This document shows positions 1-64,000 of a stretch of 64,000 bases of DNA, piece by piece (the first letter of the stretch is position 1; each line of letters begins with the position of its first letter). Made by a program: the position numbers and the translations under genes. The DNA comes from Dendrobates tinctorius. Its lineage: Eukaryota. The DNA is taken from contig NW_027361825.1 in the NCBI RefSeq assembly GCF_039654945.1, positions 29,698,001 to 29,762,000 on the forward strand, in the 5' to 3' direction. Under the pieces are notes generated by a model. The model had not been told where the DNA came from and made no database searches. It saw nothing but the letters and a program-made list of their open reading frames with translations.

Positions 1-229
1 TATTGATATTTAAAGTGTGGCTCACTCCTCTGTGAAGGAAATGGGCTTGGGTAGTGTGCTTACCACTTTATATTTATGCAGTGGAAAGTTTATTATGCAT
101 AATCTCCCTGTTTTTTTCTCAACAAAACTTTTTTTGCACGCTAATAGACTTGTATTGTTGTTATTCAGCTTTTTTAGCATTAAAGTTGCTTCTCTATTCT
201 GATTGACTACTAGAGGTCAGTAATTTACG

Positions 230-2055
230 TGGTGACTTCAATGGCACAGACACTTCTGCACTTTCCTCAGTTTTAACACGTTTTTATATAATTTTTAAAA
301 AAGATTGTATAATTACTATTTGGGCATTGTTGTGTCTCACTTTTTTGTTTTCCATTTTTTGTGGATTGAGTTCAAGCTCTAGTTGGGAACATTTTACATA
401 ACATTTGGGACCACATTTATCCTGCTCTCTATGCTGAGCACTTGTATTAGGGATTTAATCTTTATCTCCAAGTAAAATGATTCAGAAAAAAACCGTGAGG
501 GATCCATTCACTATAATGAGGCAGCAGAGTTACTTTGAAATCTGTCTGGCCTGTGTTCAACGGTGTACTTTTTTGGCGCACAAAACTGTAGTTTACAGTG
601 CTTTTATGCACACTTAAAAAGATAGACATTACCGGATCATGAAACAGACGGCATCCCCATCTGAATCATTATAGGGTTCAGTCGGAATCACATATTTCAT
701 AGATTTACATTAAAACCCCGTTGTTAGTGCTCAGTGCAGAGCGCAAGATAACTGTGCGCTGAGCCTTACTGCAATCTTTGTGAGGAGGAATGAACAAATC
801 AACAGCATGTAAAGAATTGGTTTTATTTAATTTTTTATGCCATTCCTGGTGCAGTAGAAGAGATTAGGTGACATTATTCTTCGGGTCAGTGTGATTACAG
901 CGATAATGGATTTATACTGTTTTTTATGTTTGGCTTGCCATACTCTGAATGTTATAATTTTTTTATATTTCTCCCAACAGAGTCATGTGAGGGCTTGTCT
1001 TTTGTGGGAAGAATTTACATTTTTGGTCACAACGTTTTTGATCACTATCAATTCCGATTTTTGGAAGACAAAATGAACGAAAAGCAGCAATTCAAATTGT
1101 TTTTTTATATATATCATTCACTATATGGTAAAATTGATAAAGCAGCTTTATTCTTTGGGTCAATATTATTACAGCGATTCCTCAGTTATATCATTTTTTA
1201 ATGTTTTGGTGCTTTTAGACAATAAAAACTATTTTCTGCAAAAAAAGAATTGATTCTGCATCACTTTATTCTGAGAGCGATAACTTTTTTTATATCTTCA
1301 TGGAAGGAGCTGTATTGAGGGACAAGATGAAGTTTTCAGCTATATCATTTTTATTTAGATTTGTCTTTTCGATTGCATTTTTTTCCATTCATTTTTTGTT
1401 TGGCATTATGATGAAAAAGCATGTTTCTTTTGTTTGTTTTTACGGTGTCCAATTAAGGAATTAACAAATGTGACAGTTTTATAGGTCACGCCATTCCAGT
1501 TGCGGTGATACCAAATATGTGTACGTTCTTTTATTTATTTTTTTTAAATAAATAAATATATTTATTGGATTAATTTTTTTCATCTTTTTTGCTCGTTACT
1601 TTTTGATTTTTCTTTATATTTTTACAACTATTTATAATTTGTTTTTTAATTTTTTTTAACTTGTCCCAAGATAGGACATCTACTTTTCCTGCCATAATCA
1701 CTGATCTAATATTCTACAATGCTTTTGCATGCAGTGCAGTAGATCAGCATCTTGCAGGCAGTAAAGAGATGAGTCAGCTCCTGCTCTGAGCAGGAGCATA
1801 CAGGCTACCGTTCCTGTGTGACTCTGCCACCATCTTTTGGCTTGGGGTCACCATGGAGACCATTCACACAACACGATCGCAATTGCTTTGTGGTGATGGG
1901 AGCAGAAAGGGAGCTCCCTCTGCAATGCCCACTGAGGGGGGCATTGCTGCAGGGGGGCTAATTGGTGTGGGCACGCGCCGTCATCATGCTGTATATTTAT
2001 GGAGGTAACGCAGCTCAAGCAATGCCGTACATATATGGCGCATGTCATGAAGGGG
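230..2055. mobile_element. Degenerate AT-rich non-autonomous DNA transposon with a TTAA end (piggyBac-like); left boundary uncertain
   Basis: Ends ...CATGAAGGGG|TTAA at 2055; no coding signal; contains a small inverted-repeat element at ~410-765. Confidence 0.4.
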
Positions 2056-2902
2056 TTAAATTACCTGTTGGCTATGTGTGTTTGATATCATCACCTTCTA
2101 CTTTCTTTCAATTGTACTGTATATGTCCAATACGTAACATGACCAAAAGGGTACAACCTGGTCAGTAGTGACAGTGACATAGCAAGCTAGCCTGTGTGTA
2201 TGACATACAAAATACAGTGTGTGCGGGTGTGTGTGTGTAGATGGCTGTAAGATAGTATGTGAAGCCTATAGTGTGTAGCATGATGTGTTTATGTGTATAA
2301 CGTAAAGTATGTGTTTGTGTGCATGTAACAAGGTGTTTGTGTGTGTATATGTAAGCATGGATTGTGTGTGTAACATTAAATGTGATTGTGGAATATTAAG
2401 AATTCAGTAGCCTCTTTCATCAGAGAGGAAGATGAATTGAATTCTTGTGCCACCTATTGAAATCAGCAATTCTAAAATTAAACACTGATCCTTATCGAGC
2501 CTTGCCACATGATTTAGGATAAGAAGCCAAACCATGGAATCTATTTGTACGCATGTATTTCGTGGCATGTGCCCCTCCTCAGGGCAAAGCAGGAGATTTG
2601 ATTTTGTTTAATGAGAGGTCTCTGATCTAAAGGGAGTTTCTCCTTGTGGAGGGTGCCAAGCTGGCATACATATAATTATAGATCATAAATGCTCCTTTGG
2701 GATTAAATATGCAATGGAGTAGGGAGCAAATAGTGTGTGTAGCATTGAGTGTGTGGAACCTCTCTACTTAGCTCCTTTTTTCATGCGTAGTGTGAACCTG
2801 CTTAGGGTCCCCTGTTTTCACAGACATTACGGAAGTTAAAATATACTGTACCTGGTTTTAGCTGGAGTCAACCCATTTTAGCCATTGTCACTTAGCAATA
2901 TA

Positions 2903-4335
2903 CAATTGTCTCTGAAAGTTTGCAAACCCCTTAAAATGTTTCCATAAATTCTTACATTGGCCTCAAACTACATTAGCTTTCAAATATATTCTAAAAGTAG
3001 ATAAAGGGAAGCAAATAGAACAAATGGGTCAAATTATTAGACTTTATAATTTTTAAAGTAATGAAAAATATCCGATATCATGTATGTGAGCGTCAAAACT
3101 ATTTGAATATTTAGTATTAGCAGATACTGTGAAAATGAAGTAAGAGATTGATGTTTTCAATCAATAGGATGAAAATCATGTGTGAGTGGGTGACCTCTTA
3201 TATTTAAAGAGGACCAACCAATAAGTCAAAAGCGGGACATATTTGATCTTATTTAAATCCCACTGCTCCCCTGAAAATGTGTATTTTTGGTTTTTTTTAA
3301 GTCCACCATATAGTTCAAGAGACATGGAAAGTATGGGTAGTGGTGCTCACATGCTAATAATGTAGAGCAACCTACCCCCCCCAGAGAATCCTGTAAGCAA
3401 CGCCCCCTTGTAAAGAGCATACAAATTAGTACTAAACATAAGTGCACATATTTATAGAACCATATGGAATATTTAAAATATAATGTGAAATACTTATGGG
3501 AGAAGCGGTAATTAAAAAAAAGAGTAAAATTGCCCACTTTTGGCCTCGTGACAGGTTCTCTTAAAAGAACAGGTACCTTTCAAAGTCTAGTCTTCACAAT
3601 ATATGTTTGTGAGAGTGTATAATGGCATGAACAAATGAGGTATCTGAGGTCCTGAGAACAAACATGGGCATAATCATCATGCAGGAAAATGTTACAAAAC
3701 CTTACCTAAAGAATTTGGACCCCACCAATCCAAGTCAGACACATTCTGTACAAATAGAGTAAATTCAAGAGTAAATTACAATACCCAGAGGAGGTCAACC
3801 AACAAAGATAACTTCAAGAACGCTGTGTATGATAGTCTGCAGGGTCACAAAGGAACCCAAGATAACATCTAAGCAACTAAAGACCTCTCTCACATGAACT
3901 AATTTTATTAATGCTCATGAGTCCACCATCAGGAGGACCTTGAAAAACAATGGTGGACATGGAAGGATTGTAAAGAGAAAGCTGCTGTTATCCAAAAAGA
4001 CCATTTCTGCCTGTCTGCAGTTTGATAAAGATCACTTGGACAAGTCAGAAGGGTATTAGTGCAATGTTGACATGAAATAAAGGTTTCTCCTCTAAATGAG
4101 AGGCATTATGTTTGGAGAAAGAAAAATACTATATTACATTATATATACTCCATACAATCTGTAAAACATGGTGGTGGTAGATTGGGCCTGTTTTGCTGCA
4201 TCTCAGCTAGGGCAGCTTGACACCAATGATAACACAGTGAAATCTGAATTACACCAGCAAATTGCAATGGAAAATGTCAGAATATTTTCCCATGAGCTCA
4301 CACTCAAGAGAATACCTCATACTGCAAGAAAACTA
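2903..4335 (+). mobile_element. Degenerate Tc1-like remnant (part of the repeat unit), with a TTAA-bounded MITE nested at ~3205-3563
   Basis: Starts TA-CAATTGTCTCTGAAAGTTTG; decayed transposase remnants KHGGG..WACFAAS. Confidence 0.7.
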
Positions 4336-4449
4336 TATACAGTAGCTCTGCTTTCTTAGAGTTGCTGAATATGTTTTGTCAAATATGTGGGTCTGTGGTA
4401 CCTAATGTTCATATTGTGTACATGATGCTCACTTTTTATGTTTTTCTTA

Positions 4450-6066
4450 CACTACCATTCAAATGTTTGGGGTAACCCAGACAATTCTGTGTTGTCCATG
4501 AAAACTAATACTTTTATTAATCAAATGAGTTGCCAAATTAATTTAAAATCTAGTCCAGACATTGACAAGGTTCAAAAAAAAATTTATATTTGAAATAATA
4601 ATTTTCTCCTTCAAATTTTGCTTTCGTCAAAGAATTCTCCCTTTGCAGCAATTACAGCATTGCAGTCCTTTGGCATTCCAGCAGTTAATTTGCCGAGGTA
4701 ATGTGGAGAAATTTCACCCCATGCTTCAAGAAGCCCCTCCCACAAGTTGGTTTGGCTTGATGGGCACATTTTGCTTACCATACTGTCAAGCTGCTCCCAC
4801 AACAGCTCAATGGGGATGAGATCTGGTGATGGCGCTGCCCACTCCATTACAGATAGAATACCAGCTGCCTGATTATTACCTATATAGTTCTTGCATAATT
4901 TGGAGGTGTGCTTTGGGTCATTGTCCTGTTGTAGAATGAAATTTGCTCCCATCAAGCGCTGTCCACAGGGTGTGGCATGGCATTTCAAAATGGAGTGATA
5001 GCCTTCCTTATTCAAAATCCCTTTTACCTTGTACAAATCTCCCACTTTACCAGCACCAAAGCAACCCCAGACCATCACATTATCTTCACCATGCTTGACA
5101 GATGGCGTTAGGCACTCTTCCAGCATCTTTCAGTTGTTCTGCATCTCACAAATGTTTTTCTGTGTGGTCCAAACACCTCAAACTTGGATTCGTCTGTCCA
5201 TAACAGATTTTTCCAATCTTCCTCTGTCCAATGTCTGTGTTCTTTTGCCCATATTAATCTTTTCCTTTTATTAGCCTGTCTCAGAAAAGGCTTTTTCTTT
5301 GCCACTCTGCCCTGAAGGCCAGCATCCCGGAGTCGCCTCTTCACTGTAGAAGTTGACACTGGCATTTTTTTTGTGTACTATTTAATGAAGCTGTCAGTTG
5401 AGGAACTGTGAGGCATCGATTTCTCAAACTGCAGACTCTAATGTACTTGTCTTGTTGCTCAGTTGTGCAGCGGAACCTCACACTTCTCTTTCTACTCTGG
5501 TTAGAGCCTGTTTGTGTTCCCATCTGAAGGTAGTAGTACACATCGTTGTAGGAAATCTTCAGTTTCTTTGCAATTTCTCGCATGGAATAGCCTTCATTTC
5601 AAAGAACAAGATAAGACTGTTGAGTTTCACATGAAAGTCCTTTTTTTCTGGCTATTTTGAGAGTTTAATGGAACCAACAAATGTAATGCTCCAGATTCTC
5701 AACTAGCTCAAAGGGAGGTCAGGTTTATAGCTTCTCTAATCAGCCAAACTGTTTTCAGCTGTGCTAACATACTTGCACAAGGGATTTCAAGTGTATTCTA
5801 ACTATCCATTAACCTTCTTACACAGTTAGCAAACACAAAGTACCATAAGAACACTGGAGTAATGGTTGTTGGAAATGGGCCTCTATACACCTATGAATAT
5901 ATTGCATTGCAAACCAGACGTTTGCAGCTAGAATAGTCATTTACCACATTAAAAATGTATAGAGTATATTTCTGAATCATTTAGTGTTAGCTTCTTTGGA
6001 AAAAGTGTGCTTTTCTTTCTAAAATAAGGAGATTTCTAAGTGACCCTAAACTTTTCAATGCTATTG
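4450..6066 (-). mobile_element. Full-length frameshifted Tc1 (DD34E) transposon, unit 1 only
   Basis: TA duplication and imperfect TIRs; ORF pieces 5583-5341, 5365-5108, 5126-4611 with HTH (REIAKKLKIS), WTDESKF, QQDNDPKH and SPDLIPIELLW. The empty site TTCTTATATCTCT is present in units 2-4. Confidence 0.93.
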
Positions 6067-6199
6067 TATATCTCTAGTTATTTCTGAGTGGGGTTGTATA
6101 TAAATCAACATGCACTTTTTAACAAGTTGTCAAACAAAGCTTAACTTTTTGAGAACAGTATAATACATGAACTCAAACTTTTTTACATAAAAATATAAT

Positions 6200-6300
6200 T
6201 TTATTCAGCAGAAAATTAAAATAGAAATAAATACAATAACTTAAATTAATAATTATATATGTAATAAAATAAATATTAATAAATATATATTTCAAATTCT
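6200..6300 (-). promoter_or_regulatory. AU-rich 3'UTR block and AATAAA of A1 (repeated in the other A copies)
   Basis: Several ATTTA motifs on the minus strand followed by AATAAA at 6205-6200; typical of unstable cytokine mRNAs. Confidence 0.6.
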
Positions 6301-6577
6301 AAAAACATTTCTATAGTATCCATATTTAAGAAAGTTCATAGAGGGATATTCTTCTTGATTCTGAGGTTGTATTTTGAAGCTCCTCGACAGGTGACTGAAA
6401 ATCCACTTGTAGTGTGAACTTATTGGTTGCATCATGTATTTTCTTTACCAGTTCTTCACAATGATCATTAATCATTGGAGAAAGGGAAGGGAATTATTGA
6501 TGATTTGCATAGGACATGTTTCACTATTTGAAGAACATATTGTAGATTTATGTTTTTCATTTGAAGCTTCTTTGTAG

Positions 6578-8256
6578 TTACTTCCCAAGAGCCCAGCACC
6601 CAATATCTTCCACGACTAATGGGATGAGACTGTGTAACACAGCCTCCTGGAGACATTGTCGAGATGCCTACAAAATAATATGTAATGTGATTAACATGCA
6701 TGTTGAGAATTCACCAGTAACAAAAAATATTGTCTTCCTGTTATCTCCTCTGTCTGCCTTCTAAGGGTTTATTCTTCCTTTTTGTCTTGTCTATGTAGAA
6801 CAGATTATTGTAAAAATGATCCTCTCTAGACATGAGCAGGACCTCATTGACTGTTTATGTACAGGGTCACTTATCTACTCCAGTATGGAGGACAGGATCA
6901 CACATCTACTTGTTACCAAAAGAAACTTACCTCTTCCATAAAGTGGTGGAGATGGTGAAGCCATGGCTTCAGATTCTCGGAAGGTGTTTTACTGTGTCCT
7001 GGTGATTCTCTCTGAATACAAGATATACAAGATGGTTATAAGTTATGGGTATTTGCACAAAAAACATAAAAGCATGAACTACGAAAATAACAAAGATAAA
7101 GAGGGGACCATATGGACTTACACAGAGCAGAAGATCATCTCTGATTGTGAGGAACATCCCGAGTGACTGTGATGCCAGGTCGGGTACAGCAGATGTGGAC
7201 AGATTTGCAAGAACTTCTGTAGTTATTGTAACTTGCTCCAAGGTCAGAATCAGACGATCACTGGCCTGAAGAAAGAAATAAGAAAAATATGTGTCTAAGA
7301 ATGGTTCCTCAAGTATATTAGGATGTAAGAACATTTTATTTCACAGAACATTTATGAAAGAAAGGGGTGTACAGTACAATAGAAGATAATGCCAGATATG
7401 TACTTACCATTAGGTCACATACAGATGGCTTGTGTCTCACCATTCTTCTATAGCATTTGATTGCACTGTTTGACATGTTCTTCTCCTGTGGACAGATTGA
7501 GCAGAATTTGTTGAAGCTTTACATAATATTAAGTACACTGAATTTAAATAAAGTCATCCAGAATATCTTTCTATGTAGTGTGACTATTAAACAGAAGTCA
7601 GGAACCCACCCCATCATAAATGCTTTTTCTCATCATGGACTAGACCAATGACAGTACCAATTACTTAATTTACCTACCCTACCACAATATTAAAAACCTT
7701 CATATATTATAAATTCTTAATTGAAAAGAGGAGATCAATTTCTTTACAGATTTGTATTGCAAGGTGCTTTCACATTGCCTCTGTCTTCACAATCAACAGT
7801 CCCATTAGGGCTTGTATCCGACCTCCACTGAAAAACGGGATTCAACTGAAGACTAAAATGGTGTCGGAAGAGCGAATATGAGCTCTATAGTGCATAATTT
7901 TTGGACGTATACACCTAATGGAGGTGGATACTCAGACATAGTAGACTGTGTCTGGGTGTCCTCTGCTCGTTTTGAGGAGGGATTCAAACGCATGCCCCAA
8001 TGGGACCCATGATCATGAAGATAAGCACAAAGTGAAAGCAACCTTAGTTTCTGACTTCTGACTCTATAGATGTAAAACTAGAAAAAAAATAATATAAAAC
8101 AATTTCCCTCCCTACATGTTCATTCTGCAGTTGCTTGATGACCCTGATGTCAGCAGAAGATACTGATTGATGTCTTGCCATGGGGCAGCGTCTCTTGTGT
8201 GGATGTCCGGTCACTGCTACAAGAACAATGCTGAAGATCACCAATCTGATGTCCAT
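6578..8256 (-). CDS. ifnl: Type III interferon (IFN-lambda), copy A1, intact, 177 aa
   Basis: Exons 8256-8116, 7485-7408, 7265-7122, 7011-6931, 6667-6578, all GT-AG and phase 0. Product: MDIRLVIFSIVLVAVTG-HPHKRRCPMARHQSVSSADIRVIKQLQNEH/EKNMSNSAIKCYRRMVRHKPSVCDLM/ASDRLILTLEQVTITTEVLANLSTSAVPDLASQSLGMFLTIRDDLLLC/RESPGHSKTPSENLKPWLHHLHHFMEE/ASRQCLQEAVLHSLIPLVVEDIGCWALGK*. The signal peptide, the WLHHL motif and the SxxCLxxxVxxxLxxLxxxDxxCxA motif match IFN-lambda helices E/F. Confidence 0.93.
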
Positions 8257-9044
8257 GGCTAGAGTATTTGTGGGGACGTGGAGAATTTATTCTCTTTCTA
8301 TGATTCTGTGTATATAATAATAAAACATAGAACATGATTCTTGCACATAAACTCATCATGCAAATGTCCAAGGTGTTGCTCTACTACATGTACGAAAAAA
8401 GAAAAGACAACACTTAAAGATATGTACATATCATGTAATATATTCCCCTGACGAAGCTGTGCGCGACTTAGCGATACGCATGGGGCCCTCTTTTGCATCC
8501 CTCATGATTGATACAGCACCCCTCCTGGGCTTTTGTATATGTGCCAGCAGGTATACTGTCGTGGGGTCCTACTCTGGTATGACACAATCAGCAGAGCGAG
8601 AGATGAGTGAACAGTCCCAAAAGCCTTTATTACATGCAAACCGAAAGGTCCATAAAACAAACCACAACACAGTGGATAAAATAGTCTAGGAGTAGAGATA
8701 GGGTCTAGTAATGGGATAAATGCCCCAGGGAATGAGAGTCACAATCCTCCTCTTAGAGATCGATATGACTCCAGATATTCTCCGTATAGGCTCCTCTAGC
8801 AGTATTTCTAGGGCAATCCAGGATTCTCCAAGTCTCTCTGGGGTGCTGGTCGTAGCCTCAGCACCCCACATAGAATCTATCTTGCTTGTCTCTCCCCTCA
8901 GAAGGAGAGAAAAATTATCTTTAAATTCTGTTTCAGGTCATCCTCCACATGTCAGGGGGAGGTGGCAGGGGCTCATCTCACATTGTTTGAGAAGTTAATC
9001 AATATACATAGTTTGTCCTTGCTCTGCAGGCCAACAATCCATAG

Positions 9045-9455
9045 ATACAGTCCCTTGTAACAGTAAGAAATGCAAAACCTGCACCCACATATCACCAACA
9101 GATAAAGTCTCCATACTCAACACAAATCAGGACTATAAGATCATGGACTCTTTTTCATGCACATCCTCCAATGTAGTGTACATGATACAGTGTACAAGGT
9201 GCAATACAGGGACATACATCGGGGAAACTAAGCAAAAACTACAAACAAGGATGAATCTGCATGGACACACTAATAAAAATGAGCTGGACACACCTCTAGG
9301 GATACACTTCTCTAGACCTGGACACAGCTTGGCAGATCTAAAAGTCCTAATATTGAAAGGTCATTTTAATAGTGACAGAGAAAGAAAAATCTGGGAGTTC
9401 AAATTTATAATTATGTTTCAATCTCTAACCATAGGACTCAATTTCACACCTGAAT
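9045..9455 (+). mobile_element. Penelope GIY-YIG endonuclease fragment, unit 1 only
   Basis: PCNSKKCKTC followed by FSCTSSNVVYMIQCTRC..YIGETKQKLQTRMNLH..HF..GLN; replaces a ~300-bp segment present in units 2-4. Confidence 0.85.
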
Positions 9456-10429
9456 GATATCCCACACAACAAATCACAACATCACATAAACTTGATCCTC
9501 CTTCACTATATGCTTTAACATCGTGCTTCCATGCCATCTCTCTCTTTACTCTGAGACTCATACCATGGGCTTCTCTATCTTTGTTCTCTAAAGCCATTTT
9601 GCTTTAGCTGTTTTGTCATAATGCTTTCATATATACTTATCTCTGTCAGCTTATATTACAACATGTACTTTATTGGTGTATACTTGATATGGTCCTCATG
9701 TGGTCCTCGTATATCATCTCCCGGACAAATTAAATAGATGGCACCATACATTGGAGGAATTCACTGATTTTTGATATTCCCTTGAGTATTACCCTTCGGA
9801 TTGTACCTTTCTTCTCCATTGGGGGGGATTTATATGCACACATATGGACCTTTTTCCACATATGTAGTCTAGATGCATATGGTATACATTTCATTAGAAA
9901 AATGTACTGGTATTACAGAAATATATATTCTTCGGAACCATCATTGGGGTTCCGGTTGCCATATTTGTCCTATTGGCTGGATAAATCTACCTTCAAATAG
10001 TGATTGATGTGCAATGCTGCATACTGAACTGGCGTATTATTGCCTGGAGTTTGCTTATAGTGTACTGATGGTTTTAAATGTCTTTTAGTTCTCAATAGAC
10101 TTTTTTTTATACTAGATGATATTTAGGTATGCATATCTTCATGTGCTGTGTTTTCCTTTTCTATTATTGCCATTTCCTCTCTCCACATGGTATAGCACCC
10201 TTTTGCTATCTGTTACTTGACTAGTGGTGCATCCTCTCCCCTCCTCCATGCTGTTCTGCATATACACCAAATAAAAGATGCTCACCTGTCCGGTTGACTT
10301 GCGTCTCTCTGGTGCTCTCAGCTCTGTTTCTGGTCTTCCCATGTTTATTCTTTTATATTTCATTCTCATGGAGAAATTTTCTTTCTACGTTCTGAATTGA
10401 ATTGACATGAGAAAAGTGTCTACAGCTGT

Positions 10430-10763
10430 GGGAAAATCTATCAACTTTCAGTTTCCATAGTATGTAGGTAGGAATGTAACGTCAGGTAACTGGGAGGAGA
10501 CTCTTCCACTACTACAGGTGACTGGAGGAATCCCTGCTATATACAGAGATATTACATATAACAGCATGAGGAAGTTACTGAGTGATGGGAGGATAGATGA
10601 CATAAACAGTCGAATAATCTGTTTTACATTGTTAAACGTAATATCTTTGCATACAACAGGGATTCCTCCAGTCACCTGTAGTAGTGGAGAAGTCTCCTCC
10701 CACTTACCTGACGTTATCTTCCTTGCTACATACCAAGGAAACTGAAAGTTGTAAGGATTTCCC
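10430..10763. promoter_or_regulatory. Palindromic candidate bidirectional enhancer with mirrored kB, IRF/ISRE and CRE-like sites (unit 1)
   Basis: GGGAAAATCT 10430-10439, ACTTTCAGTTTCC 10444-10456 and TAACGTCA in the left arm; mirrored TGACGTTA, GGAAACTGAAAGT 10737-10749 and AGGATTTCCC 10754-10763 in the right arm. Arms ~135 bp. TATA-like TATAAAA ~10945 and TATATAAAA ~10984 lie upstream of B1. Function is inferred. Confidence 0.75.
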
Positions 10764-11078
10764 ATGACTTCTGTCACTTGAATTCTAATCGCAGAGCGAA
10801 GTTTTCTCCACATCCTGAAAATGAAGAAATTTCTCTCCTGCAGATTGAAGCATAGAAGGAGAAACATGGAGAGACAAAAGTCAGAGCTCAATGCAGCAGG
10901 TAGACGCCGCTCAAACGGGCAGGTGAGCTTTTTCTGGATGCTTGTATAAAATATTAGTGCTGTGGACGTCTACATGATAAGTTTATATAAAATAATAATG
11001 TTCTATGCATGTATATATCTTACACACAGATCCTTTGGAAGATCAGAAAGTCTCCAGATCAGCCCACATACTCCAGCC

Positions 11079-12907
11079 ATGGAAATCAGATTGGTGGTCT
11101 TCAGTCTTGTGCTTGTTGTAGTGACCAGACATCCACACCGGAGACGCTGCCCCTGTCCAGATATCAATCAGTATCTTCTGCTAACATGAGGATGATCAAA
11201 CAACTGCAGAATGAACATGTAAGAAGGCAGACTGTTTTATATATTTTTTGTAGATGCACATCTATAGAGTCAGAAGTCAGGGTGCTTTCACATGTGTTTT
11301 TTTACAAGTGAAGAACCACAGCAAGTGTAAAAGACAATTAATCTAATCTTTTCCATTATGTTTTACTTGAGAACTTTTGGTGGTACAATTGCAGGGTAAA
11401 GTGATTAATTGACTAGTGCTACTGTTGATCTGGTACATGATGAGATGATCCATTTATGGTTGGTTCTTGACTTTTTGACTCACTCTATACAGTAGACATC
11501 AATTATTACACTGTAAGGAAGTATATTCTGGATGAGTTAATTTACAATATACTATATACATGTACAGTACATCTAAAACAAATCCTGCTTTATCTATCAA
11601 CAGGAGAAGACCATGTCCACCAATGTAACCAAATGTTACAGAAGAATGGTGAGACACAAGCCATCTGCATGTGACCTAAAGGTAAATACAGATCTTTCAC
11701 TTTATTCCATTATTGGGCTTGAAATAGTTCTTGAAAATAAAACCCAAATTACCTAGTCATATATTTAGATGCACCTAACAGTTTCCTCATATTCACTTCT
11801 ACAGACCAGTGACCATCTGATTTTGACACTGGAGCGAGTTAGGGTCTGTGCACATGCTGCGGATTCTGCTGCGGATCCGCAGCGGAATTGGCCCTTCGGA
11901 TCTGCAGCAGTTTCTGCTGTGTTGTACAGTACCCTTTTAATCTATGCAAAATGAAAACCGCAGTGCACACGTTGCGGAATTTTCCACGCGGATTTGCTGC
12001 AGTTTTAAATCCGCAGCATGTCACTTCTTTGTGCAGGTTCCGCTGCGGTTTGGCACCTGCTCCATGAAAGGTGTCAAACCGCAGGGGAAAACCGCAGGTT
12101 AATCCGCAGAAAATCCTCAGATAAACCGCAGGTCTTTTGACCTGTGGATTTACCTGCGGATTCAGACAAATCCGCACGGAAAATTCCGCAGCAGAATCCG
12201 CAAAGTGTGCACACACCCTCACTGTAACTACAGAAGTTCTGACGAATCTGTCCACATCTGCTGTACGTGACCTGGCATCGCAGTCACTGGGGAAGTTTCT
12301 CATAACCAGAGAAGATCTTTTGATCTGTGTAGGTTCATATGGTCCTCCTGTTCATTGACTGCATGGATTGTGCTTTTATGTTTCGTTGCTGATATTGGAA
12401 ATATTGATTCATAACTAATCATTATCTTGCATTTTTCACATTCAGAAAGAATCACTAGGACACAGTAAAACACCTTCTGATGAGCTGAAGCCATGGCTGC
12501 ACCATCTCCAGCTCTTTATAGAAGACGTAAGTGTCCTACACTAATCTACAGATGTACTAATATCCCTGTCTTTTCTTGGTGGAGGAGATAATTGACACTT
12601 GACTTGAACAGTAGATGAGGGTCAACCTTGACTCGAGCGACCCAATAATGTTCTGAATGGAGACTAAAGTTGATGACATTATACAACTGAATATCAACAG
12701 AACATAAATGCAAGAACGAACCCAATGGTATATAGTCTAGGAGAAATTGTAGGCAATGCAGAATCCATAACATGCATAATAAACGTTTTTCATATTATTT
12801 TGTAGGAATCTTTGCAATGACTCCAGGGAGTAGTGCTACTGAGTGTTATCTCGCTAGTGGTAGAAGTTATTGGATATTGAGCTCATGCGAAGAAACTAAA
12901 TATGTAA
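11079..12907 (+). pseudogene. ifnl: IFN-lambda pseudogene B1
   Basis: Exons 11079-11218 (140 nt, 1-bp deletion at CCC-TGTCC), 11604-11681, 11805-12328 (MITE inside), 12446-12526, 12806-12907 (TGT>TGA and TGG>TGA). Confidence 0.9.
11842..12218. mobile_element. PIF/Harbinger-like MITE in B1 exon 3
   Basis: TIR GGGTCTGTGCACA...TGTGCACACACCC; 3-bp TSD TTA/TCA; internal GCGGA/TCCGC repeats. The empty site GAGTTACTGTAAC is seen in B4. Confidence 0.85.
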
Positions 12908-13360
12908 TTTATATTTATTTGCATTCTAGTTTTCTGTTCTAAAAATTATAACTTTAATAAAAGCAAATTAATTTACCTATTGTTCGTAAAATTATCTGAA
13001 AAAGAAAAGCTGTGATTGAGAAGTGGTTAAGAAGTCAAAGTTAAATTGAGATGATTCCAGAGATTTTGCAGGAGGAGATGTGTGTATGGGAGAAAAAGCA
13101 ATTCTATGGTGTATGCTGAATTCCAGATGGCAGCCGAATAGTGGTTTTGACAAAGTAGGACAAACCCAGTAAAGTACCAAAGGATTCTGCTGCGGCTCTT
13201 AGATACCCGCTGTTTACCTTGGATACCAGCTCCCAGCGTCGCTGATCGTGCAGGCACGTCCTGGGCCATTTTTTGATCGTTGGTCTCTCGCTGTCACATG
13301 TAGCTATGCGCGTTGGCCAGCGGGAGACCAACAATCAAAAAATGGCCCAGGACGTTCCTG

Positions 13361-16300
13361 TGTAAGGAAGGTGACCTGATGGATGGACGGACTAGTCAGA
13401 GTGAGGAAGGAAAGGTTTGCACAGTGTAGGTAGGTGTCAGTTATTACAGTGGGGAAACAGCTAGGAAAGTGTAGTGGACGCGCAGTACCTTGGGTTGACC
13501 ATTAGATGGCAGGGAGGAGTGTGAGCAAAGGACTTGACAACAGCTTAGGGCTTTAGAAACCGTTGGTCATGGGGGCGTGGTTACAGTGACAGGGGATCGG
13601 GAGAGCTATAAATACTGAGGGAGGATTCCCGAATGTTCCAGTCCCCAGGGGGAGCTCCAGTGATAGGAGGACTGTGACAGTCTGTGCGCTGTGAGGAGAA
13701 TCTAAACCAGGGGGACTAAGGAGAGAGAACGTCAGGGGGGTGGTCCTGACAGGAAGAACCGCAGAAGGGACGAGGCACTGGGTGTGAGACACCGTATTTG
13801 ACACGACGACTGATCAGTGGAAGCGCTATTGGTTTACGGGCCTAAGGCGGCCACAGTGATGGACCTGTCAGGAGCGTCGACGAGCGAAGAGGGAACGGTG
13901 TATGCATACACGTCCCCAGTGTAACGTACGGTGTGTGAGAAGCGGCCCTGGAAATGGAGGGCCGTGAGGTAAAGAAAGTGCGGTGTGCTCTGAGGCCGTC
14001 AGACGGACGGCGAATTAAATAAACTTGGACCTGTTGCACCCAGAATCTGCCTCCATCTTGTCTCTGTTTTTATCTCTGCGCAGTAAGAAGAGGGATCACC
14101 CCCCTGCTTGGCCCACCGACCCTACATTTGGAGTAGTCGGCAAGATCGCCGCCGCTAATACGCTATCTTCTGCGGCAGGCCTGCGTCTGAAGGACTGAGA
14201 AAAACTTGGGCTGCTCTATTTTGGATTATAAACGTCTGTGGATTACAACTGGCTTACCTGTGGATTGCAAATTGGGAGCGCTGTGGTGTCTCCGTGGTGC
14301 TGACAGAAGATCCGGGGTGGTGCCAGGTGCTGCGCAAGATGGCGGCATGGCTACAACGCAGGGGAGAGGTCCGAGTGTTTACAGTCGTGTTGAATGGACT
14401 GGGGCCCCCTCCAACGTACCCCGGTGGACAGCAGTATGTGCCCGGAGGCTGACGTTCCCATGTACTGGACCCTGGCAGATGGGTGGAAAGGCCTGCCGAT
14501 GCCCCACCCCACAGAGGGAGTGACCCCAAGGGAAAGCTGGGGTGCGGCTGCTTGGCGCCATTTGATTGCTGCCCACCGGACAGTATGAGACGCTACGGGT
14601 GTCGGGGCATCTGCCGCCTGGAGTGGCGATGGCGGCGAGAGAATGGACTGCGCCAGAACACGTCATTCTCGGGTCCCTGGACAAGAAGCGGAGCTGGTGC
14701 GGAGCCCGTGCGGAGCCAGAAGGAGCGGCCGCCATTGATACCGGCGGAGAACTTCCCCATGGAGCTCCTGAGCCTGGAGGCTAGGCCCGCTGAACACCGA
14801 GTTGGAGAGCGGAGACTGCGGGAGGAGCCACGTGGTGACGTGACGGAGACCGCGGCGCTGGGGAAGGTGAGAATTCCCCCGGCTCTGCTGGCAGCTTCCT
14901 AAGCGGCCCCTATCATTCTGCCACAGCAAGCAGTCTCCGGCGTACCGGAAGGTCTGGCTGCAGAGGGCCCTATGGTATATGCGGAGTTGAGCGAGGCCCC
15001 TGCCCCCGTCCCTGAGCCATCCCGCCTGGAGTCACCAGGGCGGAGCTCGTTTGCAGAAGACATGGCTGTGCTCCCTCGGCCGGAAAAAACTCCATCACCA
15101 GTACCGGCCGTCACTCCGGCTCTGCTGGAAGTTTTGGATGCGGCCTACCCTGCGGCCGTGGTTATGCCAGTGTTAGAACCAGCTGCGCCCTGTTTGACAG
15201 GCCTTGTGACTCCAGCCCTCAAAGACCCGGCTGTCCCCATTTGCCACCTGGCCCCAGTGGCTGGTGGGCCGCAGATATCATCGGCCACCTCTGCCCCACA
15301 CGCTTTTACAGCGAAGTCCCGCCCATCGGACTCTGGGACTGGCACAGCACCCTCCGTTCAGGTCGCGGAGGTGATCAAACAGAAGAAAGTTCAGTAGCAG
15401 GAGGTATGGAGCCTGCTCCACTCAAAGGGGGAGGCTGGCATGGCAGTGCAGAGATCACGGGGACGGCTGGTATACACCAACGTCGACAGGGGGTACGGCT
15501 TCATCCGTGACACGACCGCCCAGAGGGTATATGTGAATGTGGCCTCCATACGGCATGGTCAGGCGCTTAAGGAAGGGGACTTGGTTTCCTACTATAAAGA
15601 CTACTGCCCCCGCGGGTATTATGTGGTGGCAGTGCTAGCGGAGCCCGAAGGAAGCGAACCCCCGTAAAGAGGACTTGAATGGACACCCTCAGTATTCCCA
15701 GAACTCCACAGCTGTGGGGTCCCTCACTACTGACCACTAGAAGGTTGATTGAACTGTCAGGAGTTCGTAGCAGCGTTGTGCAGGTTATAATAACAGTTGC
15801 GTTTAAAAAAAAAATGTTTTTGTTGTTGTTTATCTGATGCAACTATTTTTTCTCTCTTTCTTTCTTCTTTCTATGTTCCTTGTATGGAAAGTATACCTAA
15901 ATATGTTTGCCTGACAGAACGGGGATACAGAAAAGCGGAGGAGTGTCCAGGTCCAAGGAAGGGGGAGGACGAAAGGGGATCTGCAATGTTATGTTGCTAT
16001 ATGTTGGTTTTAAAATGAGCAAAAGAAAATGAAAAAAAAAAATATAAAAATGGGTACTTGTGCTATTATAAAGTTGTTTAATGTATAATATGCCAAAGTA
16101 AAATGCAACAGGTCCGGGTAAGGGAAAGTCTGCGGGACCAAAGGAAAGTGTGAGATCCGGTAGGGATCTAAGAGTTGAGGAGGTCTGGGAGACCGGGACG
16201 CCGACCATGATATGTAATTGAAAGAAGGGTAAATGAGTTGGAAGACGTGAGAGAGACAGCCGTCCTAGGTCAGGTCCCCAACAACACGGACACCCCTGAA

Positions 16301-17373
16301 GGAGGAAGGCGGGTGCTGGTAATGATCTGGAAGGTATGAGACCTCGATCATGGCATACTGAATAGTGGAAGGTGACAGTAGGGGAGAGTAGGGGAAGGTA
16401 CACGCCATAGAGAGAATATGGGTGTACCTAGCCCAATTTGAAAGATGTTGTCATGTGGCGTGCGCGCTGGTGAGTAGCAGAAGGCTGCTCAGAGCATAGT
16501 GCTCCCAGTATGGTTCGGCCCCCCGCAGATAGTGGGTTTGGCCCAACAACTTGTCCGACAACAGAGTGCAGGTGTAGCTTCAGAACAACGAAGGCAGGGA
16601 TGACGATTGTCGAGGACGACAATGGACAAAGGAAGGGAGAGTGTAGGGAAGGTGACCTGATGGACGGACGGACTAGTCAGAGTGAAGAAGGAAAGGTTTG
16701 CACAGTGTAGGTAGGTGTCAGTTATTACAGTGGGGAAACAGCTAGGAAAGTGTAGTGGACGTGCAGTACCTTGGATTGACCATTAGATGGCAGGGAGGAG
16801 TGTGAGCAAAGGACTTGACAACAGCTTAGGGCTTTAGAAACCGTTGGTCATGGGGGCGGGGTTACAGTGACAGGGGACCGGGAGAGCTATAAATACTGAG
16901 CTCCAGTGATAGGAGGACTGTGACAGCCTGTGCGCTGTGAGGAGAATCTAAACCAGGGGGACTGAGGAGAGAGAACGTCAGGGGGGTGGTCCTGACAGGA
17001 AGAACCGCAGAAGGGACGAGGCACTGGGTGTGAGACACCATATTTGACACGACGACTGATCAGTGGAAGCGCTGTTGGTTTACGGGCCTAATGCGGCCAC
17101 AGTGATGGAACCTGTCAGGAGCGTCGACGAGCGAAGGGGGGACGGTGTATGCATACACGTCCCCAGTGTAACGTACGGTGTGTGAGAAGCGGCCCTGGAA
17201 ACGGAGGGCCGTGAGGTAAAGAAAGTGCAGTGTCCTCTGAGGCCGTCAGACGGACTGCGAATGAAATAAACTTGGACCTGTTGCACCCAGATTCTGCCTC
17301 CATCTTGTCGCTGTTTTTATCTCTGCGCGGTAAGAAGAGGAAACACCCCCCTGCTCGGCCCACCGACCCTACA
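13361..17373 (+). mobile_element. Non-autonomous LTR retrotransposon (Gypsy-like)
   Basis: 5' LTR 13361-14126 and 3' LTR 16642-17373, both TGTA...TACA; 4-bp TSD CCTG; PBS TGGAGTAGTCGGCAAGAT 14129-14146, 2 mismatches to the tRNA-Ser complement TGGCGTAGTCGGCAGGAT; PPT AAAGGAAGGGAGAG 16628-16641; no recognisable RT or integrase core. Confidence 0.93.
14339..15667 (+). pseudogene. LTR-internal reading frame (Pro/Ala-rich, C-terminal cold-shock domain) with three in-frame stops
   Basis: One frame from CAAGATGGCG (ATG 14339) to TAA 15667, with stops at 14450, 14900 and 15395. The C-terminus RGRLVYTNVDRGYGFIRDTTAQRVYVNVASIRHGQALKEGDLVSY..RGYYVVAV fits the CSD pattern (RNP1 RGYGFI, RNP2 VYVN, LxEGxxV). 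Confidence 0.7.
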
Positions 17374-17920
17374 CCTGCACGATCAGCGATTCCCAGCAGG
17401 GGGGCCGGTCGCTGATGCGCGTCACACACAGTGAGATCACTGGCGAGATCGCTGTGGCATCACAAAATCAGCTATCTTGCTAACGATCTCGCTGTGTGTG
17501 ACGGGGCCTTTACCAAGCCTTGCCACAAGATTTTGGATATGTAGCCAAACCATGGAATCTATTTGCACACATGTATTTGGAGGTGTGTTCCCCTCCTCAG
17601 GGCAAGGCAGGAGATTTGATTTTGTTTAGTGATTTAACGTATAAAGGGAGTTTCTCCTTGTGGAGGGTGCCAAGCTGGCATACATATAATTATAGATCAT
17701 AAATGCTCCTTTGGAATTAAATATGCAATGGAGTAGGGAGCAAATAGTGTGTGTGTAGCATTGAGTGTGTGGAACCTCTCTACTTAGTTCCTTTTTTTCA
17801 TGCGTAGTGTGAACCGGCTTAGGGTCCCCTGTTTTCACAGACATTACAGAAGTTAAAATATATTGTACCTGGTTTTAGCTGGGGTCAACCCATTTTTAGC
17901 CATTGTCACCGAGTAATATA

Positions 17921-19255
17921 CAATTGTCTTTGAAAGCTTGCGAACCCCTTAAAATGTTTCCATAAATTCTTAAATTGACCTCAAACTACATTAGTTTTCA
18001 CATATATTTTAAAACTAGATAAAGAGAAGCAAGTAGAACAAATGGGTCAAATTAATAGACTTTATAATTTTTTAAGTAATGAGAAATATCCGATATCATG
18101 TGAGTGTCAAAACTATGTGAATATTTAGTATTAGCAGATACTGTGAAGATGAAGTTAGAGATTGATGTTTTCAATCAACAGGATGACAATCAGGTGTGAG
18201 TGGGTGACCTGTTATATTTAAAGAGGACCAACCATTAAGTCAAAAGTGGGACATATTTGATCTTATTTAAATCCTCCCGCTGTTCCCCTGAAAATGTGTT
18301 TTTTGTTTTTTTTTTTAAATCCACCATATAGTTCCAGAGACATGGAAACTATGGGTAGTGGTGCTCACAGGCTAATAATATAGAGCAACCTAACCCCCCC
18401 CAGAGAATACTGTGAGCAACGTCCCCTTGGTAAAGAGCATACAAATGAGAACTAAACATTATTGCCCATATTTATAGAACCATAAATACAGGTAACTTTC
18501 AAAGTCTAGTCTTCACAATACATGTTTGTGAGAGTGTAAAATGGCATGAAGAAATGAGATATCTGAGGACCTCAGAACAAACATGGGCATAACCATCAGG
18601 GGTGGGAAAATGTTACAAATCATTTTCTAAAGAATTTGGACCCCACCAATCCAAGTCAGACACATTCTATACAAATGGAGTAAATTCAAGAGTAAATTAC
18701 ACTACCGAGAGGAGGTCGACCAACAAAGATAACTCCAAGAACTCTGTGTATGATAGTCTGCAGGGTCACAAAGGAACCCAAGATAACATCTAAGCAACTA
18801 GTCCGCTCTCACATGAACTAATTTTAATGCTCATGAGTCCACCATCAGGAGGACCAGGAAAAACAATGGTGAACATGGTAGGATTGTAAAGAGAAAGCTG
18901 CTGTTATCCAAAAAGACCATTGCTGCCTGTCTGCAGTTTGATAAAGATCACTTGGATAAGTCGGAAGGGTATTAGAAAAATGTTGACATGAAATAAAGGT
19001 TTCTCCTCTAAATGAGAAGCATTATGTTTGGAGAAAGAAAAACACTATATTACACTATATAAACTCCATACAATCTGTAAAACATGGTGGTGGTAGATTG
19101 GGCCTGTTTTGCTGCATCTCGGCCAGGACAGCTTTTCATCATTGATACAACAGTGAAATCTGAATTACACCAGCAAATTGCAAAGGAAAATGGCAGAAAA
19201 TTTACCCATGAGCTCACACTCAAGAGAATACCTCATACTGCAAGAAAACTATATA
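17921..19255 (+). mobile_element. Tc1-like remnant, unit 2 copy
   Basis: Paralogous to 2903-4335. Confidence 0.7.
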
Positions 19256-19884
19256 CGGTAGCTCTGCTTTCTTAGAGTTGCTGAATATGTTTTGTCGAAT
19301 ATGTGGGTCTGGGGTACCTAATGTTCATATTGTGCAGATAATGCTCACTTTTTATGCTTTTCTTATATCTCTAGTTATTTCTTATAAGTTGAGTGGGATT
19401 GTCAATAAATCAACATGAACTTTTTAACAAGTTGTCAAACAAAGTTTAACTTTTTGAGAAAAGTATAATACAGGATCTCAAACTTTTCTTACATAAAAAA
19501 TATAATTTTATTCAGCAGAAAACCAAAATAGAAATAAATCCAATAACTTAAATTAATAATTATATATGTAATTAAATAAATATTAATAAATATATATTTC
19601 AAATTCTAAAAACATTTCTAGAGTATTCAGGTTTAAGAAAGTTCATAGAGGGATATTCTTCTGGATTCTGAGGTCGTATTTTGAAGCTCCTCGACAGGTG
19701 ACAGAAAATCTACTTTTAGTGTTAACTTATTGGTTTTATTATGTATTTTCTTAACCAGTTCTTCACAATGATCATGAATCATTGGAGAAAGGGAAGGGAA
19801 TTATTGGTGATTTGCACAGGAGTTGTTTCCACATTTGAGGAACATATTGTAGATTTATGTTTTTCATTTGAAGCTTCTTTGTAG

Positions 19885-21564
19885 TTACTTCCCAAGAGCC
19901 CAGCACCCAATATCTTCCACGACTAATGGGATGAGACTGTGTAACACAGCCTCCTGGAGACATTGTCGAGATGCCTACAAAATAATATGTAATGTGATTA
20001 ATATGCATGTTGAGAATTCACCAGTAGCAAAAAATATTGTCTTCCTGTTATCTCCTCTGTCTGCCTTCTATGGGTTTTTTTTCTTCCTTTTTGTCTTGTC
20101 TATGTAGTACAGATCATTGTAAAAATGATCCTCTCTAGACATGAGCAGGACCTCATTGACTGTTTATGTACAGGGTCACTTATCTATTCCAGTATGGAGG
20201 ACAGGATCATACTTCTACTTGTTACCGAAAGAAACTTACCTCTTCCAAAAAGTGGTGGAGATGGTGAAGCCATGGCTTCAGATTCTCGGAAGGTGTTTTA
20301 CTGTGTCTTGGTGATTCTCTCTGAATACAAGATATACAAGATGGTTATAAGTTAGGTATTTGTACAAAAACATAAAAGCATGTTCTACGAAAATAATAAA
20401 GATAAAGAGGGGACCATATGGACTTACACAGAGCAGAAGATCATCTCTGATTTTGAGGAACATCCCGAGTGACTGTGATGCCAGGTCGGGTACAGCAGAT
20501 GTGGACAGATTTGCCAGAACTTCTGTAGTTATTGTAACTCGCTCCAAGGTCAAAATCAGACGATCACTGGCCTGAAGAAAGAAATAAGAAAAATATGTGT
20601 CTAAGAGTGGTTCCTCAAGTATATTAGTATGTAGGAACATTTTATTTCACAGAACGTTTATGAAAGAAAGTGGTGTACAGTACAATAGAAGATAATGCCA
20701 GATATGTACTTACCATTAGGTCACATACAGATGGCTTGTGTCTCATCATTCGTCTGTAGCATTTGATTGCACTGTTTGACATGTTCTTCTCCTGTGAACA
20801 GATTGAGCAGAATTTGTTGAAGCTTTACATAATATTAAGTACACTGAATTTAAATAAAGTCATCCAGAATATCTTTCTATATAGTGTGACAGAAGTCAGG
20901 AACCCACCATGAATGCTTTTTCTCATCATGGACTAGACACCAAAGGCAGTACCAATTACTTAATTTAACGTACCCTATCACAATATTAAAAACCTTCATA
21001 TATTATAAATTCTTAATTGAAAAGAGGAGATCAATTTCTTTAAAGATTTGTATTGCAAGGTGCTTTCACATTGCCTCTGTCTTCACAATCAACAGTCCCA
21101 TTACGGCTTGCGTCCAAACTCCACTGCAAAACAGGATTTGAATGTCTTCACCAATTATAGACTAAAATGGTGTCGGAAGAGCGAATATGAGCTCTATAGT
21201 GCATCATTTTTGGATGTATACACCTACTGGAGGTGGATACTCATACATAGTAGACTATGTCTGGGTGTCCGCTGCTCGTTTTGAGGAGGGATTCAAACGC
21301 ATGCCCCAAAGCGACCCACGATCGTGAAGATAAGCACAAAGTTAAAGCACCCTTAGTTTCTGACTTCTGACTCTATAGATGTAAAACTATAAAAAAATAA
21401 TATAAAACAATTTCCCTCCTTACATGTTCATTCTGCAGTTGCTTGATGACCCTGATATCAGCAGAAGATACTGATTGATGTCTGGACATGGGGCAGCGTC
21501 TCTTGTGTGGATGTCCGGTCACTGCTACAAGAACAATGCTGAAGATCATCAATCTGAAGTCCAT
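19885..21564 (-). CDS. ifnl: IFN-lambda copy A2, intact, 177 aa
   Basis: Exons 21564-21424, 20791-20714, 20571-20428, 20320-20240, 19974-19885; canonical splice sites, no stops. Confidence 0.92.
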
Positions 21565-23569
21565 GGCTAAAGTATTTGTGGAGATCTGGAGAATTTATTC
21601 TCTTCCTATGAATCTGTGTATACAATAATAAAACATAGAACATGATTCTTGCACATAAACTCATCATGCAAATGTCCTCTTTTACATATACGAAAAAAAA
21701 AAAGACAATACTTAAAGATATGCACATATCATATATTATATTCCCCTGACAAAACTGTGCGCGTCACAGGCTCACAGCGATATGCATGGGGCCCTTTTTT
21801 ACATCCCCCATGATTGATACAGCACCCCTCCTGGGCTTTTGTATATGTGCCAGCAGGTATACTGTCGCGGGGTCCTACTCTGGTATCACACAGAGCGAGA
21901 AATGAGTGAACAGTCCCAAGAAACTTTATTAAATCAAAACCGAAAGGTCCATAAAACAATCGACAACACAGTGGATAAAATAGTCCAGGAGTACTAGTAA
22001 TGGGATAAATGCCCCAGGGAATGAGATTCACAATCCTCCTCTTAGAGATCCATATGGCAGTCCAGCTCCAGATACATCTCCAGATAGGCTCCTCTAGCAG
22101 TATTTCTAGAGCAATCCAGGTTTCTCCAAGTCTCTCTGGAGTTCTGGTTGTAGCCTCAGCATCCCACATAGGATCTATTTTACTTTTCTCTCCCCTCAGA
22201 AGGAGAGAAATATTCTCTTTTTACCCACATTTCTGTTACAGGTCATCCTCCACAGGTCAGGGGGAGGTGGCAGGGGTTCATGTCACATTGTTTGAGAAGT
22301 TAATCAATATGCATAGTCTGTCCTTGCTCTGCAGGTCAACAATCCATAGGGAACCTCACAATAGTCAATCAACATATTATCAGACATTGTTCAATGATCT
22401 TGCCTCCCTGTCTTGCAAAGACAGTAGACAATACCCTATAGGAGCTGATGTAAGAGGCAAGCAGCAGCCATTAAAAAATATCAAGAGTAAACATTTAAAA
22501 CTCAAATGACAGTAGTCTATGGTTCTTCATCTACTAAAAAAAAGACATCAGGATAATTAACATTAAATTATGTTTTGTCACATTAGAGGGAATACATAGA
22601 ATAATACAGAACAACGAGACAACACCCCTAAAATCAGTAAAGATATGACCACAGACAGAATGATATCCCACACACCAAATCACAACATCACATATAACTT
22701 GATCCTCCTTCACTATATTCTTTAACATCGTGCTTCCGTGGTATCTCTCTCTTTACTCTGAGACTCATACCATGGGCTTCTACTTCTTTGTTCTCTAAAG
22801 CCATTTTGCTTTAGCTGTTTTGTCATAGTGCTTTCATATATACTTATCTCTGTCAGCTTATATTACCACACGTACTTTATTGGTGTATACTTGATATGGT
22901 CCTCCTATATCATCTCCCGGACACATTAAATAGATGGCGCCATATATTGGAGGAATTTACTGTTTTTTTGGTATTCCCTTGAATATTAACCTTCAGGTTG
23001 TACCTTTGTTCTCCATTGGAGGGGATTTCTATGCACACATATGGACCTTTTTCCACATATGTAGTCTACATGCATATGGTATACATTTCATTAGAAAAAT
23101 GTGTTGTTGGTATAACAGAAATATATATTCTTCGGAAACATCATTGGGGTTCCGGTTACCATGTTTGTCCTATTGGCTGGATAAATCTACCTACAAATAG
23201 TGATCGATGTGCAATGCTGCATATTGAATTGGCATATTATTGCCTGGGGTTTGCTATGATATTTAGGTATGCATATCTTCATGTGCTGTCTTTTCCTTTT
23301 CTCTTATTGCCATTTCCTCTCTCCACATGGTATAGCACCCTTTTGCTATCTGTTACTTTACTAGTGGTGCATCCTCTCCCCTCCTCCATGCTGTTCTGCA
23401 TATACACCAAATAAAAGATGCTCACCTGTCCGGTTGACTTGTGTCTCTCTGCTGCTCTCAGCTCTGTTTCTTGTCTTCCCATGTTTCTCCTTTTATATTT
23501 CATTCTCATGGAGAAATTTTCTTTCTATGTTCTGAATTGAAATGACATGAGAAAATTGTCTACAGCTGT

Positions 23570-23903
23570 GGGAAAATCTATCAACTTTCAGTTTCCTTAG
23601 TATGTAGGTAGGAATGTAACATCAGGTAACTGGGAGGAGACTCTTCCACTACTACACGTGACTGGAGGAATCCCTGCTGTATACAGAGATATTACATATA
23701 ACAGCATGAGGAAGTTACTGAGTGATGGGAGGATAGATGACATAAACAGTCGAATAATCTGTTTTACATTGTTAAACGTAATATCTTTGCATACAGCAGG
23801 GATTCCTCCAGTCACCTGTAGTAGTGGAAGAGTCTCCTCCCAGTTACCTGACGTTATCTTCCCAGCTACATACCAAGGAAAGTGAAAGTTGTAAGGATTT
23901 CCC
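23570..23903. promoter_or_regulatory. Palindromic enhancer, unit 2
   Basis: Same structure as unit 1; right-arm IRF site is GGAAAGTGAAAGT. Confidence 0.75.
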
Positions 23904-24227
23904 ATGACTTCTGTCACTTGAATTCTAATCGCAGAGCAAAGTTTTCTCCACATCCTGAAAAAGAAGAAATTTCTCTATTGTTACTTTACATTGAAGCAAA
24001 AAAGGAGAAATATGGGAATATAAAAGTCAGAGCTCAAAGCAGCAGGTAGACGCAACACAAATGGGCAGGTGAGCTTCTTCTTCTGGATACTTGTATAAAA
24101 TATTAGTGCTGTGGACGTCTATATGATAAGTTTATATAAAATAATAATGTTCTATGCATGTATATATCTTACACGCAGATCCATTGGAAGATAAGAAAGT
24201 CTCCAGATCAGCCCCCATACTCCAGCC

Positions 24228-26055
24228 ATGGAAATCAGATTGGTGGTCTTCAGTCTTATACTTGCCGCAATGACTGGACATCCACACCGGAGACGCTGCC
24301 CCATGTCCATATATGAATCAGTATCTTCTGGTAACATGAGGATGATCAAACAACTGCAGAATGAACATGTAAGAAGGGAGACTGTTTTATATATTTTTTT
24401 GTAGATGCACATCTATAGAGTCAGAAGTCAGGGTGCTTTCACATGTGTTTTGCTACAAGTGAAGAACCACAGCAAGTATAAAAGACAATTAGTCTAATCT
24501 CTTCCATTATGTTTTACTTGAGAACTTTTGGTGGTACAATTGTTGGTTAAAATGATTAATTGACTAGTGCTACTGTTGATCTGGTACATGATGAGATGAT
24601 CCATTTATGGTTGGTTCTTGACTTTTTGACTCACTCTATACAGTAGACATCAATTATTACACTGTAAGGAAGTATATTCTGGATGAGTTAATTTATAATA
24701 TACTATATACATGTACAGTACATCTAAACCAAATCCTGCTTTATCTATCAACAGGAGAAGACCATGTCCACCAGTGCAATCAAATGTTACAGAAGAATGG
24801 TGAGACACAAGCCATCTGCATGTGACCTAAAGGTAAATACAGATCTTTCACTTTATTCCATTATTGGGCTTGAAATAGTTCTTGAAAATAAAACCCAACT
24901 TACCTAGTTCGATATTTAGATGCACCTAATAGTTTCCTCTTCTTCACTTCTACAGACCAGTGACCATCTGATTTTGACACTAGAGCGAGTTAGAGTCTGT
25001 GCACATGCTGCGGATTCTGCTGCGGATCCGCAGCGGAATTGGCCCTTCGGATCTGCAGCAGTTTCTGCTGTGTTGTACAGTACCCTTTTAATCTATGTAA
25101 AATGAAAACCGCAGTGCACACGTTGCGGAATTTTCCACGCGGATTTGCTGCAGTTTTAAATCCGCAGCATGTCACTTCTTTGTGCAGGTTCCGCAGTGGT
25201 TTGGCACCTGCTCCATTAAAGGTGTCAAACCGCAGGGGAAAACCGCAGGTTAATCCGCGGAAAATCCTCAGATAATCCGCAGGTCTTTTGACCTGCGGAT
25301 TTACCTGCGGATTCAGACAAATCCGCACGGAAAATTCAGCAGCAGAATCTGCAAAGTGTGGACATACCCTCACTGTAACTACAGAAGTTCTGACGAATCT
25401 GTCCACATCTGCTGTACGTGACCTGGCATCACAGTCACTGGGGATGTTCCTCATAACCAGAGAAGATCTTTTGATCTGTGTAGGTTCATATGCTCCTCCT
25501 GTTCATTGACTGCATGGATTGTGCTTTTATGTTTCGTTGCTGATATTGGAAATATTGATTCATAACTAATCATTATCTTGCATTTTTCACATTCAGAAAG
25601 AATCACTAGTGCACAGTAAAGCACCTTCTGATGAGCTGAAGCCATGGCTGCACCATCTCCAGCTCTTTATAGAAGACGTAAGTGTCCTACGCTAAACTAC
25701 AGATGTACTAATATCCCTGTCTTTTCTTGGTGGAGGAGATAATTGACACTGGACTTGAACAGTAGATGAGGGTCAACCTTGACTCGAGCGACCCTATAAT
25801 GTTCTGAATGGAGACTAAAGTTGATGACATTATACAACTGAATATCAACAGAACATAGATGCAAGAACGAAGCCAATGGTATATAGTCTAGGAGAAATTG
25901 TAAGCAATGCAGAATCCATAACATGCATAATAAACGTTTTTCATATTATTTTGTAGGAATCTTTGCAATGACTCCAGGGAGCAGTGCTACTGAGTCATCT
26001 CGCTAGTGGTAGAAGTTATTGGATATTGGGCTCATGTGAAGAAACTAAATAGTAA
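24228..26055 (+). pseudogene. ifnl: IFN-lambda pseudogene B2
   Basis: Exon 1 24228-24368 intact (MEIRLVVFSLILAAMTGHPHRRRC...), exon 2 24755-24832, exon 3 24956-25479 with MITE, exon 4 25597-25677, exon 5 from 25957 with TGA at codon 5 and a 2-bp deletion. Confidence 0.9.
24993..25369. mobile_element. Same MITE insertion in B2 exon 3
   Basis: Identical insertion point to B1. Confidence 0.85.
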
Positions 26056-26347
26056 TTTATATTTATTTTCATTCTAGTTTTCTGTTCTAAAAATTATAAC
26101 TTTAATTAAAGCAAATTAATTTACCTATTGTTCGTAAAATTATCTGAAAAAGAAAAGCTCCGATTGAGAAGTGGTTAAGAAGTCAAAGTTAAATTGAGAT
26201 GATTCCAGAGATTTTGCAGGAGATGTGTGTATGGGAGAAAAAGCAATTCTATGGTGAATGCTGAATTCCAGATGGCAGCCGAATAGTGGTTTTGACAAAG
26301 GAGGACAAACCCAGTAAAGTACCAAAGGATTCTGCTGCGGCTCTTAG

Positions 26348-26636
26348 ATACCCGCTGTTTACCTTAGATATCAGCTCCCAGCATCGCTGATCGTGCAGGA
26401 ACGTCCTGGGCCATTTTTTGATCGTTGGTCTCTTGCTGTCACATGCAGCTATGCGCACTGGCCAGCGGGAGACCAACAATCAAAAAATGGCCCAGGACGT
26501 TCCTGCTAGATCAGCGATACCCAGCGGGGGGGCCGGTCGCTGATGCGCGTCACACACAGTGAGATCACTGGTGAGATCGCTGTGGCATCACAAAATCAGC
26601 GATCTTGCTAGCGATTTCGCTGTGTGTGACGGGGCC
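26348..26636. mobile_element. Left-truncated Harbinger-like MITE at the unit junction (also 13203-13360 + 17374-17508, and ~36050-36335)
   Basis: Right TIR GTGTGACGGGGCC followed by T(T)TA; internally palindromic; left TIR missing. Confidence 0.65.
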
Positions 26637-27049
26637 TTTACCAAGCCTTGCCACATGATTTTGGATAAGAAGCCAAACCATGGAATCTATTTGCACACAT
26701 GTATTTGGAGGCGTGTTCCCCTCCTCAGGGCAAGGCAGGAGATTTGATTTTGTTTAGTGATTTAACGTATAAAGGGAGTTTCTCCTTGTGGAGGGTGCCA
26801 AGCTGGCATACATATAATTATAGATCATAAATGCTCCTTTGGGATTAAATATGCAATGGGGTAGGGAGCAAATAGTGTGTGTGTAGCATTGAGTGTGTGG
26901 AACCTCTCTACTTAGTTCCTTTTTTTTCATGCGTAGTGTGAACCTGCTTAGGGTCCCCTGTTTTCACAGACATTACAGAAGTTAAAATAAATTGTACCTG
27001 GTTTTAGCTGGGGTCAACCCATTTTTAGCCATTGTCACCGAGTAATATA

Positions 27050-28380
27050 CAATTGTCTTTGAAAGTTTGCGAACCCCTTAAAATGTTTCCATAAATTTTT
27101 AAATTGACCTCAAACTACAATAGTTTTCACATATATTTTAAAACTAGATAAAGAGAAGCAAGTAGAACAAATGGGTCAAATTAATAGACTTTATAATTTT
27201 TTAAGTAATGAAAAATATCCGATATCATGTGAGTGTCAAAACTATGTGAATATTTAGTATTAGCAGATACTGTGAAGATGAAGTTAGAGATTGATGTTTT
27301 CAATCAACAGGATGACAATCAGGTGTGAGTGGGTGACCTGTTATATTGAAAGAGGACCAACCATTAAGTCAAAAGTGGGACATATTTGATCTTATTTAAA
27401 TCCTCCCGCTGGTCCCCTGAAAATGTGTTTTTTTTTTGTTTTTTTTTTAAGTCCACCATATAGTTCCAGAGACATGGAAACTATGGGTAGTGGTGCTCAC
27501 AGGCTAATAATGTAGAGCAACCTAACCCCCCAGAGAATCCTGTGAGCAACGCCCCCTTGGTAAAGAGCATACAAATGAGAACTAAACATTAGTGCCCATA
27601 TTTATAGAACCATAAACACAGGTACCTTTCAAAGTCTAGTCTTCACAATACATGTTTGTGAGAGTGTATAATGGCATGAAGAAATGAGATATCTGAGGAC
27701 CTCAGAACAAACATGGGCATAATCATCAGGTGGGAAAATGTTACAAATCATTTTCTAAAGAATTTGGACCCCACCAATCCAAGTCAGACACATTCTATAC
27801 AAATGGAGTAAATTCAAGAGTAAATTACACTACGGAGAGAAGGTCGACCAACAAAGATAACTCCAAGAACTCTGTGTATGATAGTCTGCAGGGTCACAAA
27901 GGAACCCAAGATAACATCTAAGCAACTAGTCCGTTCTCACATGAACTAATTTTAATGCTCATGAGTCCACCATCAGGAGGACCAGGAAAAACAATGGTGA
28001 ACATGGTAGGATTGTAAAGAGAAAGCTGCTTTTATCCAAAAAGACTATTGCTGCCTGTCTGCAGTTTGATAAAGATCACTTGGATAAGTCAGAAGGGTAT
28101 TAGAACAATGTTGACATGAAATAACGGTTTCTCCTCTAAATGAGAAGCATTATGTTTGGAGAAAGAAAAACACTATATTACACTATATAAACTCCATTCA
28201 ATCTGTAAAACATGGTGGTGGTTGATTGGGCCTGTTTTGCTGCATCTCGGGTAGGACAGCTTGTCACCAATGATAACTCAGTGAAATCTGAATTACACCA
28301 GCAAATTGCAAAGGAAAATGCCAGAAAATTTACCCATGAGCTCACACTCAAGAGAATACCTCATACTGCAAGAAAACTAT
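27050..28380 (+). mobile_element. Tc1-like remnant, unit 3 copy
   Basis: Paralogous to 2903-4335. Confidence 0.7.
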
Positions 28381-29014
28381 ATACAGTATCTCTGCTTTCT
28401 TAGAGTTGCTGAATATGTTTTGTCGAATATTTGGGTCTGTGGTACCTAATGTTCATATTGTGCAGATGATGCTCACTTTTTATGTTTTTCTTATATCTCT
28501 AGTTATTTCTTTTACATTGAGTGGGATTGTCAATAAATCAAGATGAACTTTTTAACAAGTTGTCAAACAAAGTTTAACTTTTTGAGAAAAGTATAATAAA
28601 GAACTCATACTTTTCTTACATAAAAAAATATAATTTTATTCAGCAGAAAACCAAAATAGAAATAAATCCAATAACTTAAATTAAGAATTATATATGTAAT
28701 TAAATAAATATTAATAAATATATATATTTCAAATTCTAAAAACATTTCTAGAGTATTCAGGTTTAAGAAAGTTCATAGAGGGATATTCTTCTGGATTCTG
28801 AGGTCGTATTTTGAAGCTCCTCGACCGGTGGCTGAAAATCCACTTGTAGTGTTAACTTATTGGTTTTATCTTGTATTTTCTTAACCAGTTCTTCACAATG
28901 ATCATGAATCATTGGAGAAAGGGAAGGGAAATATTCGTGATTTGCATAGGAATTGTTTCCACATTTGAGGAACATATTGTAGATTTATGTTTTTCATTTG
29001 AAGCTTCTTTGTAG

Positions 29015-30670
29015 TTACTTCCCAAGAGCCCAGCACCCAATATCTTCCACGACTAATGGGATGAGACTGTGTAACACAGCCTCCTGGAGACATTGTCGAG
29101 ATGCCTACAAAATAATATGTAATGTGATTAATATGCATGTTGAGAATTCACCAGTAGCAAAAAATATTGTCTTCCTGTTATCTCCTCTGTCTGCCTTCTA
29201 TGGGTTTTTTTTCTTCCTTTTTGTCTTGTCTATGTAGTACAGATTATTGTAAAAATGATCCTCTCTAGACATGAGCAGGACCTCATTGACTGTTTATGTA
29301 CAGGGTCACTTATCTACTCCAGTATGGAGGACAGGATCACACATCTACTTGTTACCGAAAGAAACTTACCTCTTCTATAAAGTGGTGGAGATGGTGAAGC
29401 CATGGCTTCAGCTTCTCGGAAGGTGTTTTACTGTGTCCTGGTGATTCTCTCTGATTACAAGATATACAAGATGGTTATAAGTTATAGGTATTTGTACAAA
29501 AACATAAAAGCATGTACTACGAAAATAATAAATATAAAGAGGGGACCATATGGACTTACACAGAGCAGAAGATCATCTCTGATTTTGAGGAACATCCCGA
29601 GTGACTGTGATGCCAGGTCGGGTACAGCAGATGTGGACAGATTTGCCAGAACTTCTGTAGTTATTGTAACTCGCTCCAAGGTCAAAATCAGACGATCACT
29701 GGCCTGAAGAAAGACATAAGAAAAATATGTGTCGAACAATGGTTCCTCAAGTATATTAGGATGTAAGAACATTTTATTTCACAGAACGTTTATGAAAGAA
29801 AGTGGTGTACACTACAATAGAAGATAATGCCAGATATGTACTTACCATTAGGTCACATACAGATGGCTTGTGTCTCATCATTCTTCTGTAGCATTTGATT
29901 GCACTGTTTGACATGTTCTTCTCCTGTGGACAGATTGAGCAGAATTTGTTGAAGCTTTAAATAATATTAAGTACACTGAATTTAAATAAAGTCATCCAGA
30001 ATATCTTTCTATATAGTGTGGCAGAAGTCAGGTATGCTTTTTCTCATCATTGACTAGACAAATGTCAGTACCAATTACTTAATTTAACCTACCCTACCAC
30101 AATATTAAAAACCTTCATATATTATAAATTTTTAATTGAAAAGAGGAGATCAATTTCTTTAAAGATTTGTATTGCAAGGGGCCTATCTTCTCAATCAACA
30201 GTCCCATTAGGGCTTGCGTCCAAACTCCACTGCAAAACAGGATTCGAATGTCTTCACCAATTATAGACTAAAATGGTGTCAGAAGAGCGAATATGAGCTC
30301 TATAGTGCATAATTTTTGGATGTATACACCTACTGGAGGTGGATACTCATACTTAGTAGACTATATCTGGGTGTCCGCCGCTCGCTTTGAGGAGGGATTC
30401 AAACGCATGCCCCAAAGCGACCCATGATCGTGAAGATAAGCACAAAATTAAAGCACCCTTAGTTTCTGACTTCTGACTCTATAGATGTAAAACTATAAAA
30501 AAATAATATAAAACAATTTCCCTCCCTACATGTTCATTCTGCAGTTGCTTGATGACCCTGATGTCAGCGGAAGATACTGATTGATGTCTGGACATGGGGC
30601 AGCGTCTCTTGTGTGGATGTCCGGTCACTGCTACAAGAACAATGCTGAAGATCACCAATCTGAAGTCCAT
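29015..30670 (-). CDS. ifnl: IFN-lambda copy A3, intact, 177 aa
   Basis: Exons 30670-30530, 29923-29846, 29703-29560, 29450-29370, 29104-29015; canonical splice sites, no stops. Confidence 0.92.
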
Positions 30671-31891
30671 GGCTAAAGTATTTGTGGAGACCTGGAGAAT
30701 TTATTCTCTTCCTATGAATCTGTGTATACAATAATAAAACAGAACATGATTCTTGCACATAAACTCATCATGCAAATGTCCTCTTCTACATATACGAAAA
30801 AAAAAAAAGACAATACTTAAAGATATGCACATATCATATATTATATTCCCCTGACAAAGCTGTGGGCGTCACAGCGATATGCATGGGGCCCTTTTTGACA
30901 TCCCCCATGATTGATACAGGACCCCTCCTGGGCTTTTGTATATGTGCCAGCAGGTATACTATCGCAGGGTCCTACTCTGGTATCACACAGAGCGAGAGAT
31001 GAGTGAACAGTCCCAAGAACCTTTATTACATGCAAACCGAAAGGTCCATAAAACAATCCACAACACATTGGATAAAATAGTCCAGGAGTACTAGTAATGG
31101 GATAAATGCCCCAGGGAATGAGAGTCACAATCCTCCTCTTAGAGATCCATATGGCAATCTAGCTCCAGATACATCTCCAGATAGGCTCCACTAGCAGTAT
31201 TTCTAGGGAAATCCAGGTTTCTCCAAGTCTCTCTGGGATGCTGGTCGTAGCCTCAGCATCCCACATAGGATCTATCTTACTTGGCTCTCTCCTCAGAAGT
31301 AGAGAAATATTCTCTTTTTACCCACATTTCTGTTACAGGTCATCCTCCACAGGTCAGGGGGAGGTGGCAGGGGTTCATGTCACATTGTTTGAGAAGTTAA
31401 TCAATATGCATAGTTTGTCCTTGCTCTGCAAGTCAACAATTCATAGGGAACCACACAATAGTCAATCAACATATTATCAGACATTGTTCAATGATCTTGC
31501 CTCCCTGTCTTGCAAAGACAGTAGACAATACCCTATAGGAGCTGATGTAAGAGGCAAGGAGAAGCCATTCAAAAATATCAAGAGCAAATTTTTAAAACTC
31601 AAATGACAGCAGTCTATGGTTCTTCATCTACTGAAAAAAAGACGTCTGGATAATTAACATCAAATTATGTGTCGTCACATTAGAGGGAATACATAGAATA
31701 ATACAGAGCAATGAGACAACACCGGTAAAATCAGTAAAGATATGATCACAGACAGAATGATATCCCACACACCAAATCACAACATCACATATAACTTGAT
31801 CCTCCTTCACTATATGCTTTAACATCGTGCTTACGTGGCATCTCTCTCTTTACTCTGAGACTCATACCATGGGCTTCTCCTTCTTTGTTCT

Positions 31892-33115
31892 CTAAAGCCA
31901 TTTTGCTTTAGCTGTTTTTTCATAATGCTTTCATATATACTTATCTCTGTCAGCTTATATTACAACATGTACTTTATTGGTGTATACTTGATATGGTCCT
32001 CATGTGGTCCTCGTATATCATCTCCCGGACACATTAAATAGATGGCACCATATATTGGAGGAATTCACTGATTTTTGATATTCCCTTCGGATTGTACCTT
32101 TCTTCTCCATTGGGGGGGATTTATATGCACACATATGGATCTTTTTCCACATATGTAGTCTAGATGCATATGGTGTACATTTCATTAGAAAAATGTACTG
32201 GTATTACAGAAATATATATTCTTCGGAACCATCATTGGGGTTCCGGTTACCATGTTTGTCCTATTGGCTGGATAAATCTACCTTCAAATAGTGATTGATG
32301 TGCAATGCTGCATATTGAATTGGCATATTATTGCCTGGGGTTTGCTTATAGTGTACTGATGGTTTTAAATGTCTTTTAGGTCTCAATAGACTTTTTTTTA
32401 TACTAGATGATATTTAGGTATGCATATCTTCATGTGCTGTGTTTTCCTTTTCTCTTACTGTCATTTACTCTCTCCACATGATATAGCACTCTTTTTTCTA
32501 TATGTTACTTGACTAGTGGTGCATCCTCTCCCCTAAAATTCTGCTTTAGCTATTTTGTCATAATGATTTCATATATACTTATCTCTGTCAGCTTATATTA
32601 CCACACGTACTTTATTGGTGTTTACTTGATATTGTCCTCCTATATCATCTCCCGGACACATTAAATAGATGGCACCATATATTGGAGGAATTTACTGTTT
32701 TTTTGGTATTCCCTTTAGTATTACCCTTCGGGATGTACCTTTCTTCTCCATTGGGGGGGATTTCTATGCACACATATGGACCTTTTTCCACATATGTAGT
32801 CTAGGTGCATATGGCATACATTTCATTAGAAAAATGTATTGTTGGTATAACAGAAATATATATTCTTCGGAAACATCATTGGGATTCCGGTTACCATGTT
32901 TGTCCTATTGGCTGGATAAATCTACCTTCAAATAGTGATCGATGTGCAATGCTGCATATTGAATTGGCATATTATTGCCTGGGGTTTGCTATGATATTTA
33001 GGTATGCATATCTTCATGTGCTGTCTTTTCCTTTTCTCTTATTGCCATTTCCTCTCTCCACATGATATAGCACCATTTTTCTATCTGTTACTTGACTAGT
33101 GGTGCATCCTCTCCC
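31892..33115. repeat. ~0.6-kb tandem duplication in the unit-3 intergenic region
   Basis: ~31892-32534 is repeated at ~32535-33115; junction CCTCTCCCCT|AAAATTCTGC. Confidence 0.85.
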
Positions 33116-33304
33116 CTCCTCCATGCTGTTCTGCATATACACCAAATAAAAGATGCTCACCTGTCCGGTTGACTTGCGTCTCTCTGGTGCTCTCAGCTCT
33201 GTTTCTTGTCTTCCCATGTTTCTCCTTTTATATTTCATTCTCATGGAGAAATTTTCTTTCTACGTTCTGAATTGAAATGACATGAGAAAAGTGTCTACAG
33301 CTGT

Positions 33305-33638
33305 GGGAAAATCTATCAACTTTCAGTTTCCTTAGTATGTAGGTAGGAATGTAACATCAGGTAACTGGGAGGAGACTCTTCCACTACTACAGGTGACTGG
33401 AGGAATCCCTGCTGTATACAGAGATATTACATATAACAGCATGAGGAAGTTACTGAGAGATGGGAGGATAGATGACATAAACAGTCGAATAATCTGTTTT
33501 ACATTGTTAAACGTAATATCTTTGCATATAGTAGGGATTCCTCCAGTCACCTGTAGTAGTGGAGAAGTCTCCTCCCACTTACCTGACGTTATCTTCCCAG
33601 CTACATACCAAGGAAACTGAAAGCTGTAAGGATTTCCC
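33305..33638. promoter_or_regulatory. Palindromic enhancer, unit 3
   Basis: Same structure as unit 1; sites retained. Confidence 0.75.
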
Positions 33639-33962
33639 ATGACTTCTGTCACTTGAATTCTAATCGCAAAGCGGAGTTTTCTCCTTATCCTGAAAATGAA
33701 GAAATTTCTCTCCTGTTACTTTACATTGAAGCAAAAAAGGAGAAACATGGGAATACAAAAGTCAGAGCTCAAAGCAGCAGGGAGACGCAACACAAATGGG
33801 CAGGTGAGCTTCTTCTTCTGGATGCTTGTATAAAATATTAGTGCTGTGGACGTCTACATGATAAGTTTATGTAAAATAATTATGTTCTATGCATGTATAT
33901 ATCTTACACACTGATCCTTTGGAAGATCAGAAAGTCTCCAGATCAGTCCCAATACTCCAGCC

Positions 33963-35754
33963 ATGGAAATCAGATTGGTGGTCTTCAGTCTTGTGCTTGT
34001 TGTAGTGACCAGACATCCACACCGAAGACGCTGCCCCTGTCCAGATATCAAACAGTATCTTCTGCTAACATGAGGATGATCAAACAACTGCAGAATGAAC
34101 ATGTAAGAAGGTTGTTTTATATATTTTTTGTAGATGCACATCTATAGAGTCAGAAGTCAGGGTGCTTTGACATGTGTTTTTTTACAAGTGAAGAACCACA
34201 GAAAGTGTAGAAGACAATTAATCTAATCTTTTCCATTATGTTTTACTTGAGAACTTTTGGTGGTACAATTGCAGGGTAAAGTGATTAATTGATTAGTACT
34301 ACTGTTGATCTGATACATGATGAGATGATCCATTTATGGTTGGTTCTTGACTTTTTGACTCACTCTATACAGTAGACATCAATTATTACACTGTAAGGAA
34401 GTATATTCTGGATGAGTTAATTTGTAATATACTATATACATGTACATCTAAAACAAATCCTGCTTTATCTGTCAACAGGAGAAGACCATATCCACCAGTG
34501 CAATCAAATGTTACAGAAGAATGGTGAGACACAAGCCATCTGTATGTGACCTAAAGGTAAATACAGATCTGTCACTTTATTCCATTACTGGCCTTGAAAT
34601 AGTTCTTGAAAATAAAACCCACCTTACCTAGTCATATATTTAGATGCACCTAATATTTTCCTCATCTTCACTTCTACAGACCAGTGACCATCTGATTTTG
34701 ACACTGGAGTGAGTTAGGGTCTGTGCACAGTTTGCACTCGCTGTGGATTCTGCTGCGGATCTGCAGCAGTTTCTGCTGCGTTGTACCTTTTAATCTATGT
34801 AAAATGAAAACCGCAGTGCACACGTTGCGGAATTTTCCACGCGGATTTGCTGCGGTTTTAAATCCGCAGCATGTCACTTCTTTGTGCAGGTTCCGCTGCG
34901 GTTTGGCACCTGCTCCATGATAGGTGTCAAACCGCAGGGGAAAACCGCAGGTTAATCCGCAGAAAATCCTCAGATAAACCGCCGGTCTTTTGACCAGCGG
35001 ATTTACCTGCGGATTCAGACAAATCCGCACGGAAAATTCCGCAGCAGAATCCGCAAAGTGTGCACACGCCCTCACTGTAACTACAGAAGCTCTGAAGTCC
35101 ACATCTGCTGTACGTGGCCTGGCATCATAGTCACTCGGGATGTTACTCATAATCAGAGAAGATCTTTTGATCTGTGTAGGTTCATATGCTCCTCCTGTTC
35201 ATTGACTGCATGGATTGTGCTTTTATGTTTCGTTGCTGATATTGGAAATATTGATTCATAACTAATCATTATCTTGCATTTTTCACATTCAGAAAGAATC
35301 ACTAGGACACAGTAAAGCACCTTCTGATGAGCTGAAGCCATGCCTGCACCCTCTCCAGCACTTTGTAGAAGACGTAAGTGTCCTACACTAATCTACAGAT
35401 GCACTAATATCCCTGTCTTTTCTTGGTGGAGGAGATAATTGACACTGGACTTGAACAGTAGATGAGGGTCAACCTTGACTCGAGCGACCCCATAATGTTC
35501 TGAATGGAGACTAAAGTTGATGACATTATACAACTGAATATCAACAGAATATAGATGCAAGAACGAAGCCAATGGTATATAGTCTAGGAGAAATTGTAGG
35601 CAATGCAGAATCCATAACATGCATAATAAACGTTTTTCATATTATTTTGTAGGAATCTTTGCAATGACTCCAGGGAGCAGTGCTACTGAGTGTTATCTCG
35701 CTAGTGGTAGAAGTTATTGGATATTGAGCTCATGCGAAGAAACTAAATATGTAA
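33963..35754 (+). pseudogene. ifnl: IFN-lambda pseudogene B3
   Basis: Exon 1 33963-34102 (same 1-bp deletion as B1), exon 2 34479-34556, exon 3 34680-35175 (CGA>TGA, MITE, CAG>TAG), exon 4 35293-35373, exon 5 from 35653 with TGA stops. Confidence 0.9.
34717..35071. mobile_element. Same MITE insertion in B3 exon 3
   Basis: Identical insertion point; slightly shorter. Confidence 0.85.
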
Positions 35755-36744
35755 TTTATATTTATTTGCATTCTAGTTTTCTGTTCTAAAAACTATAACT
35801 TTAATAAAAGCAAATTAATTTACCTATTGTTCGTAAAATTATCTGAAAAAGAAAAGCTGTGATTGAGAAGTGGTTAAGAAGTCAATGTTAAATTGAGATG
35901 ATTCCAGAGATTTTGCAGGAGGAGATGTGTGTATGGGAGAAAAAGCAATTCTATGGTGTATGCTGAATTCCAGATGGCAGCCGAATAGTGGTTTTGACAA
36001 AGTAGGACAAACCCAGTAAAGTACCAAAGGATTCTGCTGCGGCTCTTAGATACCCGCTGTTTACCTTGGATACCAGCTCCCAGCATCGCTGATCGTGCAG
36101 GAACGTCCTGGGCCATTTTTTGATCGTTGGTCTCTCGCTGTCACATGCAGCTATGCGCGCTGACCAGCAGGAGACCAACAATCAAAAAATGGCCCAGGAC
36201 GTTCCAGCACGATCAGCGATACCCAGCAGGGAGCGGGGGGGCCAGTCGCTGATGCACATCACACACAGTGAGATCGCTGGCGAGATCGCTGTGGCATCAC
36301 AAAATCAGCGATCTCACTGTGTGTGACGACACCTTTACAAAGCCTTGCCACATGATTTTGGATAAGAAGCCAAACCATGTAATCTATTTGCACACATGTA
36401 TTTGGAGGCGTGTGCCCCTCCTCAGGGCAAAGCAGGAGATTTGATTTTGTTTAGTGATTTAACGTATAAAGGGAGTTTCTCCTTGTGGAGAGTGCCAAGC
36501 TGGCATACACATAATTATAGTTCATAAATGCTACTTTGGGATTAAATATGCAATGGAGTAGGGAGCAAATAGTGTGTGTAGCATTGAGTGTGTGGAACCT
36601 CTCTGCTTAGTTCCTTTTTTTTCATGCGTAGTGTGAACCTGCTTAGGGTCCCCTGTTTTCACAGACATTACAGAAGTTAAAATAAATTGTACCTGGTTTT
36701 AGCTGGGGTCAACCCATTTTTAGCCATTGTCACCTAGTAATATA

Positions 36745-38605
36745 CAATTGTCTTTGAAAGTTTGCGAACCCCTTAAAATGTTTACATAAATTCTTAAATT
36801 GGCCTCAAACTACATTAGTTTTCAAATATATTCTAAAACTAGATAATGAGAAGCAAATAGAACAAATGGGTCAAACTAATAGACTTTATAATTTTTTACG
36901 TAATGAAAAATATCCGATATCATGTGAGTGTCAAAACTATGTGAATATTTAGTATTAGCAGATACTGTGAAGATGAAGTTAGAGATTTATGTTTTCAATC
37001 AACAGGATGACAATCAGGTGTGAGTGGGTGACCTCTAAGGCCTCTTTCACACATCAGTTTTTTGCCGTCAGGCGCGATCCGGCTTTTTTTTGTAAAACCG
37101 GATCCGGCAAAATGCAATGCCGGATCCAGTTTTTCCCCATTGACTTGCATTAGCGCCAGATCGCGCCGGATGGCATTGCGTTTCATCCGTTTTTTGCCGG
37201 ATCCGGCAACTTGTCTCATTCCGGCGTCTGGAAAAAACGGCTACTGTAACGTTTTTTGTCTCCGGCGAAAAAGCCGGAAGCGCTGGATCCGGCGCTTCCA
37301 GCTTTTTGCTTCAATGAAAGTCTATGGGCGCCGGAATGCGCCGGATCCAGAAAAAGATGGATCCAGCCACCGGATCCGTTTTTTTAAGTCTGCGCATTCT
37401 CAGATCCAATTGGCCAGCCCCCAGGAAACAGATATAACCTGCTAGATGGATCCAGCAAAAAAACGGATCCGTTTCTACAGTTCTCCAAAATTTATGCCGG
37501 ATCCGTTTTTTCTAAAAATAGCCGGATCCTGCCTGACGGCAAAAAACTGATGTGTGAAAGTAGCCTTATATTTAAAGAGGACCAACCATTAAGTCAAAAG
37601 TGGGACATATTTGATCTTATTTAAATCCTCCCGCTGCTCCCCTGAAAATGTGTTTTTTTTTTGTTTTTTTTTAAGTCCACCATATAGTTGCAGAGACATG
37701 GAAACTATGGGTAGTGGTGCTCACAGGCCAATAATGTAGAGCAACCTAACCCCCCCAGAGAATCCTGTGAGCAACGCCCCCTTGGTAAAGAGCATACAAA
37801 TTAGAACTAAACATTAGTGCCCATATTTATAGAACCATAAATACAGGTACCTTTCAAAGTCTAGTCTTCACAATACATGTTTGTGAGAGTGTATAATGGC
37901 ATGAAGAAATGAGATATCTGAGGACCTCAGAACAAACATGGGCATAATCATCAGGTGGGAAAATGTTACAAATCATTTTCTAAAGAATTTGGACCCCACC
38001 AATCCAAGTCAGACACATTCTATACAAATGGAGTAAATTCAAGAGTAAATTACACTACCGAGAGGAGGTCGACCAACAAAGATAACTCCAAGAACTCTGT
38101 GTATGATAGTCTGCAGGGTCACAAAGGAACCCAAGATAACATCTAAGCAACTAGTCCGCTCTCACATGAACTAATTTTAATGCTCATGAGTCCACCATCA
38201 GGAGGACCCGGAAAAACAATGGTGAACATGGTAGGATTGTAAAGAGAAAGCTGCTTTTATCCAAAAAGACCATTGCTGCCTGTCTGCAGTTTGATAAAGA
38301 TCACTTGGATAAGTCAGAAGGGTATTAGTGCAATGTTGACATGAAATAAAGGTTTCTCCTCTAAATGAGAAGCATTATGTTTGGAGAAAGAAAAACACTA
38401 TATTACACTATATAAACTCCATGCAATCTGTAAAACATGGTGGTGGTAGATTGGGCCTGTTTTGCTGCATCTCGGGTAGGACAGCTTGTCACCAATGATA
38501 ACACAGTGAAATCTGAATTACACCAGCAAATTGCAAAGGAAAATGTCAGAAAATTTACCCATGAGCTCACACTCAAGAGAATACCTCATACTGCAAGAAA
38601 ACTAT
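36745..38605 (+). mobile_element. Tc1-like remnant, unit 4 copy
   Basis: Paralogous to 2903-4335; interrupted by the MITE at 37039-37565. Confidence 0.7.
37039..37565. mobile_element. Harbinger-like MITE, unit 4 only
   Basis: TIR GGCCTCTTTCACACATCAGTTTTTTGCCGTCAGGC; TSD TAA/TTA; CCGGATCCGG-rich. Confidence 0.85.
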
Positions 38606-39235
38606 ATACAGTAGCTCTGCTTTCTTAGCGTTGCTGAATATGTTTTGTCGAATATTTGGGTCTGTGGTACCTAATGTTCATATTGTGCAGATGATGCTCA
38701 CTTTTTATGTTTTTCTTATATCTCTGGTTATTTCTTATACATTGAGTGGGATTGTCAATAAATCAAGATAAACTTTTTAACAAGTTGTCAAACAAAGTTT
38801 AACTTTTTGAGAAGAGTATAATACAGAAACTCATACTTTTCTTACATAAAAAAATATAATTTTATTCAGCAGAAAACCAAAATAGAAATAAATCCAATAA
38901 CTTAAATTAAGAATTATATATGTAATTAAATAAATATTAATAAATATATATATTTCAAATTCTAAAAACATTTCTAGAGTATTCAGGTTTAAGAAAGTTC
39001 ATAGAGGGATATTCTTCTGGATTCTGAGGTCGTATTTTGAAGCTCCTCGACAGGTGGCTGAAAATCCACTTGTAGTGTTAACTTATTGGTTTTTTCTTGT
39101 ATTTTCTTAACCAGTTCTTCACAATGATCATGAATCATTGGAGGAAGGGAAATATTGGTGATTTGCATAGGAGTTGTTTCCACATTTGAGGAACATATTG
39201 TAGATTTATGTTTTTCATTTGAAGCTTCTTTGTAG

Positions 39236-40902
39236 TTACTTCCCAAGAGCCCAGCACCCAATATCTTCCACGACTAATGGGATGAGACTGTGTAACACAG
39301 CCTCCTGGAGACATTGTCGAGATGCCTACAAAATAATATGTAATGTGATTAATATGCATGTTGAAAATTCACCAGTAACAACAAATATTGTCTTTCTGTT
39401 ATCTCCTCTGTCTGCCTTCTATGGGTTTTTTTTCTTCCTTTTTGTCTTGTCTATGTAGAACAGATTATTGTAAAAATGATCCTCTCTAGACATGAGCAGG
39501 ACCTCATTGACTGTTTATGTACAGGGTCACTTATCTACTCCAGTATGGAGGACAGGATCACACATCTACTTGTTACCGAAAGAAACTTACCTCTTCTATA
39601 AAGTGGTGGAGATGGTGAAGCCATGGCTTCAGCTTCTCGGAAGGTGTTTTACTGTGTCCTGGTGATTCTCTCTGATTACAAGATATACAAGATGGTTATA
39701 AGTTATAGGTATTTGTACAAAAACAAAAAAGCATGTACTACGAAAATAATAAATATAAAGAGGGGACCATATGGACTTACACAGAGCAGAAGATCATCTC
39801 TGATTTTGAGGAACATCCCGAGTGACTGTGATGCCAGGTCGGGTACAGCAGATGTGGACAGATTTGCCAGAACTTCTGTAGTTATTGTAACTCGCTCCAA
39901 GGTCAAAATCAGACGATCACCGGCCTGAAGAAAGAAATAAGAAAAATATGTGTCGAACAATGGTTCCTCAAGTATATTAGGATGTAAGAACATTTTATTT
40001 CACAGAACGTTTATAAAAGAAAGTGGTGTACACTACAATAGAAGATAATGCCAGATATGTACTTACCATTAGGTCACATACAGATGGCTTGTGTCTCATC
40101 ATTCTTCTGTAGCATTTGATTGCACTGTTTGACATGTTCTTCTCCTGTGGACAGATTGAGCAGAATTTGTTGAAGCTTTAAATAATATTAAGTACACTGA
40201 ATTTAAATAAAGTCATCCAGAATATCTTTCTATATAGTGTGGCAGAAGTCAGGAACCCACCATGAATGCTTTTTCTCATCATTGACTAGACAAATGTCAG
40301 TACCAATTACTTAATTTAACCTACCCTACCACAATATTAAAAACCTTCATATATTATAAATTTTTAATTGAAAAGAGGAGATCAATTTCTTTAAAGATTT
40401 GTATTGCAAGGTGCCTATCTTCACAATCAACAGTCCCATTAGGGCTTGCGTCCAAACTCCACTGCAAAACAGGATTCGAATGTCTTCACCAATTATAGAC
40501 TAAAATGGTGTCGGAAGAGCGAATATGAGCTCTATAGTGCATAATTTGTGGATGTATACACCTACTGGAGGTGGATAGTCATACATAGTAGACTATGTCT
40601 GGGTGTCCGCTGCTCGCTTTGAGGAGGTATTCAAACGCATGCCCCAAAGCGACCCATGATCGTGAAGATAAGCACAAAGTAAAAGCACCCTTAGTTTCTG
40701 ACTTCTGACTCTATAGATGTAAAACTATAAAAAAATAATATAAAACAATTTCCCTCCTTACATGTTCATTCTGCAGTTGCTTGATGACCCTGATGTCAGC
40801 GGAAGATACTGATTGATGTCTGGACATGGGGCAGCGTCTCTTGTGTGGATGTCCAGTCACTGCTACAAGAACAATGCTGAAGATCACCAATCTGAAGTCC
40901 AT
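39236..40902 (-). CDS. ifnl: IFN-lambda copy A4, intact, 177 aa
   Basis: Exons 40902-40762, 40144-40067, 39924-39781, 39671-39591, 39325-39236; canonical splice sites, no stops. Confidence 0.92.
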
Positions 40903-42906
40903 GGCTAAAGTATTTGTGGAGACCTGGAGAATTTATTCTCTTCCTATGAATCTGTGTATACAATAATAAAACATAGAACATGATTCTTGCACATAAACTC
41001 ATCATGCAAATGTCCTCTTCTACATATACGAAAAAAAAAAAAGACAATACTTAAAGATATGCACATATCATATATTATATTCCCCTGACAAAGCTGTGCG
41101 CGTCACAGGCTCACAGCGATATGCATGGGGCCCTTTTTGGCATCCCCTATGATTGATACAGGACCCCTCCTGGGCTTTTGTATATGTGCCAGCAGGTATA
41201 CTGTCGCAGGGTCCTACTCTGGTATCACACAGAGCGAGAGATGAGTGAACAGTCCCAAGAACCATTATTACATGCAAACCGAAAGGTCCATAAAACAATC
41301 CACAACACAGTGGATAAAATAGTCCAGGAGTACTAGTAATGGGATAAATGCCCCAGGGAATGAGAGTCACAATCCTCCTCTTAGAGATCCATATGGCAAT
41401 CTAGCTCCAGATACATCTCCAGATAGGCTCCACTAGCAGTATTTCTAGGGAAATCCAGGTTTCTCCAAGTCTCTCTGGGGTGCTGGTCGTAGCCTCAGCA
41501 TCCCACATAGGATCTATCTTACTTGTCTCTCTCCTCAGAAGGAGAGAAATATTCTCTTTATACCCACATTTCTGTTACAGGTCATTCTCCACAGGTCAGG
41601 GGGAGGTGGCAGGGGTTCATGTCACATTGTTTGAGAAGTTAATCAATATGCATAGTTTGTCCTTGCTCTGCAGGTCAACAATCCATAGGGAACCACACAA
41701 TAGTCAATCAACATATTATCAGACATTGTTCAATGATCTTGCCTCCCTGTCTTGCAAAGACAGTAGACAATACCCTATAGGAGATGATGTAAGAGGCAAG
41801 CGGCAGCCATTAAAAAATATCAAGAATAAACTTTTAAAACTCAAATGACAGCAGTCTATGGTTCTTCATCTACTGAAAAAAGACGTCAGGATAATTAACA
41901 TTAAATTATGTGTCGTCACATTAGAGGGAATACATAGAATAATGCAGAACAACGAGGCAACACCCCTAAAATCAGTAAAGATATGATCACAGACAGAATG
42001 ATATCCCACACACCAAATCACAACATCATATATAACTTGATCCTCCTTCACTATATGCTTTAACATCGTGCTTCCATGGCATCTCTCTCTTTACTCTGAG
42101 ACTCATACCATGGGCTTCTACTTCTTTGTTCTCTAAAGAAATTCTGCTTTAGCTATTTTGTCATAATGATTTCATATATACTTATTTCTATCAGCTTATA
42201 TTACAACATGTACTTTATTGGTGTATACTTGTTATGGTCCTCCTATATGATCTCCCGGACACATTAAATAGATGGCGCCATATATTGGAGGAATTTACTG
42301 TTTTTTTGGTATTCCCTTGAGTATTACCCTTCGGATTGTACCTTTCTTCTCCATTGGGGGGATTTCTATGCACACATATGGACCTTTTTCCACATATGTA
42401 GTCTAGATGCATATGGTATACATTTCATTAGAAAAATGTATTGTTGGTATAACAGAAATATATATTCTTCGGTAACAACATTGGGGTTCCGGTTACCATG
42501 TTTGTCCTATTGGCTGGATAAATCTACCTTCAAATAATGATCGATGTGCAATGCTGCATATTGAATTGGCATATTATTGCCTGGGGTTTGCTATGATATT
42601 TAGGTATGCATATCTTCATGTGCTGTCTTTTCCTTTTCTCTTATTGCCATTTCCTCTCTCCACATGATATAGCACCATTTTTCTATATGTTACTTGACTG
42701 GTGGTGCATCCTCTCCCCTCCTCCATGCTGTTCTGCATATACACCAAATAAAAGATGCTCACCTGTCCGGTTGACTTGCGTCTCTCTGGTGCTCTCAGCT
42801 CTGTTTCTTGTCTTCCCATGTTTCTCCTTTTATATTTCATTCTCATGGAGAAATTTTCTTTCTATGTTCTGAATTGAAATGACATGAGAAAAGTGTCTAC
42901 AGCTGT

Positions 42907-43240
42907 GGGAAAATCTATCAACTTTCAGTTTCCTTAGTATGTAGGTAGGAATGTAACTTCAGGTAACTGGGAGGAGACTCTTCCACTACTACAGGTGACT
43001 GGAGGAATCCCTGCTGTATACAGAGATATTACATATAACAGCATGAGGAAATTACTGAGTGATGGGAGGATAGATGACATAAACAGTCGAATAATCTGTT
43101 TTACATTGTTAAACGTAATATCTTTGCATATAGTAGGGATTCCTCCAGTCACCTGTAGTAGTGGAGGAGTCTCCTCCCACTTACCTGACGTTATCTTCAT
43201 AGCTACATACTAAAGAAACTGAAAGCTGTAAGGATTTCCC
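42907..43240. promoter_or_regulatory. Palindromic enhancer, unit 4
   Basis: Same structure as unit 1; right-arm IRF site is AGAAACTGAAAG. Confidence 0.75.
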
Positions 43241-46072
43241 ATGACTTCTGTCACTTGAATTCTAATCGCAGAGCGAAGCTTTCTCCACATCCTGAAAATG
43301 AAGAAATTTCTCTCCTGTTACTTTACATTGAAGCAAAAAAGGAGAAACATGAGAATACAAAAGTCAGAGCTCAAAGCAGCAGGTAGACGCAACACAAATG
43401 GGCAGGTGAGCTTCTTCTTCTGGATGCTTGTATAAAATATTAATGCTGTTTACGTCTACATGATAAGTTTATATAAAATAATAATGTTCTATGCATGTAT
43501 ATATCTTACACACTGATCCTTTGGAAGATAAGAAAGTCTCCAGACCAGCCCCAATAAGCCAGCCATGGAAATCAGATTGGTGGTCTTCAGTCTTACTTGC
43601 CGCAGTCACCGGACGTCCACACCGGAGACACTGCCCCATGTCCATATATGAATCAGTATCTTCTGGTAACATGAGGATGATCAAACAACTGCAGAATGAA
43701 CATGTAAGAAGGGAGACTGTTTTATATATTTTTTGTAGATGCACATCTATAGAGTCAGAAGTCAGGGTGCTTTGACATGTGTTTTGTTACAAGTGAAGAA
43801 CCACAACAAGTGTAAAAGACAATTAATCTAATCTTTTCCATTATGTTTTACTTGATAACTTTTGGTGGTACAATTGTAGGTTAAATTGATTAATTGATTA
43901 GTACTACTGTTGATCTGGTACATGATGAGATGATCCATTTATGGTTGGTTCTTGACGTTTTGACTCACTCTATACAGTAGACATCAATTATTACACTGTA
44001 CGGAAGTATATTCTGCATGAGTTAATTTATAATATTCTATATACATGTACAGTACATCTAAAACAAAACCTGCTTTATCTGTCAACAAGAGAAGACCATA
44101 TCCACCAGTGCAATCAAATGTTACAGAAGAATGATGAGACACAAGCCATCTGTATGTGACCTAAAGGTAAATGCAGATCTGTCACTTTATTCCATTACTG
44201 GCCTTGAAATAGTTCTTGAAAGTAAAACCCAACTTACCTAGTCAGATATTTAGATGCACCTAATAGTTCCCTCTTCTTCACTTCTACAGACCAATGACCA
44301 TCTCATTCTGACACTGGAGCGAGTTACTGTAACTACAGAAATTCTGACAAATCTGTCCACATCTGTTGTACGTGACCTGGCATCATAGTCACTCGGGATG
44401 TTCCTCAAAATCAGAGAAGACCTTTTGATCTGTGTAAGTTCATATGGTCCTCCTGTTCATTGACAGCATGGATTGTGCTTTTATGTTTCTTTGCTGATAT
44501 TGGAAATATTGATTCATAACTAATCATTATCTTGCATTTTTCACATTCAGAAAGAATCACTAGGACACAGTAAAACACTTTCTGATGAGCTAAAGCCATG
44601 GCTGCATCATCTCCAGCACTTTATAGAAGAGGTAAGTGTCCTACACTACCGTAATCTACAGATGCACTAATATCATCCCGTCTTTTCTTGAAGGAGGAAA
44701 TACCATAATTGACACTGGACTTGAACAATAGATGAGGGTTAACCTTGACTTGAGCGACCCCATAATGTTCTGAATGGAGACTAAAGTTGATGACATTATA
44801 CAACTGAATATCAACAGAACAAAGATGCAAGAAAGAAGCCAATGTTATATAGTAATAAATAAACCTGATAGAAACTTGCCCTAATTAAATGTGTCTTGGT
44901 TAAATAAAGATATCTTATGAAGAAATCTATTACCTTTACTGAAGCTAAAAACTGGCGAGGCAGGGAAAAGGGTCTTCAGAATGCAGGGTGGATTTCCAGG
45001 TCCTTTCCCAATAATACTCCCCGACACAGGTATATAAAAAGTTACTGGAGCTAAAGGGTGCTACCTCCTAGCATGCCGCCGTCCCGGCCGGTGACTGGTG
45101 CGCAGCTGGAGGTGTATATCGGCAGGCTGTAAGAGTACCAGCCGCCGCTTGCAAAAGCAGGCATGCAAGGTCCAAAAAAGCTGAAGGACCTTGCGTGACG
45201 TCACAGTCACGTGATAGATCATGTGACAGGCAAGAAAGCCCTATGGGGCGCTGATGGGGCCAGAAAGCAATGGCAAATCCTACGCGTTGCGGAATTCACT
45301 GATTCCTTCCTCAGGGATGGCCCCCTAGAGCAAGAGGAACCCTTATATAGCCTCCAGTATATAGCAATGGAGCATTATACTATGCATTAAAAGCAAATAG
45401 CTCAATCTCGCTATTTAAACCGTTTGGGATCAGAGTATTCAATTCAAATATCCATTTACTTTCCACCCTGGACATCTGATGCATAAGATTACCTTTCCTG
45501 ATACTTCTTTTAACTATTTGAATCCCAGTCACTTTAGTGTCCCTTAGGGAGCTCCCATGATGTGTAAGATAATGATTAGAGAGGGGGTGTCCTGTGAATT
45601 TCTTACAAATATTCCGTAAATGTTCCCCAATTCTGACATTTAAGGGACGTATCGTTCGACCTATATATAATTTATCACATGGACATGTGATACAATATAT
45701 CACCCCCTTCGTGTCACAGGTGATAAAATCACGAATCTGAATCTCCATGGATTTATTTATAATAGAGAATTGTTTCTTACTGCCTAATTTTCTGCAAGAT
45801 ACACATTTTTTGCAGGGAAAAAAAGCTAATCCCACCCAAAATAGATATTCTCCTCTTGCAAGTACAGTTAACCATCCTTCTACTTCTAATAACAATCCCA
45901 ATCAATTACCCCCAGACCTCAATGAGGGTCCTCTTCTCACAAAAAATAAACCTAAAACTAAACAAAGCCATTTGCCGTTTTTTCAGGTGGGTCCAAAAAA
46001 ATATGGCAGAGGGGATGTAGGGGCGGGAAATTTACCAAAAAAAAGAATAAACAACAAATACCAGAGGATCAA

Positions 46073-48377
46073 GTGAGCCATTCAGAACAAAAATTTTTTA
46101 ATCTTAGTGACTACAGTTTAAAGGATAATGAGAAAAGATTACTGAGTAAAGGCCTCAAATTTGCAACCAGTGTGGGTTTTAACAAGTTCCAGGCGTTTAT
46201 TGGTATCAAAACTTTTATGAGGAGATTAGCCATAAAAAAATTCTATATGAAAAAAAGAGTGATTTCTAGCGACGTCACGAATCCGTTTGAAAATTATAGA
46301 CCCTTATCAGCATACCGGTCTAAAGAAGAAATCCAATTTCAATCCGATTCAAGAATACTCAGAAGCCTTTGAGGCATTTCAGAATAACGTGATACAGGAT
46401 ATTAGGAGTATATCTGATAAAAGATGCAGAAAATTTAAATATAATTTATCTAGCAGTGAACGTTCAGCTATTAAACGGCTTCAGACAAATCATGCAATTA
46501 CACTAAGACCGGCTGACAAAGGGGGCAGCATAGTAATTTTGAACACTTCTGACTATGAGGAAGAGTCTTTGAGGATACTATCGGATTCACGTACCTATGA
46601 ATTATTGGACAGTGACCCTTCAGAAAGGTACCTTGCAGAAATGCAGGTCCTCATCAAATGTGGTTTCGATAAGGGGTACATTAAGAAAGAGGAATTTGAC
46701 TTTATCAACACCACTCACCCTAGGATACCATATTTTTATTACATCCCAAAGATACATAAGAGTTTGATCAAACCCCCGGGCAGACCAATAATATCGGCTA
46801 TTGGCGGCCTGACGGCTAATCTTTCTAAGTTTGTGGACTACCATTTACAGCAATTAGTCCCTGCCCTTCCAGCCTATTTGAAGGACACTACTCATGTTTT
46901 ACAGGTTTTAAATACTATAGAATGGAAAGATCATTTCATCTTAGGGACTTTAGATATAACTTCCCTTTACACAGTTATTGAACATGAAAAGGGTTGCAAA
47001 TCTGCGGAATTCTTTATGTCAGAGGCTAAAAGCTTTCCCAGCGACCAAATTGCTTTTATTGTCGATTGTATTTATTTTATACTCACCCACAACTATTTTT
47101 ACTATGGAGCGAACTACTACTCCCAGAAGTGGGGGACCGCTATGGGTACCAGATTCGCGCCCAGTTATGCAAATTTGTATGTTGGCAAGTGGGAACATGA
47201 AACCATCTTTCCTGAGGGCAGGCTGCGCGCGAATCTGGTACTCTGGCACCGCTTCATAGATGATATTATTTTTATTTGGTCTGGTGGGCCTACTCTTTTA
47301 ACAGATTTTATTGATGAATTGAATAAAAATTGTTATTTTTTAAAATTTACCGCAACTACTAGTCTCACGGAGATTAACTTTTTAGACTTAAAAATCTTTA
47401 TTGAGGACAACACCATTCAGACACAACTATTTCACAAACCCACTGATTCAAACAATTATATTTCGCTAGAAAGCTGTCATCTCCCAAGTTGGCTTCTTAA
47501 TATTCCAAAGAGCCAATTCATACGGGCTCATAGAAATTGTTCCAAGTCACAGGACTATTTAACTGAGGCTGAAACTCTAATCAAAAAATTTTGTCAAAAA
47601 GGTTATGATACCCAATCCCTGCCAGCAACCAGGGAATATATTGGACATATACCAAGGGAACAATTCCTCAGACATAAAATAAAAAATAAAGAAAATATTA
47701 GTATAGACGAGATTCCTATCATCACCCAGTATAATTCAAATAGTCAAATTCTCAGAAAAATTGTAAATAAACACTGGGGTATTTTGAAGAATGATAAAAT
47801 CATAGGGGAAGTTCTACCAGCCCGCCCTAGGTTTGTCTTTAGAAGGGCAAATAATTTAGGTAACCTGGTAGCCCATTCTATTTCAATATCTAAAAAAGGC
47901 CCCAATTCTCATTCACAACAGCAATTAAAAGGTTTTTTTCCCTGCAAAAAATGTGTATCTTGCAGAAAATTAGGCAGTAAGAAACAATTCTCTATTATAA
48001 ATAAATCCATGGAGATTCAGATTCGTGATTTTATCACCTGTGACACGAAGGGGGTGATATATTGTATCACATGTCCATGTGATAAATTATATATAGGTCG
48101 AACGATACGTCCCTTAAATGTCAGAATTGAGGAACATTTACGGAATATTTGTAAGAAATTCACAGGTCACCCTCTCTCTAATCATTATCTTACACATCAT
48201 GGGAGCTCCCTAAGGGACACTAAAGTGACTGGGATTCAAATAGTTAAAAGAAGTATCAGGAAAGGTAATTTTATCCATCAGATGTCCAGGGTGGAAAGTA
48301 AATGGATATTTGAATTGAATACTCTGATCCCAAATGGTTTAAATAGCGAGATTGAGCTATTTGCTTTTAATGCATAG
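46073..48377 (+). CDS. Penelope reverse transcriptase plus GIY-YIG endonuclease (5'-truncated; one frameshift near 46290)
   Basis: NLS..LSKGLKF, ADKGG, PKIHK..PGRPI, LDITSLYT, GTAMGTRFAPSYANLY, RFIDD, then CxxC..VIYCITC..YIGRT..RIxEH..PNGLN. Confidence 0.93.
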
Positions 48378-48438
48378 TATAATGCTCCATTGCTATATAC
48401 TGGAGGCTATATAAGGGTTCCTCTTGCTCTAGGGGGCC

Positions 48439-48480
48439 ATCCCTGAAGAAGGAATCAGTGAATTCCGCAACGCGTAGGAT
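48439..48480 (+). ncRNA. Minimal type I hammerhead-like motif (GCAA core variant); mirror copy at 45277-45318 on the minus strand
   Basis: ATCC-CTGAAGA-A-GGAAT cagtga ATTCC-GCAA-CGCG-TA-GGAT, 62 nt after the Penelope stop codon. Confidence 0.65.
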
Positions 48481-49064
48481 TTGCCATTGCTTTCTGGCCC
48501 CATCAGCGCCCCATAGGGCTTTCTTGCCTGTCACGTGATCTAGCACGTGACTGTGACGTCACGCAAGGTCCTTCAGCTTTTTTGGACCTTGCAGGCCTGC
48601 TTTTGCAAGCGGCGGCTGGTACTCTTACAGCCTGCCGATATACACCTCCAGCTGCGCGCCAGTCACCGGCCGGGACGGCGGCATGCTAGGAGGTAGCACC
48701 CTTTAGCTCCAGTAACTTTTTATATACCTGTGTAGGGGAGTATTATTGGGAAAGGACCTGGAAATCCACCCTGCATTCTGAAGACCCTTTTCCCTGCCTC
48801 GCCAGTTTTTAGCTTCAGTAAAGGTAATAGATTTCTTCATAAGATATCTTTATTTAACCAAGACACATTTAATTAGCGCAAGTTTCTATCAGGTTTATTT
48901 ATTATTATTATTTTATGGAGACAACTTGAGTGGTGTGTTGTCTTATTACTTGCTGCTTTGTGTTCTGTGGGTGTACGCTTTAGCGCCATTGGTATATACA
49001 TATATTTAATGTTATATAGTGTAGTAGAAATTGTAGGTAATGCGGAATCCATAACAAGCATAAT

Positions 49065-49351
49065 GGGCAGCACGGTGGCTCAGTGGTTAGCGCTGAAGCC
49101 TTGCAGCACTGGAGTTCTGGGCTCGAATCCCACCAAGCACAACATCTGCAAGGAGTTTGTATGTTCTCCCTGTGTTTGCGTGGGTTTCCTCCGGGTACTC
49201 CGGTTTCCTCCCATATTCCAAAGACATACTGATAGGAAATTTAGATTGTGAGCCCCATTGGGGACAGTGATGATAATGTGTGCAAACTGTAAAGCACTGT
49301 GGAATATGTTAGCGTGATATAAAAATAAAGATTATTATTATTATTATTATT
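49065..49351 (+). mobile_element. tRNA-derived V-domain SINE
   Basis: A box TGGCTCAGTGG, B box GGCTCGAATCC, V-domain GGAGTTTGTATGTTCTCCC..GGGTTTCCTCCGGGTACTCCGGTTTCCTCCCA, LINE-like tail ending in (ATT)n. Confidence 0.88.
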
Positions 49352-50415
49352 AATAAACATTTTTCATATCATTTTATAGGAATCCTTGCAATGTCTCCAG
49401 GAAGCAGTGCTACTGAGTCTTATCTCGCTGGTGGTAAAAGTTATTGGATATTGGGCTCATGAGACTAAATATGTAATTTATATTTATTTGAATTCTAGTT
49501 TTCTGTTCTGAAAATTGTAACTTTAATAAAAGCAAATTAATTTACCTATTGAAATTATGCGAAAAAGAAAAGCTCCAATTGAGAAATGGTTAAGAAGTCA
49601 ATGTTAAATTGAGATGATTCCAGAGATTTTGCAGGAGGAGATGTGAGTATGTAAGAAAAAGCAATTCTATGGTGTATGCTGAATTCAAGATGGCAGCCGA
49701 ATAGTGGTTTTGGCAAAGTAGGACTAACCCAGTAAACTACCAAAAGATTCTGCTGTGGGTCTAAGCACTAATGGAATAATTTCCCATAAAATTCCATTCA
49801 GCTCAACTCATCCATTCTCTACATTCTTTCTCTGGAAAACACGTCCCTACATCATCCACACAGTCTCCCCGGCATCTCACTCCTGGGCAGGCATGCTTCT
49901 CTGCCTTGATGAGGTCAGAGCAAAGTAATGCAGTACTTAGGTGCCTGGAAAAGTCAAAGAGCCCCCGCATATTCGCACTGAAGTACTTTACTCTGCTCTA
50001 GTTGGCGTAGTGAGGTATGTGCAGGATCGTGATTCTGGCTAGACTGTGTGAATGAGGTTGGTATGTGTTTTCTCAAAAATCAAGACATGACATCGCAGGA
50101 GGAAGGGAGACGCTCAGGGGTCGGACCAAGAACAGCGACATCCCTCAGACTGGGCAGCTTCACAGGTGAGTATAATAAAAGGTCTTTTGAAAAAAAAAAT
50201 AGAATTAGAAAATGAAATTGCAGAAGTGAGAAAATTCTTTAGGGATACACTTTATGTATCAATAGAAATGAAAAAGAGCATGTTATCAGTAATAATCACC
50301 ATCAGGTCAGTGTTTATGATAAATAATTTTATTCCAATATTTCTATGAAATTAATATGGAAATAGAAAAAATAAAAATATAATAAATATAATACAATAAT
50401 TAGTTTGGAAATGTG

Positions 50416-50458
<43 letters not shown>

Positions 50459-50499
50459 TATCCACCAGACAACGTACTGCTCGACCGACCAATTCGGCC

Positions 50500-52140
50500 A
50501 AGATGAGAAGGCATGTAGAGAGTGACTTCTGTTACTCCTTCGTGACTGTTCAGACTCTGGGCGGTGTCCCCCGGGCTCGGAGCACTCTAGTTTAATGGGT
50601 AATGTTAAAAGGGCCTACCCCGTTATGGGCACTCCCGAGCCATATGTCTAATCTCTCCACAGTTATAACAGGTGCGAGGTCTCTCTCGACGGAACATCCT
50701 TGTCTCTCGGCAAGGTTCGGGGCCATCTCTAACCCCTGGCGGATTCAATGCACCTACTGGCTTCTTCTTTCCATCAGCCAACTCTCCTCGAATATCCTGG
50801 ATTTCTTTCTGCAATTCATCCATCCACTGTGGTTCGGTGATCATGTTTACAGATACCTCTCCACTCTGGACCTTCCCTATCGGGACAGTCATCCCTTGCT
50901 CTTGCGTGCGTGTTCACTGCCTTTCTCTGAAAAGGTCATGCGAAGATTCACCCGCAAACGTTCCCGTAAAGCCTGTTTCGTCAGCATGTCCCAGAAACCT
51001 GTCACTAATTGACCTCGCAGCAATGCGTCAGTGTGCCCTACGCCTATGCCGTCTTTTCTAATGATAGCAGTATGGATCTCTTGAAGAGCGTTCATGTACA
51101 TGGTCCGCATGGGTGTCCTCCAAAATTTGAAGCACCTTGTTATAGGTGTATCACTCTCTGGGGGGTCGTAACATGACTGAATCTCTGGCATCTCTATCAT
51201 GTCATGGGGTGCATCTTCATCATCCCTCTAAGGCGTTCAGTCCAGCTCCATAACATGGTATTACGCCCCATAAGCTTAAGGAGATTGTTCAACGTTGCCC
51301 CCAGAGAGATACTGGACCTAGGGCTCACCCCAACTGCTTATCTGTCTCCTCCGTACTGTTAGACTATGCCAAGTGTAGAATTGCAGGAATATAGAATTAA
51401 AGGGTTTATTACAGGGGATACTCCATGGAGGGAGGTAAAGATTTATGAGGGGTGTAAAAATGAGTATTTTAACAGGGTAAGAATGAATGTTTATGAAATG
51501 GGTAAACTTATCAGTATGATGGCTTCCGGGCAGGAGAAGCTTGAAATCCCACGGTGGCGCAGCAAGTGACATGTGAAGTCTCTGGCCTGATCCTGAAGAA
51601 ATTTGAGGCACTGTCTCCTGACAAAATGGCGTATCCTGAGGTCCTGCATTCCTGGAGCGACGTACATGCGGTGAAGTAGTCTGTGAGACCGCTGAAGTGT
51701 GACTCAGTTCAGCGACGGAAGTGAAGCTACCCGGCTCTGTATGATTCTCTGGGGGAAACTTACGCTGCGCGCACTCGGCAGTCAGCGGAATGGTGCGGGA
51801 CAAGTTCTCGGTGACCTGGGTGAGCGGGCACACAGATTTACATTGCTCACAGTGAGAGTGTGGGCTGGGGAGCTGCAGCACGGGCCTGTACTTGTGCGAC
51901 CCTCCACGGAGAGTGAATGAACCTCCTGCTGCGCACTCTGTCTTCCCGCCAAGTGTCCCACTTTCCTGCGCAGTCTTTTTTATCTCTGTCATGCCCCCTA
52001 CAGTCAAGTGCAAAGGTCCGTCCAGGTCAGAAAGCTTCCCCCCCAGCAACAATGGTGACAGCCCCAATAGTTCCGGAACCGACGCAAGAGGTACCACGGG
52101 CCCGGTCCACCTTCCTACAGTTGATATCCTAACCTTCTAC
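50500..52140 (-). mobile_element. Degenerate LTR-retrotransposon gag remnant
   Basis: CCHC knuckle CYNCGEIRHMAREC in 50892-50623 and a gag-like DALLRGQLVTG fragment upstream; boundaries approximate. Confidence 0.75.
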
Positions 52141-52755
52141 TCTCTTTCAATTGTACGGACAGTGACTTAGCAAGCCACTCTGTGTGCATGACATACAGCA
52201 GCAAAATGCAGTGTTTGTGCAGGTGGTTATAAAAGAGCATGTGAAGCCTACAGTGTGTAGCATGATGTTTGTATGTGAGTAACATATAGCATGTGTTTGT
52301 GTGAGTGTAATAAGGTGTTTGTGTGTGAATAACATAGATTGTTTGTATGTAAGCATATATTGTGTGTGTAATATTAAATGTGAGTGTGGAATATTAAGAA
52401 TTCAGTAGCCTCTTTCAAAAGAGAGAAAGATGAATTGAATTCTTATGCCGCCTTTTGAAACCAGCAATTCTACAATTAAACACTGATCCTTATCGAACCT
52501 TGCCACATGATTTTGGGTAAGAAGCCAAACCATGGAATCTATTTGCATACATGTATTTCGAGGCAATGGAGTAGGGAGCAAATATTGGGTATAGCATTGA
52601 GTTTGTGTAACCTCTCTACTTAGCTCCTTCTTTCATGCGTAGTGTGAACCTGCATAGGGTGCCTTCTTTTCACAGACATTACAGAAGTTAAAATATACTG
52701 TACCTGGTTTTAGCTGGAGTCATCCCATTTTTAGCCATTGTCACCGAATAATATA

Positions 52756-54185
52756 CAACTGTCTTTGAAAGTTTCCGAACCCCTTAAAATGTTTCCATAA
52801 ATACTTAAATTGGCCTTAAACTACATTAGTTTTCACATATATTCTAAAAGTAGATAAAGAGAAGCAAATAGAGCAAATGTGTCAAATTATTAGATTTTAT
52901 CATTTTTTAAGTACCGTAATGAAAAATATCCGATATCATGTATGTGAGTGTCATAACTATGTGAATCTTTAGTATTAGCAGATACTGTGAAGATGAAGTA
53001 AGAGATTGATGTTTTCAATCACAAGGATGACAATCAGGTGTGAGTGGGTGACCTCTTATATTTAAAGAAGTCCAACCATTAAGTTAAAAGTGTGACATAT
53101 TTGATCTTATTTAAATCCCGCTGCTCCCCTGAAAATGATTTTTTTTTTTTACGTCCACCATATAGTTCCAGAGACATGGAAACTATGGGTAGTGGTGCTT
53201 ACAGGCTAATAATGTAGAGCAACCTAACCCCCCCCCCCAGAGAATCCTGTGAGCAACGCCCCCTTGGAAAAGAGCATACAAATTAGTACTAAACAAACAT
53301 AAGTGCACATATTTGTAGAACCATATGGCATATTTAAAATATAATGTGAAATACGTATGGGAGAAGCGGTAATAAAAAAGAGCAAAATAGCCCACTTTTG
53401 CCCTCGTGACAGGTACTCTTAAAAGAACAGGTACCTTTCAAAATTTAGTCTTCACAATATGTTTGTGAGAGTGTATAATGGCATGAACAAATGAGGTATC
53501 TGAGGACCTCAGAACAAGCATGGGCATAATCATCAGGCGGGAAAATGTCACAAAACGTTTTCTAAAGAATTTGGACCCCACCAATCCAAGTCAGATACAT
53601 TCTATACAAGGAGTAAATTCAAGGGTAAATTGCACTACCCAGAGGAGGTTGAGCAACAAAGATTACTCCAAGAACTCTGTGTATCATAGTCTGCAGGGTC
53701 ACAAAGGAACCCAAGATAACATCTAAGAGACTAAAAACCTCCCTGACATGAACTAAATTTAATGCTCATGAGTCCACCATCAGGAGGACCCTGAAAAACA
53801 ATGGTGGACATGTTAGGATTGTAAAGAGAAAGCTGATGTTATCCAAAGACCATTTCTGCCTGTCTGCAGTTTGATAAAGATCACTTGGATAAGTCGGAAG
53901 GGTATTAGGACAATGTTGACATGAAATAGTGGATTCTGCTTCAAATGAGAGGCATTATGTTTGGAGAAAGAAAAACACTATATTACACTATATAAACTCC
54001 ATACAATCTGTAAAACATGGTGGTGGTAGATTGGGCCTGTTTTGCTGCATCTTGGCCAGGACAGATTGTCATCATTGATAAAACAGTGAAATCTGAATTA
54101 CACCAGCAAATTGCAAAGGAAAATGTCAGAAAATTTGCCCATGAGCTCATTCTCAAGAGAATACCTTATACTTCAAGAAAACTAT
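52756..54185 (+). mobile_element. Tc1-like remnant, unit 5 copy
   Basis: Paralogous to 2903-4335. Confidence 0.7.
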
Positions 54186-54371
54186 ATACAGTAGCTTTGC
54201 TTTCTTAGAGTTATTGAATATTTTTTGTTGAATATGTGGGTCTATGGTACCTAATGTTCATATTGTGTAGATGATGCAGGAAAGATATATCTCTTCGTAC
54301 CGTGTTAGCCAGTAGGTAGAAAAATAGTTGGAATTGAGAGTCCTCAGTGGTTAATACCTTTTAATGGCTAA

Positions 54372-55385
54372 GGCTAGTTTCACACTAGTGTTTTTGAGCG
54401 CAGCGACGGCCTGCGCACGGCAGCCGCTAAGCCCCGCCCCCTGCCGCGCCTCCGCCGGTAGCTCCGCCTACCGGCGCATGACTCTGCATGCGCCCTGCGT
54501 CCCCTATCTTTATCACTGGGGGCGCAGGCCGTGCGCAGTAGTGTAATGACAAAAAAAATTTTTTTATGAAACCATGTGCAATGGAGGAAATTTTATGGGT
54601 TATTTAAGAATAAGTATTGCTTTTTAAAAAAAGTTCCCCCTTTCATTCAAATGAAATAAGGCAAAAATGGTATTTTTCCGCCAAAAAAGGACATGCAATT
54701 TTGCATTATTATCTTTTATGTTGACAATAGGAGGGCAGATTCCTCGTCCAGATAGACCTGTTTGCTTTTACACTGTTGCTGGAATTTCTAGAAGACATTT
54801 TCTGAATGCACTTCTTGATCGTAAAACTTGAAGCTTTGCACTGAAAATGAAAAGATAATACTAAGTTCCAAAATATTTTAAAATATTCCAGAATGTTCTA
54901 GATGTGAATAAAATACCACTTTTTGTTACAACTTAGAAAGATATTTTCTTTAAAGATTAAAATTAAAAGACGAAAAATCTTTTGAAAAAGAGGGGGAACT
55001 TTTTTGAATATTTTACAAATTTGATGATACTAATGTCATTTGAATGCAATTGTTCCTCCAATGTAAGGGGTTTCATTTTCGTTTTGCAAAATTTTTAAAA
55101 TTGTCATCACCCTAGTGCGCAGTATGCGTTTGGCGGCGCATGCGTCCTTTTGACGGTGCGCCGACCTGCGCCAAACGCAACCTGCTGCAGTTTGGTTGCG
55201 TCGGCGCACCGTCAAAAAGGCGCATGCGCCACCAAACGCATACTGCGCACGGCCTGCGCCCCAGTGATAAAGATAGGGGACGCAGCGTCATGCACCGGTA
55301 GGCGGAGGCACGGCAGGGGGCGGGGCTTAGCGGCAGCCGTGCGCAGGCCGTCGCTGTGCTCAAAAACGCTAGTGTGAAACTAGCC
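54372..55385. mobile_element. Harbinger-like MITE nested in the mini-Penelope
   Basis: TIR GGCTAGTTTCACACTAG; TSD TAA. Confidence 0.88.
54539..55114. mobile_element. Non-autonomous hAT nested inside that MITE
   Basis: 8-bp TSD GTGCGCAG; TIR TAGTGTAATGACAA / TTGTCATCACCCTA. Confidence 0.85.
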
Positions 55386-55789
55386 TAACTGAAAAGATGG
55401 TAATGACGTAGAATACAATGACGGAAGGTAGGTATCCTTCCGCACTGTATTCCTCCACCACTGTAAAAAAAAGTCCCTAGTCTCACTTTATGCCATTGCT
55501 GCATGGGAAATTCCCACACAGCAATGGCATAAAGTGAGACTAGGGACTTTTTTTTTTTTTTTTTAAAGTGGTGGAGGAATACAGTGCGGAAGGATACCTA
55601 CCTTCCGTCATTGTATTCCTGGAGCTGGTAGAGAACGGTAGCATCAGCTGATGCTGCTGTTCTCAACGCAAGATGGACGTGGGACCCTCGTGGACTTCTG
55701 CGGATCGGGGTAAGTATATTGGTGTTTTTTTATTTTGATATTTAACCCTCAGGTGACAATGGCTTCGGGGATCAAAGTGACAAGTGACG

Positions 55790-56697
55790 GTAAGTATGTA
55801 CTCTATGTTATATGTACTGTATGTCTATATGTATGTATTGTATGTAGTATATATGTATGTTGTATGCATGTAGTATATATGCAGTATATATGTAGTATGC
55901 ATCTTGCATGCATGTGGTATGTATGTAGCATGTATGTAGTATATATGTATGTTACATGTAGTATATATGTTGTATGTATGTAGTATGCATGTAGTATGTA
56001 GCATGTATGTTGCATGTATGTAGCATGTAGTATATATGTAGTATGTATGTTACATGTAGTATATATAGTATATATGTTGTATGTATGTAGTATGTATGTA
56101 GTATGCATATAGTATGTAGTATGTATGTTGCATGTATGTAGTATGTATGTTGCATGTATGTAGTATGTATGTTGCATGTATGTAGCATGTAGTGTGTATG
56201 TATGTAGCATGTAGTATATATAGTATATATGTAGTATATATGTTGTATGTATGTAGCATGTATGTAGTATGTATGTTGCATGTATGTAGCATGTATGTAG
56301 TATGTTGCATGTATGTAGCATGTAGAGTGTATGTATGTTACATGTAGTATATGTAGTATATATGTTGTATGTAGTATGTATGTAGTATGCATGTAGTATG
56401 CAGCATGTATGTAGTATGTATGTTGCATGTATGTAACATGTAGTATATATGTAGTATGTATGTTACATGTAGTATATATAGTATATATGTAGTATGCATG
56501 TTGCATGCATGTAGTATATATGTTGTATGTTGCATGCATGTAGTATGTATGTAGTATGTAGCATGTATGTAGTATGTATGTTGCATGTAGTATATATGTA
56601 GTATGTATGTTACATGTAGTATATATGTAGTATGTATGTTGCATGTAGTATATATGTAGTATGCATGTTGTATGTATGTAGCATGTATGTAGCATGT
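55790..56697. repeat. Degenerate (ATGT/ATGTAGT)n simple repeat
   Basis: Directly visible; the source of the spurious H/T/Y/I-rich ORFs. Confidence 0.95.
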
Positions 56698-56809
56698 AAT
56701 TTTTTTTTAATTTTTTTTACATTCAACACATTAGCCGGATGATGGGACTACTACTGTCCCATCATTGGCTAATGTGTCAATCACTGTCATGGTAGCAGGC
56801 ATCGCCCGA

Positions 56810-57110
56810 TGCCTGCACAGACCACCGGAGCCTGCACAGACCACCGGAGCCTGCACAGCCCCCCGGCAGGCCGGCACAGCCCCCCGGCAGGCCGGCACAG
56901 ACCACTGGAGCCTGCACAGACCACCGGAGCCTGCACAGCCCCCCGGCAGGCCGGCACAGACCACCGGAGCCTGCACAGCCCCCCGGCAGGCCGGCACAGA
57001 CCACCGGAGCCTGCACAGACCACCGGCAGGCCGGCACAGACCACCGGCAGGCCGGCACAGACCACAGGCAGGCCGGTACAGACCCCCGGACAGTCGGCAC
57101 AGCCCCCTCG
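56810..57110. repeat. GC-rich minisatellite (GCACAGACCACCGGAGCCT / GCACAGCCCCCCGGCAGGCCG units)
   Basis: Tandem 19-21-bp units. Confidence 0.9.
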
Positions 57111-58332
57111 AAGGCCCGAACTGACGGCGCATCATGATGCGCACAGACAGCGCATCATGATGACGTCATTTCGGCAGCCAATCGGAAAGCTCAACACTAG
57201 TCAGCAGGGGGACACAAAATCGCTAAGACTCCTATTTTTTTTTTTTCAGAGTTTAATACAAGCAATTCTAGTTTCTTAGCGATTTTGTGTCAGCAGGGGG
57301 ACACAAAATCGCTAAGAAACTAGAATTGCTTGTAGTAATATCTCTCTCTCTCTCTCCCCAGCACAGGAATCGCTGCAATACTCGCATCCCCATTCATTAA
57401 CATTGAACTCGCTAGACTCGCAACGAGTAGCGAGTTTCCGTCTCGGACTCGTTACAGTCTAGCGATTCCGAGTATTTCAGGATTCGCCCATCCCTACCGG
57501 CACTGCAGATGATCCCTGGGGGAGTAGATGGTGATGGCAGTGCAGATGTTAAACCCTCTCCAACCAGAGCAGACCCCCAGAGGAGATTGTGATGAAAGTA
57601 GAAGGCAAGGAGTAATAAAGCAGGAGACAAGGAAAGTCACTTTATCATTTAATGTAGTTCAGGTGAAGCTCAGAGGAGATATTACAACTCTCACCAGGTT
57701 ACACTCTGCTCTGGAGAATGGGAGTTATCTTTCCCTCTCTGCTGTGACTCAGTGTAAGCTTCCTGCTATTCTAATCCCTTCTGGGACCAAGGCTTCCAGG
57801 AGTTTAGAACTTCCAATATTGCCTCTACTCACTGTGTATTTCTCCTTCAGCAACTTGCAGCTTGAATCCTGTGTGAAGCAGCTCAAGTTCCCACTTGCAT
57901 GGTTGTATAATCCCACACAGTCTCTCAGCTTACCACCCTGCTCTGAAAGCATGGATGGTCTAGGAGCTGCTTCCCTGATGCTTCTTTTGCTGTACTCCAG
58001 GATAGTGCACATGTCTTATCATGGCTCCCAAGAGCGTTCTTCATCTCCTCCTCCTTCTTGACAGAAACAACAACTTACGACTCCTCCCACTCCCAGCTAG
58101 GCTATGTCTGCAAAGCTCTAAGCTTCAGACAAGTAAGGGAGTGGTGTAAATTGTGTGTGTGTTGTGGTCCCTAGCAGAGAAAGCATAACTCCCATTGCTC
58201 ACAAAACACATGCAAAACAGTACATATTTAACACTTTGTTGCTGTAAAGACGCAAGGCACCACAGTAACAAATTGCAAGCTTTCGAGACTACTCAGGTGT
58301 CTTCATCAGGCGAAACTAATACAACAACTTCA

Positions 58333-58369
58333 GCCTGATGAAGAGACCTGAGTAGTCTCGAAAGCTTGC
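58333..58369 (+). ncRNA. Minimal hammerhead motif with an intact core; mirror copy at 58275-58311 on the minus strand
   Basis: GC-CTGATGA-A-GAGAC ctgagta GTCTC-GAAA-GC-TT-GC; AAGCTT palindrome in stem III. Confidence 0.7.
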
Positions 58370-58393
58370 AATTTGTTACCATCTTTTTAGTTA

Positions 58394-58797
58394 GGCTGGA
58401 GTCACACACAACCATTAAAAAATCGGTCCAATTTTAACGGTACGAAATCGCACAAAGAATTCTTGTCCAGGGATCCGTCTGTCATCCCATTTTCTGGCAA
58501 TGAACCGATTTAATTCGCATCTAAGCATCAAATTGACATCCAATGCCAATGCCTGATGCTCTTTCCTGTTGACCTGGAGAAGTCTTGCGATTTAATCGCA
58601 AGTCACACGTGTGGTGCGTTTTCAATGCGATTTTTAATTGCATCCATAGACATGCATTGGTGAATCCGATCCGAGGAACGGATCCAATAAAAAAACGCAT
58701 GATGGGAGCAGCACCATAGAATAACATTGGGACGAATGCAATGCGATTTTTTATCGCATTGCATTCGTCCGATTTAATCGCTAGTGTGACTCCGGCC
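58394..58797. mobile_element. Harbinger-like MITE nested in the mini-Penelope
   Basis: TIR GGCTGGAGTCACAC / GTGTGACTCCGGCC; TSD TTA/TAA. Confidence 0.85.
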
Positions 58798-59364
58798 TAA
58801 GCCATTAAAACGTATCACCCACTGAGGACTCTAAATTCTAAATATTTTTCTGTGTAGATATTGCTCACTTTTAATGTTTTTCTTATATTTCTAGTTATTT
58901 CTAATAAGTTGAGTGGGGTTGTTAATAAATCATCATCCACTTTTTAACAAGTTGTCAAACAAAGGTATGTTTTTGAGAAAAGTATCATACATGAACAGAA
59001 AACCAAAATAGAGATAAATACAATAACTTAAATTAATAATTATATATGTAATAAAATAAATATTAATAAATATACATTTCAAATTCTAAAAACATTTCTA
59101 TAGTATTCATGTTTAAGAAAGTTCAAAGAGGGATATTCTTCTTGATTCTGAGGTCGTATTTTGAAGCTCCTCGACAGGTGACTGAAAATCCACTTGTAGT
59201 GTTAACTTATTGGCTTCATCATGTATTTTCTTTACCAGTTCTTCACAATGATTATGAATCATTGGATAAAGAGAATGGAATTATTGGTGATTTGCAAAAG
59301 AGATGTTCCACCATTTGAAGAACATATTGTAGATTTATGTTTTTCATTTGAAGCTTCTTTGTAG

Positions 59365-60197
59365 TTACTTCCCATGAGCCCAGCACCCAATATCTTCAAC
59401 AACTAATGGGATGAGACTGTGTAACACAGCCTCCTGGAGACATTGTCGAGATGCCTACAAAATTATATGTAATGTGATTAATATGCATGTTGAGAATTCA
59501 CCAGTAACAGCAAATATTGTATTTCTGCTATCTCCTCTGTCTGCCTTCTATGTGTTTTTTTCTTCCTTGTTGTCTTGTCTATGTAGTACAGATCATTGTA
59601 AAAATGATCCTCTCTAGACATGAGCAGGACCTCATTGACTGTTTATGTACAGGGTCACTTATCTACTCCAGTATGGAGGACAGGATCATACTTCTACTTG
59701 TTACCGAAAGAAACTTACCTCTTCCATAAAGTGGTGGAGATGGTGAAGCCATGGCTTCTGCTTCTCGGAAGGTGTTTTACTGTGTCCTGGTGATTCTCTC
59801 TGAATACAAGATATACAAGATGGTTATAAGTTAGGTATTTGCACAAAATCATAAAAGCATGTACTACGAAAATAATAAATATAAAGAGGGGACCATATGG
59901 ACTTACACAGAGCAGAAGATCATCTCTGATTTTGAGGAACATCCCGAGTGACTGTGATGCCAGGTCGGGTACAGCAGATGTGGACAGATTTGCCAGAACT
60001 TCTGTAGTTATTGTAACTCACTCCAAGGTCAGAATCAGACGATCACTGGCCTGAAGAAAGAAATAAGAAAAATACTGTATGTGTCTAAGAATGGTTCCTC
60101 AAGTATATTAGGATGTAAGAACATTTTATTTCACAGAACATTTATGAAAGAAAGGGGTGTACAGTACAATAGAAGATAATGTCAGATATGTACTTAC
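59365..60197 (-). pseudogene. ifnl: IFN-lambda copy A5, exons 3-5 only in this window, premature stop
   Basis: Exons 60050-59907, 59799-59719, 59454-59365. Exon 3 codon 11 is CGA>TGA (LTLE*). A hAT element starts at 60198, right at the intron-2 donor; exons 1-2 are not in the window. Confidence 0.88.
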
Positions 60198-63100
60198 TAG
60201 TGTTGAGCATTCCGATACCGCTAATATCGGGTATCGGCTGATATAAGCGGTATCGGAATTCCGATACTGAGTTCCAATACTTTTAGCATATCAGATACTG
60301 GAATCGGAAGTTCCCATAATGCTATCAGCCAGTTTTCTTTGATTCAGCCAATGGGAATCTTCAGAAGTGTGGGCACATCCTGTTAGGCATGTAGGCATGT
60401 TAACTAATGGCATTGCTGTGATTGGCTGCTGAAATGATGTCATGATGCACTATAAAAGCCACCGCAGCTGCCATTTCTGGTTCAATCTGCTGTGAATTCA
60501 GATAGGGACAGACTGCTGTTGAAGACTGTGAGGGCCAGTTAGAGATAGCGATTGTCAAAATAATCTTGTGCTTTACCCAGGCTACATAATCCACCACTGT
60601 AGCTTTCTTTTGCCTAGCAGCACTGTTCACAGCTGTCTGCAAGGGCTGTGTGAGTGCAGCTCACGCTGTGGAGTGTGTCCTTCAGCCACGTCTGGTTGTA
60701 GGCCGCCCAGCGTGTGTCACTGCCTCATACATATTTTTCATTTATTGCTGCTTATTTTTCATAAATTCTTTATAGTGTGCTTCCTTCCGTATCCATATAC
60801 GTTGGTTGCAAACACTATTAGTAGACAGCGGAGCCTCTCTGCAGCCTTTCAGTGCTAGTGCCAAGTTATCTGCACTGTTCTTGGCTGTCTGAGAGGTCTC
60901 TGTGTGTGAGTGCAGCTCACGTTGTAGTGTGTTCTGCAGCCACGTCTGGTTGTAGTCCGCTCAGCGTGCGTCACTGCCTCATACATTGTCCTTGTTTTTA
61001 TTTTTTGCACCTCATTTTTCCTGATATTTTTCTCCTATATTAGTGTGCTTCCATCCGTATCCATCTACATTGGTTGGTTGCAAACACTATATAGGAGTAG
61101 AAAGAGGAGCCTTTTTGCTGGCTTGTGCCCTGTAGGCCCAGCCAGATTAGTATTACCCTATTTTTTGGAGCCTCATCTATTGCATTGTAGGTTTGCTTCC
61201 TGCATTGTAATAGCTCCAAAAAGTTTATGATACTATCCCTTTCACATCTGTCACATCCTAATTTTTTTTTGAAAAAAAAAAAGGAAAAAAAGTTCACCAA
61301 ACACTCCACTTTACAGTTTTGTAGGCCACAGTAGATTATATTAAAGTGTAGTCCACACACTTTATAAAATTAGTGTTTCTTATACCTGTTAGCAGCTGTT
61401 CAGGAAAAAGCACACTAAGCCCCCCTTTTTTACTTTTCTGCCTATCTTTATCAGTCTACCAAGATGAAGAAGGCAGGGAGTAAGGCACATGGTCGTGGGC
61501 GTGGAGTTGCAGCAGGGAGTGGATGTGGGGATTCTGTGCCTGCTGTGGGCACCAGTGACCCAGCATCCCCCAGTTTTACCAGGCAACAGTCCTTTATGCG
61601 CAGCTTTGTAGGATCTTGTCGTACCCCACTGCTGCGGGATGAACAAATTGAAGCCGTTGTCGGATGGATGGCAGCGAACTCATCCACGTCAATGACATCC
61701 ACATCCTCTCAGGGCCAGAGCACTGAAGAGCAACCATCTGTCTCTTCACCACCTGCCAAATTGCCCAGGCAGTCAGAGAGCCCTGGACAGGAGCTATCTC
61801 ATTCTCTACTTCTGTTCTCTGAATCTGTTGGCTTGGAAAGAGGGGGCCAGCCAAGCAGCATTCAAGAATGTGAAGAAGAGGGAGTATGCAGTGATGCGCA
61901 ACTTCTTTGTCCCTCGGAATCTGAAGAGGCGGGTGGGCCAGTGCCTATGGGCAGTACACTTCAGTACGCATCAGATGATGAGACTCAGGTGACACTTTCT
62001 GGTGCGTACGGTGCTGGCGAGACTACACAGGAGAAGCAGGTGTTTGAAGAGGGGAGTGTAGATGATGAGGTCCTTGACCCATCATGCCGTGAGGAAAAGG
62101 AAGGTGGTGGGAGCAGCTCTGAGGAAGAGATTCCCCGACCGGCCAAAACAGGAGGGAGAGGGAGGGGGCAGACTTGGTTGCCTGTAGCCTCCACTTCGGC
62201 ACCCGTTAGGAGCACTCCTCTTCCAAAACACAAAACGGGTGCTCCCAGGACTTGCAGTGCATGGTCCTTTTTTGACACAGTTGCAGATGACATTTTCTTA
62301 GTCATATGCAAGTTGTGTCATCAGAAAGTCAAAAGAGGGAAAAGTGCCAGCAACCTCAATACCACAAATATGTGGAAACATGTGCGGGCCAAGCACGTTT
62401 TGGAGTTACAGAGACACACTGAAGACGTAGCCCAACCTAAAGCACCACCTACCACCTCTTCAGCTCATGTTGGTGCCTCTTCCTCCAGCTCACACACAGC
62501 TGGTTCGGCTTCCTCACAGAATCGCCATGGAAGAACCTCTAGCACTGTTGTCCAGAGACCCAGTGCCATTACACCCACAGCAACACGTTCCCAGTCATCC
62601 TCACACTCCCAGGCCACTCTACAGCCAACGTTAGCACAGGCATGGGAGAAAAGGCGGCCATACTCGGCAAACCATCCCCGAGCACAGGCTCTGAATGCTG
62701 GCATTGCCAAACTACTGGCCCTTGAAATGCTGTCATTCAGGCTGGTGGAGACAGACACCTTCTGGAACTTCATGGCATTGGCAGTCCCACAATACAACAT
62801 GCCCAGCCGCTTTTATTTCAGCAGGCACGCCTTCCCTGCCCTGAAAAAGCATGTGGAGGGAAAAATAAAACATGCGCTACTAAATGCCATCAGTAGCATG
62901 GTCCACCTGACCACCGATGCGTGGACCAGTAACCATGGACAGGGACGATACCTTTCTCTCACTGCCCATTGGGTCAATGTTGTGGAGCCGGGTACAGATC
63001 TGAGAATGGCGCTGTACGTGTTCTGCCAACTGCAAGGATTGCAGGAAGCCAGTCTGTACATATTGACTCCTCCTCATACTCAAGTTCCTCACAATCAGGG

Positions 63101-64000
63101 CAGCAGGAGCCTGTTACGACCGATAAGAGCACAGCCATGGCCAAACATCAACAGGCTGTACTGAAATTAATTTATTTGGGGAATTGAAGCCACACAGCGC
63201 AGGAGCTCTGGAATTCCATCAAGCAGGAGAGGGACATGTGGTTTGTGCCAGCGAATCTCCAGCCAGGCTTGGTAGTGTGTGACAATGGCCGAAATCTGGT
63301 GGCAGCTCTGGGCCTAGGCAACCTCACTCACATACCTTGTCTAGCACATGTGCTCAACTTGGTTGTGCAGAGCTTTCTGAGGGACTATCCGGATCTTGAT
63401 GCACTGCTGCACAGGGTCCGCATACAGTGCGCTCACTTGCGGCGTTCCAGCATGGCAAGATCGCGCATTGCAGCTCTGCAACGCCGATTCCGCCTTCTGG
63501 AACATCGCATCATATGTGACCTCCCCACCAGGTGGAATTCAACGCTACATATGTTGGAGTGTTTGTGTGAGCAGCAGGCAGCAGTAATGGAGTACCAGCT
63601 GCAGCAGGCGCAAACAAGTCGCACTGTGCACCACACCGCACCTATGAAGGATATCTGCCAAGTTTTGCATTCCTTCGATTATTCCACGTGGATAGCGAGT
63701 GCAGATGATGCACTACTCAGCATGACTGTCCCCCTTATCTGCCTGCTTCAAAAAACACTGCAAGCACTAAGGGAGGAAGTTTTGGAAGAGGTGGAGGATG
63801 AGGAGTCACAAATGCCATCTGCTTCTGGACATTCTGCACAATGTGCTTCCTCACAAAGGCCTAGGCAGGGGACACTTTGTGAGGAGGATGAGGAGGAGTC
63901 AATGGAGGAGGAAGACATCTCTCCAGAGGAGGGAGGTGCACAAGGCTCTAGTAGTCAGTATGTACAGCGAGGGAGGGGTGATGCAGAGCAGGCAGAGATG
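60198..64000 (+). mobile_element. hAT transposon with a decayed BED-finger transposase; runs off the window
   Basis: Starts TAGTGTTGAGC with CCGATAC subterminal repeats. ORF 61464-63164 has a BED finger (AWSFF..CKLC..NTTNMWKHVRAKH) and HLTTDAWTS. After a frameshift come CDNGRN, CLAHVLNLVV and PTRWNST. Confidence 0.9.

What the first reader, a model, noticed from the sequence alone, without database searches (positions are those of the whole stretch)
10255..10950. Palindromic, IFN-beta-enhanceosome-like control element at the axis of each gene pair
Seen: ~135-bp inverted arms around ~10597. Each arm carries, reading outward, a kB-like GGGATTCCTC, TGACGTTA, GGAAACTGAAAGT and a kB-like site. Weaker mirror homology continues out to the TATA region (GGGCAGGTGAGC..TGTATAAAA versus CATATACA..GCTCACCTGTCC), so the A/B pair arose by fold-back duplication centred here. 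All four complete units keep the sites. Known: IFN-lambda promoters are driven by IRF and NF-kB, and the ATF-IRF-kB order recalls IFNB PRDIV-PRDIII/I-PRDII. Inference: the doubled enhancer, not the B protein, is what the inverted duplication contributed, and each live gene now has two enhancer modules.
Basis: partly seen in the sequence, partly recalled or inferred. Interest (0 to 1): 0.72.

Follow-up and report, generated by a model that had tools for sequence, protein, structure and literature searches.

The report
Mirror-image twin interferon-lambda promoter
The palindrome is two mirror-image copies of an ordinary frog interferon-lambda promoter, sitting between a head-to-head gene pair of the dyeing poison frog. 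It is old and shared with related frogs, and the copy beside the dead gene appears to be decaying rather than serving as a second enhancer.

Summary
The inverted repeat is real. Its arms are 10414-10563 and 10630-10779 (150 nt, 83%), weaker homology runs out to 10275 and 10933, and it recurs at four tandem axes. It is not a mobile element.

It is the shared upstream region of a head-to-head pair of IFN-lambda-3-like genes of Dendrobates tinctorius. Gene A (minus strand) is intact in all four units; gene B (plus strand) is a pseudogene in all four.

Each arm is one copy of a promoter conserved across hyloid frogs (Hyla, Engystomops, Anomaloglossus, Phyllobates, Ranitomeya). The IRF site GGAAACTGAAAG is nearly invariant. 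The CRE-like site is not conserved, and no arm holds a strict NF-kB consensus.

- GGCAG|GTGAGC looks like the splice donor of a conserved leader exon.
- TGTATAAAA lies in the following small intron.
- The conserved TATA (ATATAAAAG, 10350-10358) is intact toward A and decayed toward B.
- A's leader intron has grown to 1,980 nt through repeat insertion.

The fold-back predates the dendrobatid genera. Phyllobates keeps both genes, and Ranitomeya kept B and lost A. In both D. tinctorius and Ranitomeya the arm next to the dead gene varies about three times more among tandem copies, at the neutral level in D. tinctorius. That argues against a maintained doubled enhancer. No RNA or functional data were available.

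The parts
10414..10563 (-). L arm core of unit 1, the enhancer part of gene A's promoter. It holds a kB-like/E-box block (10534-10512), GGAAGAGTCTCCTCC, TGACGTTA (10484), the IRF site (10456-10444) and a weakened kB-like AGATTTTCCC (10439).
   Evidence: conserved in other frogs
10630..10779 (+). R arm core of unit 1, the enhancer part of pseudogene B's promoter. It carries the same blocks in mirror order (10659, 10671, 10686, 10709, 10737, 10754).
10564..10629 (.). Non-palindromic spacer. The L-type (ancestral) promoter continues to about 10592 by homology with Hyla, so the junction of the two copies lies within about 10593-10624.
10275..10413 (-). L arm outer part. It holds the conserved TATA box ATATAAAAG (10358-10350), a predicted TSS at about 10328, a predicted non-coding leader exon running to 10286, and a splice donor ACAG|GTGAGC (intron starts at 10285).
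   Evidence: inferred from conservation; no RNA data
10780..10933 (+). R arm outer part. It holds the proximal IRF-like GAAAATGAAGAAA (10817; this block is deleted in L arms), a decayed TATA GCATAGAAGG (10850-10859), and a leader exon ending at 10922 with donor CAG|GTGAGC.
10923..11029 (+). The acceptor is ACACAG| at 11029.
8306..10285 (-). Predicted leader intron of A, expanded to 1,980 nt by about 1.86 kb of inserted sequence (~8397-10254). The insert includes a very high-copy repeat at 9024-9515.
6578..8256 (-). Gene A of unit 1, an intact five-exon IFN-lambda-3-like gene (exons 8256-8116, 7485-7408, 7265-7122, 7011-6931, 6667-6578). It matches protein P0001 of D. tinctorius.
11079..12900 (+). 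Pseudogene B of unit 1. It has a frameshift in exon 1, a 380-bp MITE-like insert in exon 3 (11841-12221) and stop codons in exon 5.
23554..23919 (.). The same palindrome in unit 2 (axis ~23737).
33289..33654 (.). The same palindrome in unit 3 (axis ~33472).
42891..43256 (.). The same palindrome in unit 4 (axis ~43074).

Best explanation
The element is the shared intergenic region of a head-to-head pair of interferon-lambda (IFNL3-like, Pfam IL28A) genes of Dendrobates tinctorius. An old inverted duplication copied a whole gene with its ~450-bp promoter, and the two promoter copies now face away from each other around a ~30-60-nt junction. The pair was later amplified, or homogenised, as a ~10-13 kb tandem unit. 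Each arm is a complete promoter. From the axis outward it holds: a distal conserved block (GGGATTCCTCC-GTCACCTG-...-GGAGGAGTCTCCTCCCAGTTACCTG); a nearly invariant IRF element (GGAAACTGAAAG); a near-consensus kB-like site; a TATA box; and a short non-coding leader exon ending in a splice donor. By homology with mammalian IFNL promoters, virus sensing should activate IRF3/7 (with or without NF-kB), which bind the arm and fire transcription outward. That step is inferred, not shown. In this species only the minus-strand gene A is intact. Its leader intron absorbed ~1.9 kb of repeats, so its ATG lies 2.2-2.8 kb from the axis, yet it should still be driven from the L arm. The R arm now fronts a pseudogene and is drifting.
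For: 1. The palindrome and four tandem copies are real. 2. The genes are IFN-lambda: exons 3-5 hit Pfam IL28A colinearly, and exon translations tile P0001 'interferon lambda-3-like [Dendrobates tinctorius]' across residues 1-177. 3. B is disabled in every unit. 4. The arm is homologous to the single upstream region of IFN-lambda genes in Hyla sarda and to the upstream regions in Engystomops, Anomaloglossus, Phyllobates and Ranitomeya, at a fixed distance from the ATG. 5. The conserved TATA, the CAG|GTGAG donor and the AG acceptor are present in every species examined, including a 73-nt version in Bufo. 6. L arms and R arms of three dendrobatid genera form separate clades with 100/99 and 100/98 support. 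7. Phyllobates L009 holds a compact pair, 1,009 nt from ATG to ATG, with both genes called intact. 8. The palindrome is not a high-copy repeat: DNA contigs of run X1 cover it at depth 6-9, like the flanks, against 7,000-21,000 for the repeat at 9024-9515. 9. Eight of the nine strict IRF-element matches in the 64-kb window lie in the arms.
Against: There is no transcript evidence. No RNA run holds the locus, so the TSS, the leader exon and its splicing are inferred from conservation alone. The putative leader intron is as conserved across families (0.81) as the leader exon (0.78), so there is no exon/intron contrast. No arm has a strict NF-kB consensus, and transcription-factor assignments rest on consensus strings recalled from knowledge, not on a matrix scan. 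Inducibility is untested.
Confidence: 0.8

Rival explanations
1. One reading: the palindrome works as one doubled, IFN-beta-enhanceosome-like enhancer. On this view the B-side arm is kept by selection as a second module that boosts the live gene A.
For: Both arms still carry the IRF element and most conserved blocks in all four units. The R arm keeps elements that the L arm has lost: a better kB-like site, and the 35-nt block with GAAAATGAAGAAA that is deleted in dendrobatid L arms. Over the long term the L-versus-R core differs by only 0.12-0.14 per site, against 0.37-0.38 in the outer arm. In Ranitomeya the arm on the dead side also still holds the motifs.
Against: Among tandem copies, the core of the dead-side arm is about 3 times more variable than the live-side core in both species (Dt 0.052 vs 0.017; Ri 0.044 vs 0.019). 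The Dt dead-side value equals the neutral benchmarks (B pseudogene 0.048, A introns 0.038). Segregating sites are 17/210 vs 6/209 in the core (p = 0.03) and 61/574 vs 24/587 over the whole arm (p = 2e-5). The CRE-like site is not conserved (Hyla has TGGAGTCT; 3 of 4 Dt L arms have lost it). There is a single IRF element and no strict kB site. Both genes were alive ancestrally, so the duplication first contributed a gene.
Confidence: 0.2
2. The high L/R identity of the ~70-nt core comes mainly from arm-to-arm gene conversion within the palindrome, not from selection on binding sites.
For: Palindromes with short spacers are prone to intra-arm conversion (general knowledge). Unit 2's R arm shares three L-type states in the core, and both Dt arms share an A at CCAGTC where most other frogs have T.
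Against: L and R arms are reciprocally monophyletic across three genera. Side-specific states are shared between species right next to the core. The same blocks are conserved in Hyla, whose promoters are not in a tight palindrome. Identity peaks at 10656-10715, not at the axis.
Confidence: 0.1
3. The palindrome is a fold-back transposon or MITE that landed between two genes.
For: 150-nt inverted arms around a short spacer look like MITE terminal repeats.
Against: Within the 64-kb window the 24-nt core occurs only at the eight arms. Depth in DNA run X1 matches the flanks, while a real repeat nearby is about 1,000 times deeper. Mirror homology continues into the exons of both genes. Each arm is homologous to single IFN-lambda promoters of other frog families.
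Confidence: 0.02

Closest known systems
Mammalian IFNL1 / IFNL3 promoters
   Same: Both lie upstream of an IL28A-family gene and carry an ISRE/PRDI-type IRF element plus kB-type sites. Reviews state that these promoters bind IRF1, IRF3, IRF7 and NF-kB (PMC5723907).
   Different: The frog arms hold only near-consensus kB sites and add frog-specific conserved blocks: three (C/T)ACCTG boxes and the palindromic GGAGGAGTCTCCTCC. They appear to have a leader exon and intron. Two copies stand back to back. No sequence homology to the mammalian promoters was tested.
Human IFNB1 enhanceosome (PRDIV-PRDIII/I-PRDII); from established knowledge, not re-examined here
   Same: The order is CRE-like, then IRF, then kB-like, within 55 nt (10709-10763) in the R arm.
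   Different: The CRE-like site is not conserved. There is one two-GAAA IRF element instead of four overlapping sites. About 20 nt of unconserved spacer intervenes, there is no strict kB site, and the cluster lies roughly 100-160 nt from the predicted TSS rather than from -102 to -47.
In-silico promoter survey of Xenopus interferon genes (Sang et al. 2016, PMC4928184)
   Same: It reports ISRE/PRDI elements in about half of frog IFN and IFNL promoters, with NF-kB elements in others.
   Different: That work scanned Xenopus promoters individually. It describes neither head-to-head pairs nor a palindromic promoter, and it includes no hyloid frogs.
Bidirectional promoters of head-to-head paralogue pairs made by inverted duplication (for example the human IFNL2/IFNL3 inverted segmental duplication; recalled from memory, and a paper search found nothing usable)
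   Same: Mirror-image paralogues with their own promoter copies facing away from a common centre.
   Different: Here the two predicted start sites are only ~550 nt apart, so the promoters form a tight palindrome. The pair is also tandemly repeated, and one partner is lost in a lineage-specific way.

Membership tests
Vertebrate IFN-lambda virus-inducible promoter | Lies directly upstream of an IFN-lambda (IL28A family) gene | tested here: met
   Exons hit PF15177 colinearly. Gene A equals NCBI 'interferon lambda-3-like' P0001. The arm-to-ATG distance is conserved in other frogs.
Vertebrate IFN-lambda virus-inducible promoter | ISRE/PRDI-type IRF element | tested here: met
   All eight arms fit GAAANNGAAAS (8 of 9 window hits, expected 1.45). 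The element is nearly invariant across five frog families.
Vertebrate IFN-lambda virus-inducible promoter | NF-kB site(s) | tested here: inconclusive
   No strict GGGRNWYYCC occurs in any arm. One-mismatch sites (reverse-complement GGGAAATCCT; AGGAGTCTCC) are present and partly conserved. No matrix scan was available.
Vertebrate IFN-lambda virus-inducible promoter | Induction by virus or poly(I:C) | not testable with these tools
   No RNA run holds the locus.
IFN-beta-type enhanceosome | Conserved ATF-2/c-Jun (PRDIV-like) site | tested here: not met
   TGACGTTA is lost in the L arms of units 2-4. It is replaced by TGGAGTCT in Hyla and is variable in Anomaloglossus and Engystomops.
IFN-beta-type enhanceosome | Array of four overlapping IRF sites contiguous with the kB site | tested here: not met
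   There is a single GAAACTGAAAG unit. The second IRF-like block lies about 70 nt further out and is deleted in L arms.
IFN-beta-type enhanceosome | Consensus kB (PRDII-like) site | tested here: not met
   No strict match in the arms.
MITE / fold-back transposon | Dispersed, multi-copy distribution | tested here: not met
   Found only at the four axes in the window. Contig depth is 6-9, like the flanks, in DNA run X1, against 7,000-21,000 for a true repeat. This rests on one run of a close relative or the same species; no whole-genome search was possible.
Head-to-head paralogue pair with bidirectional promoter (inverted duplication) | Mirror homology continues from the promoter into both gene bodies | tested here: met
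   Inverted matches cover exon 1 (8051-8370 vs 10963-11280, 80%), exon 2, exons 3-4 and exon 5.
Head-to-head paralogue pair with bidirectional promoter (inverted duplication) | Both promoters active, with divergent start sites less than 1 kb apart | not testable with these tools
   Predicted start sites at ~10328 (-) and ~10880 (+) are inferred from TATA positions. No RNA data exist.

The most novel reading that the evidence does not exclude
The twin promoter is a functional unit rather than two independent promoters. Enhancer blocks on both arms would act on whichever gene of the pair survives. That would explain why either partner can be lost (A in Ranitomeya, B in Dendrobates, neither in one Phyllobates pair) while the palindrome persists. 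In D. tinctorius the R arm would then act as a shadow enhancer, making up for the L arm's weakened kB-like site and its deleted proximal IRF-like block.
Probability: 0.2. Interest if true: 0.55.

Novelty: new variant of a known kind. Interest (0 to 1): 0.35.

Why it matters
The finding gives a clean, dated natural experiment on what happens to a cytokine promoter after an inverted gene duplication. The same palindromic pair can be compared in three states: both genes alive (Phyllobates), the left gene dead (Ranitomeya) and the right gene dead (Dendrobates). It also defines a conserved hyloid-frog IFN-lambda promoter (IRF element, E-box-like boxes, TATA, probable leader exon). That promoter can be used directly in reporter assays for amphibian antiviral responses to ranavirus. 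Finally, it corrects gene models that ignore the leader exon or start inside the promoter. It does not reveal a new regulatory principle.

Tried and rejected
- **RNA evidence.** The look-up of sequencing runs found no RNA holder. The three small 'RNA?' runs matched only dispersed repeats, so the TSS and splicing could not be checked.
- **Strict NF-kB consensus scan.** No hit in any arm.
- **Pfam scan of ORFs inside the inserted sequence** (9143-9457 and 8720-8998). No family at E <= 1. The 'YIGET' motif recalls the GIY-YIG nucleases of Penelope-like elements, but only from memory; this was not tested.
- **MITE hypothesis.** Rejected.
- **Target-site duplication.** The ~25-30-nt similarity between the L-arm end (10255-10285) and the sequence at 8396-8425 might be a target-site duplication of the insert. 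No poly-A tail sits in a consistent orientation, so this is left open.
- **Exon versus intron conservation.** I expected the leader exon to be more conserved than its intron; it is not (0.78 vs 0.81).
- **Constraint test between D. tinctorius and Ranitomeya.** Divergence of orthologous arms (0.08-0.10 in the core) is too close to the neutral ~0.12-0.15 to test constraint at that depth.
- **Paper search on the IFNL2/IFNL3 inverted duplication.** Nothing usable.
- **Earlier scan notes.** Searches for 'interferon' gave no note on this locus.
- **Spliced gene model.** It was searched exon by exon by reference only; the joined model was never submitted.
- **Searches not run.** A full-length protein search for ranoid or pipid relatives, and the large representative search, were left out because the family was already settled.
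Full report
**1. The observation**

The inverted repeat is real.
- The repeat finder reports arms 10414-10563 and 10630-10779 (150 nt, 83% complementary, 66 nt apart). A weaker outer pair lies at 10275-10385 / 10823-10933 (111 nt, 70%).
- BLAST of the region against the window aligns 10280-10928 with its own reverse complement over 671 nt (E 4e-79).
- As single-stranded DNA, 10414-10779 folds into one long hairpin at -108 kcal/mol. Shuffles average -36, giving z = -18.5.
- Sliding identity between the arms peaks at 0.97 (10656-10685) and stays at 0.80 or above to 10760. It drops to 0.27-0.47 at 10790-10845, then recovers to 0.67-0.73 over 10845-10931.

The 24-nt core and the IRF 13-mer recur only at four axes, about 10597, 23737, 33472 and 43074. 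Chance would give 0 and 0.2 matches.

One statement does not hold: not all sites are kept in all units.
- TGACGTTA has decayed at its CpG (TGATGTTA or TGAAGTTA) in the L arms of units 2-4.
- The IRF 13-mer differs by 1-2 bases in the R arms of units 2-4.
- Every L arm has the weaker AGATTTTCCC.

**2. The genes on either side**

The window holds four tandem units that are 91-95% alike, plus a truncated fifth copy.

On the minus strand each unit carries an intact five-exon gene, A. In unit 1 its exons are 8256-8116, 7485-7408, 7265-7122, 7011-6931 and 6667-6578.
- Exons 3, 4 and 5, searched one by one by reference, hit Pfam IL28A at colinear profile positions 55-101, 106-128 and 131-156.
- I searched with a stop-free ORF reference and scored exon 3 alone. 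This returned P0001, 'interferon lambda-3-like [Dendrobates tinctorius]', at 100% identity.
- tblastn of P0001 tiles all five exons across residues 1-177.
- The spliced model was never joined and submitted; only exon references and the database protein were used.

On the plus strand each unit carries gene B (ATG 11079 in unit 1). It is dead in every unit.
- Exon 1 has a frameshift in units 1 and 3, and its start is missing in unit 4.
- Exon 3 carries a 380-bp insert with 39-nt terminal inverted repeats in units 1-3.
- Stop codons lie in exon 3 or exon 5.
- In unit 4, 4.7 kb separate exon 4 from exon 5.

Mirror homology between A and B covers all exons.

**3. Each arm is an ordinary, conserved promoter**

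I fetched loci for related proteins from six other frog species: Phyllobates terribilis, Ranitomeya imitator, Anomaloglossus baeobatrachus, Hyla sarda, Bufo bufo and Engystomops pustulosus.
- The region 10200-11300 is colinear at 85-87% with three tandem copies in Ranitomeya.
- It is colinear with a compact Phyllobates pair.
- One arm's worth of sequence lies at 70-76% upstream of IFN-lambda genes in Hyla, Anomaloglossus and Engystomops, at the same distance from the ATG.

In the multi-species alignment the following blocks are conserved:
- G(G/A)GATTCCTCC-GTCACCTGTAGTAG.
- TGGAGGAGTCTCCTCCCAGTTACCTG, which contains a 7+7 palindrome in most species.
- AAGGAAACTGAAAG(T/C)TGTAAG, a nearly invariant IRF element.
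- A TTYCCCA half-site that reads as a one-mismatch kB site on the other strand.
- A proximal GAAAATGAAGAAATTTCTC block, which is deleted in dendrobatid L arms.
- The TATA region GAAATATAAAAGGAGAAACATGG.

The CRE-like TGACGT is only patchily present. Hyla has TGGAGTCT in its place.

A strict NF-kB consensus is absent from every arm. Eight of the nine strict GAAANNGAAAS matches in the whole window are in the arms.

Assigning the blocks to IRF, NF-kB or ZEB-type factors rests on consensus strings from general knowledge. Reviews report IRF1/3/7 and NF-kB sites in IFNL1 and IFNL3 promoters (PMC5723907). A Xenopus survey reports ISRE/PRDI elements in frog IFN promoters (PMC4928184).

**4. The 'TATA region' is mis-assigned**

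- The conserved TATA box lies about 72 nt upstream of the string GGCAG|GTGAGC.
- That string is conserved in all species as CAG|GTGAG. About 105 nt further on there is a conserved pyrimidine-rich ACACAG| or CATAG| acceptor, then about 50 nt of conserved 5'UTR and the ATG. In Bufo the spacing is 73 nt.
- The simplest reading is a short non-coding leader exon followed by a small intron.
In other frogs it reads TGTATATACAGAA.

In D. tinctorius the true TATA is intact in all four L arms (ATATAAAAG, 10358-10350 in unit 1). At the orthologous position in the R arms it has decayed to GCATAGAAGG or GCAAAAAAGG. The live B genes of Ranitomeya and Phyllobates keep AATAAAAGG and CATAAAAGG.

This reading also explains why gene A's ATG lies 2.2-2.8 kb from the axis.
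- Homology to the leader intron stops at about 10255 and resumes at about 8396.
- The predicted leader intron of A (10285 to 8306, 1,980 nt) therefore contains about 1.86 kb of inserted sequence.
- Part of that insert is a very high-copy repeat: depth 7,000-21,000 over 9024-9515 in DNA run X1, against 6-25 elsewhere.
- Part of it is shared with Ranitomeya at the same place.

Caveats:
- No RNA run holds the locus.
- The intron is as conserved as the leader exon (0.81 vs 0.78).
- The NCBI Ranitomeya model P0004 begins at an ATG only about 12 nt after the TATA and uses a GC donor. It is at best weak support.

**5. It is not a mobile element**

- The core occurs only at the eight arms in the window.
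- Contigs of DNA run X1 cover 10151-11002 at depths 5.9-9.4, like neighbouring low-copy sequence.
- Each arm is homologous to promoters of other frog families.

**6. Age and history**

- A maximum-likelihood tree of 27 arms places the L arms of Phyllobates, Ranitomeya and Dendrobates in one clade (100/99) and their R arms in another (100/98). The fold-back therefore predates these genera.
- Two Anomaloglossus arms join the R clade (88/92).
- The IRF-to-IRF spacing across the axis is 280-282 nt in Dendrobates, Ranitomeya and Anomaloglossus. The structure is therefore probably older than the split of Dendrobatidae from Aromobatidae.
- Engystomops also has a head-to-head pair (ATGs at 16358- and 17391+), but its arms cluster by species. 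It may be an independent event or the result of homogenisation.
- Units cluster by species on both sides, so the arrays were amplified or homogenised after the Dendrobates-Ranitomeya split.

The fate of the two genes differs by lineage.
- One Phyllobates pair has both genes called intact, only 1,009 nt from ATG to ATG.
- Ranitomeya keeps B (177- and 203-aa models) and retains only stop-bearing exon 2-3 remnants of A.
- D. tinctorius keeps A and has lost B.
- Anomaloglossus shows all three states within 21 kb.

**7. Is the second arm kept as an enhancer?**

Over the long term both cores were constrained. L and R differ by 0.12-0.14 per site in the core against 0.37-0.38 in the outer arm. Finding 92 or more matches in 105 positions has a probability of about 1e-7 at the outer-arm identity. 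That period includes the time when both genes were alive.

Diversity among the tandem copies tells a different recent story.

| Region | D. tinctorius | Ranitomeya |
|---|---|---|
| Core, live-gene side | 0.017 (L) | 0.019 (R) |
| Core, dead-gene side | 0.052 (R) | 0.044 (L) |
| A exons | 0.019 | not measured |
| A introns | 0.038 | not measured |
| B pseudogene body | 0.048 | not measured |

- Segregating sites in the core are 17/210 on dead sides against 6/209 on live sides (Fisher p = 0.03).
- Over the whole arm they are 61/574 against 24/587 (p = 2e-5).
- The two arms are adjacent, so unequal crossing-over should homogenise them equally. The difference therefore points to relaxed constraint on the arm beside the dead gene.

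- All R arms still fit the strict IRF pattern.
- They keep the better kB-like site.
- They keep the proximal IRF-like block that L arms lack.

The counts are small and the copies are not independent. I put the 'maintained second enhancer' reading at about 0.2.

**8. Comparison with known systems**

The element works like, and by position and content belongs to, the IRF-driven IFN-lambda promoters known from mammals. It fails three defining features of the IFN-beta enhanceosome: a conserved ATF site, a four-site IRF array and a consensus kB site.

What is new is the arrangement. A tight palindromic twin promoter has been conserved for the whole history of poison frogs, is tandemly repeated, and shows reciprocal loss of one partner. 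This is a new variant of a known kind and of moderate interest. It corrects the promoter anatomy and offers a natural experiment, but it reveals no new mechanism.

Noticed in passing
L002:5000-11700 versus window 6000-13000: Gene death is reciprocal. In Ranitomeya imitator the B-type (R-side) genes are intact and the A-type genes survive only as exon 2-3 remnants with a stop. In D. tinctorius the opposite holds. One Phyllobates pair (L009:7275-11718) keeps both genes.
   Followed up: yes
window 11841-12221: A 380-bp MITE-like insert with 39-nt terminal inverted repeats (11837-11875 / 12185-12223) and many internal TGCGGA-type inverted repeats splits exon 3 of pseudogene B in units 1-3. It is absent from unit 4 and from Ranitomeya.
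   Followed up: partly
window 9024-9515: A very high-copy dispersed repeat (contig depth 7,000-21,000 in DNA run X1, against about 10-25 nearby) lies inside gene A's expanded leader intron. The stretch 9044-9452 has no counterpart in the other three units. ORF 9143-9457 (+) has a YIGET motif that recalls GIY-YIG nucleases of Penelope-like elements (from memory only), but it has no Pfam hit.
   Followed up: partly
window 13360-17373: Direct repeats 13360-14126 and 16641-17373 (92%) flank an insertion that makes unit 1 about 3.4 kb longer than the others. This fits the LTR retroelement noted by another reader.
   Followed up: no
window 58867-60197: A fifth, truncated A-type copy has exons 3-5 only and an in-frame stop in exon 3 (…LILTLE*VTITT…). 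It has no promoter palindrome.
   Followed up: partly
window 55070-55515: A perfect palindromic kB site GGGAAATTCC (55505) lies 430 nt from an ISRE-like GAAAATGAAAC (55070). No recognisable gene is nearby. Long simple tandem repeats follow at about 55.7-57.2 kb.
   Followed up: no
L002:10001-10206: The NCBI model P0004 (203 aa) starts at an ATG about 12 nt after the TATA box, inside the promoter arm. It joins the normal start through a GC-type donor. The 26-residue N-terminal extension is probably an annotation artefact.
   Followed up: partly
L001:4930-9783 and L001:10141-38608: In one Phyllobates copy about 4.85 kb is inserted between the L-arm enhancer core and its TATA/leader exon. The gene model P0002 also joins exon 1 to exons 2-5 across 28 kb. 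This may be a chimeric model or a disrupted copy.
   Followed up: no
window 31755-32990: Unit 3 carries an extra tandem duplication of about 450 bp inside gene A's leader intron (31755-32534 followed by 32538-32990, both matching 9452-10242). This explains why its ATG-to-axis distance is longer, at 2.8 kb.
   Followed up: no
L008:16209-17540: Engystomops pustulosus also has a head-to-head IFN-lambda pair with mirror-image promoters. Its arms group by species in the tree, so inverted duplication of this gene may have happened more than once in hyloid frogs.
   Followed up: partly
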